DNA from: Cyanidioschyzon merolae | Taxonomy: Eukaryota | DNA length: 64,000 nucleotides | Reading direction: 5' to 3' (one strand) | NCBI GenBank assembly: GCA_000091205.1 | Contig: AP006502.2 | The notes under the pieces: generated by a model | Told to the model about the DNA's origin: nothing | Seen by the model: only the letters and a program-made list of their open reading frames with translations | Databases searched by the model: none | In this document: piece after piece, positions 1-64,000 of the stretch | How positions within the stretch are numbered: position 1 is the first letter of the stretch | Layout of the letters: each line of letters opens with the position of its first letter | Translations under genes and position numbers: made by a program

Positions 1-879
1 CCCCCCATTTCCCCCCATATCACTCCGGCCGGTTGGTCAAAGCGGAAAAGCGTCTGTTAATTCTATGTCTATTGTTTCAGATTCAATAGTGAATTTCCAT
101 CCGCGCTACAGCCGGAATTTATGCCATCTGTACTTGCGACCTCTGGCCCAGCAGAAGTACTACCGAATCTATGTTGCGATACTTTCTCTTTACATATGTA
201 TGTGTAGGAGCATCGCTTGGATTAACAGTATCATTAGGGAATTCTCTCCAGTTCTACCTTTGTTCACAAAACTTTCTAGTTTCCGGCTATCCCAGGTTGC
301 CTGATCGATATTTGCTCTCGGTGCGGCGTCTATTTTTTCGAGCATTATTTTGAGCTGCCGTCGCTGTTCCCCACTCTCGTCTGCACTCTTCTGTTTTTAC
401 ATATTATCGTGCATCGGTAACGAGCCTTGAGCACTCGCCGTGGCATCTCCGTCGCTGGTGTGGATGCACTACGGAAACAGATCAGCTTTCGCTTACCACT
501 AAGCGTTTCGGAATGTGCTCGTTGCTCGCGACACGAAATTGAGACTTTTCATATATGCTGGGTGTCTCCAAGCTGGACAGGCAGTCTCTCTGCTGCGATG
601 GTGCGACGCGGTCTACTATTCGTCTACCGCAATCTATGTGACGCTTTGACTCTAAAAAGCAGATCCAATTTCCAGAATCTATCTTTTTTCGAATGAGATT
701 CTAAGGTGGGTTACATCACTCGCAAAATTGTGGTCACCTGGAGTAGAGGCTGGTAAAGTCTCGCTGCTCGCCGACCCTCCTCCTAAATGTAATTGTTTGA
801 CCATACGCGAATACTTCATTCTGTTAACGTCTACAGTCAGTGGCGTTTGTACTTGCTATTCCGTTTTTCGATATTGTCT

Positions 880-3415
880 CTCTTTGGTATTTTCTATATC
901 GTCCGCCCTGGTAGCGCATCGCGAATTCTTGCCGTTACGTCACACTCTGTGCGTCTCGCCGATCATGGGGAACGTGTTAATGACCTCTTCTAGAGCGACT
1001 GCTCCATTGGGGCCACTTGCATTTTTAATTGAATGGTAGCAAAGTATTGTTTTGTATTCAATGGCGTTTCTAACTTCTAGTAAGAGTATTCAACTGATTC
1101 TCGCCATTCAACGCAGAGGTGTCCGACGAGTTTTTTACTAAAAAATGTCAGACTTTTGTAATTTTAGGTTGTGTGTTATGGAGGGCCGTTGTCGCCGAGT
1201 ATCGGGAAAAAAGGTGACAGAGTAGCTAATTCCAGAGGACTAGGAAAAGAAGTGGAAGCGAAATGGGGAGGTGCTACGACGAACGCTGCAGTAGTTTCGT
1301 GTCTATGTCGATATGGTTGTGGAATCCTGTCGTCTCCAACATATCAATGATCCGTACGACTGAACGCTCCGAGACGCAATCAGAAACCGCGTCGACTTGC
1401 ACTCCAGGAATGTTTGTTACTCTTTTTTAGGACTTACGCTTTTCGTGAGCGAGCTGCATCGCGACGTAATGCACATCGCAAAAGTGATTCTTCCGGAATA
1501 CTTTATCAAAAAAGACTTTCATCAACCACCTGATTGCTCGCAATGGGGGCGCATCAAAGAGAACTGGGCGGGCGGATGCCTACGTCAAAATTTACGACAA
1601 GTACAGCATCAACGGTGCTGGACACAGGGGTGACGCAGATATTTACGAATACAGGGCTTTAGGTGCCTCACGAATGTGAGGAACCATATGATCCTAATCC
1701 TCGATTGTATCACGATATGCGTTGTCATTGCGCTGTACCCGGGCCTGTTTCGCGAAGGGATACCGGTAATCATCGATGGTATGAAGAACGATCGCCAGCA
1801 TGAACAGAAGATCATATTTGTCGACAAGGGAACATCACGCTGGAGAATAAATAGGTATTCTGTTATCCGCCCAAGTATTCAAAAGCGTCGTTCGGTCTCG
1901 GGACTTGTCAACCCAAGAGAAAAACCTGTCATGTATGGAAAATATGAAGAGAGATGTTCCTTCCTCATCTTGCCCTACTTCATGGTTTTTGGATCGAGAT
2001 CTCGAACGCAGGGCCGAAATGGAGCTGAGTATGGATACAATGGAGTATTGGAGAGTTGGCACTGAAGAACTCCTCCAGTTGCGCTTTATTCGACCGGTTA
2101 TGCGAATTCCAGTCACATGTTTTGATTTTTGACTTTAGAGTTCTTTTCGCCTTCATGGAAGAGGTTTATCCAGTGCCCGATGGATGCGACAGAGACGTAA
2201 CCGGCGAAGACCGGGATACCTACTAGACGCGGAAGTTCGAGCTCAAGCGTCCGAAACCGGCCAGTAAAAGGTATTCACCGGGGCCATGGATAACGATCGG
2301 GTATACATATATGTACACTTTCAGCGGTAGCAGGCATTTGTCCCATCCCGTCTTCTTTACCGCCCTCGCCGAAGCACGGAAACAGGAAGGCCGGCCATGG
2401 GATATATAATCCCCACGAGGACGACCTCGTCGTCGGCCTCAAACCCTGGAATACTGATTTTATAACCATCGTTGTTACAAGCGTTCGGAATATTTTACTG
2501 AATGTAGCTTACGTCGGAATGACAGGCGTCTTTTGAGGTTCTAGAGATCGACGTTCTACCCAGAAGCGGGAATCGTGAATACGAGGAAGAAAATTGAGAC
2601 TTGGGATGCAAAAGTGGAAGAGCATCTCGAAGTTGTGAGCGAGGTGAAGAGCCGAGGAGCGGATTTTCAGGCTTTTCAAGATTTCATGGATGTTCGTTTT
2701 GCTCATTGGGATGCGCTGTGGAAGGAGTATACAAAGCCCCGGTGGGCTTTTCTACGTGCGAATCTATACTGTCGGAAGCAGCATGCATTCGCGGACTTTT
2801 TCAATGAGTTGAGCTCCTTGAAGGAGAATGAAAGTCTGAGGCTCGTAGTAGCATATTGAGCATGGAGCTGGGCGTCGAGAAAGGGGACTACGCGTGCCCC
2901 AACGACAAGGACATTCAAAAAGTGTGCACGGCGTCTCGTTACGGTAACTGTAGATGAATTTGGAGCTTCGTATACACACCACGAGCTGTGATGTACACTC
3001 CACAGGGGCGAGATGGAAAAGTGCCAACGGAACCCTGAGGAAATAGCAAAGTACGGACCGCTGACGGAAGAGCAAATGGAAATGAGGGCAAAAGTTCGTG
3101 GACTCCTTGCATTAGTAGGTACAACGAACGATGGCGAGAAACGGATGGAGTTCGTGAACCGAGACTTTAACGCCGCTATCAGTATCAGTAGATGTGCGGT
3201 GCTGGAGAAGAGACTTGCAAAGTAGACAAGAGACAACTTTGTTGGACAACCTCACAAAGCCGAACTATATGAGAGCAAGTTGGAAGCAGTAGTGGGTGGC
3301 CGGTCGAAAACGGCGGGGAGGCGTCTGCACATCAGCTGGAGACGTTATGTCTCGGGCGCCGGTGGCCACTACTGTGCACGACCGGCGTTGTTCGACTTAG
3401 TACGGCGTTTCGCCG
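880..3415 (+). mobile_element. Fanzor/TnpB-like element, copy 0: 5'-eroded and internally deleted (~330 bp missing between ~2130 and ~2460)
   Basis: Nucleotide and protein similarity to copies 1-4. Left-end-like sequence from ~900, ORF1-like fragments at 1397-2132, and the RuvC-II/III part at 2462-3225 (ORFs 2575..2859 and 3013..3225 end in VNRDFNAAISI). The conserved 3' tail ends ~3415. Confidence 0.55.
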
Positions 3416-3520
3416 CGTAAGCTTCGCGAACCAGATCATCAGGAAACTTCAGGGCGCCGCGCTTAACTCGAAGTGCGCCGTACCTTCGGACTTGCTCGGA
3501 ACATCCGATGCGGATGAAGC

Positions 3521-5401
3521 CTAGCCACAGGCACGACAACCACTTTGGGACGCGTCGCTCGAGCGTGGCAGAGTGATTGCTGGATTTTCATCAAAAAATC
3601 CGTATGGCTGTAGCATGAAGCCAGTGCTCATTGCCGGCTGCACTGGAAAGTCCTCCGGTCTCGGCAAGTGATGAATGCCGAACACGTGCCAGAGCACAAG
3701 ATCCGTATCCTCGATGCATCGATTCTGAGACACAAATCGAAGGATGCCGTCCTGTCCGTCCGAGAGATTCACGAATTCACCAGCTGGAAAGCGCTCTTCC
3801 GGATCATAGGCTGTCACCCACAAATGACGACGGATAAAGCCGGAGCGCTGTCCAGAGGGTGAGTCCGGGTCAAGGAACGGCGTGAGCGGATGTGCCGGTT
3901 CTAGTTTGTAGGCGACTGGCATATTAACACGATTCTTTTTGTTCGGATTCAACACTTTCCAATACCGGTGGCTGGCAGGATTCGCACAGCGACATGCCTC
4001 CAGCTCTGTTCGTAGCGGCGTCTCGGTGACGTAGTACGCATTCCCGTAGGGATTCGCAGCTGCATCCTCTGCTCGCGTATTACACTCTACAACAGAGTTG
4101 CGATCCCCGTCTACGCTGAGGTCCATCCGCACGCAGAAGTAATGCTGGTGAATGTGTCCTTCGACGCCAGGCATAACCTCAGTACCGTAGCGGCTCGGTC
4201 TGCCCGGCTCGCAGGCCACAGTGTTGATGACGCCAGTAGCCCGCATTTCGTACTCAATGGCGCCGTCCTGACGAAAATACCAGTATGAGGCGTACTCGTA
4301 ATTGCAAACCGTTGAAATGCTGGAGATGACGAGGCGTCTACCGCGCCGCGTTTCTGCACGGTCGGTGCGGAAATCCCAGTGCTTCCAGAGCAGGCCGGCA
4401 TCCTCTTCGTGAATGCAGATGGCGTTTGGTATGGTCAACGGCTCGCCGTGCATCGTGGCAATGTGGGCGTCCAAATAAACCACGCAACCGGTACAATCAC
4501 AATTCATCCGTAGCGAGTTCGCTAGCTTACCGATCCCGTACTCCCCAATATCAAAAACATTCTTTCGAAAGTGGGGCTCCACTGGCGTGCCGTACGGCAC
4601 GACCATCTCCACCAGGGAGAGCCTGCGAGCCACTGGGCGTCCAGCAAACCGAATATCATGCAGCGTGATACCCTCGCGTGCATTGAAACCAATCACCAGA
4701 GACCATTGATCCCAGGCAATTGAATGATCGTTCAGGACAAAGCTCGGTCCCTCGTCCTGCACAATGCGCAGCGGCTTCAAGGGCTTGCGAATATCAGTTC
4801 TCAGATTAGGTTCGTAATTGCATTCCGTTCGCGGTACGGGGATATTCTGCAGATCATAAACTTTGAGCACTTTATTGCCCAGGACATCCACCATCGCGTA
4901 AAGTCCTTCAACTGGGTGTGCATAGAGGTTGTCATCGGCATGATTCCGTACCCAGCAGAAAGCCAACGCAAGGTGGTGATCCTTCTCCTCAACGGAACCG
5001 AACGCCCCTGCCGACCACGGATCAATACAAACTAGACTCATGTCTTCGATACCGTGTTTCCTGCACGCAGCCTGGAACTCCGGACACGCCCGTACAGCTT
5101 CTTCTATAGCAGTGAACTGTTCAAGCTGGAGCATAGGGCGAGCGTTCGGGTAGTACTTTTTGGCGATTACGATCTCTTGCGAGAGCGAAACGATCAGCTT
5201 CCACACGCCAATAGAGCTTCTTCGGAAGATGAAGACCTCGGCCTCACGTTCGGTGGGCTTGCCGGCCACCCAGAGCTCTTTGGGTGGCTCGTGGAGCTGA
5301 ATTCGCTCAAAGAGCGGTTCCTCTGGGAAAGGTGCGCCCTGGCGGCCGATGCTGGCAGCACGTAAAATCTCCGCTGGCGTGAGCGGCGTCAACGGGTGCA
5401 T
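3521..5401 (-). CDS. Copper-containing amine oxidase (topaquinone enzyme), single exon, 627 aa from first ATG
   Basis: Uninterrupted 644-aa ORF in the track, but its start is TTG; the first ATG is at 5401. The product contains the TPQ consensus ...TVCNYEYASYWYF... and the His-x-His copper ligand motif (GHIHQHYFCVRMD) typical of copper amine oxidases. Confidence 0.85.
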   Translation of the reverse strand: MHPLTPLTPAEILRAASIGRQGAPFPEEPLFERIQLHEPPKELWVAGKPTEREAEVFIFRRSSIGVWKLIVSLSQEIVIAKKYYPNARPMLQLEQFTAIEEAVRACPEFQAACRKHGIEDMSLVCIDPWSAGAFGSVEEKDHHLALAFCWVRNHADDNLYAHPVEGLYAMVDVLGNKVLKVYDLQNIPVPRTECNYEPNLRTDIRKPLKPLRIVQDEGPSFVLNDHSIAWDQWSLVIGFNAREGITLHDIRFAGRPVARRLSLVEMVVPYGTPVEPHFRKNVFDIGEYGIGKLANSLRMNCDCTGCVVYLDAHIATMHGEPLTIPNAICIHEEDAGLLWKHWDFRTDRAETRRGRRLVISSISTVCNYEYASYWYFRQDGAIEYEMRATGVINTVACEPGRPSRYGTEVMPGVEGHIHQHYFCVRMDLSVDGDRNSVVECNTRAEDAAANPYGNAYYVTETPLRTELEACRCANPASHRYWKVLNPNKKNRVNMPVAYKLEPAHPLTPFLDPDSPSGQRSGFIRRHLWVTAYDPEERFPAGEFVNLSDGQDGILRFVSQNRCIEDTDLVLWHVFGIHHLPRPEDFPVQPAMSTGFMLQPYGFFDENPAITLPRSSDASQSGCRACG

Positions 5402-6072
5402 AATAGAGGTGTCCTGCCTCTTGTGCAGTAGTGCAAAGACAACACGAGCAACCAAGATTACCTCGGTTGCGCTTCAAGGCGCCTCAGCGTCTACCGTACC
5501 AAGCACTGCAACGGTAACCGGGAGCAATGCAGGAATGAATTCCGTTGAGCGATCAACTTGCGACATAGATGTACAGAACGTACAGGAGCAATCTGGGTGT
5601 CGGACACGTCTCCTTCATCGAGCGGGGAGGCGTCTCGCGCAGTGCACGCATCGCTCTTGGTGAGCGTATACCTGGGAAATCAGGCAGTCAACTGACACGA
5701 TGCGTATGCCATTGAAGGGAAACGCGATCCTGATCAGTAGGGTGTTGTTGAACCGGAAAAAGTTGGATTTCAATTCAGGTCGTAGCCAAGAACATTTTTC
5801 ACTTCGTATTTGTTTCAACCTTCAAACAAGTCTAGACAAGTGGTTTTTCGCAGTATATAACAGAAGCGTTCAAAGAGCGTTGTTTTTTTAAAAAAAAAAC
5901 CTAAAAATGGAAAGCTTTGAGAAAGCAAGCTGACGATCCTGGAGGGCTAGGGTCGCCGGCCGCTAGAGACAAACAAAAAGCAGTACCGAGTCCAGAAGAA
6001 AAGGAAGAGAAGAAGAACCGAAAGCGGGAGGCCCTACGTCGGAGGCGGCAAGAAACATGACTGTAGAACGAG

Positions 6073-8267
6073 ATGGAGGTGAAAACCTTTCTTCTTGGAC
6101 GTATAAAGGATCCCTACAGGGAAAAGTTGCGAGAATCTATCGAAAAACGTGTCGACTCGTACTCCTTGAGGATTATGAAGGTTTCTTCATAACTATTCCA
6201 TTTGGTGAAGGAGATGTGTCGCGACGTAACCTAGATGGAAATGGTGGACATTCCGGACAAGTTTTTCGATAAGACCTTTATTCGTCACTTGATGCTTGGC
6301 ACAGAGAAAGCGCGGAAGGAAAATGAGCGGGTGTATGCGCTCCACGAAAAACATCCCTTTTACAGCTTCAAGGGTACTCGGTACAAGGGTGACCGGGATG
6401 TTTACGACTATGGGGCGATGAAGTACCTCACGAACCTGAAGAACCATTTGACAGAGAACCTCGAACGTTCCATGATACGCGCCGTGTTTGCGCTGTACCC
6501 TGGCATCGCTCGCAAAGGAAAATGGGCGATTACCAATGGCGTCACGAACGATCGCAAGCATGAAGATGCTATCGAGCTCGTCGACAAGAAGACATCACGT
6601 AAGCGAAAGAATGAAGCTTCTGTAATCCGTGCGGCCATACACGAGTACCGTACAGTCTTGGGGTTGGCAAATCCGACAGACAAGATATCAGAGTTGAAAA
6701 AATATAAGGAATGATACTATCGCCTCGTCCTGCGCTATTTTGTGTTTCTGGACCGAGAACTCGAACGCAAGGCAGAGGCGAGGCTGAGTGAGGAAAAAAA
6801 TGAAGAGTGGGAGAGACGGAAGGCTTTCCTAATGGGTAAGCGCTTCAACGTCGTTCCAACGTGCAAGATCAAGTGACATTTGTAACTATCGACTCTAGAA
6901 TCCTTCACGCCATCATGAAGGAGATCAGTCCGGAGTTCAGTGTCAGCAAGGAGAAGTTCTCCGGTGAAAACCGGGAGAGGTACTGGAAGAATATCTTCGA
7001 TTTCAAACGCTTGAGAGTGAGCAAGGAAACGTTGTTCACCGGGATGTTTGAAACCGATGGAGTAGCCTAGTGTGTACACTATCGGCGGTTCAAGAAAGAT
7101 CGTCCTGGTCCGCCGTCGGCTGTGCCCGTGACGAAGGATGAAGAAAAGAATGAGGCGGATCCTGCGACGCAGGAGGTGGAGGAGAACGAACTTATCTTTG
7201 ACGCGGCGAATCATGAAGATGAGGAGGAGGCGGATCCTGTGACGCAGGAGGTGGAGGAGAACGACCTTGTCGTTGACGTGGCGAAGCATGAAGGAAAGAA
7301 GGAGGCGGATCCTACAATGCAGAAAACGCAGGAGAACGACTTTGTCGTTGGTGTGGACCCTGGAAATACGAATATCATAACCATCGCAGCACCCAAGCGC
7401 GCGGAAGATGGTGCTGATGGTAACTTGCGTCGGAAAGACATGCGTCTTTTGAGGTTCTCAAGAGCTAGATATTACTGAGAATCCGGTGTAATGTATGCAA
7501 GGAAGAAAACCGAGAAATGGAATTCAGGAATGAAAGATCACCTAAAAGCTTTGAGCGAAGTGACGAGCCGAGGAACCGACTTTGAAGCTTTTCGGAAATT
7601 CATGGAAGATCGGTTTGCGCATTGGGATGCGCTGTGGGAGGAGTATACCATGCCCCGGTGGGCTTGTTTGCGTATGAATTTGTATTGTGGGAAGCAGCGG
7701 GCGTTCGCCAACTTCTTCAATCAGTTGAGCGCCTTGAAGGAGGACCAGAGTCAGAGGCTTGTAGTAGCGTATGGGGCAGGCCGCTGGAAGACCCAAAAAG
7801 GAACAATGCCACCTCCAACGACAAGAACGCACAAGGAGTGCGCACAACGTCTCTTTACGATACCTGTAGACGAGTTCCGAACATCCTATACACACCATGA
7901 ACTGGGATGTACACTTCAGAAAGTGGAGATGGAAAAGTGTTAGCGGAGCCCTGAAGACATAGCAAAGTACGGTCCTTTGACGGAAGAGGAAACGGAAAGG
8001 AGACCGAAAGTTCGAGGGCTACTCGCATAAGTGAATACAACTAACGGGAAGAAACCGATGGAACTCGTGAACCGGGACTTAAATGCCGCTATCAATATCC
8101 GAAAATGTGCGATGCTGGAGACGAGACCTCCAGAATGGACAAGAGGGAACTTTGTTGGACAACCTCTTGAAGTCGAACTATATGAGAGAAAGTTTGAAGC
8201 AGTAGTCGGTGGCCGGTCCAAAAAGACGGGTAGGCGTCTGCACGTCAGTTGGAGACGTCTTGTCTAG
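6073..8267 (+). pseudogene. Fanzor/TnpB-like (OrfB_IS605 family) nuclease pseudogene, copy 1
   Basis: The ancestral single ORF (~730 aa) is broken by in-frame TAA and TAG in the N-terminal part, TGA at 6715, a 1-nt deletion near 6880, TAG at 7071, TGA at 7479, TAG at 7944 and TAA near 8026. Fragments appear in the track as 6235..6714, 6861..7070, 7122..7478, 7491..7943 and 8031..8267. Confidence 0.7.
7122..7330. repeat. Three tandem ~75-bp (25-aa) acidic repeats inside the Fanzor-like ORF, immediately upstream of RuvC-I
   Basis: [26 protein letters not shown] / [25 protein letters not shown] / [26 protein letters not shown]. The other copies carry 1-2 units. Confidence 0.6.
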
Positions 8268-8340
8268 GGCGGCCCGGACGCCACTACTGTACACGGTCGG
8301 CTTCGTTCGAGTTCAGAACGGCGTTTGGCTGTGGTGTTGA

Positions 8341-10854
8341 ATGTCGAGCGCCGATCAGCCTCCGACCCAGTCTCAAGAGCAAAACTGGTCTCAGGTCTCG
8401 AGCACTGTCGTCGAAGTTGCCCACACAGTGGACGTTCATGTTCAACCCGTGTGCTTCGTCGATCTGAGCGAGGAAATTCACGCCTTCGCGCAGCTAGAAA
8501 AGTTTGCGAAGTGTGAATCATCCGAAGTTATCATAGATCTTAATGTCCGAAATACACATCAAGCTGTTGGGGCCCTCGTTCGCTGTCTGGAGGAGCGCGG
8601 AAAGTTGCCAGCTCACTCCGGAGACTTGCTACGGCGGCAGCTCCTGGGCGCAGAGCCACCGTCACTCTTTCAACTTGCACAGCAGGGGCTTCATATGTCT
8701 AGTGGGGGAGACGTACTCGGCCACGCTTCTGGATACTGGACACATAGCATACAGGGGCCCTCTTTTATTATTGGGTATACCGAAACCCCTTTGTTGCTTA
8801 GTGACGAGGAAGCAGTAGCAGTTGCACGGCTCGCACACCCACTGAACGCTGGGGCACTCAACAACTCGCTGACACGCTTCCTAGTACTTGTACTGACGCT
8901 TGCGCACGATACACCCCAGGTTCGCCGGGCGTCCGAAATGGCACGCGTTTTCGCTTCGCTTTTCGCAGATGAAGTATTCTACGACGAAGCTGTCGAGGCG
9001 TCCGATAGAGCTTCTTTCCTGGAGGCTATCCATCGTTTCCTTGAACGGCAACGGGACGCTGCACGAGAACGCGAAGCGCTGCATCGAAGCGTTCGATTGG
9101 CGACAGCAGCCACGGTGACTTTCTTCGATGATGATAATCATGTTGATGGTGATGGCGTTGCGGAGTATCTTGGTGGTACAGATGGCGGTACCCTTTCTGG
9201 GTGCAGAACAAAAGATGTGACTATTAACGACAATTTTGGTATCATGAACGCTCGCCTCGACCGATACTTCAAAGCACAAGGATATTCGAATCTGGATACG
9301 GTGCCACGCTGGAAGTACTGGTTGGCGCTGTTCTTTCGCTTTCCGGGGGCATTGATGGCTGCAGATCTTCGCCGCCGTCTACCCCATTATCGATCCGACT
9401 GGACAGCGGAATGGAACAAGATTCACGCTCTCGGAAAGTATTTCTTCGCGAGTATTTTTCTCATATTTACAGTCACGTTGCCTGCGATTGTTTTCGGCGT
9501 TATAGCGAGTCGCACGACTCACGGAGAGATTGGTGTCATCGAGTGTCTGTTTGCCCAGGGTGTACTGGGCATTGGTTTTGCGTTCTTCAGCGCCCAGCCG
9601 CTGATGGTGAATATGGTCACTGGTCCCACCATCGTCTACATTCAAGTGCTCTATCGCTGGTCCCAGAGGCTCGGGTTCGCATTTCTTCCCTTTTTTGGAT
9701 GGACAGGTATTTGGATGGGCATTTTTGTGATGTCGTATGCGATCATGAATACGTCAACACTCATACCGTACCTTGGCCGATTCACTGATGAGATTTTCCA
9801 AACCTTTATTGGAATCATTTTTATTCAATATTGGTTTACGGAATTTGTCCGAGTTACGCACACTGGCTACGAACAGGTCCTTTTATTCTTGGTGCTTTCT
9901 CTGGGAACGCTTCTGCTTGCGTTACTTCTGGTGTCTGTACGAGGCAGTTTCCTGCTACGCCCCATACTGCGATCCATTCTGGGGGACATCGGCCCCGCTC
10001 TCTCTGTTTTCATTTGGACCGGTCTGTCGTACGCGTTCGATCCGATTGATGTGCCTCGTCTGCAGATACCGGGCTCTGTTGGTTACAGCACAACGACTGG
10101 ACGACCGTGGATTGTCCCACTAGGAAGTCTATCCGTCGGCTATGTATTTTTGGCCATCGTTCCCGGCTGGCTGCTCTCGCTCATCGTCTACATTGATCAA
10201 CAGGTGTGTACTTATATCGTGGAACGACCGGAAAATCGCTTGCGCAAAGGCACTGGGTACAGTTGGAATCTTTTCGTGACTGGCGCTCTTGCCGTTCTTG
10301 CCTCGATTCTCGGCATACCTTGGATGTATGCAGGGCTGCCACACTCGCTTTTGCACGTTTATGCACTTGCTGAAATTGAGGACATAGAGCTCATGGGAAG
10401 ACGATGGATACGTGTTCTTCGTGCGCGGGAGGTGCGCATTGCTGCACTAAGCGCTTACCTCTTTGCCTTGTTGATCATTCTGGCCAAACCAGCTCTAGAT
10501 CAGCTGCCGATCTATGTGTTGTACGGCTTTATTCTGTACATGGGTGCAGCTTCATTTCTGAACAACCCTCTCTGGGATCGATTCGTTCTCTTGTTTACAC
10601 AGCCAACCAAGTACCCACCGACACATTATGTTCGACGTGTCCCCATGAGTCACCTGCACCTCTACACCTCTGTTCAGGTAATCCTTACAGTCGTTCTCTT
10701 TTTTGTCGCGGTCAATTTTTATCGAGGTGCAACTCTATTCAATACTGGCCTCATCTTTCCATTGGTCCTGTTCCTTTTCGTCCCATTCAAGTGGATGGTG
10801 TTGTATCGCTGGTTTCCGCGACGTGAGCTGCGCGTGCTTGAAAATCAGCTTTAG
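8341..10854 (+). CDS. SLC4/band-3-type anion exchanger (HCO3-/borate transporter family), 837 aa, single exon
   Basis: The start is ATG. The N-terminal half is cytoplasmic and the C-terminal half is multi-TM. Band-3 signatures are present: DLRRRLPHYRSDW (compare DIRRRYPYYLSD), GVIECLFAQGVLGIGFAFFSAQPLMVNMVTGP (compare [32 protein letters not shown]) and FTEFVRV. Confidence 0.8.
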   Translation: MSSADQPPTQSQEQNWSQVSSTVVEVAHTVDVHVQPVCFVDLSEEIHAFAQLEKFAKCESSEVIIDLNVRNTHQAVGALVRCLEERGKLPAHSGDLLRRQLLGAEPPSLFQLAQQGLHMSSGGDVLGHASGYWTHSIQGPSFIIGYTETPLLLSDEEAVAVARLAHPLNAGALNNSLTRFLVLVLTLAHDTPQVRRASEMARVFASLFADEVFYDEAVEASDRASFLEAIHRFLERQRDAAREREALHRSVRLATAATVTFFDDDNHVDGDGVAEYLGGTDGGTLSGCRTKDVTINDNFGIMNARLDRYFKAQGYSNLDTVPRWKYWLALFFRFPGALMAADLRRRLPHYRSDWTAEWNKIHALGKYFFASIFLIFTVTLPAIVFGVIASRTTHGEIGVIECLFAQGVLGIGFAFFSAQPLMVNMVTGPTIVYIQVLYRWSQRLGFAFLPFFGWTGIWMGIFVMSYAIMNTSTLIPYLGRFTDEIFQTFIGIIFIQYWFTEFVRVTHTGYEQVLLFLVLSLGTLLLALLLVSVRGSFLLRPILRSILGDIGPALSVFIWTGLSYAFDPIDVPRLQIPGSVGYSTTTGRPWIVPLGSLSVGYVFLAIVPGWLLSLIVYIDQQVCTYIVERPENRLRKGTGYSWNLFVTGALAVLASILGIPWMYAGLPHSLLHVYALAEIEDIELMGRRWIRVLRAREVRIAALSAYLFALLIILAKPALDQLPIYVLYGFILYMGAASFLNNPLWDRFVLLFTQPTKYPPTHYVRRVPMSHLHLYTSVQVILTVVLFFVAVNFYRGATLFNTGLIFPLVLFLFVPFKWMVLYRWFPRRELRVLENQL

Positions 10855-13800
10855 ATGGAAATTTCTGATCGAGTCTTGGGAGTTTTCCAGTAAAATTGGC
10901 CATCGCAGATTGATAGATAGACTGTAGAGTCGGAAATCGTGTTTACATTTCATCGAAGCGCAAATTGCTGGGGCAGGCATGTATCAGCAGAGGCCCTTTT
11001 TGCGAGTACGGGAGGTAGGTGCTTTCCTGATGCGAGGCCGAGATCTCGAGTCCAAAGTGATCCGCTGATGCTTGCTTTTCCAGAGGTAGAGACTCCCTTT
11101 GCCGGAACTGGTCGTGATTTGTACCCACAACCGGTACGGAAGGCACGTCAGTGAAGAGATTCGCTACGACTATACGCGGTATCATACGATTATGCTGCGG
11201 AGATCTCGGATACGAGAGCCGAAATACAACACGTGGCGCTGATAAAACAACCCGCTTGATTGCATGCGACTTGTTGGACATTCGGGAACAAGGCGGTTCA
11301 TTTTGAAACGCCCATGCCAGCATACCTTCTTTGTTTATGTTTGTTATTCTCGCTGGTATTCGCGAATCGACCGTGTCGCATAGATTGGAAATGAGCCGTG
11401 GAAAGAGTACATGCTGTTATCATCGGACAACGTCATACGAGATTACAGGTGAAACACAGTGATTCTAGGGTCATCAAACGGATGAACGAGTTTTTCGTTG
11501 TACTTATCTTGACCCTCCTACACCCAAAACTAAACACAGAAATATCGCCTACAAGACTGTGTCCGGGTTCATCCTTTTCTTTGCATGCGACCTCGAAGAG
11601 AGACTACAATCACCTACAGGGTGTGAATGGTCCACATCGTTGATTCGGACAGCGATCAAGGGACACAGACGGACAGAAGGAAGGCATTATTTATTGCAGA
11701 CCGCCACGCTCCGAACAGGGCAAAATCGAATTCATACTCAAACGCACGCGTATCTCTCGGGAGAAAGAGGTATGGATCTCGAATGGTGAAGTTCTAGTCA
11801 AGAGAAATACTATTCTTGAATATGGGTACTCGGAGGTTAAGCGTAAACCCCTGATCGTAAAAGAGACAGCGCGCAACCTGACAACATCGGTCTTACCAGT
11901 TTCCAAGTACATCGTGTGCTGGGAATCGCGGAACTTGCAGCATAACTCAATGACACATGTTCCTTCCGAGTACTTCACAATGCCTCCTTCACAAAACCAT
12001 AGAACCCGATCGTCGATGACGTCGGTCTCCATCACATAGAAGCGGACGGAAAATACGCAGCTGATATTGGCAGCTGTTGCTATTTGGTCCTTCCCATTCT
12101 ATCTGGACAAAATCAGCAACTGGGATCTTCTCTGCAGTCAGACGATAATCGTGTATACACAGATCACTTAGAGAGTTGTTCGACTTCGTGAAATTGAACT
12201 TCTTTGATAAAACCTTCCTCGACATATCGGTGACCTACTTTACCAGCTCATAGCCACCGTCATCTTCCTCGTACATATGAAGGAGGAGGAAGAAAGGCGA
12301 GCGCCAAACTGTAGGCGTGCTCGCGACGGCAAGACTGGGTTGATTTACTAGAAGAAGTAACTTTCGTCGCACGGTCCATCCCGCACAAACGACTCCTTTT
12401 GGAAACAAATGCATCCACAGTAAGCTGGCCACTGCCAAGCACTCCTTCGGTGTGGATGAAAAACGGTGTAACGGGAAGGATGAGAAGCAACGGGAAAGAA
12501 AGGAAGAGAATCCTCCAGGAAGACGACCAAGGAGGACTTGGGGCAAAAGCTGTCGGAGCGGAAACATCTTTCAGGAACCATCGTCAAGGCCTCCGTCCTA
12601 CAACTTACCATCAGGAATAATCTCCCACACAACGAAATGCTCAACATCGTTCCCGATCGCGTGGCTTCTGTCTCGACGCAAGGTAAACCCAGTTTCCCGC
12701 TCCACGATGCATGTCGCTGAGCAGGTGTTCGTACCAGTCTCGGACGCAGAGCTGCTAGCAGCCGGGATTCCTCGGGAGCTTTTCGATCTCGGCTTTGTGC
12801 CATAACACAATGGATGCTCGGGACGGAAGACGCAGTGCGGTCCGAGTACAGGATCAGGGAGATACGCGCACACACACACATTACCCAGACTTGGTTGACG
12901 CTTCACTGCACAATGTTGACGATCGGAACATCTGCACTGCAGGCGACCATAACACTATCAAACCGACCACTGCAATCAAGTCCATACGCCTGCCAAATGA
13001 CGAGCGCTCCATGCAGCGCACCCTGTAGGCGTTCCATTCTCACGCTGGCGGCCCCGGTGAGTTGGTACTGACACCAAAAAAGAATCTTCGCCTCTGCGCA
13101 TACACGAGCGTCCATATCGCCCAGGCGGACAATCCGTGGCACGAATCCATGCGACAGTGCTGGTGCTGCCAAAAGATTCCATTCGACGGAGGCAGGTCTC
13201 TTGCATTCACCAACTTGTCCAATGCACTGAAAAGATAAGTGACCGAAAAGCCGTTTTGTTTTCCGGTGGTAACCCGCGTCGCTGGACGTTCTGTGGCGAG
13301 CCATGGAGACGCCCATGTCCCTTCGACGAACGCACGCCGCAAGTGCATTGCTCCATGCCGAACGAATCCCATCGATGCATCCAGGGCGCCATCCAGGTAT
13401 CTTGAGCACGGGCGCGCATGCACGAAGCTACAGAAGAAGGGCTTGAAATACATCCAGATGAACGAGATGGCGTGCGTCTCGCTGACTTGACGGAGATACG
13501 AATGCCTCGATCGGCATCCGAAAAGGACCCCTGCGATTCGGGAGCGTCCATCGTTTCTTTTTTTCTGCCGGAGGATCTTTCCAGTTGATCTATTGACGAC
13601 GCAGTGCGCCGTTGTTCGGCAGAGCGGAATGCTTCTGATCCAAAGAAATCAATGCCAAAGATATAACGCATTTGATTCCGGTCTGGAGCAATGCACTGGT
13701 ATTGTATGAGCTGCAACCCAGTAGGTCTTGAGCGCCGTACGTTTGCACTGGAAGTGATGCTTCCAGGCAAAAAGTAGAAGATATTGCTGTCCTATGGTTC

Positions 13801-15037
13801 GCTATTATTGACTAGTAAGTAAGAGCAGTACGGCTTCATTTGATCCAAAAGTGAAATCGACCACCGATAGGATTGTGACAAGCGTCAATTGAGACGAAGA
13901 GCGCTCCTATAGCACGATAGACTCTATGACAGTTGCTACATAACAAACACGGATGCTCCTGCATTCAGCGTATATGTCGTGCAACTCCATGCTTCAATGT
14001 GTCCAGTCATGGTCGGCCGTTTGCGAGCGTGACAGTCCACGTCCACTCAGAGAAGCAGTTCTCCTCGAGAGTCAACGTAGGCACAGCGTTAGGGTCCACC
14101 TGATAGTAGCGTCTCACAACTGATACCAGCGTGATTAGGTGGCTTAACGGTACGATACGTTTATCCTAAAAAATAAAACACCCCAGCAATACGACAGCCA
14201 GTGCATTGCTTTCTTCGGGAAGACGACTCGTCTATTGTTAGGCAACGTTGCGGTACGACACGCATCTCACCGGACACGTAGGAGAAGGCGTATATCAGCA
14301 AGAGGGATCCTACTCGTCCCCCAGTATCCATTCGCATTCCAGAATGCTATCGGAAAGAAGGAACCGACGAGCGCCGCCGATCACACTGCTGGAGTATCAC
14401 AGGGGCATATCATACTAGGTGTCCCTATTACGGCAATAAGCTCCTGAGCAAACCTTCTGCAACCATAACACAAAGTCTGAAATGCTCTCCCTATTTTGGA
14501 TGACGTCCGGAGGCTCTATCCGTAACGTCCAGGATGGCACCTGTGCCTGAAACTCGCCCTGCTCCACCTACTGAGCGCACGTGGACCTGAAGGCGCACAG
14601 GAAAGAGCACCATACGCATCTGCCGCCTACACTGCCGAGTGAATCGTAAGACACCACGACCAAGAAAAGCGTTTATACACAGTACGCACCAACGCATGCC
14701 ATCCCCCTCTGATCCGTCTGGAGTTGCCGGACGCACGCTTCACAGTCGCAACTAGCCGGCTGTCCCATGAGCGAGGTTCAGCTACAGATCCACCCATAAC
14801 AGATTCGATGTCCCTGCTCGCCTCGTAACGTCCGCCACTGCTCCCAGAAGCGAAGCGCCTCATTCGCACAAACGCGTGCTTAGACGGCAACGTCCCTACC
14901 GTACGCAAGAACCGCGCCCGTACAACCCGCATCACTTGAACTGAAGCAGCGATACCTACAGTTCCCGATGCGTACAGCGCTCGTCACGCCCGGGGCGCTT
15001 GGCGATGTGGCTTTCAGGGCAGAGAGCGTGGGCGAGC

Positions 15038-17622
15038 TCGCCTGGGAAATCGCGCAGTCAACTGACACGATGCGCGTGCCGCCGATGAAGGGAAACGTTG
15101 TCGTGATCAGTTACGTGTTGTTCTGCTGTAAACATCGGATTTCTGTTGAGGCCATAGCAAAATACAGTCTTTCGGTTCGGTTTTGTTTCAAACTTCAACC
15201 AAGTCTAGTAAAGTGCTTTTTCGCAGCATATAACAGAAGCGTTCATTGAGGGTTCATTAAAAAACGAAAAACGGAAAGCTATGGAAAACCAGTCGACGAT
15301 CCTGGAGGGCTAGGGTCGCCGGCTGCCAGAAAAAAAACAAAAAGCAGTGCCGAGTCCAGAAGAAAAGGAAGGGAAGATGAACCGAAAGCGGGAGGCCCTA
15401 CGTCGGAGGCGGCAAGAAACATGACTGTAGAACGAGATGGAGGTGAAAACCTTTCTTCTTGGACACATCAAGGATCCCTACAGGGAAAAGTTGCGATACC
15501 CTATCAGAAAACGTGTCGACTCGTACTCCTTGAGGATTATGAAGGTTTCTTCATAACTATTCCATTTGGTGAAGGAGATGTGTCGCGACGTACCGCAGAT
15601 GGAAATGGTGGAGATTCCTGACAAGTTTTTCGATAAGACCTTTATTCGTCACTTGATGCTTGGCACAGAGAAAGGACGGATGGAAAATGAGCGGGTGCAT
15701 GCTCTCCACGAAAAACATCCCTTTTACAGCTTCAAGGGTACTCGGTACAAGGGTGACCGGGATGTTTACGACTATGGGGCGATGAAGTACCTCACGAACC
15801 TGAAGAACCGTTTGACAGAGAACCTCGAACGTTCCATGATACGCGCCGTGGTTGCACTCTACCCGGGCCAGTCTCGCCAAGGAAAATGGGCGATTATCAT
15901 AGGAATCACCAAAGATCGCAAGCATGAAGATGAGATCGAACTCGTCGACAAGAAGACATCACGTAAGAGAAAGAATGAAGCTTCTGTCATCCGTGCGGCC
16001 ATACACGAGTACCGTACAGTCTTGGGGTTGGCAAATCCGACAGACAAGATATCAGAGTTGAAAAAATATAAGGAATGATACTATCGCCTCGTCCTGCGCT
16101 ATTTTGTGTTTCTGGACCGAGAACTCGAACGCAAGGCAGAGGCGAGGCTGAGTGAGGAAAAAAATGAAGAGTGGGAGAGACGGAAGGCTTTCCTAATGGG
16201 TAAGCGCTTCGACGTGGTTCCAATGTGCAAGATCAAGTCACATTTGTGACTATCGACTCCGGCGTCCTTTACGGCATCATGAAGGAGATCAGTTCCGAGC
16301 TCAATGTCAGCAGGGAGGAGTTCTCCGGTGAAAACCGGGAGACGTACTGGAAGAATATCCTCAATTTCAAACGTCTCAAAGTCAGCGCGAAAAAGAAATT
16401 CACTGGGATGCTCGAAACCGATGGAGCAACCATTTGTGTACACTATCGGCGGTTAAAGAAAGATCGTCCAGTCCCGCCCTCGGCTGAGTCCTCTGCGAAA
16501 CATGAAGAAAACAAAGAAGCGAATCCTGAGACGCAAAAATTGCAGGATGACGACCTTGTCGTTGGCGCGGTGAGGCATGAAGAATAGAAGGAGGCAGATC
16601 TTGCGACGCAGGAGGTGCAGGATAACGACCTTGTCGTTCCTGCGGACCCGGGGAATACAAATATCATAACCATCGTTGTGCCCAAGCATGCGGAAGATGG
16701 TACTGACGGCAACTTACGTCAGAAAGACACGCGTGTGTTGAGATTCTCGAGAGCGAGAAATTATCGAGAATCCGGTATAATGAATGCGAGGAAGAAAATC
16801 GAGACTTGGGATGCAGGAATGAAGGATCAAATGGAAGCTTTGAGCGAGTTGACTAGCCGACGAACGGACGTTGAAGCTTTTCGGAAATTCATGGAAGTTC
16901 GCATTGCGCATTGGGATGCGCGGTGGGAGGAGTATACAAAGCCCCGGTGGGCTCGTCTGCGTATGAATTTCTACTGTGGCAATCAGCGGGCGTTCGCGAA
17001 TTTTTTTTAATAAGTTGAGCGCCTTGAAGGAGAATGAAAGTCAGAGGCTCGTAGTAGCGTACGGAGCAGGACGTTGGGCGTCGAGAAAAGGGACTACACC
17101 AGCTCCAACGACAAGGGTGTACAAAGAGTTCGCAAGGCATTTCGTTACGATACCTGTATTTGAGTTCCGAACATCGTATACACACCATGAGCTGGGTTGT
17201 ATACTCCAGAGAGTCGAGATGGAAAAGTGCCTGCGGAGTCCTGAAGATATACAAAAGCACGTACCGCTGACGGAGGTGCAACTGGAAAGGAGGGCGAAAG
17301 TGCGAGGGCCTCTCGCATTAGTAAGTACAGCCAATGATGGCAAGAAACGTATGGAGTGTGTGAACCCAGATTTTAATGCCGCTATCAATACAGGAAAAAG
17401 TGCGGTGCTGGAGAAAAGATCTCCAGAGTGGACAAGAGGGAACTTTATTGGACAACCTCTCAAAGTTGCACTATATAAGAAGAAGTTGTAAGCAGTACTA
17501 GGTGACCGGTCCAAAAAGAAGGGGTGGCGTCTGCCCTTACTTGGAGATGTTTCGTCTAGGGCGCGGTTACAGCCACTACTCTACAGCTGGCGACAGCGTT
17601 TTTTCTTTTGAAAGGTGTTTCT
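15038..17622 (+). mobile_element. Fanzor/TnpB-like element, copy 2 (pseudogenised)
   Basis: Same left end, ORF and right-end tail as copy 1. It shares copy 1's two N-terminal nonsense codons and its 1-nt deletion, and has its own frameshift at the run ttttttttaataag (~17005). Confidence 0.75.
15437..17560 (+). pseudogene. Fanzor/TnpB-like nuclease pseudogene, copy 2
   Basis: Track fragments are 15566..16078, 16225..16587, 16615..17010 ([13 protein letters not shown]...RLLRFS) and 16976..17491 (LVVAYGAGRW ... FEFRTSYTHHELGC ... VNPDFNAAINT). Confidence 0.7.
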
Positions 17623-19566
17623 TTCCAGGGGTGCGTCCGCCAAGCGACACTATCCAACTGGAAGCCCGCAAGCACCAGCAACGTCCTCTGTAGAGCGCAA
17701 TCACGAAACCTGCACAGGATCACACGTGGGCGGTACCAGCTTCGCTGTCAATGCTCCTCGAGAAAATGCTCTGCAGCGGGATATAACGCGCTGCCTGGCC
17801 GAACTGTAGGCCGAAGCTCACCAGCCCGTTTCCGTGACTATAATATATCGTATCGAGGTTTCGCGTCGTAGCGCTTTGTATACCGACGGTTAAATAGAGT
17901 GTGGAGGCAAACGACGAACGCTTATCTCGCACGTACGCAGCACAAGTTAAACTAACTCAGACGATACCGCTTGCAGACGATTCGACGGCGCCTGGCTCAT
18001 CACTGTGCAATTCGTCGTGGCAGACCCCTCTGACGCTCGGAGTACTTTGGTCGGCAAAGATATTGGCTAAAGAGGTTTGTGTACTTGCTGCTGGGAACTC
18101 CTTCTGTTCCAGGCCTGGTACGAGCGCCAACTCCGGGAGATCGTTTACGAGCATCCAACTTTGCCGGACGTTGGTGATGCGGGCGGGCGGTGGTAGCAAG
18201 TCGAGGCGCTAGCGCCGCGCTTCTAAGGCGTCACGAGCGAGCAAGCAGTGAAGCTTCGAAGTATACGGTGCCACGTACGGCAAAGAGCGTTGTCCCCCAC
18301 GTAATCCTGACCGTTTATCTTACGCAAACGCGTCGGTAACCATTCCTTGCTTTCCCAACATTGAATCTATCAACTGTTTCACCTGTGCGCACTACTTGTT
18401 CACGAACTTAGAGTGAAATCCGCCTCGCACGAAGCCATTCGGATGAACCATGCTACCTGTGCTCCGCCAGCGATGAGGACGCGGGTCTGCGCTCATCCGT
18501 CGTGTTTTGTACTAGCTGAAGGACTTCAATAGTACCAGTGCATGAGAGCATTGACAGCAAGTCTGAGAATACGTCGCCACCGCAGTGCAAGCGCGTTACA
18601 AGCACACACGCACATGAAACCGCTACTATATCCATCTCTCTCGGAGCAAGCATCATCGGCCCAGTCACTATTTCGATCGATCTAATAGTTCACATCTTCT
18701 ACGGTTTCCATTCCACACAGGATTCACATTTCGATATTCTGTTTGCTGCTTATTTTAGCAACGCAACAGAACAAGTCGCTGTCGCAGAATAGCCCCAATC
18801 TGACCACTGCGCATCTGGTTCGGTCGCTGACGTTCCCTCACGAACGCAAAGCGGAACTATGGCAACAATGTGTATCGAATGCTACAAAGAAAGCGGATAT
18901 ACACGGAGAGCAGCTCGAAAGGTGCGAAACGAAGCATACAGACTGCGAGTTTTTCCAAGCTCCATCATGAATGTGGCATTTGGTAAAAGAACCTCCCCAA
19001 TACCGTGACATTGTAAACGGAGCGCACCGTTCCAGTACAGAGCAATTTTCATTCCCGTGTTCACCGAAATGGAACGATGCCTGGCGGATCCACTCCGCTG
19101 CAAACAGTATTTGCGGAAGGCCAAAGCTTCAGCGATAAGGTGCACTTTGAAACGCTCCTGAAGCAGATGTAGTTCTGTGTACGTGTAATTGATGCGCTGC
19201 GTGTATTAGCACCAATAGTGCTGCTCGAAAAGCCCTTGATAAGAAGGTAACGGGCAAAACTTTTCGTTCCAAGTCACTCGACAGCTGGCGTGTATTGCGA
19301 GGTGAGGTCACTCACCGGTTCAGAAGTAATAGTACGCGAGCGTGTGTTTCAGTGCTGCTGCCGCTTATTCCACCAGATGACTCGAGACCTGCTACATAAA
19401 AGTCATGAGTTCCGTGCATCAGCCACGTCCACACTGCGGCTGAATTGCCCAGAGTGCACTTAACACCATCGAGGAGCGCTTTTGCAGAGCGTCCTGCCTC
19501 CCATGCATGGATCCCTTGACTGGGGCGTTCTGAGCACCTTCAGTCGATAGGCTATTCTTGAAAAGA

Positions 19567-22500
19567 TCAAATGATGTTCTGCACGTGTTGAATTCGAGGA
19601 ACGACATAGAACCAACGACCGAATGCCGTCATATTCATCCCATTGTTCGTGCTAGATAGACCGCCGCTGCCACTGGTGCCTGAACCAGAAGTTCCGCTGC
19701 TGCTACCACTACCGGTGTCACTGGTGCCTGAACCAAAAGTTCCGCTGTTGCTACCACTGCTTGTGTCACTGGTGCCTGAACCAAAAGTTCCGCTGTTGCT
19801 ACCACTGCTTGTGTCACTGGTGCCTGAACCAGGAGTTTTGCTGCTGCTACCACTGCCGGTGTCACTGGTGCCTGAACCAGGAGTTCCGCTGTTGCTACCA
19901 CTGCTTGTGTCACTGGTGCCTGAACCAGGAGTTCCGCTGTTGCTACCACTGCTTGTGTCACTGGTGCCTGAGCCCAAATTCCCGGCTCTGCTGCTACTGC
20001 TGCTGACAGGGATAGCGGATGTCTGCTCGATGATCCTATCCGGGCCTGAAGATGAGGTAGTTGGAGCATCGATACCTGTTCCAGGGCGGGGTGTTGACCC
20101 TAGACTGCTAAAAGTTGGCGGACTTATCGTGGTACGCATCGCTGTTGCGAATGCCCCCAGTGTGGATGAATGCGAGTTACGTTCTCCGCCGGGTTCCACA
20201 TTGTCTAAAAAGGAGCCGCCAGAAGTGCTCGTTGTAATAACCGGACTAAAGGGCGGTGGTAGTGTTGCCGTGGTCGCCACAGGTAGAGTGCTTACAGAGA
20301 GCGATGAGGCCTGTGATGATGTGGGGGTCACCGACATCGCATTCATCGTAGCGATGTACGGAGTTGGTGTGGGATGAACAACAGCTGGAGTAACCGTTGC
20401 AGTTGCTCTTGGAGCGCTTTCGGCACTATGGGTGCTGTTCCGCTCAGGTTCAGCAAAAAAGGCCTCAGAGACGCCAGACGATGCCGTGCCATTCGAGGTT
20501 GACGTACCCGCCTGGGTGCATACGCAGAGGTCGCCAACGCAGACCTTGGCCAGGTTACCAGAACAGCTGCCGGTGGTCGTTACGCACCCGCAGATATCTC
20601 CCAATAGACATGTGTAGACGACTCCTCCGGGGCACGGGGGAACCGAAGTAGACGAGACCGTACTCGTCGATGTAGACGTCGACGTGGTCATCGCTACGGA
20701 CGACGGCGTGCCAGTCGACGAAAACGAAGATATAGAGGCCGAGGGAACATTCGGAGAAGGTGAAGAAGAACTCGTCGACGAAGGCGTAAAATAAGGGATT
20801 GTTGTCGCTGCAGCAGTAGCCGATCTGTCCAACGATTGCCGTAACGAAGCACTCGATGACGCACTCGATGACGCACTCGATGACGCACTCGATGACGCAC
20901 TCGATGACGCACTTACAGATGCCTTTCGAGTCGGATGACGAGAGCGACCGCTCGATGACGATACATGGTCAGACGTACTGCGTGAGGAAGAAGAGCTCAT
21001 GGAGTACGAGTACGAGGCACTGGCAGATGCACTCGCAGATGAACTAGCAGACGCACTCGCAGAGGCGCTTAGAGATGCACTCGCAGAGGCGCTTAGAGAT
21101 GCACTCACAGAGGCGCTTAGAGATGCACTCGCAGAGTCATACGCGCTCACAGAGTACGAACCAGAAGCGCTCGCAGATGCGCTGGCAGACGCAGACTCGC
21201 TCTTCGACTGAGAGTACGAGTACGAGTACGAGGCACTGGCAGATGCACTCGCAGAGGCGCTTAGAGATGCACTCGCAGAGTCATACGCGCTCACAGAGTA
21301 TGAACCAGAAGCGCTCGCAGATGCGCTGGCAGACGCAGACTCGCTCTTCGACTGAGAGAACGAGTACGAGTACGAGGCACTGGCAGACGCACTCGCAGAG
21401 GCGCTTAGAGATGCACTCGCAGAGTCATACGCGCTCACAGAGTACGACCCAGAAGCGCTCGCAGATGCGCTGGCAGACGCAGACTCGCTCTTCGACTGAG
21501 AGTACGAGTACGAGTACGAGGCACTGGCAGATGCACTCGCAGAGGCGCTTAGAGATGCACTCGCAGAGTCATACGCGCTCACAGAGTACGACCCAGAAGC
21601 GCTCGCAGATGCGCTGGCAGACGCAGACTCGCTCTTCGACTGAGAGTACGAGTACGAGTACGAGGCACTGGCAGACGCACTCGCAGAGGCGCTTAGAGAT
21701 GCACTCGCAGAGTCATACGCGCTCACAGAGTACGACCCAGAAGCGCTCGCAGATGCGCTGGCAGACGCAGACTCGCTCTTCGACTGAGAGTACGAGTACG
21801 AGTACGAGTACGAGGCACTGGCAGACGCACTCGCAGAGGCGCTTAGAGATGCACTCGCAGAGTCATACGCGCTCACAGAGTACGAACCAGAAGCGCTCGC
21901 AGATGCGCTGGCAGACGCAGACTCGCTCTTCGACTGAGAGTACGAGTACGAGTACGAGGCACTGGCAGACGCACTCGCAGATGAACTAGCAGACGCACTC
22001 GCAGAGGCGCTTAGAGATGCACTCGCAGAGTCATACGCGCTCACAGAGTACGACCCAGAAGCGCTCGCAGATGCGCTGGCAGACGCAGACTCGCTCTTCG
22101 ACTGAGAGTACGAGTACGAGTACGAGGCACTGGCAGACGCACTCGCAGATGAACTAGCAGACGCACTCGCAGAGGCGCTTAGAGATGCACTCCCTGAGGC
22201 GCTTAGAGATGCACTCGCGGAGGCGCTTAGAGACGCACTCGCGGAGGCGCTTAGAGATGCACTCGCAGAGGCGCTTAGAGATGCACTCGCAGAGGCACTG
22301 GCAGACGCACTCGCTGAGGCGCTTAGAGATGCACTCGCAGAGTCATACGCGCTCACAGAGTACGACCCAGAAGCGCTCGCAGATGCGCTGGCAGACGCAG
22401 ACTCGCTCTTCGACTGAGAGTACGAGTACGAGTACGAGGCACTGGCAGACGCACTCGCAGAGGCGCTTAGAGACGCACTCGCAGAGGCGCTTAGAGATGC

Positions 22501-25500
22501 ACTCGCAGAGTCATACGCGCTCACAGAGTACGACCCAGAAGCGCTCGCAGATGCGCTGGCAGACGCACACTCGCTCTTCGACTGAGAGTACGAGTACGAG
22601 TACGAGGCACTGGCAGACGCACTCGCAGATGAACTAGCAGACGCACTCGCAGAGGCGCTTACAGATGCACTCGCAGAGTCATACGCGCTCACAGAGTACG
22701 ACCCAGAAGCGCTCGCAGATGCACTGGCAGACGCGCTCGCAGAGGCGCTTAGAGATGCACTCGCCGAGGCGCTTGCAGATGCACTCGCAGAGGCGCTTAC
22801 AGATGCACTCGCACAGGCGCTTACAGATGCACTCGCAGAGTCATACGCGCTCACAGAGTATGAACCAGAAGCGCTCGCAGATGCGCTGGCAGACGCAGAC
22901 TCGCTCTTCGACTGAGAGTACGAGTACGAGTACGAGGCACTGGCAGATGCACTCGCAGATGAACTAGCACACGCACTCGCAGAGGCGCTTACAGATGCAC
23001 TCGCAGAGGCGCCTACAGATGCACTCGCAGAGGCGCTTACAGATGCACTCGCAGAGTCATACGCGCTCACAGAGTACGAACCACAAGCGCTCGCAGATGC
23101 GCTGGCAGACGCAGACTCGCTCTTCGACTGAGAGTACGAGTACGAGTACGAGGCACTGGCAGACGCACTCGCAGATGAACTAGCAGACGCACTCGCAGAG
23201 GCGCTTAGAGATGCACTCGCAGAGTCATACGCGCTCACAGAGTACGACCCAGAAGCGCTCGCAGATGCGCTGGCAGACGCAGACTCGCTCTTCGACTGAG
23301 AGTACGAGTACGAGTACGAGGCACTGGAAGACGCACTCGCAGAGTCATACGCGCTCACAGAGTACGACCCAGAAGCGCTCGCAGATGCGCTGGCAGACGC
23401 AGACTCGCTCTTCGACTGAGAGTACGAGTACGAGTACGAGTACGAGGCACTGGCAGACGCACTCGCAGAGGCGCTTACAGATGCACTCGCAGAGTCATAC
23501 GCGCTCACAGAGTACGAACCAGAAGCGCTCGCAGATGCGCTGGCAGACGCAGACTCGCTCTTCGACTGAGAGTACGAGTACGAGTACGAGGCACTGGCAG
23601 ACGCACTCGCAGATGAACTAGCAGACGCACTCGCGGAGGCGCTTAGAGATGCACTCGCAGAGTCATACGCGCTCACAGAGTATGAACCAGAAGCGCTCGC
23701 AGATGCGCTGGCAGACGCAGACTCGCTCTTCGACTGAGAGTACGAGTACGAGTACGAGGACGAGGCACTGGCAGACGCACTCGCAGAGGCGCTTAGAGAT
23801 GCACTCGCAGAGTCATACGCGCTCACAGAGTATGAACCAGAAGCGCTCGCAGATGCGCTGGCAGACGCAGACTCGCTCTTCGACTGAGAGTACGAGTACG
23901 AGTACGAGTACGAGGCACTGGCAGACGCACTCGCAGAGGCGCTTAGAGATGCACTCGCAGAGTCATACGCGCTCACAGAGTACGACCCAGAAGCGCTCGC
24001 AGATGCGCTGGCAGACGCAGACTCGCTCTTCGACTGAGAGTACGAGTACGAGTACGAGGCACTGGCAGACGCACTCGCAGAGGCGCTTACAGATGCACTC
24101 GCAGAGGCGCTTAGAGATGCACTCGCAGAGTCATACGCGCTCACAGAGTACGACCCAGAAGCGCTCGCAGATGCGCTGGCAGACGCAGACTCGCTCTTCG
24201 ACTGAGAGTACGAGTACGAGTACGAGTACGAGGCACTGGCAGACGCACTCGCAGATGAACTAGCAGACGCACTCGCAGAGGCGCTTAGAGATGCACTCGC
24301 AGAGTCATACGCGCTCACAGAGTACGACCCAGAAGCGCTCGCAGATGCACTGGCAGACGCGCTCGCAGAGGCGCTTAGAGATGCACTCGCAGAGTCATAC
24401 GCGCTCACAGAGTACGACCCAGAAGCGCTCGCAGATGCGCTGGCAGACGCAGACTCGCTCTTCGACTGAGAGTACGAGTACGAGTACGAGGCACTGGCAG
24501 ACGCACTCACAGATGAACTAGCAGACGCACTCGCAGAGGCGCTTAGAGATGCACTCGCAGAGTCATACGCGCTCACAGAGTACGACCCAGAAGCGCTCGC
24601 AGATGCGCTGGCAGACGCAGACTCGCTCTTCGACTGAGAGTACGAGTACGAGTACGAGGCACTGGCAGACGCACTCGCAGATGAACTAGCAGACGCACTC
24701 GCAGAGTCATACGCGCTCACAGAGTACGACCCAGAAGCGCTCGCAGATGCGCTGGCAGACGCAGACTTGCTCTTCGACTGAGAGTACGAGTACGAGTACG
24801 AGGCACTGGCAGACGCACTCGCAGATGAACTAGCAGACGCACTCGCAGAGGCGCTTAGAGATGCACTCGCAGAGTCATACGCGCTCACAGAGTATGAACC
24901 AGAAGCGCTCGCAGATGCGCTGGCAGACGCAGACTCGCTCTTCGACTGAGAGTACGAGTGCGAGTACGAGGCACTGGCAGATGCACTCGCAGATGAACTA
25001 GCAGACGCACTCGCAGAGGCGCTTAGAGATGCACTCGCAGAGGCGCTTAGAGATGCACTCGCAGAGGCGCTTAGAGATGCACTCGCAGAGTCATACGCGC
25101 TCACAGAGTACGAACCAGAAGCGCTCGCAGATGCGCTGGCAGACGCAGACTCGCTCTTCGACTGAGAGTACGAGTACGAGTACGAGGCACTGGCAGACGC
25201 ACTCGCAGATGAACTAGCAGACGCACTCGCAGAGGCGCTTAGAGATGCACTCGCAGAGTCATACGCGCTCACAGAGTACGACCCAGAAGCGCTCGCAGAT
25301 GCGCTGGCAGACGCAGACTCGCTCTTCGACTGAGAGTACGAGTACGAGTACGAGGCACTGGCAGACGCACTCGCAGATGAACTAGCAGACGCAGACTCGC
25401 TCTTCGACTGAGAGTACGAGTACGAGTACGAGGCACTGGCAGATGCACTCGCAGAGGCGCTTAGAGATGCACTCGCAGAGTCATACGCGCTCACAGAGTA

Positions 25501-26931
25501 TGAACCAGAAGCGCTCGCAGATGCGCTGGCAGACGCAGACTCGCTCTTCGACTGAGAGTACGAGTACGAGTACGAGGCACTGGCAGATGCACTCGCAGAG
25601 GCGCTTAGAGATGCACTCGCAGAGTCATACGCGCTCACAGAGTATGAACCAGAAGCGCTCGCAGATGCGCTGGCAGACGCAGACTCGCTCTTCGACTGAG
25701 AGTACGTGTACGAGTACGAGGCACTGGCAGACGCACTCGCAGAGGCGCTTAGAGATGCACTCGCGGAGTCATACGCGCTCACAGAGTACGACCCAGAAGC
25801 GCTCGCAGATGCGCTGGCAGACGCAGACTTGCTCTTCGACTGAGAGTACGAGTACGAGTACGAGGCACTGGCAGACGCACTCGCAGAGGCGCTTTGATAT
25901 GCACTCGCAGAGACAGACGAACTCACGTCGTTCGATTGAGTTATAGTGGGCGAAGCAGTCTTGGTCTTTGCCTGCAAGGATGAATATGATACGCTTGTAG
26001 TGGCCCTCTTTGAACCACGGCTGCTTATTGATCTTGATGGCCTTGTGCTTGTATACAGTATTTGCGACTCGGATGGTGTTTGCGAAATTGCTGTCTTAGA
26101 CCGCTGCTTTGTGTATGCGACCGTCTCTACTGATCTTCGTACTGGTTTTGATTGCTGTACTGTTATTGGTGCATTCGACTGTGCTATCACGCTGCTCTGT
26201 GCTGTTGCAGTCCCTTGGGGCGTTTCTCGCTCTGTTTTTTGTTCAGAATTTTTTGACAATGCTTGCTGGAACGGAAAAATCTCGAATGTACATATTTTCG
26301 AAATCGGGACGCACCAGAACCCGTTCGGAGTCCGGGATATTCCCGATGTAGGTTTGGGATTAAGTCTATATAAGGCCCATTCCATGATCGAATCCCAACC
26401 GCCTTCCTTTTGGACTACGACTTGCGACTCTGACGTGACGTTCTGAGCGTTTCCTCCATGAAATGCCGTGATTTCAAATGTCTCCGTACATACACGGCAC
26501 TTGTTGAGCAGCAGATATTCCTTGCAAACTTCGACCTGTGTATACACACACTCTCGCGTGCATGAAGGAGTCAAAATTGTTCCGAATGCGTCGACGGCAT
26601 TGGTCCCTTCTTGGAACGGTCGAACAAACCAATTTCCCGTGGCGACCTGAGGCCCGGGGTCGACGCCCTGCACGATCGAAGGGGTCTCTTTCGCACAAAT
26701 GAGCTTTTCCTTATCGCAGATTTCGAGGACTTCAAACCGTACGCATTTCTTTTCAGTCTGGCAAGGGCCAATCTTCGTCACAGGTTCACAGAGACCGTTC
26801 CCCGACACATATCCTCCGCCTGTGCTGTATGCTTGCTGGTATAGCTTTGTTGGTCCAGCGGAAGCGGCTCTTATTCCCACAATAAGAAACAAAAACCCCA
26901 CGAGAATACGAAACCAAAATCTACTAAACAT
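19567..26931 (-). CDS. Giant secreted Ser/Ala-rich tandem-repeat protein (2454 aa): signal peptide, Cys-rich N-terminal domain, ~34 x 49-aa SASA/SYSY repeats, S/T-rich region, Cys-rich module, C-terminal [16 protein letters not shown] repeats
   Basis: One uninterrupted ORF with ATG at 26931 and N-terminus [25 protein letters not shown], a predicted signal peptide. The reading frame is preserved through 5 kb of imperfect repeats despite numerous indels, all multiples of 3. Opposite-strand frames are full of stops. Confidence 0.7.
19671..19985. repeat. About 6.5 tandem copies of a 48-bp unit (encodes [16 protein letters not shown] on the minus strand)
   Basis: The unit cactggtgcctgaaccaaaagttccgctgttgctaccactgcttgtgt is reiterated. 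Confidence 0.8.
20849..20908. repeat. 12-bp unit gcactcgatgac x5 (SSAS x5 in the protein)
   Basis: Direct reading of the sequence. Confidence 0.8.
20995..25905. repeat. Coding minisatellite: about 34 tandem copies of a ~147-bp unit (variants 135-190 bp)
   Basis: The reiterated unit is ...gactgagagtacgagtacgagtacgaggcactggcagacgcactcgcagaggcgcttagagatgcactcgcagagtcatacgcgctcacagagtacgacccagaagcgctcgcagatgcgctggcagacgcagactcgctcttc. It contains an embedded (tacgag)3-4 microsatellite. Confidence 0.9.
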
Positions 26932-27949
26932 ATCGATCTCAGTCGAAGTACCTTCAGAGACTAGATCCTCTGCACCCTCATTTCACTTTCAAAAGCCTAG
27001 ACTCCCAAGCTAAAGCTCTCGCGGGAGATCAGGTCTCAAATAAACCTGAGAATGAAAAACCTGGATCAACTATTTCCTTCGACCGCCAAAGCCACCGCGA
27101 TGCACACCACCCCCATGTTCACCACAATACATCGACCGTCGAGAATCACATCACAGCTCCGTCGTTCGATGAAGAGAAAATCGCCTCCGAGGTCACCATA
27201 TCGCCGTACGAAGATACCTGAGCCACAACCCGAGTCGCGTCCCCGTGACGTGACGAAGCCGACCTGTTTCTTCCACACGGTCCGGCATCCCCGCGGCGAT
27301 CTCAAAATGCGATTCGATTGATGCCACATATCAAGAAATCGACGGCTCGCAGTCTCAAAGAACCGGTGTCGGCGGCGGCGTCCCCTAGTGGACACGTATC
27401 GACCGCACGGGGACTGCGTGACAACGGGGATGTCGCGGCGACGCAACGGTCCAGCGCCGGAAACACTGGGGCCCATCGATTTAGCGACGGCTGCTGATCC
27501 GCGGGTGCACAGCGGCTGCATCAGTGTTCCTTGCTATGGAAAAAGAACACTACGAAACAAACCAGTCACAAACTATATATGAAAGAACAGCTATCTTACA
27601 AGCCCCATGCACTACGCCTGCCTAAGAGGTCTAGTTTTCCGGAGAAGCTCTGAAAGTGGGTTAACGCGGGGTGCTTGGGCGACGGCGAAGGAAGCCCACG
27701 ACACGGACCTTGACCGCAACGAACGGAGGCCCGGAGGCAGTAGCAGAGAATGATGACGAGAGTTCTGCGTACTTATCCGCTGCTCTAGAATCAACGCTGC
27801 AGGTTCGGGCACAACTCCTGGATACATCCTCGAACTTGGGCTCAGTTTTACCTCCTACATTGGTTTCTACCTCAACTTTGGAAACAGTCTCGGTGGATAT
27901 TTTGGAGGACGGCTGGCGGCATACTCGCGATCGAAGCTAGAATAGGCGA

Positions 27950-30900
27950 CTTGCTCGCCTACGTGTTTGGGGAGCGGATACTAAGCCGCTGAAAGGTTGG
28001 TTCATAGAGTATCCACTGTGGTTGCGGGTAGCTTCACGCGTCCGGCAAGATAAAGGTCGCATTTGTATCGACCTTGACTATGTACTTTTGAATGTACGCT
28101 AGCGCTGTGCCAGGCACTCAATGAACGACTGGAATGTAGGAGGTGCTGGTGGCATGTGCGCTCATATACCCCGTGGAGGGTGCGTTTAAATCGACGACGT
28201 ACCTCTAGAGTGCCGCAGCGCTATTCCTATTCCCTTACGCGCTACGACTCGTTAGTTTTCGCATCATGGAATATTTTTGGGATAGCCTCGATACTAGACG
28301 ACGAGATATCGAATCACCAGTACAGTAAAGAGGATCTGATACAAGTCGGGGACTCTGCAATAGGAAAAGAGACCCAAGGCGATACGGAAGAAGAGACACA
28401 GAAACCTCATGATCCACGTACCAGAAGAATAACCAGAGAAAGCAGCTCGGCAAAAAGCCCGAAGAAGAAGAAGACCAACAAGAAAAGACAGAAGAATAGA
28501 AAAAAGAACTCCCAAACGAGCCCATCACAAGTCATTTCCCGAAAGGGCACCCCAGCAGGAACTCAAGAAAGCCGTCGCCAAACCCAGTCACCTACTCACA
28601 GCGCTGAAGATCCGAAAAGCCGTGCATGCAAGCCTTTAGACCAATTGGCACGCGAGTTTGTAGATGCGAATCAGAAGACTGCCAGAGAGTTGGGACTGCT
28701 TGGGCCAGAACACAACAGTTGCAAACCTCAGTACCTGAAACGACGTACCAAAACTCGGATTGATGAATGCTACCGACTCAACAAGATCGTCAACCGCACC
28801 GCCATACGCGCCAACGCCGGAGACAAGGAAGCGACGGCAGTCCTAACGGCGCTACAGGCACAACATGAGGAAGCTATCAAAAGAAAGAAGAAACTTTCCA
28901 GAGAAGACAAACGAGAGGATCGAAACCGCAAAATCGCCTCCCTAGCGAAATCTATGCTAGAGAGCACCAACGAAGATGAGACCTGGCGCTACATTCGATC
29001 GAGACTGGACCCACCAAAAAAGTGCCTGGGACTCACACCAATCGTTTATGAGGAAGCGCTGAGGACGGAGAGTGCCTCAGTGAATGAGGCCTGGACGGAC
29101 CACGGCACAGAGCTGCATGAAGACGCAACTGGGCACTGCCGAAACCGAATCTATTGGCACCAATATGCTGCCAAACTACAGCGCCTCGACCCGGTACCGG
29201 AATGGAACGACCCAATCTTCTGGCCTGAATCTGTTCGGACCCTGCTATGCTCAAGCAACCGCAAAACACCTGGCTTTAACGGTATCCCTGCGGAGTGGAT
29301 GAAACTGGTGACCCCAAAAGACGAGACAACAGGGACACCATCGATACCAGATGAACCTGACACAATCTTAGGCAAACGCCTTCTGGAGCTCATCCAACGC
29401 ATGTTCGAAGAGGCGTACATCCCGGATGTACGGAGGACTGCCGAGGTCGTACCGATCCTCAAAAAGGACTCCCCCACAGACATGAACGACTACCAGACTA
29501 TGCGCCTCATCCCGTCAATCATGAAGCTACTTTGCGCCATTCCCACGAACCGGATCCAGAGAGGCCTCCAGGAGCGCAAGTTCTTCGCCCCAGAACAGGC
29601 TGGATTCCGGAGCCGCGAGGAATGCATGAGCCATGCCCTGACCCACATTGAAGTGGCGCAACGTCGCTCCATTGGCGGCCAACAACCAACTTACGTATGC
29701 TTCATCGACTTTCAAAAGGCCTTTGAAACGGCCCCGCACGAGGCTCCGTTTCTCAAGATGGAACGCGCCGGAGTCTCCGAAAAGTGCTTGGCGTTCTTCA
29801 GTGCGCTCTATGCAGACTCGTGGATGCGCATCCGACTGGGCGACGGGTCAAAAACCCCTTCCATAAGAATCCGACGTGGACTGCGACAGGGCGAACCCGC
29901 ATCCACGCTCCTTTTCAGCATCTTCATCAACGATCTGCTGAACAACCGCAGACAATTCGTGGTTGAGGTGCCGTGGATAGACTGCGGAGAGCCCGGTAAA
30001 GAGCCCTCGCATAGGAACCGCCTCGCAGGCCTTCTATTCGCGGACGATGTGGTGCTGTTGGCACCCGCCCCGGAAACGCTTGCGGCTAGCATGGAACAAG
30101 TTAGCGCCTGGGCCGATCGCTGGGAGATGAGCATAGGAGCATCGAAGTGCGGCGTCATGGTCATCCATGGAGACTCGCAGAGCATTCGCAATCGCTCGTG
30201 GCGGTTGCAGAATCAGGAAATTCCGATCGTGGAAAAATATCGCTACCTGGGGGTCTGTCTCACGCCGACGCTCGACGAAAAGGCACACGTTGACGAGATG
30301 ATCGCCAAGATGCATAGAGGTACAGCGATCGCACGCCCATTCCTATCCGATCCCTCTATCCCCTTAGCAATCCGTACGAGGGCGCTAAGGATGTGTATCA
30401 TCCAGCCTGCGACCTGGGGTGCTGGGTGGTGCGGCATGAAGCACACAAATGCCTCACGTCTGCAGACAGCCGCTAACAGGGCAATGCGACTCGTTGTTGT
30501 TGTTGGATGCTCAATGCAGAGCAGAGCAACCAACCCGCTGGCACTCGGACTTGAACTCCAAATACCCTCGACAGAAGCGATAGCAGCAGGCTGCCGGGCA
30601 TGTATGCGGGCCAAAGGGCCCACTATGCGCACCTCTTTGAGTCGGATTTTCATGCAGACCCCAACGCACCGCTAGAACACTTGGATGAAATCAGCGCAGA
30701 TTTGGCTGAAGCGCCTCTTACGCGAAAACACGCTACCCAATCGTTCCCCAGAAATATAGAATTCTCCCGTCGCCTGAAGCGTACGGTCCAAACGCCAATA
30801 TGGGAAGGTAGACACGGTACCAGTCGCGCTAGTAACGCCGGCTTGACCCTGTACCGGAACTACAACCCAACATACACGTGCAAGTACTGGTGGGAGGCGC

Positions 30901-31770
30901 TGGAATTCCCGGGACTTGCTCGCGGTACCCAGTGGCTTGCCAAAATCCGCGTTGGTGGCTTCTGACTACCAGCACCGGCTCTAAGCCGTATAGGAACACT
31001 GGAATCGCACTGGGAATCACACTGTCCCTGCTATCGAGACGAGACCCCTCGAGACGCTGACATATTTGGGCTTACAGTGCCCGCGCTGGAAACAGGAGCG
31101 CAACGAGCTCCTTGAAGGACAGCAGCAGCTGGGCATCACCGTGATAGTCGAAGGCCGGACACTCACTCTGAGTGTAGCACTGGCAACTGATGGTCCGCTA
31201 ACCGAGCCTCAGTGCTCATTAGTGGCCAACAAATTCACGTGCTACCTTCTAGAAAGAAGGGTCCAGCGAATCGGATGCGCACACGGGCTCAGTGCGCTTT
31301 CTGTGCTTACCCACTGTGGTGGGTGTCAAGCACAAACCTGCATTGCCAACCGACAACAACGCATTCCATGCATGATCATGAAGGAGAGAGGCAGCTCCCA
31401 AGATATATCCGAACAGTCAGGTTTCTCCAGCGTGTCGTGCAGCGAAGACAAGCCTGCATCCGCAGACTGTCCGAGCACACACTGACGACGAGAACCGATT
31501 CTATGTCGGGTGAACCACGCCTCGAGCCGACGCCCTCCGTGGTAAGGAAACGCCGTTCTATCTCCGTGATGCATCTGCACCAAAGGTAAGGACGCTATTT
31601 TGGACAATTAGGGTAGGCACAAGGCACAAGGTAGAACGAATGAAACGACCAGAATATCCAAGAAGAGGTGTAGATAATGTAACTTGGAAGTAGAGGGTTT
31701 GATGGATACCTCACCGCGCACTGAAGAATAACACAAAAAAAGAAAGAAAAGAAAAAGCGTAAAATCGGAG
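27950..31770 (+). mobile_element. Degenerate non-LTR (LINE-like) retrotransposon; boundaries approximate; A-rich 3' end at ~31735-31765
   Basis: A reverse transcriptase ORF followed, in the same frame, by a stop-riddled C-terminal region containing the LINE-typical motif YLGLQCPRWKQER. An A-rich stretch aacacaaaaaaagaaagaaaagaaaaag lies at the 3' end. Confidence 0.5.
28156..30675 (+). CDS. Non-LTR retrotransposon reverse transcriptase (ORF2 fragment; no in-frame ATG at the 5' end, so probably 5'-truncated or frameshifted)
   Basis: RT motifs are present: KTPGFNGIPAEW (motif 0/1-like), ...PHEAPFLKM..., GLRQGEPASTLLFSIFINDL, and the catalytic FADDVVLLA. The N-terminal region is basic (K/R-rich). 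No APE or REL endonuclease motifs are recognisable. Confidence 0.8.
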   Translation: MRSYTPWRVRLNRRRTSRVPQRYSYSLTRYDSLVFASWNIFGIASILDDEISNHQYSKEDLIQVGDSAIGKETQGDTEEETQKPHDPRTRRITRESSSAKSPKKKKTNKKRQKNRKKNSQTSPSQVISRKGTPAGTQESRRQTQSPTHSAEDPKSRACKPLDQLAREFVDANQKTARELGLLGPEHNSCKPQYLKRRTKTRIDECYRLNKIVNRTAIRANAGDKEATAVLTALQAQHEEAIKRKKKLSREDKREDRNRKIASLAKSMLESTNEDETWRYIRSRLDPPKKCLGLTPIVYEEALRTESASVNEAWTDHGTELHEDATGHCRNRIYWHQYAAKLQRLDPVPEWNDPIFWPESVRTLLCSSNRKTPGFNGIPAEWMKLVTPKDETTGTPSIPDEPDTILGKRLLELIQRMFEEAYIPDVRRTAEVVPILKKDSPTDMNDYQTMRLIPSIMKLLCAIPTNRIQRGLQERKFFAPEQAGFRSREECMSHALTHIEVAQRRSIGGQQPTYVCFIDFQKAFETAPHEAPFLKMERAGVSEKCLAFFSALYADSWMRIRLGDGSKTPSIRIRRGLRQGEPASTLLFSIFINDLLNNRRQFVVEVPWIDCGEPGKEPSHRNRLAGLLFADDVVLLAPAPETLAASMEQVSAWADRWEMSIGASKCGVMVIHGDSQSIRNRSWRLQNQEIPIVEKYRYLGVCLTPTLDEKAHVDEMIAKMHRGTAIARPFLSDPSIPLAIRTRALRMCIIQPATWGAGWCGMKHTNASRLQTAANRAMRLVVVVGCSMQSRATNPLALGLELQIPSTEAIAAGCRACMRAKGPTMRTSLSRIFMQTPTHR

Positions 31771-31813
31771 AATGCTGCCACAAGTAAACGTCTTGTCTAT
31801 GAAAAAAAGAATC

Positions 31814-34443
31814 GCGCTCGGTGGGCGCACCTAGGAGATCGGGAAGTTAACTGACAAGATGCGTGTGCCGTTGTTGAAGGGAAACGCGATCGTGATCAGA
31901 AGCGTGTTGTTCTAGCTGTGAAAGTCGGATTTCCGTTGAGATCGTAACCAAGTACAGTATTTCAGTTCGTTTTTGTTTCAAACTTCAAACAAGTCTAGTC
32001 AAGTGTTTTTCGCAGTATAGAACGGAAGCGTTCAAAGAGCGTTCAAGAAATAAAAATAAAAAACTAAAAAAAGAAAAGTTATGAAAAAGCAAGTCCACGA
32101 TCCTGGAGGCGCATTGGCGCCGGCTGCCAGAAAAAAAAAACAAAAAAACCGTACGGAATCCAGAAGAAAAGGAAGAGAGGAAGGACCGAAAGTGGGAGGC
32201 CCTACGTTGAAGGCGGCAAGAAAGACAACTGTACGACGAGATGGTGGTGAAAGCCATTCATCTTGGACATATCAAGGATCCCTACAGGGGAAAGCTGCGA
32301 GACGCTATCAAAAAGCGTGTCGACTCGTACTCCAAGAGTATTGTCAATGCGTCGTCGGGACTGATGTATTTGGCGAGGAAGATGTACGAAGACGTGAAGC
32401 ACATGGAAACGGTCGAGATTCCAGACAAGTTTTTCGACAAGACGTTTATTCGTCACCTGATGCTTGGCACAGAGAAAGCGCGGATGGAAAATGAGCGGTT
32501 GCATGTTCTCCACGAAAAACATCCCTTTTACAGCTTCAAGGGTACTCGAAACAAGGGTGACTGGGGTGTTTACGACTGCGGGTCGATGAAGTACATCACG
32601 AATCTGAAGAACCATTTGACAACGAACCTCGAACGTTGCATGATACGCGCCGTATTTGCACTGTTCCCTGGCATCTCTCGCAGGAGGATATGGGCGATTG
32701 TCAACGGCATCACGAATGATCGCAGGCATGAAGGTGAGGTCGAATTCGTCGACAGGAAGGCGTCAAAAGAGAGCACGAATGAAGCTTCTGTAATCCGTGC
32801 GGTTATACAAGAGCACCGTGCAATCTTGGGGTTGGCAAATCCAACAGACAACATATCAGAGCTGAACAAAAGATAAGGAAAGATACTATCGCCTCGTCCG
32901 GCGGTATATCGTGCTTCTGGACCGAGAGCTCGAACGCAAGGCAGAGATGAAGCTGAGCGAAGAGACAAATGACGAGTGGGAGAGATGGAAGGCGTTCCTA
33001 ATGGGTAAGCGCCTCAGCGTCGTTCCAATGTGCAACATCAAGTCACATTTTGCGAAAGTCGACCCCAACGCACATTACAGCAAAATGAAGGAGATCTGTC
33101 CGGAGGTCGATGTAAAGAAGACAGAGTTCACCGGTGAAAACCGGGAGACGTGCTGGAAGAATATCTTCGATTTCAAACGCCTCAAAGTCAGCAAACAAAA
33201 GGTATTTACTGGGTTGATCGAAACCGATGGAGTAGCCTTGTGTGTACACTATCGGCGGTTGAAGAGAGATCGTCCAGTTCCGCCCTCGGCTTCGCCCGTG
33301 ACGAAGGATGGAGATGAGAAGAAGGCGGATCCTGTGATGCAGGAGGTGTAGGATAACGCCTTTATGGTTGGCGCGGCGAAGCATGAAGAAAACAAGAAGG
33401 CGGGCCCTGAGACACAGAAAGTGCAGGATAACGATCTTGTCGTTGGCGCGGGCCCCGGGAATACGAATATCATAATTATCGCAGCACCGAAGCGTGCGGA
33501 AGATGGTACTGACAGCAACTTGCGTCAGAAAGACATGCGTCTTTTGAGGTTCTCGAGAGCGATATACTATCGAGAATCGGGTATAACGAATGCAAGGAAG
33601 AAAATTGGGACGTGGAATGCAGGAATGAAGGATCGCCTGGAAGCTTTGAGCGAGGTGACGAGCCGCGGAGCGGACTTTACAGCTTTTCGGAAATTCGTGG
33701 AAGATCGTGTTGCCCATTGAGATGCGCTGTGGGAGGAGTATACCAAGCCCGGTGGGCTCGTCTGCGATTGAATCTATACAGTGGGAGGCAGCGGGCGTTT
33801 GCCAATTTTTTCAATCAGCTGAGCGCCCTCAAGGAGGATGAAAATCAGAGGCTCGTAGTAGCGTACGGAGCAGGGCGATGGAAGACCCAAAAAGGGACTA
33901 CGCCAGCTCCAACGACAAGAACGTACAAGGAGTGTGCACGGCGTTTCGTTACGATACCAGTAGATGAGTTCCGAACATCGTATACACACCAAGAGTTGGG
34001 GTGTACACTTCAGAGAGTCGAGATGGAAAAGTGTCAGCGGAGCCCTGAGGAAATAGCAAAGTACGCACCGCTAACAGAAGAGCGAATGGAAAGAAGAGCG
34101 AAAGTTCGTGGACTACTTGCATTAGTGAGTACAACTCCCAACGGCATGAAACGCATGGAGTTTGTGAACCGTGACTTAAATGCCGCTATCAGTATAAGGA
34201 AATGTGCGGTGCTGGAGAACTGAACTCCAGAGTTGACACGAGAGAAAACTTTATTGGACAACCTCTCAAAGTGGAACTATATGAGAAACAGTTGGAAGCA
34301 GTAGTGGGTGGCCGGTCCAAGAAAACTGAGAGGCGTCTGCACGTCAGTTCAAGACGCTATGTCTAGGGCGCGGTTGCCGCCACTACTGTACACCGCTGGC
34401 GACAACGTTTTTCTTTCGAAAGGCGTTTGTTGTTGGCGGTGAT
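31814..34443 (+). mobile_element. Fanzor/TnpB-like element, copy 3 (pseudogenised), directly downstream of the LINE remnant
   Basis: Same left end, ORF and right-end tail as the other copies. It has the most intact N-terminal part (ORF 32241..32876, 211 aa). It carries TAG at 33352, TGG>TGA at ~33720, a 1-nt deletion near 33745, a 2-nt indel before the native stop, and a +1 insertion in the A-run at ~32868. Confidence 0.75.
32241..34376 (+). pseudogene. Fanzor/TnpB-like nuclease pseudogene, copy 3
   Basis: Track fragments are 32241..32876, 32911..33351, 33364..33720 ([15 protein letters not shown]...RLLRFS) and 33612..34223 (LVVAYGAGRW...DEFRTSYTHQELGC...VNRDLNAAISIRKCA). Confidence 0.7.
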
Positions 34444-35773
34444 GGCGACTCTCACCCGAGCGTCTGTCCGCGTGCCCGTAGCGCAACAGGCGGAAGTTCT
34501 CAGAGCCAGCGAAAAAGATAAGCAAGTACGGAATGAGCTCGCACGGGCGCTGCAAAATATATGGCAAGGCGGCAGTATAGTCCTGGGCCGTTTCCTTCAC
34601 ATCCAGCGATTAAACCAACGCTGGTCGCGTGCACAGCGGGCCCCAAGTCGTGTGCCGTTGTCAACCGGGCAAGCGCAAGGAACGTCACGTTCTAGCACAC
34701 TGGGGAGTCTCCAGCAGCCGTGGGAGCCGCTTGGAGCACCACCGACAGCGTTTCGCTTTCTGAGTGACCTCGTCTTCTACTGGAGCACAGTGGGAATCGG
34801 TCGCCAAACACCCGGAGAAGAGTTTTGTGACCTTTTCGAGTGCACCATAGCTACCGGTGATCGCATCCAAGTGGCAACCCTATCTTGGAAACAGCGACTA
34901 TTGGAAACATTGCTCTATGCCACCATCGACTCTTTTCAGCTGCTTCTGTACTGGCTCCGGGTAGCACTGCGTCGAGTCGCCCGGTTCTTGGAGCGTGACT
35001 GGTACTCGCAATGTCTCTTGAGTCGCGAGAGACGCTGCCGAGTAGCCAGTACCTTACGTTTCGTAGACACTTGCTGCGCACGTCTGCAATTGCTACAAAG
35101 CTCCGATCGCCATGCACTGGCACTCACGATACAGTGGCTCATGCGTGTGCATCTTGCACTGTTCTATTTGTATGGGCGCTACTATGACCCAGCGAAGAGG
35201 CTTGCTGGTGTGCGTCTCGTGCATATTGGGCGGTCAAGGGCGTATTCACCTCGATATGATGCTCTAGGTCTTTTGCTCATCGTGCAGCTCGTCCTCGAAC
35301 CCATTGATGTGTTGATGCAGCGTCCAGCATGGAAGCGAAAGCTCCGCGTGCTTTTCAAATGGGCACTTGAGCTGTTTCGCAAAATGTATGCCAGTGTATC
35401 CACCTCGAAGCGAATCGCAGGTGATGGCGTCTCGCAGGCTCGGCCTCAGATGGTGACCGCTGTGCACACCACAGATCGATTCTCGGGCGAAGAAACCGGG
35501 CTTCCTGGCTCCAGAACGACAGATCAACAGCGGTCATGGTCTGTGGTATCGCCCAAATTCGAGCCTGTACCCACTGCAAGGCGAGCGCGAAACGAGTCGC
35601 GACACCGCTGCGTGCTCTGCTTGGATCAGTGCCAGGACCCCACATGTACTGCCTGTGGACACGTCTTCTGTTGGATCTGCATCCTGGACTGGGTGCGTCA
35701 GCAAAACTCTTGTCCAGTTTGTCGTCGAGAGGCACAGTTGAATGACTTACGTTGCCTCTACAGCCTCGGATGA
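34442..35773 (+). CDS. PEX10: PEX10-like peroxin with a C-terminal C3HC4 RING finger (443 aa from first ATG); an upstream exon cannot be excluded
   Basis: C-terminus CVLCLDQCQDPTCTACGHVFCWICILDWVRQQNSCPVCRRE matches the PEX10 RING pattern C-x-LCLE...P-T-x-CGH-x-FCW-x-CI-x-W...CPLCR. The track ORF start at 34427 is TTG, so the first ATG at 34442 was used. Confidence 0.55.
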   Translation: MATLTRASVRVPVAQQAEVLRASEKDKQVRNELARALQNIWQGGSIVLGRFLHIQRLNQRWSRAQRAPSRVPLSTGQAQGTSRSSTLGSLQQPWEPLGAPPTAFRFLSDLVFYWSTVGIGRQTPGEEFCDLFECTIATGDRIQVATLSWKQRLLETLLYATIDSFQLLLYWLRVALRRVARFLERDWYSQCLLSRERRCRVASTLRFVDTCCARLQLLQSSDRHALALTIQWLMRVHLALFYLYGRYYDPAKRLAGVRLVHIGRSRAYSPRYDALGLLLIVQLVLEPIDVLMQRPAWKRKLRVLFKWALELFRKMYASVSTSKRIAGDGVSQARPQMVTAVHTTDRFSGEETGLPGSRTTDQQRSWSVVSPKFEPVPTARRARNESRHRCVLCLDQCQDPTCTACGHVFCWICILDWVRQQNSCPVCRREAQLNDLRCLYSLG

Positions 35774-38700
35774 ATTCATTGTATGCCTAAGCGTTCCGTG
35801 CTCGTCGGATCGCTGAAAACGCCCTAATATGACAGTGTCTAACCTGACGGTGATTGCACCCATGCCAGAATTGAGTGGAACAGGTCTTCCAATGTGGACG
35901 TAAACACGTACGAGAGGATCGATTCCAGTTGTCACCAACGCAAGCCATTGCAGGCGTTTTCTGCGACTGCTTCCTTTCTCTCTCTTGTATCGGGTATCAA
36001 GTACGTCGGTCTCCCACTGTCCCTCGAGCTACGTTGCCAGAAGTCGAAGGATGCTGGTAGCAAAATTAAATGAAGTCCCGATTACGCAGTTTCCGGTCGT
36101 TGTTGGCGCAATTCATGTACATGCGGGAGCTTCGATCTAAGCGCCGCATATTATTTTCATCTTCTTTGCGTGCTACCTCGGAACGCGCTTCGCCTGGATT
36201 TCGTCGGGTGTAACTAAGCGTGGACCACAGCGCTCCTCTAGGACTCGCCAAGTCAAGCGCAAAAGTGTACCTGATTGTTCAGCGCATTCTCTTGACGGGC
36301 ACAGAAGGCTGGCCTCGATGCCCGCTATGTTTCCGCGTCTGATGCCGTTCCGGAGATTGCAGGCTTCTGCAGAACAATTGCCGCAGCACGTACTCTGTCC
36401 GCTGTAGGTGCAAGCGCACACTCTTCCATTCAGCTGAGGTTTTGTGGAAGTCCATCGTATGCATGATGGGGCAAGTCGATCCATTCCGATCCTTTTATGC
36501 TCTTTCCAAAGCGATGACGCACGCTCCAGTGAACGCGATCATTGCGATGACTGAGGCCGAGTCTGGTTCGCTTTTCAATGAAACTAGTATCGTCGAAATT
36601 CTCTAAAGGCATACCCCGTGGAATGCATTACTCTGCTGCTCTCGGATGCCATTTGGTTGGCGATCTTATCGAAAACAGGTTTTCTTTGAACGACATCGAT
36701 TATTTGACTTGACGAATTCACGAAATGATCGGCATGAATTTGTGAGCAAGTCGTCGTGAGACAGCACCGAGATTTTTCCATTCCCGCCAAGGAAGCAGCG
36801 CGAATTGCGGCGTCTATGGGTCGCCCTGAAACAGGTAAATCAAAAAGATGAAGATTGCGTGATATGAACGTGCAACGTACAGGGAAAGGAAAGGAATAGA
36901 CTCTTGAACGCGAGAGTTGCATAATAATAACGGTCATGTCATGAAATCTGGTTCGAGAGCGAAGCGAATTAACTAGTGTCTGCTAAAGTAACAAATTCAA
37001 GCTGCGAGCAGTCGAAAAAGTCGCTCCGAAAGGACGCCGGAGAATCCTACAACCATCCATGAATCCGTATGCCCCAGTTGCGGCAGTCGGAATGACGAGA
37101 GTGTGTATCAGAAATGTTCGGAGAATACGTCGAATGGCAGAAACAGGGCGAGCACTTCAGTGTAACAATCTAACCCGACACGCTTACAGATGACGCGACG
37201 ACAATGGCCAAACTTGGTCTGATGCGCGCTTTCGTATTCATGGATATTCTACTCGAACCCTCTTTGCAATCCTTTTCCACCTCATGCGCGTCGGTACGCC
37301 GGCAAGCGTCCAGGCTGTGGAACGCATGCTCCCATTTTAGGTTCAAGCAGCATGCTTTGGGATGAAAACGCCCCCGTGAATCCATGATGAGCAGTAGAAT
37401 AGAAAACTGAATAAAGGGAATGGCTTTGGCTGCAGACCGAACGTCCGCTTGAAGAAACCCACATGGAATTGGTATACAGGCCCACGAAACGGAATTTTAT
37501 AGTGCAAAATCAAATATTCGAATCAGACTTCTCCCACGGCGTCGCTGCAGCAGTCTGTAATCAGGGACGAAACCACGGCAACTCCCCAGATCCGTCTGAG
37601 CTTCGACATCCCCACAAGAGGCTTGCCTTCCGAGACGGAATTTCGATCTATCCAGCATCGTCATATGCGCCGCCGCCGCTATGGCCGCTATCGCCTGCAG
37701 AGACATGATGGCGTTGTGGTGCTGTGAACTGCTTCAGCACGGAAAAACTGAATGGAATCATCCGGAAGCGAAAACAAGTTGCTACGTTCGTGCCGAGAGC
37801 GCCACTTGCAGTTTGAATACAGGCAACGCTTCTGATGATGTTTTGCTTGCGGCAACATGTGCCATAACCCCGGTACCACTGCAACGTGGGAGAAATGCTT
37901 CAAACTTGGACCCTTTCGAGACACGATCTCCGAACCCGTTTCGCCAGTTGAAAGTGGCTGTGCATCTTTTGGGCTCGAAGAAACATAGAGAGTCAAGAAG
38001 CTGCACTCTCCGTCGGCAAAGAGACGAACAAGACATGCATACGAGATCATAGACGTTGCATAGTCTGCAACATTGCTGCCTTCGTTGGGCCCAAGAGGCG
38101 AATCGCTGTATGGTCCGACACCGCAGTTGCCATTCGTTCAACGTTCTCTGCTAATGTTCTGGACGCTGCTCATTCGCTGTCTCTTTTAACCTGAGGCTCA
38201 CTCTAGAATAGGAACTGTACACGTGAGTTTCGAATACGAGGGGTATCCATCCGCAATCGCTCCCAAGGTTCTACAAGACAACTGGCAAGAAGAACCTAAT
38301 ACGTAACGTTCTTCCGGACAGCGTTCTTGCTCGGTGCAGTCAACGCCCGCTGTGCTACTATACTCTGTGACACGCAACGAATAAATAAATAGGCCTGAAA
38401 AGGCGATTTCTATTCTGGTGTCGTATGCAAGAACACGAGGCTCGTCTCGCAGCTGAGTATACCTCAGTGAACGATAGTCTCGCTGACGTCGATTCCAAGG
38501 ACAGCTTCACAACGGAGACGCCGTCTAGGTGCACAGGAAAAGCTTGTCCAGTGAGCCCATGGTGACAAGCTCCCCAGTTCGTCGTGGAATCAGTGACCAG
38601 CTGCGCTATGAAATAACCAGTCAGCAGCAAAGAGCCAAAGCGGTTACAAGTCCAGAGCCGAGTGCTCGAAATTGCTTGACAGGGTGCTCTCTCGTGCCTC

Positions 38701-39188
38701 TGCCTTCAAACGGCTCCTGCAGTCACTTAAAGTTAAGGAAGCAGACTGAGTGAGCTCCAAAAGCCGTGCGTGAGGCTCAGGGAACCGAAAGTACCCCATC
38801 AACCGAGACGCACCTCGTGCGCTACAGGCACCGGCTGTAGGAAAAGAAAACTTCGTTGAGCAACGTGCCTGCGCTAGGCAGTCAAGCGAGCAGGGAACTT
38901 TGCCGTCTCCACCTCTACCGCAGCCGCCGTACAGCAGCTTGCTCTATATGAACGCTACAAGATAGCTAGCGCGGAGTACCCATGCGCCAAGGTTGCCGCA
39001 GTGCCCCTCAAGGTCACCACCGGACTGCTCCGAGATGCCGGAGCAGCACGGGATTTCTTGCAGGCGCGCAGCGTACACGTTATCGCGTTGCTACCACTCC
39101 AGGGAAGGCTGTTTCAGGGCGGACTTGTAGACGGACCAGCACAGCTTTGAACTTGACAATCCCGTGAAGCAAAGGTGCGTTTGCGCCG

Positions 39189-39854
39189 ATGGGCACCAGG
39201 AAAGAATTGAGCCTCAGCGAACGCAAAGTCGTGGTAAACGTTTACGACATTGTCGACCTGGCAAGCACAAACGACCGGCTCTACCGGCTTGGACTCGGGG
39301 TATACCACACTGGTGTCGTTCTGGGAAGAAGGGAATATGCGTACGGTTTTAAGTGGGGCCCCGGGACGGGAGTTTTCTATACGACACCTCGCTGTGCGCC
39401 AAACGCGCGCTACCGTCAGAGCCTAGAGTTCGGGCCGATTATCGTAACAGCAACGGAGGCGAGAGAGCGCTTCCGAAGAGTTTGTGAAGAGTTTACTGGT
39501 TCGAGCTATCATCTATTGGACAAGAACTGCAACACATTCACCGCTCGAGTTGTTTATGATCTCACGGGCCAGAAACTACCGTCCTGGATCAACCGAACCG
39601 CCCGTTGGGCATCGGTTTTCCGGTGCTTGCTTCCTCCAGAGCTAGCGCAACCGCAGTCCGTGCCGAGTGCAGAGATGCTGCCCTCAAGTCATGCACTGGA
39701 ATATCGATCCATGTTATCTGGTCCTCCGGGGACGGAGGAATGCTCCGATGGGGACGCGCACAGCGGAAGCACGCTGTCGCGGGCGAGCACGCCCCCGAAG
39801 GAGGACTCGCAACCCTTGCCTCCTCGAGTTGAGCTGAACGAGATCCTCCAATAA
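39189..39854 (+). CDS. PPPDE/DeSI-family (DUF862) putative deSUMOylating isopeptidase, 221 aa
   Basis: VVVNVYDI...YRLGLGVYHTGVVLGRREYAYGF (compare V-x-LNVYDL...GLGIYHSGIEV-x-G-x-EYAYG) and YHLLDKNCNTFTARVVYDLTGQKLPSWINRTA (compare YHLI-x-KNCNHF-x...LTGK-x-IP-x-WINR). Confidence 0.75.
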   Translation: MGTRKELSLSERKVVVNVYDIVDLASTNDRLYRLGLGVYHTGVVLGRREYAYGFKWGPGTGVFYTTPRCAPNARYRQSLEFGPIIVTATEARERFRRVCEEFTGSSYHLLDKNCNTFTARVVYDLTGQKLPSWINRTARWASVFRCLLPPELAQPQSVPSAEMLPSSHALEYRSMLSGPPGTEECSDGDAHSGSTLSRASTPPKEDSQPLPPRVELNEILQ

Positions 39855-42800
39855 GGAGACAATCGCACGCTGCAATATCTACAAGTAAGTCAGAAAGGCT
39901 GATGGATTTCAAATTTTTACTTTCCTGCACGAAGACTATATGAAAAACGTGCTCACCACTGCCGAGGAATGTCTTGAGAGAAGCTGTTTCGCGAAGCGCG
40001 CAGTAGGTGCTCGAAACGGGCTGTTGATGTCTTGTAGATGAAACCGGCAGCACATGGATCCGTTTTTGCAGGTCTCCGGAGAGTATCTGTGCAGTGCCAG
40101 TGCGCTAGTGCATCGTGCACACGGATACTCGTCGCTGTGTGATATATTCAGACTTGTGTGCTTCCACGAATCGCATCCTACTTATGTGTGCTCCGATTCT
40201 GTTCTCTGCCCGAGCTTGCACGATCGCACGTGCAAGCACTTGGCAGGGACACGTTTACAGCGAGTACACAAACTTGGTCTCGTTTGTGCGGAAGCGATCT
40301 CGGTAACTTCTGAGCGCGGCGCTCGAGTGCATAGAGGTCTGTTGCGCCGAGCAAGTGCTGCAGTCTCGAGGACAGCGCCCCCGGACTAGCACGGTCGTTC
40401 AAATAGCTGGTGTGTCGGCGAGTGTTGGTAGAGGACAGGTGACGCTTGCATGCCATGTTCGCCGCATTACACTTGGGAACTTGAAACGACGACACAGGTA
40501 CGTTGTTCTGCGGTCACGATCCCGATACGCTGATATAGGCCTGCTGGTTTTCCAAGTCTTTTTCAAAAGCATGTGCTCTAGAGCACGCTCCTTACCAGTA
40601 ACCGAACGGGAATCCCGGGGAGAGCCGCAAACGTTTCTGTTTTCTTCACTGTAAAGTCATGACCTCGTTATAATCAGAGCGTTAAATTTTGGAACATCTG
40701 TACCAGCACATTTTCTTGATTCGAATCGTTTCTCTTACAAGTATTCAACAGAAAGAATGTTTCATGTATGTTGGGGAAATGTGGCGGTAAGACCCGATGC
40801 TCGCACCGTCAGCTTGCGAGGAAATGGTCTCATGTGTTCAACTCACTCATTCTGGGGTCAGCAGGTAGATGAACTACCCTATTTGTTGTCACCACACAGA
40901 ACGTCTTGCGCTGAATAGCTAATTTCCCAAACCCTGTTTGTAAGGCAGTATCCTCGCCAATTCATTTTACTCTGGATGCTCTCCGAGAAATCGTGTTGAA
41001 AAAGCTACTGAATGTGAACATGGCATATTGTTGAGACGAACTCTGATAAAGAGACACGAATGGGCGAAGAAAGTATGCAAGCATCTCTGCAACTCCTTCG
41101 TGCAATGAAAAATACTCCACTGATATCGCACTGAAACACGAACGTGTAGTATATGAAGGACTCGTGCTCGTATCATTCTATCAGAACATATTTGGTACAA
41201 ATACTAGTCCTGGATACGGACGCCCAAAGAGGGGCAAAGCGCTATTCATAAAAAGATGAGATGAAGGACCCCATCCAGAACAGCACAGCTTCCTACTCGA
41301 TGGCGCCTCGCCCAGCTTTCCTCGCTTTGGTGTATCTCGTGAGGAACTATTCCTTGGGGTTCCAGGCGCAGGGCCCCCCGTCGTCCATATTTTTCAGTAA
41401 TCCTTCCATCAAACCTTTCGACGACAACACTGCCTATGTTCGGGACGAAATGTGCAATACGACCTTGTCGTAGAATCATTGATTTGCAGAAACACGTCCC
41501 AACATATCTCGACCTGTCGCCGCGCCACATCGTTGATCGGAATTTCCACTGCGCTCGTACCAGAAAGCCTCAAAACAACCACAAAGATTAGAAGCATATG
41601 CGGCCAATGACGAACGCTTCATGGGGTGCACTCTCTGGGTATTCTACCCATCGTAATCTCGCATTGGTGTTCCCGAAAACTGGGGACGTATGTAATGTAC
41701 TCATGGGCCAATTGATGAAGGCAAAAGACGAGCTGGAGCCGGAAGAAATCAAAGCGGTAGCGAGCTCCGAAGTGATGTCGCAAGAAGAGCGAGAATCACA
41801 TCAGATCGTCCAAGCAGCACGCGTTAATCTCGGCCTCGGACGGGCAGACGTCGCATCCAAAGGACAGTCGAACTGCCACAGATACCCAGCTTGCATCTTG
41901 CGCTATTACGTTTTCCTGAACAGAGCTTACCAGAGAGCAATGCAGACTCCCACCCCGAATCCGAATGCCTTAGCCTCCGAAAGCGTCTGTTCGTTGTCAT
42001 TCCCGTATGTCAGATAAAGGTCTATTCCGTCACCGTTTACAGTCGTGCACTGAACTGTATGGCCTTCTCAGAAAGCGACGGCCCGTCTCTGCGTAGAAGC
42101 ATGAAGGATTCGACCAATTGCGCGATGAGCAGCAGCAGAACACCTTCAAAGAATCTCATAGTTACAGAGGAAGTTGAAAGCTGTTCACACGTAAAATGGA
42201 TCGATGAAAAGTCAGTCTGTATGTAATTGATGAAAGCTTGGCCTGAATTGAGCGACGAGTTTCATTTTCAAACATTCAAGGTAGATGAAGAGGTGAAATC
42301 CGTTTCGGATATGGATCACGGATTGAAGGGCATCATGGCCGTCGCCATACCTTCAAGTCAAATGGATGGAGATACAGGGCAGAACTGAAAGCAGATGAAT
42401 TAACAAGACTGTTCCATTGCTCAGCGTCATAGAGATTTGGGGTTGATGGACACAAAGAGACGTACCAACATTTAGAATCAGGGCGTCCGGACCGTCCTCG
42501 ACGAATTGAGCACTGTCTAGAGCAGCAAAATGCGCCGCACGCTGCATTTAGAGCGCACATGATTTTCCAAATGGTCTAAGCGAATGAGCTTTGGCAGGAG
42601 TACTTGCGACCACGTCTGTGTAGCCAGCATTTTGGGTTGTATGGAGATATCACGTGTTCCTGAACATGTTCAATGATTTAGAGAATGATGTGACCCATAC
42701 GCGCCGTCTTTCGGTAGTAGGCTCAGGCTCTGAATGTACAGACGCGTGCGGCAGCCGTACGCCTTCTCCTTCGACGACAGCATACAAAGAGTGCAAAAAT

Positions 42801-44984
42801 CGATTTTGTGCGATTCTAATCGATAATTCCAGTTGCGACTTTAGCGTACAGTGGGCACTCGTGCCCGCTGATACAAGCGGGGAAGTAGAGAATGAAACAG
42901 AGGCGAATACAAGAGATGATGCTCGGTACGCTGACCAGACGTCAAATGGCGAGGGAATCGAAGGCAAGAGACAGGGTGTGATGTGATCTCACCAGCAACC
43001 GAGCGGAAAAGCACTCTCTGTAGCCGCATTTTAGCAGCTCGATCAATGTCCGGAAATACCTCGTGCTTCTTGAGCATCTAGCGGCGCTGCGTCTAGCAAA
43101 GTTTCAAGGGAGTCTTTTCGCACTCTATTCGGCATTGTGCTAAAACGTTGAAGTGCTCGAAGTGAACTATCAGTTCCCAAGCGAGATCGCATTCGAATCC
43201 CGCCCGAAGCAGGGTCCTGATACATGGCGGTTCAATAATCCAGAACGGCTGGGGCGCCTTTTACGTACACCGGGCACAATTTTTACGTGCTGTTGGCATA
43301 CGACTATGATGTTCCACGACTTGAAATTACTGAGTATATTCTTAATCGCTCGTAAAAGCACATGGTTCGTTAACGAAGGTGAGCCCCTTCCCCAGGGCTC
43401 GCCCGTGCAGGACAAACACGCGCGAGCGAACGCCACGCTCTACTCAGTTCAAAATGGAGTACTGAACTGCTCGCTCTTTTCCTGCAATTGGATCTTTTCC
43501 AGAACTATTTTCTGAATGAGCAGCCCCAAAATTCGAAGTACAGCAATGAGCGCCTACGGATTTACAGCTAGTTCAAGGAAGCTCCGTCGTTGGTTCCTAC
43601 TGGTTCCTTTGAAGCTCTGCCACTGGAATTCGGTGCTTCAACGAAAGTAAGATGATCGATTCGCCACTACCTCGAGCACGAGCTCCCAATACAATCGACA
43701 TTAGCATTCAATTCACACGCTCTAGCCTAGACTACTGCACTTTCCTTGCACATCCCATGCTCAAATCTACGATTCTTCTTGAATCTTCGACCATTCTGTG
43801 CCAAAGCAGCTCGTGGGCACTGCGCTTGGCACCGCTGGATTGAATACCAAAAAATCAAGTACTTTCATTGGGGACTTCTTCACAGGCGCATTCCGAAACT
43901 GCACTGAATATGCGACGCCAAATAATCGATTCCACTTAAAGGACAAATCCATCGCTGTTTGTGAGCATTCAGAGAACCGCATTCGACAGCAGCATGGCAT
44001 CAAGTACGGATTGTATGCTCCCTGAGGCCCCCATCTCTCCTGTTTGAATGGAAAAGTGTCTTCGACTCCGACTTGAGTCATCGGAGCGATCGCTTCCAGT
44101 GGAGCATGCGTCACGGCTTTGCATATAGGCGTATACACAGACAGAGAATTCTCGAGTTGTTTTGCAGCCTGGATTTTCCTTCCGGTGTATTCTTCATCAA
44201 GGACAAGACGGTACTCCGCAAATCATCTAGTAACTTGAATAGGATGCGCTTGCGTGTGCAGCAGGCAGCGTACCCGCCGAAAGGATCGCGCTGCTGTTGC
44301 CCGTGATCGTTGGTAACCGCAACAGGCGCGGAATCGGAGGCCAGCATCGAGCGGAGCCTCCTGTACCCGCCACAGGCACATGTGCCGGGCGATGGAGCAG
44401 GCGTTCACGCGCATCAGGGACGTCCCCGGAGGACGGATGTGCTCGACATGTGGGAACACCAAACACAGTCAAGTGTCACCGCTGCGATGAGCGCACCGAT
44501 GCTATATCAAGTGAAGATCCTGATGGCAAGCGACCAAAATTTGTCGGCGCTGCCTGAGCATGAATTGCGTCGTTAACAGCTGGAAGCAAAGAAATCGGTA
44601 CATGAACGCTGCCATCGCCATGCCCGGTTTTGTGACAAGTCAGCTTCAGGAACTAGAGAGTCCGACGTTTTGAGCCAGAGATACGAGAGCGAAACGGGTA
44701 ACAGTCGCAGCAGAAGCGAGTACAGGCGAGTGTTGATGACAGTGCGCGGAGACTCCAACCTCTTGTGTGCAGGCCCGAGTTAAGGACGTGAACCTGTCCC
44801 ACCATAGTCCGGTAGGGGTAGAGCACGGACGCAAGGACGTGCGTTCGTGGCAAGCAGGTTGGGCGTCTCGTCGAACGGTGCAAGTCTGCCGCGCGGAACG
44901 AGTGCGACCATTTCCAAGCGCCTCTTCCTTGCCGTTTCCCGCGAACGTCGTACGCGGGACGGCTGCCAAAAACAGAATCGAACA

Positions 44985-45071
44985 GGGACTCACGGGGACT
45001 TGAACCCCGGACCTCTCGCACGTTCTTCGGTAACTCCCGAAGCGAGCATTCTACCCCTGAACTATGAGTCC
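44985..45071 (-). tRNA. tRNA-Pro (anticodon CGG) with a 15-nt intron between positions 37 and 38
   Basis: Folded by hand on the minus strand: GGACTCA-TA-GTTC-AGGGGTA-GAAT-G-CTCGC-TTCGGG-[agttaccgaagaacg]-T-GCGAG-AGGTC-CGGGG-TTCAAGT-CCCCG-TGAGTCC-C. All four stems are fully paired. It closely resembles the eukaryotic tRNA-Pro consensus (...CTCGCTTNGGGTGCGAGAGGTCCCGGGTTCAAATCCCGG...). CCA is not encoded. Confidence 0.6.
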
Positions 45072-45807
45072 CGTTTGTTGCTGGCGCCTGCGATCCACCT
45101 GCATCAGCACATCGCGACCGCCGAACTGTAGCAATTATTTGCGATATTCTATATATAAATGGTTGCGCTACGAGCGATGGCGATTGCGCGCGATTTTTTG
45201 CGACACATGTGTATATTAAGGACAGATTCATGGGTGATGCTTACGGTATTTCACCTCAACGGGGTTCCACTCGCAGATGCGTGGAATCAAGAGTGGTTTC
45301 GTGCTTAACAGCAACCACGTTCGAAGCGCGTTCATTAGAAGAAATAGAAAACCCAAGGGAAAGAATCGTCATCGAAGCGGCGGATCGAAGAGGGTCGGTG
45401 TCGTCGGGGTTTGACAAGGAAACGAAATAATCCTCTCCTCGCCGACCATCGAGCAAGGGAGAGCTACTGACGAAGAAAAAGAATAGTGGGGATTGGCGAG
45501 CAAAACTTGTTCGCCGTAGAGGACGATGATGAGACTAGAGTGGCACAGAGGGCAAGTGTTTGAGAAATCCCTGGACTGATGCATTGTACCAGAGGCATTA
45601 AAGTCAAGGAGTTCATGAACAGTTACTTGAACGCCGAACGCAATATTACACGATGTAAGATGCTGAAGACGAGAACCGTGGAGCTGACGCGAGCATTTTT
45701 GGGGCGCAACCTCTCAGGCTCGAAGTGTACAAAGAGAAACTGAAAACGATTGCAGGACGCTGGTCGAAAAAGGCTGGCAGCCGTCTGCGGGCGGATATCA
45801 ATTTACC

Positions 45808-48348
45808 CTATGGTCGCGATATGTCTTCGCTCCGCGAAGCAAACAGGCACGGATCAACTGGCGGGTTACTGGAAAGCGCGTCCGCGAACGGATACCAGTT
45901 GCGCATGGCCGCTCTGGTTTCCTCAGAGACGTTCTCGGTTACCGCCACCGCCCAGGCCTCTTCAAAGTCGGACAGAAAAGGATGGACGCCTGCTTCGCAG
46001 AGTCGCAACACCCCGCGCTCTAAATATGCCTTATCGCCCGTTGCGGTGGCGAGCGCGGTGACGCTGGCCAAGTCAGTAGCCCCGCGTCGTTCAAAGAACT
46101 CGTGGCAAACTTTCTCAACATTGTTTCCGTGCAAAGTTTTCACGACCGCATCAAGTTCTGCTTGCGCAAGCTTCGCTGCAGACGACGACCCCCTGATGGA
46201 ACGTGACAGACGTACAAGCAGACGAATCGCCATCGGCGACAGCGTCTCGACCGTAGTGCTGCCCCGCAAAGCCGCAACGACCGCTCGGGCAGCGAGCGCA
46301 TAACGAGCACTCTCCACAGCGACTTGGAAAATGATATCCAAGAGCTCTTCTGATAGCTCGGAAGGCTGCGTGGCCTTGAGTATTAACGGAAGCGTCAGCT
46401 TTTCCGCCTCCTCCAGAGGTGCCGCGCGGCTGATGAGCATTGTTCCGTCGGGGTCGGTCTCCATCCAACCGGGAGTGCGCGGACGGCGAGATGCTCGTTT
46501 CGCTGTGGAGGTCTCATTGGTGGACGCGCTTGTGGTAATGGCACCCGCATGAACGCGGAGCCGTTCCAGACGTGCTGTAATGTCCGCGCGATTGCGATGC
46601 AACGCAAGGTAGCAACGTGCAGCGCCGCGCACTGCGCGTTGGTAGTACTCATGCTGATGAAGACGATCTTCCCAGCGAATGAGATCCACATAGGCTGCGA
46701 TCGTGGATTTCCGTAGACAGTACGCATGAAAGTCGTACTCATCTTCGCGAAAGTCTGTGAAATGCCGCAGAACTGCCGTGTAGTATTTCAGCGCACGATC
46801 GATGCGGCCTTGTGCAAGCGCTGCATCCGCGTAAGCTAGTTCGAACCACATGACCTGCAAATTGTACAGCGCTTGAACAGGAGGTGCCTCTCCATCATGT
46901 GTGAACATCAAAATCAGCTCCATGGCACGATCAGGTATGCCGGCTAGCAATGCGTACTCAGCTGCGAGTGAGTTCAGTGCGCGATCACGCACGTCCAGGG
47001 ATCGTGCTCGCTCTGCTGCCTCGTAAGCGCGGCGATATGCTCCAACAGACCGCCAGATCCGCGCTATCGCGGCTCTGCATTCAGGCGAGTCGGTGAACTG
47101 TTCTAGAAAGGCGATAGCGCGTTCAGGGTCGCGCGATACCCGCATACAGTGTTCTGCGGCGAAAATCGCGGTCGCCTCATTATGAACCGCAGCTGGGACG
47201 TTACCGATCAGTTCGAGAAATACCTCGTCGATGACGCGCTTCTTCGCATCATCCTTGTAAAAATTTTCTAGGATGCGAGCGAAACTAGGAACCTGGGCGA
47301 TTTCCAGAAAATGATGCATGAGCTCTTTGACTCTTTTTCGGAATTCATCGCAGGATCCCTCCAGGTGGCGAAGCGCTCCTAGCGCGCAACCTAGCACAGG
47401 CGCCTCGTCAGGGGTGAAGCACTCTTCGCCGGCGCTGTCGCAAAGTTCCCTCGGGACTGCATCATACAGAGCCACAACATCCCGGCCCGTCGTATCGTTT
47501 CGCACAATACCCTCGAGGTACTCCGCATTACTCGGATTTCGGCGCAAGAGTTGCCAGTAACACCTGTGGGCTCGCTCATGATCCCCGATCCGCTCCGCTA
47601 TACGCGCAGCGGTGTGGAGCGCGAACGTACGATCGAGGATTTTTCCCTCCTGAATGCAAGTCTCGGCGTACTTGAGGGCTTCCTCACGCATATCCGCCTC
47701 TTCCAGCAATCTCAGGCGGTACTCGTACGCAAGCGAGGCTTCGGAGATGTTTGATCCCTCTGTGCCGAGCTGGTATTTGGCTGCGATGCGTTCCCATGCA
47801 TCCAGAACCCGTAACGCTTCCTCGTGACGGCCCAGCAGGTGGTTTGCAACGGCAAGTCCCAGCCAGTTTAGACGCAGCGTCGGCCGCTGCTGAAGCATTT
47901 GCTCGCGAGTTCGGAGGAGCCCCTCAAAGTCCCGAATGTGCGCCTGAAGCGGAGATAGTTCGCGCAGCAGTTGCGCATTATTAGGGTCCAACCGGAGCGC
48001 CTGCTGGTACGCCTTGGCTGCCTCCTTGTACTCTCGGTCGTGTCTGTGAAGAAGTCCTAAAATATGCCACGCAACTTGGGACCGAATATCTTGCCGGAGG
48101 CCGCGCCTGGCGAGCTCGTAGGCCTCGTCGCGTTGATCCAACGCTCGCAAGATGAGACCTTTCATCGCGAGTGTCTCTCCGTGGTCGGGCACTGCACGCA
48201 AGATCTGGTCAGCGATCTTGTTTGCCTTTTTGTACTGCTTGATTTCATAAAGTCGAAACATTTGTTTGAACAGCGACTGCTCCTTTGTGGGCAGCGACGG
48301 CTTCCGCCCCTGCGCTGACCCAGCACCCGCGGCAGACACCGGAGCCAT
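45808..48348 (-). CDS. NAA15: N-alpha-acetyltransferase 15/16, NatA auxiliary subunit (TPR protein), 846 aa, single exon
   Basis: N-terminus MAPVSAAG...KEQSLFKQMFRLYEIKQYKKANKIADQILRAVPDHGETLAMKGLILRALDQRDEAYELARRGLRQDIRSQVAWHILGLLHRHDREYKEAAKAYQQALRLDPNNAQLLRELSPLQAHIRDFEG aligns residue-by-residue with animal and fungal NAA15/Nat1. Confidence 0.85.
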   Translation of the reverse strand: MAPVSAAGAGSAQGRKPSLPTKEQSLFKQMFRLYEIKQYKKANKIADQILRAVPDHGETLAMKGLILRALDQRDEAYELARRGLRQDIRSQVAWHILGLLHRHDREYKEAAKAYQQALRLDPNNAQLLRELSPLQAHIRDFEGLLRTREQMLQQRPTLRLNWLGLAVANHLLGRHEEALRVLDAWERIAAKYQLGTEGSNISEASLAYEYRLRLLEEADMREEALKYAETCIQEGKILDRTFALHTAARIAERIGDHERAHRCYWQLLRRNPSNAEYLEGIVRNDTTGRDVVALYDAVPRELCDSAGEECFTPDEAPVLGCALGALRHLEGSCDEFRKRVKELMHHFLEIAQVPSFARILENFYKDDAKKRVIDEVFLELIGNVPAAVHNEATAIFAAEHCMRVSRDPERAIAFLEQFTDSPECRAAIARIWRSVGAYRRAYEAAERARSLDVRDRALNSLAAEYALLAGIPDRAMELILMFTHDGEAPPVQALYNLQVMWFELAYADAALAQGRIDRALKYYTAVLRHFTDFREDEYDFHAYCLRKSTIAAYVDLIRWEDRLHQHEYYQRAVRGAARCYLALHRNRADITARLERLRVHAGAITTSASTNETSTAKRASRRPRTPGWMETDPDGTMLISRAAPLEEAEKLTLPLILKATQPSELSEELLDIIFQVAVESARYALAARAVVAALRGSTTVETLSPMAIRLLVRLSRSIRGSSSAAKLAQAELDAVVKTLHGNNVEKVCHEFFERRGATDLASVTALATATGDKAYLERGVLRLCEAGVHPFLSDFEEAWAVAVTENVSEETRAAMRNWYPFADALSSNPPVDPCLFASRSEDISRP

Positions 48349-50087
48349 CCGCTGTGAGTGTCGTGCTCGTACTCCAACAGTTGATCACGTCCTCTGTAAG
48401 TAATACTCAAGATTCTTCCCCGAAGAAAATCATGAACAGAGCGCTGATCACTGGACGTTAGAAACTTGATCTTGTCAGTAAGCAGGGACGTGCGTAGAGC
48501 CTATCGCGCTCTGCTAGGGTACGGAATTCTCGGCAGACGCCCCGATCAGATGATGGCGTCGATACCCTGAGACACCCACATGTCCATATTGTCGCATTTA
48601 TTGTTCGAGGCCAGGCCGCCGTCGATGCTTGTACCATGGGCGAAGACCGCCTCAGCGGTATCGCGAATTCGGTGATCCCCGGTTCGTGTAAGAGAGACGC
48701 TGTACGCCCGCAATGCTCGTCATCCGCAGCCTCGATGTTTACGCGCTGTGAAACCGCTGTCCATCACCAATGATCGTAGGCGATTCGCAGATAGGTCGCT
48801 GTGCGTGTGGATCCGCTGCACTCGGCCCGAGTTGATGCGCTCGTCCCGACCACCCCAGGTCGATAGCTTCAAGGGCTGCAGCGCAGTCCAGTGGCTTTTG
48901 GTTGTTGTTGGAACGGGCCGTTTCAGCGCTACGCTGCGATGTAATCGAGCACCACTGCATAGCGAGACGCGAGGCAATACGGGCTCCTTGCATGAAAAGG
49001 TTTAGGCGCATGGGTATAGCGATCTCCGTTTGTGGACCTGTGCATACACCCATGGATTCATGGAAGCAGGTATGAATGAGGTGCCGGCCGCGACCTATGC
49101 GGAGGAGCAAAAATTTTTGCGCACTGGTCTGGGCTCTGCGGTCGTTTCGCTGCATGTATTTCGTCGTGTTGCAGTGGTAGCATGCAACGCGCCGTTTCTT
49201 TTAAAGCTCGTCAAACTCAGTATAAGTCGAAATTGTTCCAACAGAATCGCCTCAAGTCGCCGTGCATTCCGGCCGTTTGTATCGAATGCCAGTACGATAT
49301 ATGTACGCGTCGTCCGTGAGCATTTGCATCCAAGCCACAGATGGATTGTGCTTCAGGCTTGGCATTGGATTACGCAGCAAGATAGCACACGAGAAGCCAT
49401 TTCAGCTGCTAGGAATCGACCGAGCCCCGCAGCTCGTCAAGTGCTTGCATTTCGCGTGCGCAATGAGCCATCATAAAAGGTGCCGAGATATCTGGCGCAT
49501 AGGCAGCCTCGCATGCCCAGTAGCGACATTGAAAAAATACCAGCGGGCCTGTGATCACCTCCCAGATGCCTTCCAGACTCGTATTCGCGGCCGCAACATC
49601 AGTGGCCTCCGCGAACAGAAAATGGAACAAGCGCAAAACAGTTCGATGACCGGGCTCCCATACAGCCTCGCAGAATCACGTCCATGCGGAGGAGCACCTG
49701 CCACAAGAGCATTTCGCCACAGGGGCAGCTCACATTCGACTTGCAGTGCTATTTGAGCCATTTGGGGGTCGTTGAGCCCCAACACCTCCGTGCATCGAGA
49801 CCCAGGTTTGAGCAGTTGCACTGGCAACTGAACGTCGACGCGGCGATCGGCGCCAGCGGATGCCACGGGATGCGACGCGCCCGCAGATGCGCATCTGCGA
49901 GAGGCGGTGCACTCGGCTTGAAACCCCGCAGTCTACATATGCAACAACCTCTCCTCCATGTTGTGCTTGATTCGGGGACAGCATACATTCTGGAACCGCA
50001 CCTCAGTGTGCCCAGAACTTTACTGTAGCACAGGACTCTGTGAAACGCTCACAGTACAATCCTCGACTCAGAGGGCTCGTTCGAAAT

Positions 50088-51500
50088 ATGGCGCCGGCTC
50101 TCTCGGTAGTCGCAGTTTGGCGAGCAGTCGAGTTTCTGTTGCGCTTGAATTATCAGCGTTTCGAGGGAGCGCTGTCTGAACGATACGCATGCTTGGAGGC
50201 TGCTGCGTCAGTAATCGAAATACGTACTGTGGCTCTTCGTTCGCTCGATGGGTCGTACGCGAAAACCTCGTCCGAGGTAAGCCCAAGAGCACCGGAGAGG
50301 ACGCGGCTTCTGCAGGTACGCATCTTTGAACACGCCGCTCGATCGATGCAGCAACGGCTTCGAACTGGAGACCGTGCCCGTGACACTCTCGGAGTGGTGC
50401 TGCTGGTGCACGGCCTATCGCCTTCGGGAAACCGGGATGCGCGCATGGAGGCGGTTGCGCGAGCTTTGGCGAGTCTGGGGTTTACTGCAGTTATCCCCGA
50501 CTTTGTCGAGTTTCGAGAGTGTCGTATGGGCCAGCAAACACTCGATGAAATCGCTTGGGCAGTCGTCGCCGTTGCGAAGGCTTTCCATCAGGAATCTATT
50601 AGTTTGTTCGCGGCATGCGTCGCGGCAGGTTATACGCTTTGCGCTGTTTTGGGTAGTGGCGAACACATCCGACAACGGGTTCGAACGATCATGTGCATTG
50701 GCCCGTACGCCGAAGTTGAAGCGATGGTCTGGTGCGCCATGTCCAGCGACTCTGCCGATGACTACGGTCGGAATGCGATCTTCTACAATTTTCTTCAGTA
50801 TTCTTCGCTGATCTCGGAAATCGAGCATGCAGGTAACGCAGCCAACGGACATGGATGGATGTCGCAGCTACTCCATGCGCTTCGTCTCGCTTTGGAAGAC
50901 TCGCATTTCCTCCGAGGGAGCACGGAGGCAGCGATGCTACCCAAGTATTTCAAAGAGCTGCGGGATCGGGTACCACATAGTTTCGACACTGCAAACGACG
51001 CTTCTGAAGATGCTTCGAGTACGAGGACAAGTCACGTTCAGAGAGTTTTCGAACGGTTCCAACTTGACAAAGAGTTTCGAGAGCTGCACACGAAGGCGAT
51101 GCTCTCGCATCCGGCAGTGCAAAAGTTGATCGCGTCCTGCCAACCGATACGAGTCGTTTCCCGGGAACCTATCGATTTTCCCATCCTTCTTTTGCACGGC
51201 GAATGTGATAATATTGTTCCCTGTCGGGAAAGCCGCAGGCTTTTCTGCGCTATGATGCACAACAAGCTCTGTACGGTGAAGCCCCTTATTGAGATAACCT
51301 CGCTCCTCAATCACGGCGACCGCCAGCGTCTGAACTGGTTCACAGACACGCCGCAAATTATCCGCCTTATTCGTCTGTTTGCGCAGTTTTTCACCTGGGC
51401 TGCACAGCCGCGAATTTCTGTTCCGCAGTCGCATTCGAGCTCTGCGAAGAACCGTACAGAGTCACGTTTGCTGCAACCGCGCATCATCCGATCGCGTTGA
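50088..51500 (+). CDS. Alpha/beta-hydrolase-fold-like protein (function unknown), 470 aa from first ATG
   Basis: VVLLVHGLSPSG... and a C-terminal LLLHGECDNIVPCRESRRLF resemble the oxyanion-hole and catalytic-His regions of alpha/beta hydrolases. No clean GxSxG motif. The track start at 50040 is GTG. Confidence 0.35.
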   Translation: MAPALSVVAVWRAVEFLLRLNYQRFEGALSERYACLEAAASVIEIRTVALRSLDGSYAKTSSEVSPRAPERTRLLQVRIFEHAARSMQQRLRTGDRARDTLGVVLLVHGLSPSGNRDARMEAVARALASLGFTAVIPDFVEFRECRMGQQTLDEIAWAVVAVAKAFHQESISLFAACVAAGYTLCAVLGSGEHIRQRVRTIMCIGPYAEVEAMVWCAMSSDSADDYGRNAIFYNFLQYSSLISEIEHAGNAANGHGWMSQLLHALRLALEDSHFLRGSTEAAMLPKYFKELRDRVPHSFDTANDASEDASSTRTSHVQRVFERFQLDKEFRELHTKAMLSHPAVQKLIASCQPIRVVSREPIDFPILLLHGECDNIVPCRESRRLFCAMMHNKLCTVKPLIEITSLLNHGDRQRLNWFTDTPQIIRLIRLFAQFFTWAAQPRISVPQSHSSSAKNRTESRLLQPRIIRSR

Positions 51501-54146
51501 AGCGCAGCGTCGCTTTCCCACGGCGAATCGCTCCTCTTGCATAATGAAGAACTGCACGACACAGAATGCTTTCGCACAGAACAGCTTCTGGAAAACCGAC
51601 TCCATGCGATGGAGTCAGACACTTTCGTTATTCCCTAAAATACAGGGTTTGCAACTATGTCATGCGTTATCCATCCGAGCTCGTTTCTGGGTCATGGAGC
51701 CGAATCCTGCCCGTGTATTCACCACATACCCGAGACAAGTGCCGTCAGCGCTAGCTCCCGGATGCTAACGAACCACGGATTGTTGGCGCGTTTCATTGCT
51801 CACAAAGGAAGCCCGTCAGCAGATGATGCCCGATGCGTATCGAAAGCGCCTCGTCCATCCCGGCCTGTGTCGAAATCGATTCGCATATTGTGCCATTAGC
51901 AGAGCAGTTTCCGCTGCCCACTTCCCCGACAAACATGCTCCGTAATGAGGCAGATGTGCGTGCATCGCTAGCGACTCGAGCGCGTCTCGCAGCTTTCGCT
52001 GTCCACACATCAACAAGGCGCCCCAGCACCGGGGCTGCTCCGCAGGTCACCACAGGGCTCTGCGGTCGCTTGTGGAACCCTTGTTCTGAACCTCGCTTCC
52101 ATTGAAACCACAGCGAGCACCCGAAAATACCCAAAACATTTCACAAATGAATAGAGGTCCGCGGCGATAGTGTCACCGCCAGGTCGCTACGAGTAGAAGC
52201 GGCTACGCTGCAACACAAGCGAGACTCCGTCGAGAGCTGCACGCCACGGCCCTGAGGAAATAGTCGGAGACAGACGCCACTAACAGGCACTTCGAATACT
52301 GGAAATCTTGTCGATCCATGCCACATTTACGCCTAGAAAACATCAGAAGCAGTTAACGAGTGAGCACATGGTATGTAACCGGTGCTTGGTGCTTGCACGC
52401 GTTTCGCCTGTATGTTGCAGTGAAGCGCGGCAACGCCGTGCGTGCATCCAACTGCTAATTCTGATCAGTCTCTATGAGACGCTTCCAGGCGAGGCCTATG
52501 TTGCATCCCGTAGGGCGCCCCGCTGGATGCCATGAATGCCGACGCGTGAACGTCCCTGAATCCAGCCCGAGGGCTTCGTCTGCACCTACCGTTTTGATCC
52601 AGAAGAACCCTGGACACATTCTCGAGTGCGGCATCGGAACCAAGATCCGACTGCGCCGCGTCAGAATACTATAGAACACTGGGCTGCTCGCTCTGTTCCT
52701 GCCTTGCGATATGTTTCCAAACCTTTTCGATATACAGTCTCGACATTCACATTGTGGTAAGCGCGGATGACGGATTCATGTGCAATGCTAGGATTCATGG
52801 TCATGTTTTCGAAGTGGCTGATTCGGCGCTTTGCAGCTGGGATTCGTTCTGTAACCAGAATCGTGATGAGCCGCAAACCCATCGAACACGAGTTCCTAAA
52901 ATAACCGATATCGTTCGCCAATACATATGTTTGTGCATCCATGCTCCTGCTCTCCGCATATATAGCATGCTCGGATACAGCATTCTTCAACTGTTCGATC
53001 TTTCCGTTCCGTGGTAACTTTTGGGAAGCAGGTAGCAGTGCGCAACATTGTGTAGAGGTGAAAGTATACTCGACTTGGTCGCTGGACGACATCCGCACAA
53101 GCGTATCTGGAAAGTTCATTCACTGACCTTGTCACGGCACATGAAAGACTCCTTTCGAAAGTCAAATATGCCTCTCTTCGGCGCCAGCGACGAACCGGCA
53201 TTCGGCAGAAGCATTGTACCGCTAGGGCACGATGCTCTTAAAGGATTTCGCCTTCCCCATTTCCATGAAACATGGTCTTGGACTCGGAGCCCAGTCGTCT
53301 CTCCCATCGCTGCTAGTGTAGAATGCGCCACTGTTTAGAAGAAGAGTGCGTTGATGGATGGAAGTTTCTTGACTTTTCATGCAGCATGGATATTCAGTGT
53401 GGTACTTGTGCCATCATGCACATCAACGTGTCCCGCAGATCCTCTATCGACTGGAAGAAAGTGCGCTTGTAAATGCAGCGGATAGCGTACTCGGGGCAGG
53501 TATCGCGCCGAAGAAGCCTGTGAGCTTCGGTATGGAACCGGGCACGGAAACGGTGCAGGACACCGAGGCGAGCCTTCTGTGCCCGTCATAGGCGTGCGCC
53601 GAATGATAAACCAAAAGCTCGCGTGCCACAGGGCGACTCTCTCAGAGAATAGGGTGCGATGGACCTAAATGAGTACCTGACTATATTCAAGTGTGATAGC
53701 TGCGAATAACGCACCGAGGCTGCATGCATAGGAGATGACAATGGAAAGCGATGCCTAGATATCAACTACTGTCTGTGCATCAAATGCAGCGACAAAAGCC
53801 GGAAGCAGCGAAATCAGGAACTGAACGCAGCCACCAACAACGTTCGAATCGTGACAACGGAGCTGAAGACAAGGGCAGACCGACGAACGTAAAGCCGGAG
53901 ATAAGACAAAGGAAAACGAAGCCGTCCCAGATAAAGCTCGCAAAGGCTGGTCGTCATGACATGAGGAAAAGACCCAAACTTTACGGTGTACGCTCGTGTT
54001 CGCAAAGTGGGCCCGCTCCATTTCATTCTGATAGGGGTGCAAGCGACCTCTGGTCCAGACCTGAGGCAGATGCGCGCGATTGCCAGACTGCGTCTCATGA
54101 ACGCAGCGTATTGACTGTGGACGTCAGCGCACGTCAAGCTCCGCTC

Positions 54147-55319
54147 TTAAGACGGAGAACGCTCCCAGCTCTGGCTGGGTATTCGGTCCGAACGCAGATA
54201 GAAGACGCTCGTCACGTACCGCTCGTGATACCTTCGCGTGAGGACGTACTTGTGCACATGGCGCACATTTGCGGATACCCCGCTGGGAACTATGTACAAA
54301 TGGTTCAGGGTCACTGTAACAGGTCTTGGAGGGAACAAATCAACCTCGCCCCGCTCTCGTCGCAACTGTTCTTCTATGAATTCGTTTGGAGTCATCTCAA
54401 TTGGCAAGCGAGGAGCCGTTTCCTCGCCAAGCAGGACAGGCAGCGGCGGTGGCTCACGATGAAAGCCCGACTCGATACCTGGAATTGCGTTATCATAGCT
54501 GCCAACAGGGCTCTGTTCCCGCCGGAAGACCTCGCTCGCGCGCTTCGTTCCAGGCAAGAAATCATCCTGTACCAGAAACTCGCCAAAGAAAGGTTCCACC
54601 CGAATGAAGTTGTTCACATTACCGTGGGCATCCCGAGCGACCATTTGCTCGGGCGCATACCGCCACTCGCCGTCTACAACATACTTGTACTGATAGTCAC
54701 CAGGTTCTAGATTAAGGAGAATGTAAAAGGCGTTCCCGCTCCGATGCAGTGGATGACGCCGCTTCCACCCGTCAAAGGAGCCCGCGACTTCCACACCCGC
54801 AACGGCGCCGTGGTGCCAGTTGAATGCCACTGGAACCAGGTTCCGCTGCGGGACTTCTAGGAGCTCCATTTCAGCCAGCTTGGTTTCGGTATCCTCGAGC
54901 TGTGGTGTGTGCACGACGCCGTGGTCCACAGAGCGCCTTGGTGGCACCTCGGCGCCTCCGTGCTCTCTCGAATCACTGCCTAACGCAGGAGGAAGTTGCA
55001 TGGCGCTCGGCAGAGGAGGCGGCCCCGAGGCAGACGCTTTCGCTTGGAGGGCGTTTTCACTCATTCCAGAGGTTTCTGGCACAGCCCAGCCCGGAGCGGC
55101 TCTTGGTACCCCACCACTAAAGTAGGACTCCATGCCCAGGCTTGCGGGACTGTGCGGGCTGAGCCTCGGGCTTATTGCCGCAGGCGCGGCGCCTACGGAG
55201 GCCGCAGCAGCGAGTGCCGCAGCACTCCGCTCCGACAGCGCTGCTGAGCCCCGTGTGAGGACTCGCGAGGCCGCGGCGGGTGCCCCTGGACCACCCTCTC
55301 GAGAGAACGAGTGTCCCAT
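54147..55319 (-). CDS. AMPK/SNF1 kinase beta (regulatory) subunit: N-myristoylation signal, CBM48 glycogen-binding domain and C-terminal ASC domain; 390 aa from MGHSFS
   Basis: CBM48: VPVAFNWHHGAVAGVEVAGSFDGWKRRHPLHRSGNAFYILLNLEPGDYQYKYVVDGEWRYAPEQMVARDAHGNVNNFIRV (compare VPTVFRWTGGGKEVYLSGSFNNWSK-LPLTRS-NNFVAILDLPEGEHQYKFFVDGQWTHDP...GTVNNIIQV). ASC: MTPNEFIEEQ...VTLNHLYIV...HKYVLTRRYHERYVTSVFY. The track ORF extends to 55784, but the upstream 155 aa are W/C-rich and non-protein-like, so the start was placed at ATG 55319, which gives MGHSFS (an M-G-x-x-x-S myristoylation consensus). Confidence 0.75.
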   Translation of the reverse strand: MGHSFSREGGPGAPAAASRVLTRGSAALSERSAAALAAAASVGAAPAAISPRLSPHSPASLGMESYFSGGVPRAAPGWAVPETSGMSENALQAKASASGPPPLPSAMQLPPALGSDSREHGGAEVPPRRSVDHGVVHTPQLEDTETKLAEMELLEVPQRNLVPVAFNWHHGAVAGVEVAGSFDGWKRRHPLHRSGNAFYILLNLEPGDYQYKYVVDGEWRYAPEQMVARDAHGNVNNFIRVEPFFGEFLVQDDFLPGTKRASEVFRREQSPVGSYDNAIPGIESGFHREPPPLPVLLGEETAPRLPIEMTPNEFIEEQLRRERGEVDLFPPRPVTVTLNHLYIVPSGVSANVRHVHKYVLTRRYHERYVTSVFYLRSDRIPSQSWERSPS

Positions 55320-56123
55320 AACGCCAGCAACGGCAACTCCAACGTTGCCAAAACCGTTGTTGCTGCGGGACGCACCCGTGCCTCCAAGGAACAACGTTGT
55401 CAGTCGCGCGCGATTGGCGTCTTGGTAGGAACGTTCAAAGGAGTCGGATGCCGGCAGGTGATTCCCTTTTCGATGACAAAACGTTTCCATGAACCATGGA
55501 TCCCAGTTTGCGGAATGGGTATTCGTAATCGAAAAAAAAGGTTCATCATGCGGCAACAACCTGCATGTTCCATGAACCAGATATCCTCTCGGATACACTG
55601 GTCGTTTCGTGCGCTCTATCGTGTGCCAGTTGTCTGCCTGGCTGCACTCGCAATAGCAGTCATACCGCTGGAGCAGATGCAGCACGGAGACAGAACCGCT
55701 TTTCCATACCACTGAGGGCTTCGACTCGATGCTTGGTTCATCCGAGACCGGGTCGGAGTACATAATCATTCTGGGGGTCAGCAAGCTGCTCAGAGAGGCT
55801 TACTTTCTGCGACTGCGCGAATCGACATGCAAGGAGACCACTGCGACCAGGGCGATGCCCAGACCCAGCATACCCAATTCGTGTCCCAGAATAGATTGCG
55901 TTGCGGACGGCTGCCCTGATCTCACGAAAGGACCCACCACTGGGAGGCGCATGAAGCACGAGTCTGGCGGACTTGTCCGGCTCGCGGGACCTTCCGCCTA
56001 AAGGATGAATTTTCGACAATATGGAAACCGCTCTCCCCTTTTAACGTGTTTCGCAGAGAAGGAAAGAAATTTTTATCCAGTTGCAAGGTTAGAGGTTAGT
56101 CTCTGTCCATGTTTGTGTATAGC

Positions 56124-58575
56124 GCGGTTGATACGCGCACCTTGAGATCCAGCAGGCGTGAGATCCGACGTGCATCTCGCCCTTGAAGGGAAACGCGATC
56201 CTAATCAATAGCACGTTGGTATGACGTACAGGTTGTATTTGCATTGCATGTATCTCATTTTATAGTCTTTCAATTCAATGCTTTTTCAACCATCACGTTG
56301 GTATATTCATGTGATTTCTCGCGGTTTCTAACTGAAGCGTTCAAAGTGCTCTCGTGCTAAAAAATAAAAAAAGAAATTCATGGAAATAGAAGTGGAGGAC
56401 CCTTGAGGCCTTATGTCGTCGGCTGCCGGAAAAAACGGAAAAGAGTCCCGAGCCACGTGGAGCATGGGAAGATGTAGAAGCAAAAGAATGAGGTCCGACG
56501 CCAAAGGCTGCGAGAAAGACGAAATTACGACGAGATGTCGGTGAAAGCCTGTCTCCCTAAACATATCAAGGATCCGTACAAGGAAAAGTTGCGAGAGGCC
56601 ATCAGAAACCGTGTCGCGTCGTACTTGACCAATGCTCGTCACGCATCTTTAGGATTGATGTATATGGCGAAGGAGATGTATCGCGACGTGATGGAAATCA
56701 AAATATTCGAGCTTCCGGACGAATGTTCCGACAAGACCTTTATTCGTCATCTGATGCTTGGCACAGAGGAAACGTCGAGAAGAAACGAGCGAGTGCATGC
56801 CCTCCACGAAAAATATCCCTTCTACATCTTCCACGGTACTCGATACAGGATAAGAGTGATATTTACGAAATCGGGGCGAAGAAATACCTCACGAACCTGA
56901 AGAACCATTTGACAATGAACCTCGAACGTTTCATGATACGTGCCGTGCTTGCATTCTACCCGGGCATGTCTCGGCAATGAATATGAGCGATTATCAATGG
57001 CATAACGAACAATCGCAAGCATGAACAGGAGATCGAATTCGTCGACAAGAAGACACCATGCAGGAAAAGGTGTAAAACTTCTGTAATCCGTGCGGCGATT
57101 CAAGAGCGCCGTCCGGTACTGGGGCTGCTCAACCCATCAGAAAAAGTAGCAGATATGGGAAAAACATTATTCTCTCATCCTGCGCTATTTCGTGTTTTTG
57201 GACCGAGAACTCGAACGCAAGGCCGAGATGAAGCTCCGTGTGGGAAAAAACGAAGAGTCGGAGAAACGGAAGGCTGCGCTTCTGAGGAAGCGCTCCAACG
57301 CCGTTGCGCAATGCGGCGTCAAGTCACACATTTTGACAATCGACTCCAGAGCCCTTTTCCGCATCACGAAGGAGATAAGTCCGGAGTTCGATATAAGCAG
57401 GGACGAATTTATGGATGAAAACCGAGTAACTCGTTGGAAGAATATCTTCGATTTCAAACTCCTCAGAACGAGCGCGCAAAAAGTATTCACGGGAACGATC
57501 GAAAGCGATGGGGTATCCACGTGTGTTCACTACGGGCACCTGAAAGTGTATGATCCTTTTCCATCTTCCATATGACCCTCGGCGAAGCATGAAGAGAAGA
57601 AGGAGGCAGATCTTGCGAGGCAGAAAGTGCAGAAGAACGACTTTGTGGTTGACGCGGACCCCGGAAACACGAACATCATAACCATCGCAGTACCCAAGCG
57701 TGCGGAAGATGACATTCACGGTAGCTTACGTCGGAAAAACATGCGTCTTTTGAGGTTCTCGACAGCAAGATACTATCGAGAATCCGGTATGATGAATGCG
57801 AGGAAGAAAATCGAGACATGGAATGCAGGAGTGAAGGATCACCTGGAAGCTATGCGCAAGGTGACGAGCTGCGGAGCAGACTTTCGAGCTTTTCGGGAGT
57901 TCATGGAAACTCGTGCTGCCCATAACGAGAAGCTTTCGAACGAATATGCCAGGCCCCGGTGGGCTCGTCTGCGAATGAACCTGCTCTGTGGGAAGCAGCG
58001 TGCATTCGCCAAATTCTTGAATCAGTTGAGCCCCCTCAAAGAAAACAAGATCCAAAGGCTCGTAAAGGCATATAGAGCACGACGCGAGGCGTCAGGAGAA
58101 GGCAGCACACCAGCGCCATCGACGAGAACGTACAAGGAATGCGCACACCGTTTTGTCACAATACCGATAGACGAGTTCCGAGCGTCATACGTCCACCATG
58201 ATCTGGGGTGCACAATCCAGAGAGTCGAGATGGAAAGGTGCCAGCGAATTCGTGAGGATATCAAAAACTTCGGAGCGCTGACGGAACAACAAATGGAAAG
58301 GAGGGCACAAGTTCGGGGATTTCTTGCAGTGGTGAGTTCCATCTCGGGCAAAAAACGCATGGAGTTCGTGCACCAAAACATAAACGCCGCTTTCAATATC
58401 AGGAGATGTGCAGTGATGGAGAAGAGATCTCCGCATCTGGCGCGAGCCAACTTTATGGGGCAGCCTCTCAGGGTTAAAGTGTACGAGGAGAAGTTGAAGC
58501 CAGTAACAGGCGGCCGGTCCAAAAAGCCTGGGAGGCGTCTCCACGTCAGTGTATAGACATGTACGCTATCGACAT
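56124..58575 (+). mobile_element. Fanzor/TnpB-like element, copy 4 (pseudogenised; right-end tail divergent or truncated)
   Basis: Same left end and ORF as the other copies. It has an 11-nt deletion at the ORF1/ORF2 junction (~57160), other frameshifts around 56900-57000, and a single acidic repeat unit. Its conserved 3' tail is replaced after ~58575. Confidence 0.7.
56535..58556 (+). pseudogene. Fanzor/TnpB-like nuclease pseudogene, copy 4; retains an uninterrupted 309-aa RuvC-containing C-terminal ORF (57627..58556)
   Basis: ORF 57627..58556: [15 protein letters not shown]...RLLRFS...LVKAYRARREASGEG...IDEFRASYVHHDLGCTIQRVEMERC...VHQNINAAFNIRRCA. RuvC-III Asp is replaced (NRDLNAAINI in other copies becomes HQNINAAFNI here). 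Confidence 0.7.
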
Positions 58576-59383
58576 GATGTATGTACGCATGTATGCCCGA
58601 TATGCCGGCGGCTTACGACTCATGCAGCGTAGTGTGCGTTGCAGGGACAGAAAAAGCGACGATGGATGAGATCTGACCAAAAGAGAGATATAATCCTTTG
58701 GACGAAAAGCGTCTTGCACGGCGGTGTGCCTAAGACATCGAATCCACTCCAGCAAGGGCTATCACGAGCAGGGATAAATACGGCTTTGCTTTGCGCGTGT
58801 CGCATCTATCGCGCTGACGCTCGTGTGGTCATGACGGTCACTGCTTGCATGCGATGTCGGCTTCTGACTCGATATGTTTACGGACGGGAGCGTGGTATCG
58901 TGCGTAAACGGCACGAGAACCCCGCGCAGCTGATATAGACGGCTGCAGCGCTGGCGAGATATGCGCACGCATGCCGTCGATGCGTGTCACCGGTCGCATT
59001 CACCGGCGATCGACGACCTACACTCTCAGTGGCGTTGCGCCAGTGCGCCGTCGGTGCAAAGCACGGCCGACGCACGTCTGCGCAGGGTATGCGCTGTCCG
59101 CATGCACACGCAAGCGAAGTGATACGCTTCGGGAGACCCCAGCTGCCCAGGATGCATCCCGTGGAATGTCCAGGAATACGCAGCAAATCGGAACGAATGC
59201 CTCCATTTGACATGGAACGACAAACGTTTGTTTGCCTTTTGGGAGACAAGAAACGCCCAGCATCCTCATCGCAAAGATGCAGTCAGGAAACTGTTTTCTG
59301 GGCGGAAACTGGCTCTGCGTACCAAGGCTGCACATGGGAACACACTGCGTTGAGTTCCGCAACAAGATGCTGGCTGGTGGCGG

Positions 59384-60214
59384 TCATGAGGCCTTTGCGA
59401 GTCGCTTCGCGCGAGACAGCATGCGTTTCTGCTGCCGCGCAGCGCGTCGAGCCTTCAGTGATGCTGCGCGTTCGCGCTGGCGGGCCTCCTTTGCAGCAGA
59501 CTGCGCCTGCAAGCGCGCTTGCCATGCGCGCGCGCGTTTCACTCGTTCTTTCTGTTGCCGCTTCAGCGCGCGTTTCAAGAGCCTAGGATCATCCTTCACT
59601 TTGCAACCCGCTGCGCGCTTGATTGCCTTCTCCAACTGATGCGCCACACGAGCTTCCTGTGTCTCGGTTGCCAACTGCTTCTGCTCGCTGACTGCTTGCT
59701 TGACTTGGGCCAGAGTCACTTTTCTCGAATGACCCCTAGGCCCTTCTTCGTCCATCGTCCGCGAGAAGCTAATGCGTTTCTCTTGTGCATCACTGGTGTT
59801 AGCACTGGTTTGTGCACGAGGCTCAGCGTCAGATAACGCAGTTTGCGCGCCTCGAGGCATAGTTCTTGAGTTTGGTGGCATGCAGTCCGCTGAAGGCTGC
59901 TCGATACCGGCATTGGCGCTGTTTCTCTCAGCCCTGTTTACGCTCATCGCAAGTTCCGATGGGGAAAGCTTGATCGAACGCCTCCTTTCTTCACCAGATA
60001 CTCTAGTCTCCCCGTGACTACCACGCAGCTGGGCATTTCTTCGCTGTGCTGCTGGATCCTTGCGAGAGCTCGTTCCGACGGCGAGCGCGTCACGTCCGTC
60101 AACGTCGTGTCCGTAGCGTGTCCTCGCTGGGATTGTGCTGGCAACTTCCTTCCAGATCCACTCGTCTAGTTTGAGCACGTCAGCCCCATCAAGAGGGCTG
60201 GCGCTTGCTGCCAT
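59384..60214 (-). CDS. SURF6: SURF6-domain (Rrp14-like) nucleolar protein, 276 aa from first ATG
   Basis: A basic, coiled C-terminus ...AIKRAAGCKVKDDPRLLKRALKRQQKERVKRARAWQARLQAQSAAKEARQRERAASLKARRAARQQKRMLSRAKRLAKAS matches the SURF6 C-terminal signature (...KG-x-KVKDD-x-x-LLKK-x-LKRKEK...W-x-ER...). The track start at 60232 is GTG. Confidence 0.55.
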   Translation of the reverse strand: MAASASPLDGADVLKLDEWIWKEVASTIPARTRYGHDVDGRDALAVGTSSRKDPAAQRRNAQLRGSHGETRVSGEERRRSIKLSPSELAMSVNRAERNSANAGIEQPSADCMPPNSRTMPRGAQTALSDAEPRAQTSANTSDAQEKRISFSRTMDEEGPRGHSRKVTLAQVKQAVSEQKQLATETQEARVAHQLEKAIKRAAGCKVKDDPRLLKRALKRQQKERVKRARAWQARLQAQSAAKEARQRERAASLKARRAARQQKRMLSRAKRLAKAS

Positions 60215-63189
60215 GCTGGGAACGACTGACACTTATGGCGCCTCCACAGAACACTAAACCAGTTTTTGCTAAACGCTGTGAGAAATCCGTATCGCCTTCG
60301 TCTCCGAGCTTCCACGGCTCGAAACTTCGTCAGCGCTGTAAGTTACGTCCACTTCGTGCGGCCCTCTTCGCGAGTGCTTGTGCGTCTCACGCACAAGAAA
60401 GAGGTGTACGGAAGCAGATGCGTATATCCGACAAGACTCTTTCAGAAGAGAGTTGTTCAGGAGCTGATAAACTAAGCTTCAAAGCTTTGCTGCTGCTTCC
60501 TTTCCAGTACACGCCACGAAAGAAGTGTCTCAGAGGAGTCTGTCGAAAGATGGCAGGACTCGTACCGACTGGCGTGGTGGAGCGGGATCCCGGGGCACGG
60601 CCCCCAGCGAGTCGGTATTGCGCGATCCGGCAACACAGGCGGACGCACAACAGACGCGCTTCACACATGTACATGACTGGAAGGGTGTTCAGGGAACCCG
60701 TCGATGATCACGCGACTGAGATCAATGGCTCAGAAGACAACAACCGAGGCGTTCTATACAAACATCCAGATGAACTCAGAGGTGCACTCACTGGTTGGGA
60801 CAGGCTGAACCTGCATTCGCTATACTAGGGGATTACCAAGCCCGCAGCGGGGTCCGCTAGACCGCCTCGACAGCTACCTGGGTTTATGCGCTCTAGTCAC
60901 GACACTTTGATCGAGACCTTTTCGAGCAGAGCGCATCTCGGATGCGGTTCAAATGATTCACCGATACCCGACTCGTCAACGCATTTCAGAGTCTGCAGGG
61001 ACGGCACGGCACCCGTACGGTCGCATCGCCTTGAGTGAGCTCGAATGCAGATCAGTATGGCTATCGGGACAGGAGCGAGCGATTTGCTTCGCCATTCGCT
61101 TGGTAAGCGGCATCGCCGATCAGAACGCGATATGCATATCGAGTTCTCGCATCATCGAATCAAGATGCTCGCTATGATTTCGTCGGGGAATATGGCGATT
61201 TGCGGCAGGTGCCACCAGCGTCGTGTTGGAAAAAGATGAACGAGTACGTATCCATTTGTTCGATGTGAGGCACCTTGTGTTCTAGATCACTCGTCCACAC
61301 TTATTCTGAGGTTATTTTGAATCCAAAAACGAGTTGCAAGCGATGTCATTCGGCGCGGTTGCATCTACTAGACCATCCATAAATCTTTGTGGGTATTGCA
61401 TTTCCGGGGTGTCCGCCGCAGACGCAAGTACGCCGCTTTGATTCGTCCGCTCGAACACGGTGATCCATCGATCTGTGAGCTAGACACCACAAGTCGATTG
61501 ACATATGACTCCAGACGGTACGTGGTTAGGATGGAACGCTGGGCTATTCGCTCTGTTCCTGGCTCGTGATTTTTTCCGTATTTGTCTGATGCACAGCCTT
61601 GGAATGCGAGATACAGCAATAAAAACTTTCGGACGCTCATGCAATCCATGGATGCTCAGCTGTCTTTTCGGCATGACTCCGCCAATTCTTTACCACTAGA
61701 TTTCGATACAGTACCGGAATCATGATGATGCGCAATGCCCTGCAACCAAGATTTGTAAAATGAGCCATATCATTATCCAGTGCTTACGTAAGAGTCTCCA
61801 AACTTCTCCATGCCTAATAGGTCGCTCGCTAAAATCACGCATTCTTCAAGTTTTCGATCTTTCTCTTTCAAGGCAACTCGCGGGAGCAGCTAGGCTCGCC
61901 ACTGGATTGAGGAGAAAAAACTCAACTCTATCTTTTGGCGACTGCTTGACGCGCTCAAGTTGCGTGCAAACTGTACTTGTCCGACAGAGTAATCGATTCT
62001 GTTCGAAAGATAAATCCTCCACGCTTCGTGGCCATCGACGAAACGGGATGCCTTACCAGAATGATACCTCTCAGGTGATATTCGCCCACAGGCTCCGGTC
62101 TCTTCTGTTTGTAATGAAAAGGGTATTGGACTGGGACTTCAGTCATCGCAGTGATCGTCTCGAGAGGAGCGTGCGTCCCCGTTTCGCGTGACAACAACAG
62201 AGACGGATCATAAATTTCTTGACTTGTTCTCCAGTCTGGAGTTGCTTTCCGGCACTTGCTTCATCATGGACCACACCGTGTCCTATACATCCTCGATCAA
62301 ACGGAACAGGGTGCTTCTGCGGGTGAAGTGAGCAGAGTACTAGCAAGGAACATCACCCAGAAGAAGCTCTTGATCGAATGTAACTGGCCAGGTGCCGAAA
62401 AAAAAAGCAGAATATCGAGGGCGGCTTAGTGTAACGGCCGAGAGCATTCGCTAAGCGAAGAGGCAAGCGGTCACGTGCCACAGGATAGCCCTCAAAGAAG
62501 GAGCCATTAAGGGCATATGCGAACACCTGATCACATCCAACTGGCACCTCTACCGAGAGCTTACCCAGATTGAACATTAGAAGAAGAATCACATTGTCGG
62601 TGAAGTGTAGATCGCCACTACCGCCAGTACATGAAATGCGACAACAACAGTCCGAAGCAGCAAAACCAGGATCTGAACACTGGAAACAACATTCTTCCAT
62701 AGCGGATAGCCGAACTGGAGGAACAGGAGCGATCGGTGAACGCTACGTAGCAGATACGAGAGAGGAAACTGAAGCCGTCGCAGAACAAGCCCGCATATGC
62801 TCGTCTTGATGGTCGCTGGATGCTACATAAACTATAGAGTACAAGACCGTGTCAGAGGTCCCGTTTCATTTTTTGTTCTGACAGGAGTGGAACCCGCTCT
62901 TGAGGGATGCCCCGGTTCCCAGTTACCGCGTTGCCGTGCTTTCCGCCTCGATGGAGTGCCCCGCGGGTTGCCGTCCGGCCGCCGTACGTGTTCGTGCGCA
63001 CGCAAATGGCCCCCGCCAGGATCGTCGCGCGATGCGCATGCATCGACGCGTGCGTGCATCTCGGCCTCGGGACGCATCCCGAGTGCTACCAGAGATTCCA
63101 TTTCCATTGAGCATTTTGTTGCATACGCTGACACAACACGAACGTGTATCTGTTGGGTGTAATACTGAACAGCTATTTCGCTTTGAAAC

Positions 63190-64000
63190 ATGCCGTGCAG
63201 CTGTGCGTCTGGTTGCCAAAAGTCAAAGAATGGTGGCTCTACTCCGTCCATTCGGGACCACGTGGCGGACTACTACGGCAAAACGCTTCAGTCAAGCGCC
63301 GACCTAAAGACGAGCGCTTGCAAGCTTGCCGCGGCTGTCCCGGAGAGCCATCGCAAAATCCTGGCGGATATCGCTGACGAGGTCCTGGAAAAGTTCTACG
63401 GTTGCGGGTCTACGCTCCCCGCTGATGGATCTCTCGAGGGCGCAACAGTCCTAGATCTGGGCTGCGGCACAGGTCGCGACGTGTACCTCGCTTCAAAGCT
63501 GGTTGGCGAGCATGGTAAAGTCATTGGGGTGGACATGCTCGATAATCAGCTTGAAGTCGCCCGGAAATATGTAGAATATCATGCAGAAAAGTTTTTCGGT
63601 AGTCCGAGTCGGTCGAATGTGCGCTTTCTCAAGGGTTTCATCGAGAACCTAGCCACTGCGGAACCGGAAGGTGTTCCGGACTCCTCGGTAGATATCGTGA
63701 TAAGCAACTGTGTTTGTAACCTATCGACGAATAAGCTGGCGTTATTCAAGGAGATCCACCGTGTCCTTCGCGACGGAGGTGAGTTGTACTTTTCCGATGT
63801 CTATGCGGATCGCAGGCTGAGCGAAGCTGCCCAACAGGATCCGATCTTGTACGGAGAGTGCCTTGGCGGTGCGCTCTACTTGGAAGACTTCCGTCGCCTC
63901 GTGGCTGAGGCAGGGTTCCGCGACGTGCGTTTAGTTTCGGTTGGTCCCGTCGATGTAAGTGATCCGCAGCTACGGAAGCTCGTACCGGACGTGCAATTCT
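63190..64000 (+). CDS. AS3MT: Arsenite S-adenosylmethionine methyltransferase (AS3MT/ArsM family), 5' part; continues beyond the window end
   Basis: Translation from ATG 63190 gives MPCSCASGCQKSKNGGSTPSIRDHVADYYGKTLQSSADLKTSACKLAAAVPESHRKILADIADEVLEKFYGCGSTLPADGSLEGATVLDLGCGTGRDVYLASKLVGEHGKVIGVDMLDNQLEVARKYVEYHAEKFFG...VDIVISNCVCNLSTNKLALFKEIHRVLRDGGELYFSDVYADRRL...LYGECLGGALYLEDFRRL. These are near-diagnostic AS3MT blocks (YYG-x-x-L-x-S-x-DL-x-T; YYGCG; LDLG-x-G-x-GRD; ISNCV-x-NL; GGELYFSDVY; WGECLGGALY). The ORF is not in the track because no stop precedes the window end. Confidence 0.8.
   Translation, partial: MPCSCASGCQKSKNGGSTPSIRDHVADYYGKTLQSSADLKTSACKLAAAVPESHRKILADIADEVLEKFYGCGSTLPADGSLEGATVLDLGCGTGRDVYLASKLVGEHGKVIGVDMLDNQLEVARKYVEYHAEKFFGSPSRSNVRFLKGFIENLATAEPEGVPDSSVDIVISNCVCNLSTNKLALFKEIHRVLRDGGELYFSDVYADRRLSEAAQQDPILYGECLGGALYLEDFRRLVAEAGFRDVRLVSVGPVDVSDPQLRKLVPDVQF

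Follow-up and report, generated by a model that had tools for sequence, protein, structure and literature searches.

An interspersed repeat of approximately 253 copies, with a mean length of 3.2 kb and making up ~5% of the genome, was reported by Nozaki et al. (2007) in Cyanidioschyzon merolae, an alga that grows at 45 °C and pH 1.5, and was found to contain truncated ORFs with weak BLASTX similarity to WSV486 of WSSV (PMC1955436). Bao & Jurka (2013) subsequently described a C. merolae Fanzor1 family, CMe-1A, with ~150 copies approximately 80% identical to a ~3-kb consensus, some of them still intact. This family lacks TIRs, its TSDs were left undetermined and its 5' 635 bp correspond to the element TE-N2_CMe; a WSSV Fanzor1 was listed in the same study (PMC3627910). 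We infer that the two reports describe one and the same repeat. In Fanzors, the canonical RuvC-II glutamate is replaced by glycine or proline and a shifted glutamate is found downstream, near the ZF/TNB region (PMC10530073). Structures have been solved for the Fanzor1 proteins SpuFz1 (Spizellomyces punctatus, 8GKH), PpFz1 (Parasitella parasitica, 9CF0) and GtFz1 (Guillardia theta, 9CER).

Repeat copies and relics in the chromosome 20 subtelomere

The DNA analysed here (the window, meaning the whole 64-kb stretch) is the left telomeric end, i.e. a subtelomere, of chromosome 20 of C. merolae 10D, with the telomere repeat CCCCCCATT (PMC1955436) at its start and three ORFs identical to the C. merolae 10D proteins BAM83045, BAM83046 and BAM83051. 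A BLASTN comparison of the unit at 5655-8342 against the window recovered four further copies on the + strand, at 65-88% identity, and none on the minus strand; the five, of 2.6-3.1 kb, together occupy ~20% of the window. This agrees with the original prediction of five same-strand copies of a ~2.6-kb unit, with the amendment that copy 5 is longer, starting at 55473. The copies, with lesions counted by tblastn with the repaired consensus protein, and the older Fanzor1 relics beside them are as follows:

898-3413, + strand: copy 1, the most diverged, 14 in-frame stops and 2 frame changes, telomere repeat less than 1 kb away
5650-8330, + strand: copy 2 (the feature under study), short form, 9 stops and 1 frame change
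15034-17623, + strand: copy 3, short form, 6 stops and 2 frame changes
31811-34431, + strand: copy 4, short form, 7 stops and 3 frame changes
55473-58550, + strand: copy 5, long form of ~3.1 kb, 4 stops and 2 frame changes
12505-13442, + strand: old relic of a more distant family, internally deleted, profile positions 7-65 and 435-548
41436-42824 (profile positions 105-526) and 45537-45737 (profile positions 543-608), + strand: old relic in two blocks

With 4-14 in-frame stops and 1-3 frameshifts each, all five copies are pseudogenes and none is active in the window, as had been proposed when each was described as decayed with lesions of its own. Copy 2 is flanked by an amine oxidase gene and an anion transporter gene. 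The Fanzor core of copy 5 starts at 56120, and in this copy the terminal ~90 nt on the 3' side, hairpin included, are missing. A trace of the 5' head at 453-510 suggests that copy 1 may once have begun near 260. The older relics number two or three, the two blocks lying ~2.7 kb apart with a tRNA-Pro gene in between and possibly representing either one interrupted element or two. The + strand carries all seven Fanzor-derived segments of the window, and the Fanzor profile had no match at i-E<1 on the minus strand. Approximately one copy would be expected per 64 kb (~253 copies in 16.5 Mb, PMC1955436), such that the five observed represent a roughly five-fold local excess (Poisson P ~0.003 by our own arithmetic).

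The five copies are very probably independently inserted, long-dead members of CMe-1A, a Fanzor1-carrying interspersed repeat, an assignment made from the host, the size and divergence of the copies, the structure of the head and the Fanzor1 content, as set against the published description. The window copies and CMe-1A agree in host genome, in size (2.6-3.2 kb), in identity to consensus (~80%), in carrying a single Fanzor1 ORF and in lacking TIRs. A 5' head of ~640 bp, known also from solo copies (TE-N2_CMe), belongs to the CMe-1A long form, whereas copies 2, 3 and 4, three of the five in the window, are without it. No essential difference from CMe-1A was apparent on comparison with the published description. 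The family is therefore not new, having been known as a repeat since the C. merolae genome papers and classed as Fanzor1 in 2013, and the earlier suggestion that it was still worth characterising is out of date given these descriptions (PMC1955436, PMC3627910).

Across 90 copies, divergence from the consensus was 9.0%, 7.3% and 18.4% at codon positions 1, 2 and 3, respectively, an excess at third positions which indicates that much of the divergence arose under purifying selection. None of 85 metagenomic or related copies retained a fully intact ORF, the best being of 747 and 722 aa with one lesion each; the earlier expectation that an intact copy might exist elsewhere in the genome is nevertheless upheld by the intact C. 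merolae copies already reported (PMC3627910). There do not appear to be any empty-site orthologues of the window insertions among the 85 loci. The sole overlap in unique sequence was a contig also carrying copy 2, and the other apparent matches were to LINE 5' sequence.

Identity and active site of the encoded protein

As reconstructed, an intact element encodes one protein of ~730 aa, with no second ORF within the element. From its basic, NLS-like N-terminus the protein continues through a helical REC region and WED strands to an acidic repeat, predicted to be disordered, and then a split RuvC nuclease. Its identification as a Fanzor1 is supported by a family profile and by an AF2 model of a homologue. 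A profile built from 106 family sequences matched the Fanzor1 proteins of Parasitella (E 1.3e-25), Spizellomyces (2.3e-20) and Guillardia (4.4e-16) among PDB sequences, and beyond these three nothing was found at E<=1; a phmmer search of PDB sequences with the C-terminal half gave no matches. The best Pfam match of the repaired consensus was PF07282 (Cas12f1-like TNB), with an E-value of 0.076 and 13.6 bits against a cut-off of 26.3, and neither the consensus nor its homologues, for which PF07282 was likewise sub-threshold, matched OrfB_IS605 or OrfB_Zn_ribbon at the curated threshold. The significant match to TnpB, Fanzor or Cas12 that the original prediction had set as its test was thus obtained, to Fanzor1, with the family profile but not with Pfam. 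At E<=1e-3 the family comprises 4333 clusters at 50% identity. Its sole precomputed Pfam match is DUF8286, uninformative and marked as weak. A literature search on PF26935 found no papers.

The structure was modelled for P0001, a metagenomic homologue with 73% identity, using the 106-sequence alignment (pLDDT 83.4, pTM 0.82; an alignment of five sequences gave a pLDDT of 39). In a Foldseek search of the PDB, Fanzor1 structures took the first seven places among the matches of this predicted structure (E 3e-16 to 2e-13, target-normalised TM up to 0.71), with Cas12 proteins next, and the predicted fold is therefore in keeping with the RuvC nuclease that had been anticipated. Residues 384-469 of P0001, the counterpart of the acidic repeat, are predicted to be disordered. 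The peptide motifs quoted in the original prediction all lie in copy 2, between 7347 and 8111, and together with the acidic repeat are placed as follows:

7127-7350, + strand: acidic tandem repeat, 3.0 units of 75 nt (25 aa), lying after the WED strands and before RuvC-I
7347-7388, + strand: RuvC-I, VGVDPGNTN, copy 2
7755-7787, + strand: RuvC-II strand, RLVVAYGAGRW, without Glu, copy 2
7869-7910, + strand: shifted Glu, DEFRTS, copy 2
8067-8111, + strand: RuvC-III, NRDLNAAINI, copy 2

The acidic repeat module mentioned in the original prediction was thus found. Residues D484, G623, E656 and D725 are invariant among the 106 family members, as are G486 and R724, with P485 nearly so. The invariant Asp residues of the DPG and NRD motifs bear out the calls of RuvC-I and RuvC-III. 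The assignment of RLVVAYGAGRW to RuvC-II was correct with respect to the strand, but the position of the TnpB catalytic Glu is occupied by glycine (G623, in the AYG of this strand), with the glutamate found instead in DEFRTS (E656, within (D)E(F/Y)R(T/S)). This pattern agrees with the published G/P substitution and shifted glutamate of Fanzors (PMC10530073), and the DPG motif likewise matches. As judged from conserved residues, the active site is a Fanzor-type rearranged triad comprising the DPG Asp, the DEFRT Glu and the NRD.NAA.NI Asp, with glycine at the old RuvC-II Glu position.

The segment DEFRTSYTHHELGC, which had been placed at the zinc-finger position, is not a zinc finger, since the cysteines of a CxxC...CxxC arrangement are missing. 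Between the shifted Glu and RuvC-III no such finger is present, the consensus reading DEFRTSYTHHELGC...RGLLALVST, and the zinc-finger cysteines of SpuFz, PpFz and GtFz align to non-Cys columns of the family profile. In this region the family consensus retains only the Cys of LLWC; in the wider clade one of the four cysteines is retained. On sequence grounds, zinc-binding cysteines have been lost from the lobe that separates RuvC-II from RuvC-III; the finger is common but not universal in Fanzor1.

Compared with SpuFz1, PpFz1 and GtFz1, the family has the same domain order, overall fold (Foldseek E ~1e-15, profile E down to 1e-25), DPG RuvC-I, loss of the RuvC-II Glu with a shifted Glu in (D)E(F/Y)xTS, and NRD RuvC-III. 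It differs in having sequence identity of just 13-16% to these proteins, in the disordered acidic 25-aa tandem repeat before RuvC-I, and in that no TIR-bearing partner transposon is evident. With TnpB of IS200/IS605 elements (e.g. ISDra2) it shares the ancestry of a RuvC-type RNA-guided nuclease, an element without TIRs or TSDs and, by analogy, an RNA presumed to derive from the 3' end. It departs from TnpB in its eukaryotic host, in the replacement of the canonical RuvC-II glutamate and in its larger protein, extended at the N-terminus and in REC; a TnpA gene is missing, and Pfam OrfB_IS605 and TNB gave no significant match.

Element ends and possible routes of spread

Conservation among copies runs ~90 nt beyond the stop codon and then collapses. 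Within this tail lies a terminal hairpin:

34405-34426, + strand: 3'-terminal hairpin of copy 4, ACGTTTTTC-TTTC-GAAAGGCGT, the best preserved in the window
8304-8323, 3388-3407 and 17597-17617, + strand: weaker hairpin equivalents in copies 2, 1 and 3, respectively

The hairpin has a median dG of -10.1 kcal/mol and a z of -3.4 when sequences are folded singly. It exists in two variants, both of which pair but in different registers, and is therefore seen just in the single-sequence folds; RNAalifold on the last 300 nt of 39 3' ends gave a weak consensus structure of -3.5 kcal/mol and six pairs, and no Rfam family matched the 3' end. A 3' module of ~110 nt is common to Fanzor and non-Fanzor elements, and in approximately one quarter of copies this side has a ragged end, falling somewhere in the last ~60 nt. 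By analogy with Fanzor1 and TnpB, the protein would bind an omega-RNA whose template would be the 3' end of the protein's own gene together with the ~90-nt tail and terminal hairpin, the guide would be read from flanking DNA, and matching DNA would be cut, which may help the element to persist or spread.

The 5' side is heterogeneous across loci. Copy 5 has an extra head of ~650 bp (55473-56120) that is conserved in at least nine metagenome loci. In long forms, the outermost 200-300 nt of this head match the 3'UTR of the LINE at 27552-31808 in inverted orientation, with 69-80% identity at at least 10 independent loci including copy 5, where 55584-55745 has this LINE-3'UTR-like sequence. At its end the head has a variable run rich in T, complementary to an A-rich tail. 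Short forms, which have no head, are seen at several loci unrelated to one another (copies 2, 3 and 4 and the group A loci). Solo heads occur at loci L083 and L047/L048; a search of the window found neither TE-N2 heads nor 3' modules on their own. The 5' end of copy 4 directly adjoins the A-rich 3' end of a non-LTR retrotransposon, and at least four types of junction join LINE sequence to the Fanzor 5' boundary. There do not appear to be any TIRs, as the reverse-complemented head and the LINE 3'UTR scored below shuffled controls against the element tail, and a 12-mer common to the tested ends, ACGTCTTGTCTA, is attributable to chance. No consistent TSDs were found in a search by eye of eight full-length loci. 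A candidate hairpin at the 5' boundary, GCGCTC-GGT-GAGCGC, was rejected as no better than shuffled sequence (median z -0.27), as was an interpretation of TE-N2 as an internally deleted LINE, the inner head being without similarity to the LINE 5' end. No transposase gene was found, and there is no Y1/HUH or Rep-helicase ORF in or adjoining any copy.

These ends bear on how the repeat may have spread. One explanation, which we regard as unlikely, is that the long form is a LINE-dependent, SINE-like retroposon with an antisense Fanzor gene, copied by a resident non-LTR reverse transcriptase rather than by a DNA transposase, its minus strand reading the Fanzor gene in reverse complement, ~330 nt of unique sequence, ~300 nt of LINE-3'UTR-like sequence and an A-rich tail. 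The inverted LINE 3'UTR in the head, the T-rich run, the several LINE junction types, the lack of TIRs (also in PMC3627910), the ragged Fanzor 3'-side ends expected of variable cDNA 5' ends, and the reported association of Fanzor1c with LINEs (PMC10530073) are all consistent with this. As in SINE-type retroposons, the long-form head ends in a LINE-3'UTR-like segment and an A-rich run, inverted relative to the Fanzor gene, but no TSDs were seen, the short forms are tailless and a protein gene of 2.2 kb is atypical. Further, the headless short forms at unrelated loci could not be made by target-primed reverse transcription from a LINE-like tail, the inner head is unlike the LINE 5' end, and the conserved hairpin with the shared 3' module resembles a cis-acting terminus at the 3' side of the Fanzor gene. 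That same end, together with the lack of TIRs and TSDs and the sharing of just the 3' ~110 nt with non-Fanzor elements, is what would be expected if the 2.6-kb core moved as single-stranded DNA in an IS200/IS605- or Helitron-like manner with a transposase supplied in trans. Such movement would also account for the uniform strand orientation (seven of seven, two-sided binomial P ~0.016), although seven loci in one subtelomere are a small sample and some may have been co-duplicated. Of the IS200/IS605 signature of hairpins at both ends plus TnpA, however, only the 3' hairpin is supported, and with the 5' boundary heterogeneous and the relevant ORFs lacking this route appears quite improbable. 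The orientation of all seven segments could nevertheless instead point to replication-linked single-strand insertion.

A viral origin, with the copies left over from the integration of a large DNA virus gene resembling WSSV WSV486 rather than from a cellular transposon, would be in line with the BLASTX similarity noted in 2007 (PMC1955436) and with the Fanzor1 genes of WSSV and other large DNA viruses (PMC3627910). It is nonetheless extremely improbable, as the WSSV protein is itself a Fanzor1, each copy is a one-gene unit bounded by conserved ends of its own and free of other viral genes, the dispersed copies number in the hundreds, and hundreds more occur in metagenome contigs among ordinary eukaryotic genes.

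These results add little biology beyond the known CMe-1A repeat. The additions are minor, comprising the 3'-terminal hairpin, the LINE-3'UTR-like head sequence, the LINE junctions, the one-strand orientation and the excess of third-position divergence. They do illustrate that a Fanzor1 nuclease is recognisable from raw sequence where Pfam fails, and to connect DUF8286 with Fanzor1 would be useful for curation given that this weak match is the sole Pfam label of the family. There is a slim chance that the spread of CMe-1A is tied to a resident non-LTR retrotransposon rather than to cut-and-paste movement, either through the antisense-Fanzor retroposon or through LINE cDNAs captured at 5'-boundary breaks; if true, this would be the first mechanistic link of an RNA-guided nuclease element to retrotransposition.

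Copies, relics and their chromosomal setting

Five units of one element, all on the same strand and all decayed, had been predicted from the sequence, and both points were confirmed. A BLASTN search of the window with 5655-8342 returned four other matches, all on the + strand and 65-88% identical (~15041-17585, ~31829-34393, ~56179-58550 and ~1231-3413), and self-comparison of the whole 64-kb window recovered these five copies again, with none on the minus strand. The copies, and the features discussed with them, are as follows.

Features of the window
1-20, telomere-repeat complement
898-3413, + strand, Fanzor1 element copy 1
3521-5455, - strand, amine oxidase gene
5650-8330, + strand, copy 2
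8341-10854, + strand, anion transporter gene
12505-13442, + strand, older Fanzor1 relic (profile scan)
15034-17623, + strand, copy 3
19567-26931, - strand, 2454-aa ORF
27552-31808, + strand, non-LTR retrotransposon (LINE), 839-aa RT ORF at 28156-30675
31811-34431, + strand, copy 4
41436-42824, + strand, older Fanzor1 relic (profile scan)
44984-45072, - strand, tRNA-Pro(CGG) gene
45537-45737, + strand, older Fanzor1 relic (profile scan)
55473-58550, + strand, copy 5

In a five-way alignment, similarity begins in common at ATCGCGCTCGGTGAGCGCACCT... and ends soon past the ORF. The majority consensus gives, after two frame changes, a ~727-aa protein that holds all the motifs quoted in the original prediction. 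When this protein was compared with the window by tblastn, in-frame stops numbered 14, 9, 6, 7 and 4 in copies 1-5, and frame changes 2, 1, 2, 3 and 2, respectively; every copy is therefore decayed (4-14 stops and 1-3 frame changes each), and the window copies are pseudogenes. The acidic repeat module that had been proposed is also present, as 3.0 repeats of a 75-nt unit in copy 2 (7127-7350), and the number of units differs between copies.

The relics are much older and belong to a more distant lineage, visible only through the family profile or distant homologues; counted with the five copies, they bring the Fanzor-derived loci of the window to seven, every one of them on the + strand. There was no minus-strand Fanzor-derived segment in a six-frame profile scan of the window, and the same-strand bias of the seven loci is suggestive only (two-sided binomial P ~0.016). 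Within the gap between the two blocks counted as one relic, 41436-42824 and 45537-45737, lies the tRNA-Pro(CGG) gene, whose 89 nt are enough for an intron.

At its very start the window reads CCCCCCATTTCCCCCCAT, which is complementary to the Cyanidioschyzon merolae telomere repeat AATGGGGGG (PMC1955436); it therefore represents an extreme left chromosome end, apparently the left telomeric 64 kb of chromosome 20. Three ORFs are identical to proteins of C. merolae 10D: the copper amine oxidase BAM83045, encoded by the first gene of the window at a distance of ~3.5 kb from the telomere repeat; the anion transporter BAM83046; and the N-terminal acetyltransferase BAM83051. The genes for the amine oxidase and the transporter, which here lie either side of copy 2, figure in the published list of genes at C. 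merolae chromosome termini (PMC1955436). Near-identical paralogues of both are found on at least two other chromosomes (810,151-bp and 1,282,939-bp records), a paralogy that fits a duplicated subtelomeric block. One metagenome contig (L008) carries the same copy 2 insertion, with 99.3% identity across 6464-11263. The 2454-aa ORF contains ~4.9 kb of nested tandem repeats (21000-25926; periods of 12, 24, 144, 168 and ~300 nt) and resembles a protein-coding gene of highly repetitive sequence, unconnected with the Fanzor copies.

The element has been described before. Nozaki et al. (2007) reported ~253 copies of a transcribed repeat with a mean length of 3.2 kb, occupying ~5% of the C. merolae genome, in which every copy has truncated ORFs with weak similarity to WSV486, from white spot syndrome virus (WSSV) (PMC1955436). 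Bao and Jurka (2013), in defining Fanzor, described one C. merolae Fanzor1 family, CMe-1A, along with a WSSV Fanzor1 (PMC3627910). CMe-1A has ~150 copies, each ~80% identical to a ~3-kb consensus, some still encoding an intact protein; it lacks TIRs, its TSDs could not be determined, and its 5' 635 bp are 95% identical to a separate element, TE-N2_CMe, of ~70 copies (PMC3627910). The Nozaki repeat is probably CMe-1A, judging by host, size and the WSSV link, and so probably are the window copies, which agree with every listed trait; the latter assignment draws on Fanzor1 content and head structure as well as on host, size and divergence. The present analysis makes modest additions concerning the element's ends and junctions.

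Protein family and active site

The Fanzor reading was not apparent from Pfam, where the consensus had no significant match (the sole hit, PF07282, Cas12f1-like TNB, was sub-threshold at E 0.076), and close and distant homologues behaved alike; phmmer likewise found no match among PDB sequences. A database search returned 46 relatives. Many are close (56-88% identical), and nearly all of these close ones come from JGI metagenomes; four others, 31-36% identical, are intact proteins of 612-662 aa. The sole precomputed Pfam label of the relatives was PF26935 (DUF8286), flagged weak. In an exhaustive profile search the family proved very large, with 4333 clusters reaching E<=1e-3 and 585 reaching E<=1e-30; most are 600-650 aa long and have basic N-termini. 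Against PDB sequences, a 106-member profile matched three proteins only, the Fanzor1 of Parasitella parasitica (E 1.3e-25), Spizellomyces punctatus (E 2.3e-20) and Guillardia theta (E 4.4e-16), in alignments that extend from REC across FTGTIETDGV (WED) and DPGR (RuvC-I) to DEFRTS...NRD.NAA.N. Structure prediction agreed: an AlphaFold2 model of P0001, a metagenomic homologue with 73% identity, reached pLDDT 83.4 and pTM 0.82 with a 106-sequence alignment (pLDDT just 39 with 5 sequences), disorder being confined to the acidic repeat (residues 384-469). The top seven Foldseek matches of this model in the PDB were all Fanzor1 (E 3e-16 to 2e-13; best target-normalised TM 0.71), followed by Cas12 proteins. 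The copies go back to a gene that encoded a Fanzor1-type protein, and flagging DUF8286 as Fanzor1 would be of modest value.

Residues invariant across the 106 sequences include D484 (DPG), G623, E656 (DEFRT) and R724-D725 (NRD), which places RuvC-I and RuvC-III where they had been predicted. The proposed RuvC-II strand was also correctly placed, G623 of its AYG being the counterpart position, but it is predicted to be non-catalytic, with an invariant glycine for the glutamate. In Fanzor proteins, Gly or Pro replaces the canonical RuvC-II glutamate and a conserved downstream glutamate substitutes (PMC10530073), lying a few residues ahead of the zinc finger, and RuvC-I reads DPG (bioRxiv 10.1101/2023.08.09.552727); at sequence level the D484/G623/E656/D725 pattern is this signature, and the catalytic triad of the family consensus looks intact. 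The supposed zinc-finger position instead holds the putative catalytic glutamate E656, and there is no finger: the columns opposite the CxxC and C...C of SpuFz, PpFz and GtFz hold residues other than cysteine, and the C. merolae consensus lacks even the one cysteine common in the clade, that of LLWC.

Element ends and mobility

Copies 2, 3 and 4 are of a short form starting at ATCGCGC, whereas a long form, seen in copy 5 from 55473 and as a trace in copy 1, has an extra ~650-bp head that ends with a variable T-rich run and whose outer 200-300 nt are an inverted copy of the LINE 3'UTR. An origin of the inner head from the LINE 5' end was rejected, the sequences being unrelated. The RT ORF of the LINE is followed by a C-terminal part that is frameshifted and includes a CCHC-like motif, and the A-rich 3' end of the LINE (~31808) directly adjoins copy 4. 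The short-form boundary meets the LINE 3' end, in direct orientation, in copy 4 and at the metagenome loci L045, L048 and L033, the inverted LINE 5' end at L004 and L020, an inverted, internally truncated LINE at L001, L014 and L026, and a different junction at L067 and L068. A deletion subfamily joins head position ~513 to core consensus position ~571 at several loci (L005, L022, L030, L057, L072 and L073), so this truncated form has itself been copied. No TIRs were found, the reverse-complemented head being no more like the tail than shuffled sequences are; inspection of eight full-length loci by eye revealed no consistent TSD, and a 5' hairpin was no better than chance.

Among 85 related loci from hot-spring metagenomes, the copies share a conserved non-coding 3' end, reaching ~90 nt beyond the stop codon and collapsing past ...CGAACGGCGTT into a weakly similar TTGNTGGTG run. 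The last ~25 nt of most copies form a predicted hairpin (median dG -10.1 kcal/mol; median z -3.4 against dinucleotide shuffles) in two variants that both pair, CGUCGUUCGA-CUU-UCGAACGGCG and ACGUUUUUC-UUUU-GAAAGACGU; it is kept in copy 4 (34405-34426), weakened in copies 1-3 and absent from copy 5. RNAalifold gave no convincing consensus structure for the 3' end, and Rfam no match. Two sequences whose upstream parts are unrelated to Fanzor (L052:~400-519 and L028:~330-450) have in common with the element only its last ~110 nt, from GGCGTCTGCACGTCAG to the terminal hairpin, and may be non-autonomous partners sharing a 3' module. Across the C-terminal 323 codons of 90 copies, divergence from consensus was 9.0% at first, 7.3% at second and 18.4% at third codon positions; much of the family's diversification occurred with the ORF under purifying selection, in agreement with Bao and Jurka's remark on long-lasting coding capacity. 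No fully intact ORF was found among the fetched metagenomic copies, the best being 747 and 722 aa.

The 3' end is plausibly a candidate omega-RNA 3' module or a cis-acting transposon end. By analogy with characterised Fanzor1 (PMC10530073) and TnpB systems, an intact element would produce from its own 3' end an RNA guiding the nuclease to DNA that matches the flank, beside a short TAM. Among accounts of how element DNA was moved, LINE-dependent retroposition, to which the LINE junctions are relevant, is improbable; single-strand movement of an IS200/605-like or Helitron-like kind, which bears on the ends lacking TIRs, is more doubtful still; and viral integration of the copies is unlikely. For the family, a nuclease guided in the manner of Fanzor1 and TnpB would favour retention or copying of the element.

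What the first reader, a model, noticed from the sequence alone, without database searches (positions are those of the whole stretch)
7700..8110. Non-canonical catalytic site: RuvC-II glutamate absent, zinc finger rewired to HH...C...C
At the position where TnpB has RuvC-II (hydrophobic-hydrophobic-E-D/N-L, e.g. VIVIEDL), every copy has LVVAYGAGRW (copy 4 LVKAYRARREASGEG), so there is no acidic residue. The CxxC...CxxC zinc ribbon is replaced by YTHHELGC-x10-C (copy 4 YVHHDLGC...C). RuvC-I Asp (DPGN) and RuvC-III Asp (NRDLN) are retained in copies 0-3. A relocated RuvC-II glutamate has been reported for Fanzor and some TnpB clades. This family could carry the same rearrangement, or could be a nuclease-dead derivative. 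The amino-acid state is shared by all five copies, which argues it predates their decay and is not a pseudogene artefact.
Basis: partly seen in the sequence, partly recalled or inferred. Interest (0 to 1): 0.6.

Follow-up and report, generated by a model that had tools for sequence, protein, structure and literature searches.

The report
Decayed zinc-finger-less Fanzor1 transposon copies
The region is one of five dead copies of CMe-1A, a red-alga transposon published in 2013. Its "missing" catalytic glutamate is the normal relocated glutamate of all Fanzor RNA-guided nucleases, and the only unusual feature is that this branch has lost the usual four-cysteine zinc finger.

Summary
The window is Cyanidioschyzon merolae 10D nuclear DNA. 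The finding lies in one of five same-strand, decayed copies of CMe-1A, the Fanzor1 (TnpB-like) element of Bao & Jurka 2013. Their CMe-1 consensus protein already reads LVVAYGAGRW...VDEFRTSYTHHELGC...EKC...NRDFNAAINI.

Gly at the canonical RuvC-II position, with a Glu six residues before the first zinc-ligand position (VDEF), is the published "Ealt" arrangement that defines Fanzors (SpuFz1 E541). All five copies keep that Glu.

In about 100 intact relatives the D, G, E and RD positions are essentially invariant. Among the window copies dN/dS over the RuvC/NUC part is 0.16-0.45. A nuclease-dead family is therefore unlikely, although every window copy is itself a pseudogene.

The CCCC zinc ribbon is truly absent, both here and across the whole clade examined (0 of 100 scorable representatives have two Cys pairs). 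CMe-1's H/H/C/C residues are not conserved even in the sister lineage, so "rewired zinc finger" is not supported.

Structure models match only solved Fanzor1 structures strongly.

Verdict: a known family with a known catalytic rearrangement. The clade-wide zinc-ribbon loss is a modest feature that I did not find described for Fanzor1.

The parts
5679..8294 (+). Copy c1 of the CMe-1A element, the copy that holds the finding. It matches consensus nt 672-3137 and is a pseudogene.
   Evidence: blastn against the published consensus gives 83-87% identity. It carries 10 in-frame stops and 1 frameshift.
7053..7061 (+). TDG motif of the WED domain (FETDGV), a Fanzor1 hallmark.
   Evidence: Sequence. 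The motif is defined in Yoon 2023 and is invariant in relatives.
7127..7351 (+). Three tandem 75-nt (25-aa) repeats in the linker just before RuvC-I. The last unit supplies the start of strand beta-1.
   Evidence: Repeat family D15. The equivalent linker has low pLDDT in the P0151 model.
7344..7370 (+). RuvC-I motif VVGVDPGNT, carrying the catalytic Asp in the Fanzor-type DPG context.
   Evidence: Asp is present in 100 of 100 relatives.
7758..7787 (+). LVVAYGAGRW, the strand that carries the canonical RuvC-II position. That position is Gly here.
   Evidence: Gly is present in 97 of 97 relatives. It aligns to VMGDW of SpuFz1.
7866..7889 (+). VDEFRTSY. The Glu codon at 7872-7874 is the relocated (Ealt) catalytic glutamate.
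   Evidence: It aligns to LDEY (E541) of SpuFz1. Glu is present in 95 of 96 relatives.
7890..7943 (+). THHELGCTLQKVEMEKC followed by a TAG stop. This is the remnant of the first zinc knuckle, with no CxxC.
   Evidence: The H/H/C/C residues are not conserved in relatives.
8067..8090 (+). RuvC-III motif VNRDLNAA, carrying the catalytic Asp.
   Evidence: RD is present in 94 of 94 relatives.
8199..8290 (+). Candidate omega-RNA terminal stem. GCAGTAGTCGGT (8199-8210, inside the ORF) pairs with GCCACTACTGT (8280-8290, at the element's 3' end).
   Evidence: RNAalifold on four copies. The stem is conserved but shows no covariation, so this is inferred only.
1029..3387 (+). Copy c0 of CMe-1A, the most decayed copy.
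   Evidence: 74.6% identity to the consensus. It carries 10 stops and 16 frameshifts.
15064..17615 (+). Copy c2 of CMe-1A.
   Evidence: 83-87% identity to the consensus. It carries 6 stops and 7 frameshifts.
31813..34425 (+). Copy c3 of CMe-1A.
   Evidence: 81-90% identity to the consensus. It carries 3 stops and 4 frameshifts.
55471..58550 (+). Copy c4 of CMe-1A. It is the only copy with the 5' 635-bp module and matches consensus nt 1-3092.
   Evidence: 80.7% identity to the consensus. It carries 5 stops and 3 frameshifts. Its motifs read KAYRARRE and HQN.

Best explanation
The region is the RuvC/NUC-coding part of a dead copy of CMe-1A, the Fanzor1-bearing repeat of Cyanidioschyzon merolae.

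The ancestral protein had the standard Fanzor active site:
- Asp in DPG (RuvC-I).
- Gly at the old RuvC-II position.
- The catalytic Glu moved to the end of the next strand (VDEF, six residues before the first zinc-ligand position).
- Asp in NRD (RuvC-III).

By homology it worked as an RNA-guided DNA endonuclease, guided by an RNA transcribed from the 3' end of the element.

It belongs to a large Fanzor1 clade that has lost the CCCC zinc ribbon of the NUC domain but keeps the hairpin scaffold. In relatives, the clade's protein is often encoded next to a Tc1/mariner-type DDE_3 transposase.

What is shown: identity with CMe-1A, motif mapping, fold, conservation, and purifying selection during the family's spread. 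What is inferred: nuclease activity, independence from zinc, and the guide RNA.
For: - Host and family. The neighbouring ORF is C. merolae BAM83046.1. The five copies are 75-90% identical to the published CMe-1A consensus. The published CMe-1 protein has the same motifs.
- Literature. Fanzors have Gly or Pro at canonical RuvC-II and an alternative Glu that is essential for cleavage. The DPG and Ealt signatures, with E six residues before the first CxxC, and the TDG motif define the lineage. SpuFz1 coordinates Mg through E541, D383 and D606. Bao & Jurka noted G500 and E536 as extremely conserved in Fanzor1.
- Sequence profile. The clade profile hits PpFz1 9CF0 (E 2e-19), SpuFz1 8GKH (E 4e-11) and GtFz1 9CER, with the motif mapping described above.
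- Fold. The CMe-1 RuvC/NUC model has pLDDT 86.7 and the full-length relative P0151 has pLDDT 89.2. For both, the top seven PDB matches are all Fanzor1, with TM up to 0.61/0.71.
- Conservation. D 100/100, G 97/97, E 95/96 and RD 94/94.
- Selection. dN/dS is 0.16-0.45 over the RuvC/NUC part.
- Zinc ribbon. Canonical Fanzor1 controls each have two Cys pairs. 97 of 100 scorable clade representatives have none, and none has two.
- Transposase linkage. A DDE_3 transposase lies directly upstream in two of the four relatives' loci examined.
Against: - No biochemical data exist for this clade. A Fanzor1 from Chlamydomonas gave no cleavage in vitro, so activity cannot be assumed.
- The zinc ribbon is part of the original family-defining motif, and its loss could impair target-strand loading.
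- All five window copies are pseudogenes.
- The window elements have no transposase, no terminal inverted repeats and no recognisable target-site duplication.
- The guide-RNA stem has no covariation support.
- I could not read model coordinates, so the triad geometry was not measured.
Confidence: 0.85

Rival explanations
1. The zinc finger is rewired rather than lost. In CMe-1 the residues H, H, C and C of THHELGC-x10-C form a new HHCC or HCC zinc site that replaces the CCCC ribbon.
For: The four residues are conserved in 17-18 of 19 C. merolae family proteins. The first His occupies the column of the first canonical Cys. Bao & Jurka's own alignment places H..C and the later C in the zinc-finger Cys columns. 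Two relatives, P0162 and P0335, also read THHE..C-x16/17-C.
Against: In the intact sister subclade:
- The second His position is A, H, C, Y or S.
- The first Cys position is Q, C, S or N.
- The last Cys position is Arg or Val.

In the wider clade the first Cys is present in only 4 of 94, and the last Cys falls in an insertion that 84 of 103 lack. Conservation within the C. merolae family is expected from recent common descent alone.

In the model, HHELGC is a loop between bridged residues 189 and 196, and the last Cys comes after a five-residue strand that leads away from it. A four-ligand site therefore looks topologically unlikely, but this is inference because no coordinates were available.

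The second canonical knuckle (GLLGC..C in SpuFz1) is GLLALVSTT here, with no ligands.
Confidence: 0.1
2. The family is a nuclease-dead, domesticated or purely RNA/DNA-binding derivative of Fanzor1. Loss of the canonical Glu and of the zinc ribbon would then reflect loss of cleavage.
For: The canonical Glu and the CCCC ribbon are both absent. Inactivated TnpB derivatives are known in prokaryotes. Copy c4 and its cluster P0039 have an open 309-codon frame with RuvC-III RD changed to QN and the Gly changed to Arg.
Against: The full Fanzor D-E-D triad is invariant across about 100 relatives, while the surrounding residues vary. That pattern is not expected if catalysis were lost. Absence of the canonical Glu is the norm for active Fanzors. 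The elements are multicopy and transposon-like (about 150 copies), not a single domesticated gene. The RD-to-QN change is confined to one decayed copy lineage.
Confidence: 0.1
3. The apparent non-canonical motifs are an artefact of pseudogene decay or of a shifted hand alignment.
For: All five copies carry stops and frameshifts. Pfam detects only a sub-threshold TNB match.
Against: The same motifs occur in the published consensus, in uninterrupted family ORFs up to 716 aa (P0147) and in intact 590-740 aa relatives.
Confidence: 0.02

Closest known systems
CMe-1 protein / CMe-1A element of Cyanidioschyzon merolae (Fanzor1; Bao & Jurka 2013, Mob DNA 4:12)
   Same: Same organism and same element. 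The window copies are 75-90% identical in DNA to the consensus. The key motifs are identical: AYGAGRW, VDEFRTSYTHHELGC, EKC and NRDFNAAINI. There are no terminal inverted repeats.
   Different: The window copies are individually dead. Copies c0-c3 lack the 5' 635-bp TE-N2_CMe module. The number of 25-aa repeats before RuvC-I varies from 1 to 3.
Solved Fanzor1 nucleases: SpuFz1 (8GKH), PpFz1 (9CF0), GtFz1 (9CER)
   Same: Same overall fold and domain order (TM 0.61/0.70 full length). Shared features are TDG in WED, DPG/DPN at RuvC-I, Gly at canonical RuvC-II, the relocated Glu in xDE[FY]xTS, and RD at RuvC-III.
   Different: Those proteins have a CCCC zinc finger in the NUC domain. CMe-1 and its clade have none. 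Sequence identity is only 11-21%. SpuFz1 elements have 30-nt inverted repeats.
TnpB2 / pro-Fanzor and Fanzor2 (rearranged RuvC-II, Ealt)
   Same: Same relocation of the RuvC-II glutamate, shown to be essential in ApmFz2 (E467) and active in TvTnpB.
   Different: They are smaller proteins linked to IS607 or IS605, and they retain CxxC...CxxC. Fold matches are far weaker (E 5e-5 or worse).
Prokaryotic TnpB branches that lost the C4 zinc finger (e.g. RIIIr-4; Altae-Tran 2023 PNAS)
   Same: They give a precedent that the zinc finger between RuvC-II and RuvC-III can be lost in large branches that are still predicted to be active.
   Different: They are prokaryotic, have a different catalytic rearrangement (RuvC-III), and are not related by descent to this eukaryotic clade as far as tested.

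Membership tests
Fanzor1 | Named member in the founding paper, with DNA identity to the published element | tested here: met
   blastn gives 75-90% identity over up to 3.1 kb to CMe-1A. The protein motifs are identical to published CMe-1.
Fanzor1 | DPG motif at RuvC-I | tested here: met
   DPGN is present in c1, c2, c4 and the consensus. It has decayed in c0 (KPWN) and c3 (GPGN). D and G are each 100/100 in relatives.
Fanzor1 | Non-acidic residue at canonical RuvC-II, plus an alternative Glu six residues before the first zinc-ligand position (Ealt) | tested here: met
   The motifs are AYG and VDE-FRTSYT-H. They align to SpuFz1 VMGDW and LDEY E541. G is 97/97 and E is 95/96 in relatives.
Fanzor1 | RD at RuvC-III | tested here: met
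   NRD is present in c0, c1, c3 and the consensus. c2 reads NPD and c4 reads HQN. RD is 94/94 in relatives.
Fanzor1 | TDG motif in the WED domain | tested here: met
   ETDG lies at 7050-7061 (c1), 16411-16428 (c2) and 33217-33234 (c3). It is nearly invariant in relatives.
Fanzor1 | Fold: WED-REC-RuvC-NUC architecture like the solved Fanzor1 structures | tested here: met
   The top seven PDB matches are all Fanzor1 for both models. E is 1e-10 and 6e-17, and TM reaches 0.61/0.71.
Fanzor1 / TnpB (Bao & Jurka motif) | C4 (CxxC...CxxC) zinc finger between [TS][TS] and RD | tested here: not met
   There are no Cys pairs in CMe-1. 97 of 100 scorable clade representatives have none and none has two, while seven canonical Fanzor1 controls have two each. 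Membership therefore rests on descent and fold. This is an atypical, zinc-ribbon-less branch.
Fanzor1 | Guide (omega/fRNA) encoded at the 3' end and overlapping the end of the ORF | tested here: inconclusive
   A conserved 10-11 bp stem joins the ORF end to the element terminus, but only 2 of 64 predicted pairs covary. There is no Rfam match.
Fanzor1 | Carried by a eukaryotic transposon (transposase, TIRs, TSD) | tested here: inconclusive
   The window copies have no transposase and no terminal inverted repeats. Relatives P0151 and P0359 sit directly downstream of a DDE_3 (Tc1/mariner-type) transposase.
Fanzor1 | RNA-guided, TAM-dependent DNA cleavage | not testable with these tools
   This needs biochemistry.
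Canonical TnpB (IS200/605 type) | Glu in the hydrophobic-hydrophobic-E-D/N-L RuvC-II motif | tested here: not met
   The position is Gly in all copies and all relatives.

The most novel reading that the evidence does not exclude
CMe-1 belongs to a large Fanzor1 clade that I did not find described as such. The profile search gave 595 representatives of 50%-identity clusters at E below 1e-10, of which only the best 149 could be inspected. Members include Volvox VCa-1 and elements linked to DDE_3 transposases, one of them (P0359) on a gene-dense, possibly giant-virus contig that also encodes a family-B DNA polymerase. The clade has lost the CCCC zinc ribbon of the NUC/TNB domain entirely while keeping the D-E-D triad invariant. 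If these proteins are active, they are naturally zinc-independent RNA-guided nucleases.
Probability: 0.45. Interest if true: 0.45.

Novelty: already known. Interest (0 to 1): 0.22.

Why it matters
The element and its protein were published in 2013, and the relocated glutamate is the textbook signature of Fanzors. The headline of the finding therefore adds nothing new.

What may have some value is the side result. A whole Fanzor1 clade shows strong conservation of the catalytic triad and signs of purifying selection, yet lacks the zinc ribbon that the founding paper called strictly conserved and that the solved Fanzor1 structure examined here (SpuFz1) has. If these proteins cleave DNA, the zinc ribbon is dispensable for loading substrate into the RuvC site in eukaryotic enzymes too. 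They would also offer a different scaffold for engineering.

Tried and rejected
- Pfam scan of the repaired consensus gave only a sub-threshold TNB hit (E 0.064) and nothing for the N-terminal half. Pfam cannot classify this clade.
- The PDB sequence search with the narrow C. merolae profile found only a chance hit (angiogenin, E 0.39). A 102-sequence clade profile was needed to reach the Fanzor1 structures.
- An Rfam scan of the element found no match.
- The consensus fold of the 3' end gave a plausible stem but no useful covariation. I do not claim an omega-RNA.
- The search for terminal inverted repeats in the full-length copy c4 and in the P0151 contig found none at the ends.
- The afdb50 fold library was unavailable, so organisms of the structural relatives could not be named that way. 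Cluster look-ups gave no organism names for the wider clade.
- Model coordinates are not exposed, so I could not measure D-E-D or H/H/C/C distances.
- I considered that the motifs were decay artefacts and rejected this.
Full report
**What is in the window**

The 837-aa ORF at 8341-10851 is identical to C. merolae 10D "probable anion transporter" BAM83046.1 on a 1.62-Mb contig. The window is therefore nuclear DNA of this red alga.

Repeat finding and a multiple alignment show five copies of a roughly 2.5-3 kb repeat, all on the + strand. A majority consensus restores a single frame over the C-terminal 328 residues.

Other ORFs in the window are ordinary host genes: copper amine oxidase, the SLC4-type transporter, a Pex2/12 RING protein, the NatA auxiliary subunit and AMPK beta. 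There is also one reverse-transcriptase ORF.

**Identity of the repeat**

Bao & Jurka 2013 (PMC3627910) described one Fanzor1 family in C. merolae, called CMe-1A:
- About 150 copies, each about 80% identical to the consensus.
- A 3169-bp consensus encoding a 734-aa protein.
- No terminal inverted repeats, and target-site duplications undetermined.

Their deposited CMe-1 protein reads ...QRLVVAYGAGRWTTQKG...VTIPVDEFRTSYTHHELGCTLQRVEMEKCQRSPE...RMEFVNRDFNAAINIRRC....

blastn of their DNA consensus against the window gave these matches:

| Copy | Window coordinates | Identity to consensus | Consensus nt covered |
|---|---|---|---|
| c0 | 1029-3387 | 74.6% | 769-3145 |
| c1 | 5679-8294 | 83-87% | 672-3137 |
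| c2 | 15064-17615 | 83-87% | 687-3167 |
| c3 | 31813-34425 | 81-90% | 648-3169 |
| c4 | 55471-58550 | 80.7% | 1-3092 |

The finding therefore lies in copy c1 of a published element.

**Check of the observation**

| Motif | Coordinates |
|---|---|
| VVGVDPGNT | 7344-7370 |
| LVVAYGAGRW | 7758-7787 |
| VDEFRTSY | 7866-7889 |
| THHELGC-x10-C | 7890-7940 |
| In-frame TAG | 7941-7943 |
| VNRDLNAA | 8067-8090 |

- c0 has stops inside both motifs (LVVAY*AWSW, HHEL*C), and its RuvC-I reads KPWN.
- c3 reads GPGN and THQELGC.
- c2 has NPD in RuvC-III.
- c4 has KAYRARRE and HQN.

Every copy is a pseudogene, with 3-10 in-frame stops and 1-16 frameshifts relative to the consensus.

**The "missing" RuvC-II glutamate**

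The literature states that all Fanzors, and a subset of TnpBs, replace the canonical RuvC-II Glu by Gly or Pro. They use a conserved Glu some 45-50 residues downstream, which is essential for cleavage (ApmFz2 E467).

Yoon et al. define the lineage by DPG at RuvC-I and by "Ealt", a Glu six residues before the first CxxC. They add a TDG motif in the Fanzor1 WED domain. In the SpuFz1 structure Mg is held by E541, D383, N385 and D606. Bao & Jurka had already noted G500 and E536 as extremely conserved in Fanzor1.

CMe-1 has all of these: ETDG, DPGN, AYG, and VDE followed by FRTSYT and then the first-ligand column, and NRD.

A 102-sequence clade profile hits PpFz1 (9CF0, E 2e-19), SpuFz1 (8GKH, E 4e-11) and GtFz1 (9CER, E 0.002). 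The printed alignment puts AYG on VMGDW, xDEF on LDEY and RD on RD.

The Glu is kept in all five window copies, as VDEF, VFEF or IDEF.

**Is the family dead?**

A profile search of 1.84 billion cluster representatives found 1272 relatives at E up to 0.001 and 595 at E up to 1e-10. Many are intact proteins of 590-740 aa.

In 103 relatives aligned with 19 C. merolae family proteins, the key positions were:

| Position | Conservation in relatives |
|---|---|
| RuvC-I Asp | 100/100 |
| Gly of DPG | 100/100 |
| Gly at canonical RuvC-II | 97/97 |
| Relocated Glu | 95/96 |
| RuvC-III RD | 94/94 |

Mean column identity in that alignment is only 21%, so these positions stand out.

Among the window copies and the consensus, Nei-Gojobori dN/dS is 0.16-0.45 over the RuvC/NUC part and 0.49-0.79 over the N-terminal part. 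Much of the divergence therefore arose while the ORF was under purifying selection. Family ORFs up to 716 aa without stops exist in metagenomes (P0147).

This argues against a nuclease-dead family. It does not prove activity.

**The zinc finger**

Canonical Fanzor1 sequences from the 2013 supplement (CRe-1, CRe-2, CRe-4, CRe-5, CVu-1, PUl-1) and SpuFz1 each have two Cx(2-4)C pairs and 4-6 Cys between Ealt and RuvC-III. CMe-1 has no pair and 2 Cys.

Results for the wider clade:

| Set | No Cys pair | One pair | Two pairs |
|---|---|---|---|
| 100 scorable top representatives | 97 | 3 | 0 |
| 74 scorable hits of the second search | 72 | 1 | 1 |

The median number of Cys in that segment is 1.

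The alignment to SpuFz1 shows that the first canonical Cys column is the first His of CMe-1 and the second is Leu. The second knuckle (GLLGC-TNPN-C in SpuFz1) is RGLLWC.ST in the clade and GLLALVSTT in CMe-1.

CMe-1's H, H, C and C are not conserved:
- In the wider clade the two His positions are His in 39 and 27 of 94.
- The first Cys is present in 4 of 94.
- The last Cys lies in an insertion that 84 of 103 lack.
- In the intact sister subclade (P0151, P0327, P0346, P0350, P0335, P0362, P0370) the second His, the first Cys and the last Cys positions all vary.

In the model of a C. merolae family protein, HHELGC is a loop between bridged residues. The last Cys follows a strand that leads away from that loop. 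A four-ligand site therefore looks unlikely, although I could not measure distances.

Bao & Jurka's alignment did place these residues in the Cys columns, so the "rewired" idea is understandable. The zinc ribbon is best read as lost in the ancestor of a large clade, with the hairpins kept.

Loss of the C4 finger in large prokaryotic TnpB branches is already documented. I found no statement about such a loss in Fanzor1 in the papers searched.

**Fold**

The AlphaFold2 model of P0012, the RuvC/NUC part of a C. merolae family protein, has mean pLDDT 86.7. Its topology fits the triad:
- The Asp lies at the end of strand 5-12.
- The Gly lies at the end of strand 144-150.
- The Glu lies just after strand 177-181.
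- The RuvC-III Asp lies at the start of helix 251-264.

Its top seven PDB matches are all Fanzor1, with E from 1.5e-10 to 2.8e-7. Cas12 variants and Fanzor2 follow at E 2.7e-5 or worse.

The full-length model of P0151 (pLDDT 89.2, pTM 0.88) again matches only Fanzor1 strongly. E is 6e-17 to 9e-16, and TM is 0.61/0.69-0.71 to SpuFz. The next hit is at 9e-5.

**Context of relatives**

- P0151 lies directly downstream of a DDE_3/HTH_Tnp_Tc3 transposase on a brine-metagenome contig.
- P0359 lies directly downstream of a DDE_3 gene (E 2.7e-22) on a gene-dense contig with a family-B DNA polymerase.
- Two other loci showed no transposase.
- Volvox VCa-1, from the 2013 set, aligns to the clade profile (probability 99.6%, E 2e-23) and also lacks the Cys pairs.
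- The window copies have no transposase and no terminal inverted repeats, in agreement with the 2013 description.

**How it most likely worked**

By homology, the ancestral CMe-1 was an RNA-guided DNA endonuclease with a D-E(alt)-D RuvC site and a zinc-free NUC domain.

A conserved stem pairs GCAGTAGTxGGT, inside the end of the ORF (8199-8210 in c1), with GCCACTACTGT at the element terminus (8280-8290). This resembles the terminal stem described for Fanzor1 guide RNAs. With four sequences and almost no covariation, it is only a lead.

**Verdict**

The catalytic "anomaly" is the defining, already characterised Fanzor arrangement. "Rewired zinc finger" and "nuclease-dead" are not supported. The clade-wide absence of the zinc ribbon is a modest result that I did not find described for Fanzor1.

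Noticed in passing
window 7127-7351 (c1, 3 units); 16491-16640 (c2, 2 units); 33297-33446 (c3, 2 units); 57578-57652 (c4, 1 unit): A 75-nt (25-aa, E/K-rich) tandem repeat sits just upstream of RuvC-I, and its last unit supplies the start of strand beta-1 (..NDFVVG). Copy number varies from 1 to 3 in the window and reaches 5 or more in metagenomic family proteins (P0001, P0147, P0008). It lies in a linker that is low-confidence in the P0151 model.
   Followed up: partly
window 5966-6881 versus 15330-16245, and 6879-8270 versus 16243-17564: Copies c1 and c2 are 93-98% identical in the 5' half and share the same four stops and one frameshift. They are only about 80% identical in the 3' half. This mosaic pattern suggests recombination or gene conversion between element copies, or duplication of an already dead copy.
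   Followed up: partly
window 57627-58556 (+): Copy c4 keeps an uninterrupted 309-codon frame over the whole RuvC/NUC part even though RuvC-III RD has become QN and the conserved Gly has become Arg. A nearly identical protein (P0039) represents a cluster of 27 member sequences in the protein collection.
   Followed up: no
window 55471-56100; 31495-31693 (- strand); 424-511: Only c4 carries the 5' roughly 635-bp module that Bao & Jurka equate with the separate repeat TE-N2_CMe. Copies c1-c3 begin at consensus nt 648-687, just after that module. Isolated fragments of the module lie upstream of c3 (inverted) and upstream of c0.
   Followed up: partly
window 8294-8341 and 34425-34427: Two host ORFs begin immediately downstream of an element's 3' end. 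The SLC4-type anion transporter ATG is 47 nt after c1. The Pex2/12 RING protein ORF, as listed with a TTG start, begins 2 nt after c3. The element ends may lie in or act as promoter or 5'UTR sequence.
   Followed up: no
window 19567-26931 (- strand ORF, 2454 aa); repeats at about 20845-25000 and 19620-20051: A very long ORF contains more than 40 copies of a degenerate tandem repeat, with spacings of 24 and 144-174 nt. A separate array of seven overlapping 144-nt matches spaced 48 nt apart (a 48-nt tandem repeat) lies at 19620-20051. GC content is raised there (0.57-0.59).
   Followed up: no
window 28156-30675 (+): An 839-aa ORF with a reverse-transcriptase domain (RVT_1, E 1e-21) marks a retroelement between CMe-1A copies c2 and c3.
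   Followed up: no
L005 430-7755; L001 541-3706: Intact zinc-ribbon-less relatives sit directly downstream of DDE_3 (Tc1/mariner-type) transposase genes. One of these contigs also carries a 1278-aa family-B DNA polymerase and a WLM protease gene, which may mean a giant virus.
   Followed up: partly

Follow-up and report, generated by a model that had tools for sequence, protein, structure and literature searches.

The Fanzor1 nuclease of Spizellomyces punctatus, SpuFz1 (Saito et al. 2023, PDB 8gkh), has a 75-nt RNA scaffold encoded between its stop codon and the right end of its element, which consists of stem-loop 1 (SL1), a 6-nt linker and a long stem 2 whose distal part is not essential, followed by the guide (PMC10432273). 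Each of the three solved Fz1 RNAs has a 7-bp SL1 (PMC11423790). In PpFz1 and GtFz1 (Xu et al. 2024, PMC11423790; PDB 9cf0), this 7-bp SL1 is the conserved protein-binding module, and a variable region separates it from the guide. In Cyanidioschyzon merolae, the Fanzor1 element CMe-1A (Bao & Jurka 2013) is ~3 kb long and present in ~150 old copies, ~80% identical to their consensus; neither TIRs nor TSDs were found, and its 5' part is common to the TE-N2_CMe repeat (PMC3627910). Omega RNAs were not yet known when that paper appeared, and it reports no 3' RNA module. A further reference point is the TnpB reRNA/omega RNA of IS200/IS605 elements (ISDra2, IS608), which are TIR-less and TSD-less, with hairpins near both ends, a guide-RNA scaffold that overlaps the right end and a guide drawn from the flank.

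The window, that is, the whole 64-kb stretch of DNA analyzed here, contains five Fanzor1 copies (c0 to c4), all on the same strand, all decayed and ~2.65 kb each, with an overall identity among copies of just 60-85%. They most likely belong to an old, already catalogued, CMe-1A-like Fanzor1 transposon family of cyanidiophycean (hot-spring) red algae; membership in CMe-1A itself is inferred from the published description. For the annotation of the window this is an ordinary decayed feature, and an omega-RNA scaffold is an expected component of such elements. Copy c1 is laid out as follows.

5650..8336, + strand: copy c1 of the CMe-1A-like Fanzor1 element (five-copy alignment; left junction from 43 left ends; right boundary from non-allelic pairs)
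5650..5666, + strand: left-end hairpin of c1, AT + CGCTC-TTGGT-GAGCG (sequence reading and 43 aligned left ends)
5980..8267, + strand: decayed Fanzor1 coding region of c1 (ORF list, five-copy consensus, profile matches)
8265..8336, + strand: tail of c1 (alignment; its conserved part runs to 8333-8336, ..GGCTGTG[GTG])
8334..8353, + strand: flank, would-be guide of c1 (boundary analysis, ORF list, Pfam)

The coding region of c1 contains several in-frame TGA/TAG/TAA stops and one frame change, and its RuvC motifs include NRDLNAAINI. The nuclease genes of c0 to c4 are all pseudogenes, through in-frame stops or frameshifts, so that no intact gene stands beside a tail; the longest homologue found (P0001) has a premature stop too. 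The majority consensus of the five copies nevertheless restores an intact ORF of ~707 aa with D/E/D RuvC motifs. A profile of 12 homologues compared with solved structures matched PpFz1 (Parasitella, 9cf0, E=9e-15), the closest solved protein, and SpuFz1 (Spizellomyces, 8gkh, E=9e-9), and Pfam-A gave nothing above threshold for the nuclease. Judged by its sequence, the gene belongs to Fanzor1.

Directly after the nuclease stop, a non-coding stretch is common to c0-c3 and missing in c4, as the original prediction had described for the first four copies. The tails of the other copies and the parts of the c1 tail are:

3352..3417, + strand: tail of c0 (covariance-model match of 27 bits; fold z = -1.13)
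17557..17633, + strand: tail of c2, with the subfamily B apex (alignments; fold z = -0.38)
34364..34441, + strand: tail of c3, the best preserved in the window (fold of -39.1 kcal/mol, z = -5.07; covariance model 52.1 bits), divided into SL1 (34364-34385), linker (34386-34390) and SL2 (34391-34441, 23 bp) by fold and pair list
8265..8286, + strand: SL1 of c1 (minimum-free-energy fold)
8287..8291, + strand: single-stranded linker CUGUA of c1 (column identity; folds)
8292..8333, + strand: SL2, the long terminal hairpin of c1, 16 bp and decayed (folds, covariation, strand bias)

The tail measures ~70-78 nt and, read across 80 related metagenome loci, has a fixed layout: stop codon, SL1, the 5-nt linker CUGUA and SL2 (17-23 bp). 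The well-preserved copies (c3, L047 and L001) have a predicted SL1 of 7-8 bp, a 5-nt linker and an SL2 of 19-23 bp, with z = -5.1, -5.2 and -3.4; no shuffled sequence (0/200) folds as well as c3. The c1 tail taken alone folds no better than its shuffles (z = -0.99, 31/200 as good), and the same is true of the c0 and c2 tails. In c0 the stop is mutated to TCG, SL1 is 2 nt shorter and SL2 has decayed, while the c2 tail is too decayed to match the covariance model at E<=0.01. The box GCCACTACTGTACAC occurs with 0-2 mismatches at the four c0-c3 tails only, and tolerance of <=3 mismatches yields 9 matches against 0.97 expected. RNAalifold on a plain MAFFT alignment returned a poor consensus (-3 kcal/mol), because loop length differs between subfamilies, and gave way to a structure set by hand, a covariance model and a chimera test that needs no alignment. 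The covariance model gave 76 real matches, every one on the ORF strand; three solo tails without an ORF exist. Rfam 15 returned no match for 7600-8400 at the gathering score or at E<=10. An extra hairpin within the last codons (GGCGTCT...AGACG) is 84% paired, with third-codon positions barely above upstream conservation (0.84-0.86 vs ~0.81).

SL1 of c1 has a core in which GGCG (8268-8271) pairs with CGCC (8279-8282) around the loop GCCCGGA, extendable to 7 bp by pairing of the stop codon UAG (8265-8267) with CUA (8284-8286), A8283 being bulged; the family form is GGCG-N7-CGCC with the same UAG:CUA extension. The four sequences quoted earlier for this small hairpin are exact as written. The co-variation read from them was not borne out: in 41 distinct members of the family, pairing is kept at 94.5% in the four core pairs and no double change occurs; the stem is conserved, not compensated. 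An inner SL1 pair flips between C-G and G-C (16:15 in the family), and the extension reaches 81% pairing and includes 2 compensatory cases. Among the window copies the stem GGC/GCC is invariant, with the fourth pair broken in c2 and lost in c0. The SL1 stems and the box show 0.88-1.0 conservation and the intervening 7-nt loop 0.47-0.77. A core that is conserved only would equally fit a sequence-specific DNA or protein-binding site. The linker lies within the nearly invariant box CCACUACUGUACAC (8281-8294); its column identity (0.88-0.98) equals or exceeds that of codon positions 1-2 of the ORF, and it is predicted to be unpaired in every well-preserved fold.

The dominant structure of the tail is the long SL2 (8292-8333 in c1, 34391-34441 in c3), which had been listed merely as 'ggcg...ggcgttt'. 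In a model-fitted alignment, 86.6% of the cells are paired, as against 26-60% when the partners are slid. Double changes affect 13 SL2 pairs vs 6.4 in shuffles (0/500 shuffles reach 13), counts that come in part from a model-fitted alignment and that reflect a few subfamily-level events rather than many independent ones. The expectation of covarying pairs in the tail is thus upheld for SL2 and fails for the SL1 core. Free of any alignment, native combinations of 5' and 3' halves average -18.25 kcal/mol vs -14.0 for chimeras (0/5000 permutations), and the difference holds inside apex subfamilies A (11/5000) and B (21/5000); ungapped 9-mer complementarity of the SL2 base is weakly positive (7.30 vs 7.07, 60/5000) and is not relied on. 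SL2 pairs include 169 G·U vs 42 A·C (4:1), with 4-5 G·U pairs in the 19 bp of the consensus. The mean fold is -19.1 kcal/mol in sense and -13.7 in antisense, and sense is the more stable in 46/50 copies. The base of the hairpin, CAC...GUG, forms the right end of the element, and the deletion derivatives L020 and L041/42 have lost the SL2 apex and kept this base.

The position of the right end follows from 64 non-allelic pairs with tails >=90% identical, in which similarity ends 0, 1, 2 or 3 nt past the last SL2 pair in 41, 14, 6 and 3 pairs, respectively. The end of the c1 tail, initially set at 8342, is corrected to 8333-8336, and the start of the c3 tail moves from 34374 to 34364/34367. The would-be guides, placed just past 8342, 17622 and 34443, were 2-11 nt off and are reassigned to start at 8334/8337, 17634 and 34442; the two values for c1 reflect the ambiguity of a GTG GTG repeat. 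The tail is therefore conserved and structured, shows covariation and strand specificity, and stops precisely where the repeat does.

Beyond this boundary the flanks are unrelated, and accordingly no conserved T-run follows SL2, which does not resemble an intrinsic terminator hairpin. The c1 flank includes the ATG (8341) of an HCO3-transporter gene (ORF and Pfam), and in c3 the first ATG of a Pex2/12-like gene (34442) directly follows the tail. Genome sites matching the flank-derived guides had been envisaged; within 0.61 Mb, each flank 16-mer is confined to its own occupied locus, with no empty sites. The c1 16-mer also occurs in 7 other assemblies, at this locus only and always beside the tail. 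For the HCO3-transporter protein no exact match is on record; its 100% cluster falls on five short contigs, all breaking within the Fanzor. The transporter is 81% identical to its Cyanidiococcus counterpart, an orthologue with other neighbors. Downstream genes show no significant same-strand bias (26 vs 17). Solo tails were found beside other repeats, at their 5' ends, and some right ends abut host start codons.

The left end also opens with a hairpin, GCGCTC-GGT-GAGCGC in the family consensus and GCGCG-GTCGATA-CGCGC in the gamma subfamily (43 aligned left ends with differing upstream modules). Where CMe-1A shares its 5' part with another repeat, the window family instead shows variable modules (alpha, beta, gamma and delta); another 35-85 nt ahead of the left end (~5614-5649 in c1) is common to 'alpha'-type copies only. 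AT is the sole recurrent motif before the left ends, and because four different repeat modules precede them no TAM could be derived. An inverted-repeat search found no terminal inverted repeats joining the termini of the window elements. This sets them apart from the distant Fanzor1 relatives L088-L098, whose homologous nuclease is 31-42% identical and which have an upstream DDE_3 gene, ~30-nt imperfect TIRs (TATACTC.../...GAGTATA), TA at their ends and a 3' non-coding region of 125-215 nt; DDE_3 transposase, TIRs and TA target duplication are all absent from the window copies. A stem-loop followed by ACUGUA is kept in the 3' UTR of a family with 40% protein identity; among the DDE_3 carriers, stem-loop and box are common to the P0046/P0047 family and the box is absent in L095-L098, of which L096-L098 represent three families at a greater distance. 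Among the genes neighboring the copies no Y1/HUH transposase was seen, and the transposase relics found elsewhere are scattered DDE_3 (Tc1/mariner type) only.

Taken together, these features suggest that the tail is probably the omega-RNA scaffold of a Fanzor1 RNA-guided nuclease in a TIR-less red-algal transposon family. The original proposal of an omega RNA or right-end hairpin stands on position, layout, covariation and G·U bias, and loses its argument from the small hairpin. In c0-c3 and in the 76 family matches the tail is sense-oriented at the nuclease stop, the putative scaffold ends at the right end of the element with the flank following, SL2 is a conserved structure with compensatory change, and the predicted folds of c3, L047 and L001 show the order SL1 (7 bp), linker, SL2 and would-be guide. 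The likeness to SpuFz1 extends to a single-ORF element of ~2-2.7 kb, to a short linker, of 5 nt in this family and 6 nt in SpuFz1, and a long stem 2 ending at the guide; loss of the SL2 apex with the base kept is in keeping with a distal stem 2 that SpuFz1 can dispense with, and the solo tails resemble the ORF-less 'ghost' omega-RNA loci of S. punctatus. Unlike the window elements, Spu-1 has inverted repeats of 30 nt, and a conserved CA precedes its left end; there is no detectable RNA sequence similarity, the proteins are remotely related, and it is for SpuFz1 that expression, TAM (CATA) and cleavage have been demonstrated. With PpFz1 and GtFz1 the family shares the 7-bp SL1 and a variable region before the guide, but SL2 has 4 bp in PpFz1 and GtFz1 has four stem-loops in all, compared with 17-23 bp here.

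The same observations bear on readings in which no guide is made. The end hairpins might be signals at the DNA level only, folded as single-stranded or cruciform DNA for a transposase like the ends of IS200/IS605 elements or Helitrons. IS200/IS605 transposases also use G·T-tolerant, strand-specific hairpins as single-stranded DNA, so the strand bias is not by itself proof of RNA; and since one right-end region of IS200/IS605 serves transposase and guide RNA alike, a DNA signal may hold alongside an omega RNA. The coincidence of the repeat boundary with the SL2 base, a left-end hairpin that differs compensatorily between subfamilies and the lack of TIRs joining the ends, shared with the TIR- and TSD-less CMe-1A (PMC3627910), would all agree with this. 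As the sole explanation it is nonetheless unlikely, given that the G·U pairs of the consensus SL2 would be weak as G·T in DNA, that layout and size match the solved Fanzor1 RNA (PMC10432273), that no HUH/Y1 transposase was seen beside the copies and the DDE_3 relics are of a TIR-using type, and that the deletion derivatives keep the stem base beside the flank, as presentation of a guide expects.

It is quite improbable that the tail serves the nuclease mRNA as a regular 3' UTR element, with a part in forming its 3' end, in its stability or in terminating translation, and has no guide role. Its place directly after the stop on the sense strand, and a stop codon that can itself pair in SL1, would suit such an element, but the tail stops precisely where the element does, not at a poly(A) site, no U-run follows SL2, solo tails persist without an ORF, and known Fz1 omega RNAs have this architecture. 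That the likeness stems from shared ancestry of recently duplicated copies, with no function at all, seems very hard to sustain: the copies are indeed paralogues and the c0, c1 and c2 tails show no folding advantage over shuffles, yet the copies are only 60-85% identical overall, the SL1 stems and box (0.88-1.0) exceed the loop (0.47-0.77) in conservation, and compensating changes fall at paired positions.

If the tail is an omega RNA, it would be made in sense, forming the 3' end of the nuclease transcript and starting at the stop codon or a few bases before, and would fold into SL1 (7 bp, with the stop codon partly supplying the stem), the 5-nt linker CUGUA and the long SL2. The RNA would read ~15-20 nt beyond the right end into host DNA, and this flank-derived stretch would be the guide, steering the nuclease to an element-free copy of the same site, for which TnpB and SpuFz1 are precedents. 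We infer transcription of the tail, binding of its RNA by the nuclease, guide use and cleavage. The c1 tail itself (8265-8336) is a relic, which could act at most in trans, given its defunct nuclease gene and eroded SL2.

A bolder proposal is hairpin-directed movement of the IS200/IS605 kind in a eukaryote, in which the end hairpins would be DNA signals and SL2 would at the same time be the final stem of a guide RNA through which the element is restored where a site has been emptied. Subterminal hairpins at both ends (GCGCTC-GGT-GAGCGC left, SL2 right) with no TIR recall those elements, as would the flank-supplied guide and the overlap of scaffold and right end proposed here; the host is eukaryotic, however, no TnpA (Y1) gene was seen, and the scaffold follows the ORF instead of lying largely inside it. 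This proposal is a long shot. If true, an alga would harbor a complete 'peel-and-paste plus RNA-guided homing' system, and the solo tails by the 5' ends of other repeats and the right ends at host start codons would be traces of targeting.

For the family as a whole, these results provide a testable omega-RNA model (SL1, CUGUA linker, SL2, flank) for a Fanzor1 group of thermoacidophilic red algae that since 2013 has been on record only as a transposon without classification. The ~500 available copies might allow an active nuclease, together with its ~70-nt scaffold, to be rebuilt by consensus as a candidate for a compact, possibly heat-tolerant genome editor. A Fanzor1 with an RNA of the minimal SpuFz1 type can apparently occur in an element without inverted repeats, which sharpens the question of how such elements move.

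Repeat finding and alignment within the window identify a ~2.65 kb unit in five copies, all on one strand.

Copies of the unit and the 75-nt tandem units within their ORF
c0: ~910-3417; no tandem unit
c1, the flagged copy: 5650-8336; three tandem units (7127-7351)
c2: 15023-17633; two tandem units (16491-16640)
c3: 31811-34441; two tandem units (33297-33446)
c4: 56119-~58570; one tandem unit (57578-57652)

The tandem unit codes for an acidic stretch immediately upstream of the RuvC-I motif. The reading frame is broken in every copy, with in-frame TGA, TAG and TAA codons; the five-copy majority consensus gives an intact ORF of ~707 aa carrying the motifs GADPGNTN, PVDEFRTS and NRDLNAAINI. Pfam-A does not recognize the consensus protein. 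A 12-homologue profile matches Fanzor1 of Parasitella (9cf0, E=9e-15) and Spizellomyces (8gkh, E=9e-9), matches that identify the nuclease gene as a Fanzor1. Copies c1 and c2 share 94-98% identity across the 5' ~1.1 kb (5966-6881 vs 15330-16245) but just 73-81% in the 3' half (7394-8271 vs 16683-17564), which suggests gene conversion or recombination among copies.

The elements fit the published description of CMe-1A, a C. merolae Fanzor1 family of ~3 kb elements in ~150 copies, with ~80% identity to their consensus (Bao & Jurka 2013, PMC3627910), a likeness by description, not by sequence alignment. CMe-1A has no TIRs and undetermined TSDs, and its 5' part is common to another repeat (PMC3627910). 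Terminal inverted repeats are absent from the window elements. Their left end begins with AT, followed by a hairpin (GCGCTC-GGT-GAGCGC or GCGCG-N7-CGCGC), and at least four different repeat modules precede left ends; neither a target motif nor a transposition mechanism is readable there. An A-rich module, 'beta' (31622-31810, ending GAAAAAAAGA), abuts the left end of c3, with an identical junction in the metagenome loci L045, L047 and L042. Upstream of c3 lies an 839-aa reverse-transcriptase ORF (RVT_1, 28156-30675).

Copies c0-c3, but not c4, have a conserved tail following the stop codon. A metagenome scan returned 509 related stretches, of which 80 loci were fetched (L015 and L017 are the c1 locus, at 99% identity). 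All 82 tails compared, 51 of them distinct, share one layout: stop codon, GGCG-N7-CGCC (SL1), CACTACTGTA, and a long hairpin CAC...GTG (SL2), beyond whose closing GTG the sequences are unrelated. Subfamilies differ in the SL2 apex, with CGTTCGA-CTT-TCGAACG in one and AACGTTTTT-CTTTYG-AAAGRCGTT in another. A covariance model from eight seeds gives 78 matches in 0.55 Mb, on the ORF strand except for two weak palindromic echoes. Three of the 78 are solo tails, which lack a nuclease gene and consist of the ORF's final ~35 nt followed by SL1 and SL2:

L076:531-600, solo tail
L040:~329-410, solo tail
L027:294-369, solo tail

An 'alpha' repeat of ~750 nt (5' end GGGCTCGATGTA..) begins 1-8 nt downstream of each, and a full Fanzor copy follows that repeat.

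Among 64 non-allelic locus pairs whose last 30 tail bases are at least 90% identical, 41 stop being alike exactly at the last SL2 pair, and 14, 6 and 3 continue for 1, 2 and 3 nt beyond it, which places the right end of the element at the base of SL2. The original prediction had placed the c1 tail end at 8342, whereas similarity stops at ..GGCTGTG(GTG), 8333-8336. Would-be guides start at 3418 (c0), 8334/8337 (c1), 17634 (c2) and 34442 (c3). Each 16-mer occurs at its own locus only, that of c1 always adjoining the tail in seven other assemblies, and the search for genome sites matching these flank-derived guides found no empty site in 0.61 Mb. The L014 contig, 94% identical to 4347-8325, carries the orthologous Fanzor insertion; it diverges within the SL2 3' arm and has a different downstream gene, which could reflect a right-end rearrangement within a sister lineage.

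Structurally, well-preserved tails fold into SL1 (7-8 bp, including UAG:CUA), a 5-nt CUGUA linker and SL2 (19-23 bp), with MFE and z of -39.1 kcal/mol and -5.07 for c3, -38.5 and -5.17 for L047, and -30.2 and -3.38 for L001. The c1 tail retains this topology, yet folds no better than shuffles (z = -0.99), as do c0 (z = -1.13) and c2 (z = -0.38). The copy at 8265-8336 is a decayed relic adjoining a dead gene. The original prediction quoted the small-hairpin sequences of four tails correctly, but the co-variation it saw there is absent from the window, because the stem bases are constant among the four copies. In a plain MAFFT alignment of the wider set, the four core SL1 pairs are 94.5% paired with zero double changes, an inner pair is C-G or G-C at 16:15, and two compensated cases occur in the UAG:CUA extension. 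Covariation is nevertheless real, and located in SL2. In the model-fitted alignment, 86.6% of cells are paired (26-60% with partners slid), and 13 pairs change on both sides vs 6.4 in shuffles (0/500). SL2 cells comprise 560 Watson-Crick, 169 G·U and 42 A·C, counts of non-independent events. An alignment-free test joined the SL2 5' half of one locus to the 3' half of another: native hairpins fold to -18.25 and chimeras to -14.0 kcal/mol across all copies (0/5000 permutations at least as stable), -20.5 and -18.6 for the subfamily A apex (11/5000), and -19.5 and -17.1 for the subfamily B apex (21/5000).

Several same-strand genes begin close to right ends: that of c1 (8333-8343) lies 5-8 nt upstream of the first ATG of an HCO3 transporter gene, and that of c3 (34441-34444) 0 nt from that of a Pex2/12-like gene. 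A same-strand ORF of at least 100 aa begins within 50 nt downstream in 11 of 50 distinct flanks, and first downstream ORFs show a weak strand bias that is not significant (26 vs 17). Adjoining genes are eukaryotic and intronless (HCO3 transporter, copper amine oxidase, Pex2/12-like protein); the transporter is 81% identical to a Cyanidiococcus yangmingshanensis protein and 52-57% to Galdieria proteins, which places the host among cyanidiophycean red algae. The window also holds a 2454-aa ORF (19567-26931, -), in which tandem units of 144-168 nt make up most of the sequence and 43 repeat copies are detected.

More distant relatives differ in their setting. The 3' UTR of the P0046/P0047 family (40% protein identity) retains a stem-loop with ACUGUA after it, and the family resides in a DDE_3 (Tc1/mariner-type) transposon whose TIRs are imperfect and whose ends are TA; the ACUGUA box is missing in three further families, likewise within DDE_3 elements. 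Fanzor1 relatives from other metagenomes (L088-L094, L096-L098; 31-42% identity) all have a DDE_3 transposase gene immediately upstream, in elements bounded by imperfect TIRs of ~30 nt (TATACTC.../...GAGTATA) whose flanks are insertion-specific and begin after TA. With these transposases as tblastn queries, DDE_3 relics appear in the window (11674-11895, +) and at L024:5841-6518, L011:5892-6497 and L032/L039/L070:4220-4556, which show that DDE_3 transposases are present in the genome, but outside the Fanzor copies.

The SpuFz1 element is ~2.1 kb with a single ORF, and its omega RNA comprises a 75-nt scaffold, from stop codon to right end, and a guide of 14-15 nt drawn from the flank; in the solved RNA a 6-nt linker joins stem-loop 1 to a long stem 2 (U35-A75) that tolerates loss of its distal part, and ORF-less 'ghost' loci bear the same RNA (PMC10432273). 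The window-family tail is alike in position, size (69-78 nt) and order of parts, its apex-deleted derivatives keep the stem base, and its solo tails resemble the ghost loci. A seven-bp SL1 is found in GtFz1, SpuFz1 and PpFz1, while the SL1-to-guide region varies (PMC11423790); the predicted tail fold likewise has a 7-bp SL1. The likeness is one of architecture, not sequence, and Rfam gives no match for the tail. A plain 3' UTR would also follow the stop codon, but is less likely: the unit stops at the repeat boundary and persists in tails that have no ORF. The sense strand folds more stably in 46 of 50 copies (mean -19.1 vs -13.7 kcal/mol antisense), which points to selection on that strand; a top-strand DNA hairpin would give the same bias, and the end hairpins may also act as DNA, as in IS200/IS605, alongside an RNA role. 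Position, size, order of parts, the 7-bp SL1 and SL2 covariation favor the omega-RNA reading of the original prediction. The family is already catalogued as a transposon and this kind of omega RNA is already known; the conserved tail is best explained as its putative Fanzor1 omega-RNA scaffold, which would be transcribed, bound by the nuclease and used in cleavage.

Follow-up and report, generated by a model that had tools for sequence, protein, structure and literature searches.

In elements of the TnpB/Fanzor family, outward transcription across the right end is needed to give the omega-RNA its guide. To our knowledge, nothing is known about the role of Fanzor in its native hosts beyond RNA-guided cleavage in vitro. 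The published element that the repeat reported here fits is CMe-1A of Cyanidioschyzon merolae, which is approximately 3 kb long, is present in many copies with about 80% identity to the consensus, has no TIR and no determinable TSDs, and whose 5' 635 bp correspond to TE-N2_CMe (Bao & Jurka 2013, PMC3627910). Neither a terminal hairpin, nor a defined right end, nor any relation to host-gene starts was described for CMe-1A in that work (Bao & Jurka 2013, PMC3627910). In this study, which was based on a 64-kb stretch of C. merolae DNA (the window, which here means the whole stretch that was analysed), we found five degenerate copies (A-E) of a repeat of about 2.6 kb that was assigned to Fanzor1, all of them on the + strand, and two more weak Fanzor-like remnants that were also on the + strand. 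The right ends of two copies lie against the start codons of host genes, those of an SLC4-type anion transporter (ATG at 8341) and of peroxin-10 (PEX10; ATG at 34442). This had been claimed in a preliminary description of the same DNA, and both the positions and the shared orientation were borne out. The host proteins of the window clustered with C. merolae 10D entries.

The assignment was based on a profile of 13 full-length homologs, which, when searched against the PDB, matched Parasitella Fanzor1 PpFz1 (9cf0) with an E-value of 4.9e-15 and Guillardia GtFz1 with an E-value of 0.004. The PpFz1 match consisted of two colinear stretches, the WED/RuvC-I region and the RuvC-II/III region. A single-sequence search matched only SpuFz1 (E 0.85), and a Pfam scan of the element protein gave only a faint TNB match. 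Among the 13 homologs, which include the intact 752-aa P0018, D484 of the RuvC triad was invariant and E656 and D725 were at least 90% conserved; the RuvC D...E...D and NRDxNAAxNI motifs were also recognisable in the window consensus. The ORF of some family members is still intact and retains the catalytic triad. The five window copies, all frame-broken, are pseudogenes. Judged by these matches, the repeat is a Fanzor1 (eukaryotic TnpB-like) element. It fits CMe-1A, to which it was matched by the published description and not by the Repbase consensus sequence; the likeness covers the organism group, the single Fanzor1 ORF, the length of approximately 2.6-3 kb, the numerous copies that are about 80% alike, the lack of TIRs and of recognisable TSDs, and the longer copies with an extra 5' module of approximately 635-715 nt. 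A 41%-identical relative lies inside an element of the Tc1/mariner type, which encodes a DDE_3 transposase, is bounded by 30-bp TIRs and ends sharply at ...GAGTATA; CMe-1A has none of these features. The window copies carry no transposase ORF and their right-end flanks do not start with TA, which sets them apart from Tc1/mariner elements. As for the features of HUH/rolling-circle elements (IS200/IS605, IS91, Helitron), a strand-specific 3' hairpin and variable 5' ends were present; no Rep gene was found in the element and no constant target dinucleotide at the right ends.

The window copies were delimited by repeat-family detection together with alignments among the copies and Fanzor protein homology. 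Their identities range from 60 to 98%, and all of the paralogous copies are old (at least 17% diverged). The right end of copy A (1206..3418) faces the 3' end of a copper amine oxidase gene (3521-5455, - strand), copy C (15042..17633) has no adjoining gene start, and the hairpins of both are degenerate (z +1.1 and +0.6, respectively). Copy B (5597..8333), a degenerate CMe-1A-like copy, has a fuzzy left limit and a right limit that is set by the foot of the terminal hairpin; its left-side homology extends 116-117 nt 5' of the motif at 5712, and its Fanzor homology spans 6049-8159 in two frames. The limits of copy D (31523..34441) are of the same kind, with a left homology to the L012-type copies that reaches approximately 350 nt 5' of the motif at 31874 and Fanzor homology that spans 32151-34244 in three frames. 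Copy E (55468..58560) carries an additional 5' module of about 715 nt that is common to other long copies (cf. TE-N2_CMe), and its right end diverges past GGCGTCTCCACGTCAGT. The depth of the left-side homology differs by subgroup (62, 117, 350 and 500-727 nt). A left-end boundary, a TSD and a TAM were searched for and none was found, the left end being fuzzy; a search of the left-side region for a conserved ORF also found none. Inverted repeats of at least 60 nt, the minimum length searched and one that short TIRs could escape, were absent from the window copies.

The 3' 420 nt of the element are 80-90% conserved up to GGCGTT. As read from the alignments and predicted folds, the right end is an omega-RNA-like module of approximately 200 nt whose last part is an imperfect hairpin. 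Apart from what the search pattern itself had fixed, conservation in the module is highest in CTATATGAGA (8178..8187, + strand), a block that recurs at 3265-3274 and 34277-34286 and is a candidate TATA-like or omega-RNA motif; conservation was scored as invariant or at least 90% columns in a 49-copy alignment. MFE folds repeatedly paired CAGTAGTGG with CCACTACTG and formed the terminal hairpin. In copy B, the hairpin lies at 8292..8333 on the + strand, and its 3' arm, GTTTGGCTGTG, is what the preliminary description called the conserved tail; its energy is -18.7 kcal/mol (z -2.1) on the + strand and -6.1 kcal/mol (z +0.3) on the - strand. The hairpin of copy D (34391..34441, + strand) has approximately 23 bp, several of them G-U pairs, and reaches -31.6 kcal/mol (z -7.7, with none of 200 shuffles as good) against -16.1 kcal/mol on the - strand. 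Over 46 copies, the mean hairpin energy was -20.8 kcal/mol with the copy's own tail vs -15.4 kcal/mol with random genomic flanks (Wilcoxon 5e-10), and -7.4 kcal/mol without a tail. The covariation of copy-specific hairpins is weak, because RNAalifold on 49 copies found only four conserved pairs and no compensatory changes, and because swapping tails between copies cost little energy (-19.7 vs -20.8 kcal/mol with the own tail, p 0.09). An Rfam search of the right-end module gave no match. These data also define the right end of CMe-1A, a point left open when the family was first described.

At the SLC4 junction, a 7-nt spacer, GTGTTGA (8334..8340, + strand), stands between the hairpin foot and the ATG, and an in-frame TGA within it (8338-8340) closes the frame directly 5' of the ATG. 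The gene (8341..10854, + strand) encodes an SLC4/bicarbonate-type anion transporter of 837 aa (Pfam HCO3_cotransp, E 6e-113) that falls in one 90% cluster with the C. merolae 10D 'probable anion transporter' BAM83046/BAM79923. A second C. merolae SLC4 copy lies within a 99%-identical segment, element included. Orthologs that are 80-81% identical have no upstream element and an N-terminus that is 4 aa longer, and the alignment with them begins at residue 3. At the PEX10 junction, there is no gap; the last paired base of the hairpin is 34441 and the ATG begins at 34442. The encoded protein of 443 aa (34442..35773, + strand; Pfam Pex2_Pex12 and a RING finger) falls in a 'peroxin-10' cluster that contains C. 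merolae 10D BAM83049. Its N-terminus aligns from Met1 with two orthologs, P0077 and P0078 (47-48% identical), in whose PEX10 loci no Fanzor homology was found. By this comparison, ATG 34442 is the ancestral start, and the start codon of PEX10 is host sequence because it is conserved in orthologs without the element. This junction was identical in at least seven allelic contigs (L136-L138, L145-L148), the '446-aa' PEX10 variants being TTG-start gene calls at the same junction, and both junctions were identical across independent assemblies. A start codon donated by the element was ruled out for PEX10, whose start is kept in the orthologs; most tails contain no ATG.

As the preliminary description had noted, the two junctions resemble each other up to and including the ATG (19 of 25 nt) and then diverge, with 21/42 matches over the next 40 nt, which is about background. 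The element also reaches the point that had been proposed as its right end, with the hairpin foot at 34441 (0 nt before PEX10) and at 8333 (7 nt before SLC4); an element end more than 30 nt upstream of the ATGs and transcripts that start downstream of the element had been named as the observations that would speak against this; neither was made, and the distance found was 0-7 nt. The suggestion of two insertions at similar target motifs did not survive. Pairing with the upstream arm indicates that the approximately 25 nt common to both junctions are element sequence, i.e., the G/T-rich 3' arm of the terminal hairpin (G.38, T.36). The origin of the tail as an ordinary host 5' UTR or target motif was ruled out by this pairing and by 139 host ORFs that lack an element, in which the 30 nt before the ORF are unbiased in composition. 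Removal of the element by splicing as a 5'-UTR intron, a possibility raised by an element subfamily that ends in TTTCCAG, was rejected because the tails of B and D contain no AG. Since only 0-7 nt lie between element and ATG, no separate 5' UTR fits, and an element-supplied leader would therefore be close to unavoidable. The preliminary view that the element supplies the 5' UTR and initiation context can thus be kept, by inference, for the leader; the initiation codon itself, as the PEX10 orthologs show, belongs to the host. If an omega-RNA is made as elsewhere in the family, the would-be guide region would indeed coincide with the first codons, in two of five cases instead of two of four, because the window holds five copies.

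The association with gene starts is not limited to these two genes. Approximately 63 independent right ends of the family were collected from hot-spring metagenomes, and expected counts were taken from the start density in the same loci. The first ATG of a long ORF (at least 200 aa) lay 40-60 nt past CCACTACTGT at 10 of the approximately 63 right ends vs 0.23 expected (binomial p 5e-14), and for the range of 30-140 nt the count was 22 vs 1.2 expected. A gene start in the orientation of the element was the next feature at 32 right ends, and the end of a convergent gene at 9. All ten of the adjoining ORFs that were scanned are unrelated housekeeping host genes. At other loci, Pfam domains (kinesin, DEAD helicase, TPT) start 15-33 residues after the abutting ATG; these domain positions, together with the PEX10 and SLC4 orthologs, show by sequence comparison that the abutting start codons are genuine. 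What the data show are the anatomy, the genuine start codons and the recurrent, orientation-specific association with gene starts. Gene-adjacent copies did not differ from the others in completeness and were not preferentially reduced to solo right ends. No empty sites were found, as all of the other alleles examined carry the insertion and the element-free orthologs of SLC4 (80-81%) and PEX10 (47%) are too diverged upstream to be aligned as empty sites. A literature search returned no prior report of a start-codon association and no C. merolae TSS data.

The explanation that we propose, and to which we would give about an even chance, is that these genes now owe their leader, and probably their promoter, to transcription leaving the omega-RNA end, and that selection has kept such copies. 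A CMe-1A-like element would be transcribed outward over its right end, as in the TnpB/Fanzor family. Because this transcription runs outward across the right end, a co-oriented copy that landed in a gene leader would still feed transcripts into the gene despite displacing the old promoter. Such copies may have been tolerated and then retained once the gene depended on the element, and copies elsewhere near gene 5' ends would have been lost. As a consequence, a transposon-made 5' leader, and likely a core promoter of the same origin, would probably serve SLC4, PEX10 and no fewer than a dozen further housekeeping genes. What we infer here are the outward transcription, the promoter activity, the selective retention and the guide content; any omega-RNA from these copies would carry the first codons of the gene as its guide. 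Eight short JGI contigs with SLC4 or PEX10 have their first base within the element, 86-851 nt 5' of the ATG; for six of them (L003-L007, L133) the downstream extent was also read, and these end approximately 300-800 nt past the stop. From their sizes and the sample numbering, the eight look like transcript assemblies. Separate but overlapping transcripts would assemble into the same short contigs.

A hairpin of -31.6 kcal/mol directly 5' of an AUG is an awkward leader. In scanning, a strong hairpin is tolerable if it is far from the cap, though it is not helpful. A further step, which we regard as rather doubtful, would make the omega-RNA end a portable promoter-and-leader module for many housekeeping genes whose persistence may be driven by the element itself through guide-based re-homing or action: because the guide reads first codons that are conserved, Fanzor could repeatedly re-home into these genes or act on them in some other way.

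Tolerance and selection account for the orientation bias and the closeness to genes, not for the sharp peak in distance. This peak, to which 7-8 loci contribute, lies +16 to +18 from the GGC anchor, i.e., 0-9 nt from the hairpin foot, and bears on a second explanation, which we hold to be less probable and only tentatively worth retaining: the moving machinery may integrate in a fixed orientation at or near transcription and translation starts, which would make the abutment a primary signature of insertion. Possible causes are open or single-stranded promoter DNA, or a motif of which the start-codon context forms part. Selection alone does not predict so sharp a peak, and the strong orientation bias (32 to 9) would also follow. 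Moreover, many transposons, such as P, Mu, Tf1 and Ty3, target the 5' ends of genes. However, apart from ATG, the flanks that follow the hairpin share no motif across the right ends, and ATG is far too frequent to account for true starts; a nearby gene start is lacking at approximately half of the right ends, and neither young copies nor empty sites were found from which a target could be read. A preference of this kind would complement the supply of leader and promoter by the element without replacing it, because genes severed from their promoters would still need transcription from the element.

Survival by conservation of the guide is improbable in our estimation. Here, Fanzor-mediated homing into empty alleles would depend on a continuing match between the guide and the flank at the right end; it would persist where the flank is a conserved coding start, and copies with fast-evolving flanks would be lost. 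The safe-harbour logic of Tn7 at glmS would thereby be carried over to the 5' edge of genes. A spacer of 0-7 nt does put a guide of 16-20 nt almost wholly in the first codons, and the copies are ancient, yet some members of the family keep intact ORFs and the triad (see also Bao & Jurka, PMC3627910). There is also a slight excess of convergent stops at the same distance, with two at 45-51 nt against approximately 0.23, a rate carried over from starts and not computed for stops. Starts are nevertheless favoured over gene ends (10 vs 2), though both flanks are conserved; moreover, the five window copies are pseudogenes that would need a protein acting in trans, and both guide production and a TAM are hypothetical for this element.

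We consider it highly unlikely that the junctions arose at the RNA level, by a reverse transcriptase that reached the 5' end of a host mRNA and switched to the 3' end of a Fanzor/omega-RNA, after which the cDNA recombined into the gene. Such a chimera predicts an element located exactly where transcription of the gene used to start, in the orientation of the gene, its right end being fuzzy and its left end variable. The copies are indeed co-oriented and joined near the 5' end of the gene, their right boundary is fuzzy and their 5' extents vary, and the window contains an RT gene (28156-30675, identified by a domain match). C. merolae genes are almost intronless, and homologous DNA is recombined efficiently in this alga. 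Against this stand the several rare steps that are required and the absence of any poly(A) tail or target-site duplication. Finally, coincidence in a compact genome or an artefact of ORF calling is effectively refuted: intergenic regions are short and the window itself holds only two cases, but with the start density in the loci themselves as the reference, the binomial p is 5e-14 to 7e-22, the starts are backed by orthologs and Pfam domain positions, and the junctions are identical in independent assemblies.

At these loci, an old natural Fanzor family is joined with base precision to numerous essential genes at their start codons; gene replacement by homologous recombination is routine in this organism. 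If it is true that the element supplies leader and promoter, this would be a clean case of a TnpB-family element shaping core gene expression in a streamlined eukaryote, and it would explain the survival of approximately 150 dead 3-kb copies in a 16-Mb genome. If guides are made, the loci are ready natural targets (TAM and first codons, e.g., ATGGCGACTCTCACCCG) for the in vivo role of Fanzor, and homing, regulation or nothing could be distinguished at them. Re-homing, if true, would connect a eukaryotic RNA-guided nuclease element with the starts of host genes, the first natural connection of this kind.

Compared with the known systems, the element shares its protein family with the TnpB/Fanzor omega-RNA systems (IS200/IS605 TnpB; SpuFz1, GtFz1, PpFz1). 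It also shares with them a conserved non-coding module that extends across the 3' end of the ORF as far as the right end, so that the flank would be the guide, and a stem directly before the guide position. The TnpB/Fanzor systems that have been characterised have sharp ends and flanks of arbitrary DNA. In the present element, by contrast, a start codon recurs as the flank and a hairpin rich in G-U forms the boundary; its omega-RNA, TAM and nuclease activity are putative. Like the promoters and 5' UTRs that derive from LTRs and MITEs, the element stands co-oriented and directly upstream, with too little room for an independent leader. Unlike them, the donor of the putative promoter would be the omega-RNA end of an RNA-guided nuclease element, and the base-precise spacing recurs at many genes of a streamlined 16-Mb genome. 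As with Tn7 at attTn7 (glmS) and homing CRISPR-associated transposons, the element lies just outside a conserved coding sequence that is a potential recognition sequence; Tn7, however, recognises its site before insertion and at the 3' end of the gene, whereas here a hypothetical RNA-guided re-homing would follow insertion and concern the 5' end. Finally, in the TldR proteins, which are TnpB-derived RNA-guided transcription factors, a TnpB-family guide likewise matches promoter-proximal DNA of the host, but TldR are bacterial, nuclease-dead and act in trans on other loci, whereas in the family described here the triad is conserved and the match would arise in cis from the position of the insertion.

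In this analysis, the right ends (omega-RNA sides) of two degenerate copies of a Fanzor1 element, copies B and D, were found to lie at the start codons of two host genes, which bears out the preliminary description. The anion-transporter gene SLC4 (ATG at 8341; 837 aa; HCO3_cotransp domain, E 6e-113) follows copy B, and its junction (8300-8360) reads ...gaacGGCGTTTGGCTGTGGTGTTGA directly before ATGtcgagc, while the peroxin-10 gene PEX10 (ATG at 34442; 443 aa; Pex2_Pex12 and C3HC4 RING finger) follows copy D with the junction ...gaaaGGCGTTTGTTGTTGGCGGTG directly before ATGgcgact (34400-34450). Both junctions are alike at 19 of 25 aligned positions, ATG included, and at 21 of 42 across the 40 nt past the ATG. 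The distance from the element end to the ATG is 0 nt in copy D and 7 nt in copy B.

The repeat of ~2.6 kb is present on one strand of the window in five copies rather than the four claimed before: A (~1206-3418), B (~5597-8333), C (~15042-17633), D (~31523-34441) and E (~55468-58560), all on the + strand. Its majority consensus gives an ORF of ~707 aa with the motifs VVGADPG, VDEFRTS and NRDLNAAINI, and the reading frame is broken in each of the five copies. The database relatives came mainly from hot-spring metagenomes and included P0018, an intact protein of 752 aa. A profile built from 13 full-length homologs, among which the RuvC D/E/D columns are kept, matched the Fanzor1 proteins of Parasitella parasitica (E 4.9e-15) and Guillardia theta (0.004), and on this homology the element protein is classified as Fanzor1. 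The element fits CMe-1A, for which Bao and Jurka (2013, PMC3627910) reported ~150 copies of ~3 kb, at ~80% identity to the consensus, that lack TIRs, have undetermined TSDs and correspond to TE-N2_CMe in their 5' 635 bp; gene starts go unmentioned for CMe-1A in that paper. Two weak Fanzor-like remnants (13110-13463 and 42517-42845, 31-32% identity to P0018 in the RuvC-II/III region) also lie on the + strand, which makes the orientation uniform (7/7) within 64 kb. Within the Fanzor ORF, a 75-nt tandem repeat lies shortly before the RuvC-I motif, with three units in B (7127-7351), two in C (16491-16640), two in D (33297-33446) and one in E (57578-57652). Copy E has an extra 5' module (55468-56182), the TE-N2_CMe-like part, with ~70% identity to other long copies, and shared translated strings such as QMxHGDRTAFPYH suggest that a related, inverted stretch lies upstream of copy D (~31330-31600).

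Right ends were gathered by one metagenome scan with the pattern GGCGTCTGCAC-N30-45-CCACTACTGT, which yielded 120 loci or ~55-63 independent insertions. Conservation was 80-90% as far as GAAAGGCGTT, 30-70% over ~11 further bases and at background beyond. This semi-conserved tail is rich in G and T (G.38, T.36, C.16, A.10), whereas the 30 nt before 139 element-free host ORFs were unbiased in composition, which shows that the tail is no ordinary leader. Folding showed the tail to be the 3' arm of a long imperfect hairpin, whose 5' arm is the ACACCGCTGGCGACAACG... segment after CCACTACTGT. In copy D, the hairpin (34391-34441) has -31.6 kcal/mol on the + strand (z -7.7) and -16.1 on the - strand, and the ATG follows directly; in copy B (8292-8333) the values are -18.7 (z -2.1) and -6.1, and GTGTTGA precedes the ATG. 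The hairpins of copies A and C are degenerate (z +1.1 and +0.6, neither significant). Across 46 copies, the mean energy was -20.8 kcal/mol with their own tails, -15.4 with random genomic flanks (Wilcoxon 5e-10) and -7.4 without the tail. Specificity of the hairpin to the individual copy is weak: swapping tails between copies gave -19.7 (p 0.09), and RNAalifold found only four conserved pairs. The strand asymmetry is due to G-U pairs and points to RNA or a single-stranded top strand. The 25 nt alike at both junctions are thus element sequence; the earlier reading holds in part, in that the element end reaches the ATG and most probably provides the leader, but not in its suggestion of similar target motifs. 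The Fanzor pseudo-ORF ends at a TAG (34364-34366) that shares its frame with the PEX10 ATG, and the 25 codons separating the two are open (34364-34444); owing to this open frame, prokaryote-style callers start at a TTG within the hairpin and return a PEX10 of 446 aa. Two deviating right ends were also observed: in contig L086 (~290-303) the element stops directly after CCACTACTGTA, followed by GTGTCAAGGTG and the ATG of an aldehyde dehydrogenase gene, and in L047/L110 unrelated sequence replaces the hairpin region, with the ATG of a TPT transporter at 52 nt, the same distance as in copy D.

The abutment of right ends on gene starts is a general pattern. The first ATG of an ORF of at least 200 aa fell 40-60 nt past CCACTACTGT, which equals 16-25 nt past the GGC anchor, at 10 of 63 independent right ends against 0.23 expected (p 5e-14), and such starts occurred 30-140 nt past CCACTACTGT at 22 of 63 against 1.2 expected. 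Within 600 nt of the right end, the next feature was a co-oriented gene start in 32 of 62 cases, a convergent gene end in nine and neither in 21. A Pfam scan of ten adjacent ORFs revealed ordinary, mutually unrelated genes (alpha/beta hydrolase, NopRA1, DEAD-box helicase, 4Fe-4S protein, COQ10-like, kinesin, Rrp15, aldehyde dehydrogenase, TPT transporter and WD40), and in several of them the first domain began 15-33 residues past the abutting ATG. Gene-adjacent copies showed no extra truncation relative to the others.

Judging from their orthologs, the start codons of SLC4 and PEX10 are the host's own. PEX10 orthologs with 47-48% identity align from Met1 (MATLTRASVRVPVAQQAEV versus MAPEASPAVRIPVAKQAEI and MARQASAAVRIPVAQQAEI), and their loci, which are free of Fanzor homology, show conserved synteny downstream (Peptidase_C97, NatA). 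SLC4 orthologs from Cyanidiococcus and a Logan assembly (80-81% identity) have no element upstream; they are four residues longer, and the alignment begins at residue 3 of the window protein. The window's host proteins share 90% clusters with BAM83046 (anion transporter) and BAM83049 (PEX10) of C. merolae 10D, which lie on one 1.62-Mb chromosome, and Yellowstone contigs are 99% identical to the window. C. merolae 10D has two anion transporters at least 90% identical on different chromosomes (BAM83046 and BAM79923, P0001 cluster), and a contig that encodes the second one (L132, JGI Ga0504780_012139) matches window 7463-12647 at 99.2% over 5.2 kb, the 3' part of the element included. The duplication is recent and included the element.

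The 0-7 nt between hairpin and ATG leave no space for an independent leader, and hence the PEX10 and SLC4 mRNAs, if neither leaderless nor transcribed through the whole 2.7 kb of the element, have to start within it. In TnpB/Fanzor elements, outward transcription over the right end is needed for the guide. Given this transcription and the lack of leader space, we propose that the right-end module would supply the leader and probably also the promoter, and that co-oriented copies in gene leaders may have been first tolerated and later retained. For Fz1 proteins, TAMs and guides are covered in PMC11423790. A further feature, CTATATGAGA, lies ~150 nt upstream of the element end (8178-8187 in B, 34277-34286 in D, 3265-3274 in A; a variant at 17471-17480 in C), is almost invariant among 49 independent right ends, even at would-be third codon positions, and is possibly a TATA-like element or an omega-RNA motif. 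Eight short JGI contigs with SLC4 or PEX10 start 86-851 nt before the ATG, inside the element, and the six with downstream extent read (L003-L007, L133) end ~300-800 nt past the stop; judged by their sizes and by how the samples are numbered, they may stem from the Lemonade Creek metatranscriptomes. Both these starts and the conservation of CTATATGAGA are consistent with a leader and promoter from the element, a mechanism that we infer. It does not account for so sharp a peak at 16-18 nt, and insertion preference, survivorship via guide conservation and cDNA template switching are possible rivals or complements.

Among the surroundings, only ~140 nt (5455-5597) separate the left limit of copy B from the start of a copper amine oxidase gene (3521-5455, - strand), which means that copy B fills nearly all of the divergent intergenic region up to SLC4. 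An 839-aa ORF (28156-30675, + strand; RVT_1, E 1e-21) represents a retroelement that precedes the left limit of copy D by ~850 nt. A 2454-aa ORF (19567-26931, - strand) consists mostly of a 144-168 nt unit repeated ~43 times in tandem; it also contains another repeat, of 48 nt (19620-20051), and its G+C is 57-59%. The 89-nt length of tRNA-Pro(CGG) (44984-45072, - strand), long for a tRNA, suggests an intron.

A Tc1/mariner identity of the element was rejected, since a DDE gene, TIRs of at least 60 nt and a TA duplication are all missing from it. In contigs L139-L144 (in L140, 485-1690 and 2094-4193, with the end at 4376), a DDE_3 (Tc1/mariner-type) transposase is followed by a Fanzor1 relative of 41% identity; that element carries five tandem ~18-nt units (CGTCTCGACCATTTCG) between the two genes, is bounded by TIRs of 30 bp and ends sharply on the right with ...CATGAGTATA, and it may be active because its copies are nearly identical. 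With its hairpin on the 3' side and 5' ends of varying extent, the element is reminiscent of HUH-type elements, yet it carries no Rep gene. As far as our searches reach, the literature holds no description of a Fanzor omega-RNA end that is base-precise at many start codons. Promoters derived from transposable elements are a known phenomenon.

Follow-up and report, generated by a model that had tools for sequence, protein, structure and literature searches.

The window, a stretch of 64,000 nucleotides from Cyanidioschyzon merolae (contig AP006502.2), begins with a complement of the telomere repeat at position 1 (Table 1). The gene described here is therefore subtelomeric and sits on C. merolae 10D chromosome 20, at 19.6-26.9 kb counted from its left telomere. 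Its neighbors are eukaryotic housekeeping genes, and a neighboring NatA subunit is 100% identical to XP_005539087.1, which, along with the telomere repeat, establishes the organism. The locus itself is one intact 2454-codon gene of C. merolae 10D. The minus-strand reading frame proposed for it in a preliminary description stands: it begins with ATG, encodes 2454 aa and is the sole open frame of six. As was also claimed, it stays open throughout the 4.9-kb central array, where 14-75 stops interrupt each of the five other frames. The opposite frames had been called saturated with TGA, which is only partly right: one plus-strand frame contains 14 TAG and no TGA. For both non-repeat flanks of the array, 345 and 431 codons long, 20,000 shuffles yielded 0 open cases.

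Table 1. Positions in the window of the gene, its parts and associated features.
Feature	Position	Strand	Basis or remarks
Telomere-repeat complement CCCCCCATT	1..20	+	telomere unit AATGGGGGG from PMC1955436
Block common to the paralogue locus	18865..20685		97.5-99.6%; inner edge at codon 2083, inside the gene
Full-length ORF, proposed true extent of CMT009C	19567..26931	-	2454 codons + stop; only open frame
GenBank-annotated part, CYME_CMT009C	19567..20691	-	374 aa, start at internal Met2081; P0142 100% identical (374/374 residues)
Ser/Thr/Gly/Pro-rich tail, residues 2141-2454	19570..20511	-	three N-X-S/T sequons; non-hydrophobic end
Second in-frame minisatellite	19671..19971	-	48 bp x 6.3; 16-aa G/S/T/D repeat x 6
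8-Cys knot, residues 2097-2140	20512..20643	-	internal duplication of C-x7-C-x4/5-C-x-C; Cys within 2100-2138
Post-array Ser/Thr/Pro linker, residues 1991-2096	20644..20961	-	RK site at 2002
(SSSA)5 in post-array linker	20849-20913		12 bp x 5.4
(Ser-X)n array, residues 346-1990	20962..25896	-	29 anchored units, 48 aa base; S 49%, A 28%, Y 9%
Ser/Thr-rich basic linker, residues 236-345	25897..26226	-	composition; KR dibasic site at 308
Globular N-domain, residues 27-235	26227..26853	-	12 Cys; one N-X-T sequon (N164)
Signal peptide, residues 1-26	26854..26931	-	sole hydrophobic segment (KD-19 up to 1.97), then A-S-A

Missing from the GenBank annotation of CMT009C are the signal peptide, the N-domain with its 12 Cys and all 1645 residues of the array; the annotated 374-aa model contains 8 Cys and sequons, without a signal peptide. 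Strain 10D is a model organism with about 4,800 genes and a genome called 100% complete, and one of its largest ORFs is known in the reference models just as this signal-less 374-aa fragment. As a consequence, the gene is missing from secretome, orthology and differential-expression analyses built on those models. No mention of CMT009C was found in the paper texts and supplements searched.

The ends of the protein were found much as first described. The signal peptide, called by eye, and a Cys-rich N-domain (about 12 Cys claimed, 12 counted) are both present, as are a C-terminal Cys-rich knot, with 8 Cys, and the G/S/T/D repeats, a 16-aa sequence repeated six times. Pfam gave no match for the N-part, the C-part, the knot or the whole protein (knot E <= 1; flanks E <= 0.01), no PDB sequence matched the N-domain, and the AF2 model of that domain was unusable (pLDDT 33). 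The N-domain and knot are previously undescribed and unlike the Kelch, Trefoil and Hog proteins of the Cyanidiales (Cho 2023; Nozaki 2007). Those families occupy the same niche of duplicated subtelomeric blocks and are likewise secreted with Thr/Pro-rich linkers, whereas no Kelch, Trefoil or Hint domain was found here at the same thresholds. Neither a transmembrane segment nor a GPI-type tail was detected: no hydropathy window exceeds 1.6 outside the signal peptide, and the last 20 residues have a mean Kyte-Doolittle value of 0.30. The protein had been suggested to be a cell-surface component, which in the sense of an anchored protein is not supported. Since the signal peptide looks cleavable and neither kind of anchor is present, the product should, judging from its sequence, be released to the secretory pathway and extracellular space.

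Searching 5.8e9 proteins, and scanning 1.84e9 representatives in full with phmmer, returned only the protein itself and one paralogue type, in agreement with the earlier view that it is lineage-specific; the protein, whose repeat had been described as unrecognized, matched no Pfam family and no PDB sequence. The gene belongs to a very small share of genes (about 0.6%) not common to the sister genus. The paralogue P0143, from hot-spring metagenomes, combines a homologous N-domain with this knot and tail within a single 889-aa ORF. The two N-domains are about 30% identical with 12/12 Cys invariant, and the tails are about 96% identical. P0143 carries 4 copies of the knot, its middle region is a Pro/Thr/Ser repeat (TTSTSSPTTT), and its tail minisatellite has 3 copies vs. 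6 here. The block that begins at codon 2083 (linker end, knot, and tail) recurs, together with the 3' flank, in at least one paralogue, whose N-domain has diverged. Codons 2083-2373 (linker end, knot, and part of the tail) differ from the paralogue by 3 synonymous and 19 nonsynonymous changes (pN/pS ~2.3), so purifying selection is not visible there. Because a single ORF of P0143 has its parts arranged in this order, with all N-domain Cys kept, the long gene model is supported. The earlier view of a minus-strand coding gene, whose secreted product is Cys-rich at both ends, is supported too.

The array between these domains is a strict (Ser-X)n polymer. Over 1645 residues, about 820 dipeptides, Ser occupies 95.6% of the positions of one parity and 2.2% of the other; Thr amounts to 0.1% and Pro to about 0%. 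TRF reports periods of 144/168 with sub-periods of 12/24 bp across about 21.0-25.9 kb. The unit originally given as 49 aa (~147 bp) is actually 48 aa (144 bp). The ~34 copies attributed to it are roughly right as unit-equivalents by length, but 29 anchored units plus partial end units were counted. Length differences, said to be multiples of 3, do keep the frame but follow a stricter rule of multiples of 6 bp: unit lengths run from 30 to 104 aa in steps of 2 aa and are always even. Most units (21 of 28 measured) differ from 48 aa, with the changes confined to one of the predicted beta strands. Such in-frame indels are by themselves weak evidence of selection, since they partly follow from slippage of 6, 12, and 24-bp sub-repeats. 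Counted for protein-level constraint are the Ser parity, maintained across two codon families (TCN 512, AGY 292), and the substitution pattern of block A, in which unit differences fall 6, 3, and 26 at the three codon positions (27 synonymous vs. 8 nonsynonymous). The lack of any change in the N-part CDS of three environmental contigs with differing upstream DNA is counted likewise.

AF2 is prone to over-predict solenoids for repeats. In its single-sequence model, each canonical unit runs strand-turn-strand and contributes a rung to a beta-solenoid (pLDDT 79, pTM 0.77; 3/5 models agree, 2/5 failed), with all D, Q, K, and E of the units in two predicted turns. A Foldseek search with the array model gave no significant match. 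A single regular solenoid fits the array poorly, as most units are off 48 aa and vary in one strand only. Given composition, S-X alternation and model together, a disordered, glycosylated stalk is no more likely than a folded or fibrous beta structure. Each 48-aa unit would then form a rung with strands of (S-A/Y/V/L)n and turns of YDSA and QSKSE. Successive units might stack to give a silk-like ribbon or a beta-solenoid of two sheets, with Ala and Tyr inside and Ser hydroxyls over both surfaces. The Cys-rich end domains could engage in intermolecular disulfides, one exposed Lys per unit and clusters of Tyr are candidate lysyl-oxidase and oxidative cross-link sites, and the Ser/Thr/Pro linkers and tail are candidates for O-glycosylation.

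Several known systems share parts of this design. The (SX)n blocks of caddisfly (Trichoptera) H-fibroin are phosphorylated and Ca2+-bridged. This and other silk fibroins are likewise very large secreted proteins with a repetitive (S-X)n core and short non-repetitive Cys-bearing termini. The fibroin core forms beta domains, and for the algal array long strands are predicted by AF2 from a single sequence. Allelic repeat variation is known in such fibroins (PMC13267644, PMC4929942). Here the (S-X)n is near-continuous with X being Ala or Tyr, whereas fibroin has short (SX)4-5 blocks with Val/Ile/Arg and Gly-rich spacers; the host is a unicellular alga, and no homology to fibroin termini was found, homologues being confined to the lineage. 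Likeness to curli CsgA and FapC is at the level of fold class only (TM 0.12-0.14, with the structure here predicted). The strands here span 17-21 residues vs. about 7-9, there are no Gln/Asn ladders, and the protein is eukaryotic with Cys-rich end domains. The serine-rich repeat glycoproteins of Gram-positive bacteria (GspB, Fap1, PsrP, Srr1/2) carry hundreds of S-A/S-V/S-E dipeptides as a long stalk beside a non-repeat domain (PMC7948813, PMC5578698, PMC3861647), and a long (S-X)n is found here as well. The algal protein differs in its 26-residue eukaryotic-type signal, in an unrelated non-repeat domain, in lacking a KxYKxGKxW-type signal, LPXTG and accessory-Sec (SecA2/Y2-Gtf) context, and in its 48-aa higher-order unit with turn motifs, which is missing from the bacterial proteins. 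Relative to green-algal and plant HRGPs (extensins, pherophorins), Ser-(Hyp/Pro)n motifs are missing, array Pro being ~0.

The function that we infer, with about even confidence, is structural: the protein would be secreted and fibrous in the manner of silk or curli, would belong to the matrix or wall, and would have an array that shifts by slippage in the subtelomere. The protein would be a fibrous extracellular-matrix component, most plausibly of the largely proteinaceous diploid wall. Strain 10D is a wall-less haploid, and the diploid is walled, with about 50% of the wall being protein; a diploid bias is reported for LOX, RBOH, and TFF-like genes (PMC13353863). What LOX acts on has yet to be identified (PMC6508830). 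Under this reading the gene is probably silent or low in haploid 10D. The N-domain family was not found in the walled sister genera Cyanidiococcus and Cyanidium, and hence it is not a conserved wall scaffold. A premature stop in one natural haplotype, described below, makes the gene dispensable at least when heterozygous, and probably dispensable. A more specific version, a Ser-faced, Ala/Tyr-cored beta-solenoid "algal silk" cross-linked at Lys by secreted lysyl oxidase and at Tyr by RBOH oxidants in the proton-tight diploid Cyanidioschyzon wall, is improbable. If true, it would represent a new kind of eukaryotic structural polymer, and no fibrous wall protein or LOX substrate would have been named before it in Cyanidiophyceae. 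The recognition in 2026 that strain 10D is haploid and wall-less, its diploid counterpart being walled, raised the questions of what the wall consists of and what LOX acts on, and the protein is a concrete, knockout-testable candidate both for diploid wall material and for the diploid-specific lysyl oxidase target. Trypsin peptides of the array would be 48-56 residues or longer and so would be missed by standard proteomics. Even if this is not a wall protein, the strict (Ser-X)n design with charges in turns only is an unusual, chemically acid-robust repeat architecture.

A mucin-type coat is unlikely, although much of the domain order accords with it. The Ser-rich array would be an extended, heavily O-glycosylated (e.g., O-mannosylated) bottle-brush whose Cys-rich ends multimerize into an acid-protective glycocalyx or gel, in which the trefoil-factor-like proteins encoded in Cyanidiales subtelomeres might find their missing partner. 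The signal peptide, hydroxy-amino-acid repeats (49% Ser), Ser/Thr/Pro linkers, and Cys-rich N-domain and C-terminal knot are placed as in gel-forming mucins, and the host has expanded subtelomeric TFF-like genes. The middle of the paralogue is a classic Pro/Thr/Ser repeat, a protein O-mannosyltransferase gene lies at C. merolae subtelomeres (PMC1955436), and the authors reporting diploid-biased TFF-like genes draw an analogy to mucin co-secretion (PMC13353863). Against this, no Pfam match to VWD, C8, TIL, CTCK, or Trefoil was found, and S/T/P-rich sequence is limited to short linkers. The array itself does not look mucin-like: it is nearly devoid of Pro and Thr, its strict S-X alternation with hydrophobic X and turn-confined charges are hallmarks of beta structure, and the solenoid is predicted with confidence.

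It is improbable that the protein acts as a head-stalk adhesin or agglutinin, with the N-domain as a binding head on a rigid Ser-faced stalk mediating attachment to substrates or between cells, for example in mating of the wall-less haploids. Fungal FLO, ALS, and EPA wall-adhesin genes are reported (Verstrepen et al. 2005) to be subtelomeric and to encode a globular N-domain and a copy-variable in-frame Ser/Thr minisatellite, with sequence exchange among paralogues at different chromosome ends. The subtelomeric site, the N-terminal globular domain followed by a central in-frame repeat, and the head-stalk-tail order are shared here, and repeat variability is seen as in-frame strain differences and in the 6 vs. 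3 tail repeats. The heads of the two paralogues are far more divergent than their tails and might confer different specificities, and change in the tail is possibly diversifying. However, every anchor looked for (TM segment, GPI-type tail, LPXTG) is missing, no PA14, Flo5, or Als-type domain is present, no binding domain is recognizable by Pfam or PDB, and the array is poor in Thr and Pro. The mating-type region lies elsewhere, on chromosome 11, and the N-domain is invariant rather than diversifying among window-type strains, the 1035 nt of N-part CDS being unchanged (0 differences) across three environmental contigs. The upstream DNA of two of these (L005, L006) is 0.35-1.1% different, and the upstream alignment of the third (L007) is gap-ridden.

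There is likewise little probability that the short annotated gene is correct or the locus dead, with the array and upstream ORF an untranslated minisatellite, a decaying relic whose open frame is a recent by-product of slippage in 6/12/24-bp steps. The reference annotation does call just 374 aa, length changes in multiples of the sub-repeats keep the frame without need of selection, the shared knot-and-tail block has the elevated pN/pS given above, and H3K27me3 represses subtelomeres (PMC5405695). In addition, a stop at codon 35 and three nonsynonymous changes occur in a natural haplotype represented by three contigs; 4/5 of its changes are nonsynonymous. Yet the 345-codon non-repeat N-part, open beyond the shuffled expectation, begins with a signal peptide, the ORF is intact in four environmental contigs, and a signal-less 374-aa protein with 8 Cys and sequons makes little sense. 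Both the Ser parity across codon families and the Cys and part order shared with a 30%-identical paralogue also speak for a translated gene.

That the reference array is collapsed or inflated by misassembly is highly improbable. In favor of it, the 2004 assembly had 46 gaps and >20 kb of misassembly, fixed in 2007 (PMC1955436), and every short-read metagenome contig breaks ~0.2-0.6 kb past the array start, about 1.2-1.7 kb into the gene, several being chimeric there. Against it, the reference is BAC/Sanger-finished, unique variants (Cys substitutions; 30, 40, 54, 58, 74, and 104-aa units once each) define a unique tiling path, and the array is seen independently in six environmental contigs. 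Doubt is limited to copy number. For a fibrous matrix protein encoded in a recombination-prone subtelomere, array length would drift as 6/12/24/144-bp sub-repeats slip or are exchanged unequally. There is indirect support for the hypervariable repeat number anticipated in the preliminary description: the first units show in-frame differences among environmental copies, and the tail minisatellite varies in copy number.

The 2454-codon reading frame on the minus strand is a real gene, and its annotated model should be lengthened from 374 to 2454 codons. The C-terminal 431 residues of the predicted protein, searched against 5.8 billion proteins, have a single match, the "hypothetical protein CYME_CMT009C" (374 aa), which matches the last 374 codons at 100% identity and begins at an internal methionine, Met2081. 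The N-terminal 340 residues match one protein cluster only, from JGI metagenomes, and no NCBI protein was found to match them; the signal peptide, N-domain and array are therefore missing from the reference proteome. The name CMT009C was not found in the paper texts searched, or in the parts of the supplements to PMC13353863 and PMC5405695 that were accessible. Across the array all frames but that of the gene are closed, with 44 and 75 stops in the other minus-strand frames and 59, 29 and 14 in the plus-strand frames, in agreement with the long open repeat frame of the preliminary description. Neither non-repeat flank (345 codons at the N-terminus, 431 at the C-terminus) was open in any of 20,000 composition-preserving shuffles. 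Residues 1-26, which end in A-S-A, are the protein's sole hydrophobic segment, and secretion of the product is well supported. The signal peptide, Cys-rich N-domain (12 Cys) and second Cys-rich knot (8 Cys) proposed earlier are upheld. Dibasic sites occur in the linkers on both sides of the array (KR at residue 308, RK at residue 2002); as candidate kexin-type processing sites, they could free the array from the Cys-rich ends. An ORF just upstream of the gene was taken as a chance ORF, having neither a homologue at the paralogue locus nor a Pfam match.

Positions of the gene, its repeats and associated features in the window
Feature	Position	Strand	Details
The gene	19567-26931	-	2454 codons; ATG start
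Main array	~21.0-25.9 kb		main periods 144 and 168 bp, sub-periods 12 and 24 bp; Tandem Repeats Finder
Separate tail minisatellite	19671-19971		48 bp x 6.3; Tandem Repeats Finder
Codon 35 (TAC; TAA in one haplotype)	~26827-26829		position 114 of contig L001
Candidate processing site KR 308	~26005-26010		
Candidate processing site RK 2002	~20923-20928		
Homology between the two locus types	20685 to at least 18865		starts at codon 2083, continues through the 3' flank
Chance ORF	27066-27521		151 aa
Reverse-transcriptase ORF	28156-30675	+	839 aa; RVT_1, E 1e-21
Gene-poor interval	10855-19566		~8.7 kb, anion transporter to the gene
DNA copied near the paralogue locus	55187-57164		AMPK-beta N-terminal region and upstream DNA

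Parsing of the protein on an 11-residue motif gives 29 anchored array units, with a base length of 48 aa and a range of 30-104 aa, the commonest lengths being 56 aa (nine units) and 48 aa (seven units). Unit lengths are without exception even, so that length changes are multiples of 6 bp. The array is therefore an in-frame minisatellite as first described, with a base unit of 48 rather than 49 residues and length steps of 6 bp. Given sub-repeats of 6, 12 and 24 bp, slippage alone would yield in-frame indels, and the preserved frame is weak evidence for selection. Over 1645 residues, serine fills 95.6% of the positions of one parity and 2.2% of those of the other. These serines are encoded by both codon families (TCN 512, AGY 292) in a fixed pattern, making the protein more regular than the DNA. 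The array consists of 49% Ser, 28% Ala, 9% Tyr and 0.1% Thr, with no Pro and about one each of Lys, Asp, Glu and Gln per unit. Four lone, unpaired cysteines (residues 1283, 1321, 1373 and 1455) replace X or Ser of the Ser-X dipeptide in middle units of an otherwise Cys-free array. As unique markers, these isolated residues argue against assembly collapse.

A phmmer search with the N-domain over 1.84 billion representatives identified one true relative, P0143, an 889-aa protein from hot-spring metagenomes (E 2.4e-14); a fish protein, P0144 (E 3.5e-6), matched through its repeated Cys pattern and was dismissed as spurious. P0143 carries a signal peptide, then an N-domain ~30% identical to that of the gene in which 12 of 12 Cys are invariant; the same ORF continues with a Thr/Pro/Ser linker, the 8-Cys knot in four copies and a ~96% identical tail. 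The head-spacer-knot-tail order is thus conserved between the two proteins, with a spacer that is free to change, and the presence of this order within one ORF in P0143 counts for the long ORF as the gene. Both end regions had been put forward as search queries in the preliminary description, and between them they retrieved P0143 and CYME_CMT009C. A scan of JGI metagenome contigs with an alignment of the N-domain recovered three loci of the window type, at 100% N-domain identity, and three of the P0143 type. That P0143 is an allele was provisionally rejected: sample Ga0078972 contains both locus types, and allelism would need the loss of 34 kb with the Pex2 and NatA genes. The inner edge of the homology between locus types lies within two codons of Met2081, the annotated start of CMT009C, so the annotated fragment corresponds in essence to the portion of the gene that was duplicated. 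The P0143 locus shows no relation to the window upstream of its gene, and ~3.4 kb further out it meets a copy of window DNA (94.7-98.1% in L004 1-359 and L009 1-1978, both metagenome contigs) that breaks within the AMPK-beta ORF. Segmental duplication appears to have made this truncated AMPK-beta copy (a 185-aa ORF in L004). From this layout, we read the two loci as paralogues with a duplicated subtelomeric block in common, the inner edge of which lies inside coding sequence.

Variation among strains bears on both the reality of the gene and its constraint. Three environmental contigs (L005, L006 and L007) have no differences from the window over the first 1035 coding bases, while their upstream DNA differs by 0.35% (L005) and 1.1% (L006), or is ~95% identical in a gap-ridden alignment (L007); invariant coding bases beside diverging upstream DNA count for the long ORF as a gene. 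Differences among strains (0-5 in 1035 nt) are too few for dN/dS. Among array units, differences in the best-conserved block fall at codon positions one, two and three in the numbers 6, 3 and 26 (27 synonymous vs. 8 nonsynonymous), while a second block (5, 2 and 4) lacks third-position bias; these counts rest on few independent events, and the third-position excess counts for a coding array. One environmental haplotype, found in L001, L003 and the P0122 contig, carries TAC to TAA at codon 35, together with three nonsynonymous changes and one synonymous change. Natural populations are diploid (PMC13353863), and this haplotype looks like a null allele circulating in them; cells can probably dispense with the gene, at least in the heterozygous state. 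Between the window and P0143, codons 2083-2373 (linker end, knot and most of the tail) show 19 nonsynonymous and 3 synonymous differences (pN/pS ~2.3), and the 702 bp downstream are 99.6% identical. Strong purifying selection is clearly absent from this block; the counts are too small for proof of positive selection.

The repeats also show indirect signs of instability. The first array units differ in frame among strains (an extra Tyr-Ser, an SASL variant and a 56-aa first unit), and the tail minisatellite has six units in the gene vs. three in P0143. All short-read contigs end or turn chimeric ~0.2-0.6 kb past the array start. L001 (at ~1199), L002 (~1717) and L003 (~1238) exit the array after 1-3 units into unrelated DNA, which in L002 includes an L51_S25_CI-B8 gene; these exits most likely reflect chimeric joining of short reads at the repeat rather than real junctions.

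Four canonical units, submitted to AlphaFold2 as a single low-complexity sequence, gave a mean pLDDT of 79 and a pTM of 0.77, with three of five models in agreement. Each 48-aa unit is predicted to form two strands of 17-21 residues, with YDSA and QSKSE as the turns that join them. D, Q, K and E are confined to the predicted turns, and apart from one F the strands are made up of S, A, Y, V, L and G alone. Serine would line one strand face and Ala/Tyr the other, such that a two-sheet solenoid or silk-like stack would hide Ala and Tyr, expose the Ser hydroxyls and place Lys, Glu and Asp on the edges. Many units carry 2-56 added residues in one strand, a poor fit to a perfectly regular solenoid, and for this reason the assignment is limited to "beta-rich fibrous", an architecture that the prediction moderately supports. 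Foldseek searches of the PDB returned no significant match for the predicted fold, and an N-domain model from a two-sequence alignment (pLDDT 33) was discarded. Hydrophobicity of the full protein revealed no transmembrane segment or GPI-like tail; the product should therefore be secreted, with any retention due to cross-links or binding. Candidate retention sites may include the Cys-rich domains at both ends (12 and 8 Cys), the one Lys in each unit and the clusters of Tyr. A role in the wall or matrix is inferred, as are cross-linking and glycosylation.

No sequence homology to any compared family was detected in Pfam, PDB or protein searches. No relevant Pfam match was obtained for the N-part, C-part, knot, array or whole protein, for P0143 or for ten small ORFs nearby, and PDB sequence searches gave no match. 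Resemblances are of general design. Caddisfly H-fibroin has Cys-bearing termini and (S-X)n blocks with beta structure of the sort predicted for the array, and the curli and Fap amyloids have strand-turn-strand rungs such as those predicted for its units. Bacterial serine-rich repeat glycoproteins have dipeptide Ser repeats, but the gene lacks LPXTG; fungal FLO/ALS genes are likewise subtelomeric, variable and of head-repeat-tail organization, but the gene lacks a GPI signal and a PA14 or Als domain. Gel-forming mucins have Cys-rich ends, but the gene lacks VWD, CTCK and a Pro/Thr-rich repeat. Ser-Pro motifs and Kelch, Trefoil and Hint domains are also absent. The earlier impression of a lineage-specific protein, with a repeat unrecognised among characterised mucins and silk/adhesive proteins, holds in Pfam, PDB and phmmer searches. 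The gene represents a new family confined to this lineage and belonging to a familiar general class, that of secreted structural or surface proteins with tandem repeats.

Strain 10D is a wall-less haploid, the diploid being walled and the sole form observed in nature; the cyanidiophycean wall is about half protein and lacks cellulose (PMC13353863). Diploid-biased genes include those for a secreted lysyl oxidase, fasciclin proteins, RBOH and most trefoil-like proteins (PMC13353863), and the wall substrate of lysyl oxidase is still to be named (PMC6508830). A fibrous secreted protein bearing Lys and Tyr fits this gap. In haploid 10D, subtelomeres carry repressive H3K27me3 (PMC5405695). A phmmer scan found the N-domain family absent from walled sister genera, and this, together with the natural null haplotype, speaks against a conserved scaffold at the core of the wall; the likelier role is that of an accessory matrix or coat protein specific to the species. 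A connection with mating type was rejected, since the gene is on chromosome 20 and the mating-type region on chromosome 11. The gene marks a hole in the annotation of a model genome and provides a testable candidate for an open question, with signs of dispensability.

The window opens with CCCCCCATT repeats, the complement of the C. merolae telomere unit AATGGGGGG (PMC1955436), which places it at the left end of chromosome 20 and makes the gene subtelomeric. Neighbours in the window are of eukaryotic type and include a copper amine oxidase, a Band-3-type anion transporter, a reverse transcriptase ORF, Pex2, a NatA auxiliary subunit (XP_005539087.1 of Cyanidioschyzon merolae 10D, 100% over 846 residues) and AMPK-beta. 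Nozaki et al. list amine oxidase and anion transporter among chromosome-end genes and describe nine unique chromosome ends, of which 20L is not one (PMC1955436). The reverse-transcriptase ORF lies 1.2 kb upstream of the gene in divergent orientation and, judged by position, is probably CMT010C, which a supplement places in a 22-member orthogroup of Cz. merolae only (PMC13353863). Homology of L006 and L007 to the window changes or stops inside or just past this ORF. On the other side of the gene, the interval up to the anion transporter, which may be a degenerate repeat or belong to the shared subtelomeric element, is gene-poor to an unusual degree for a compact genome: its largest ORF is at most ~190 aa, and six ORFs of at least 150 aa have no Pfam matches.
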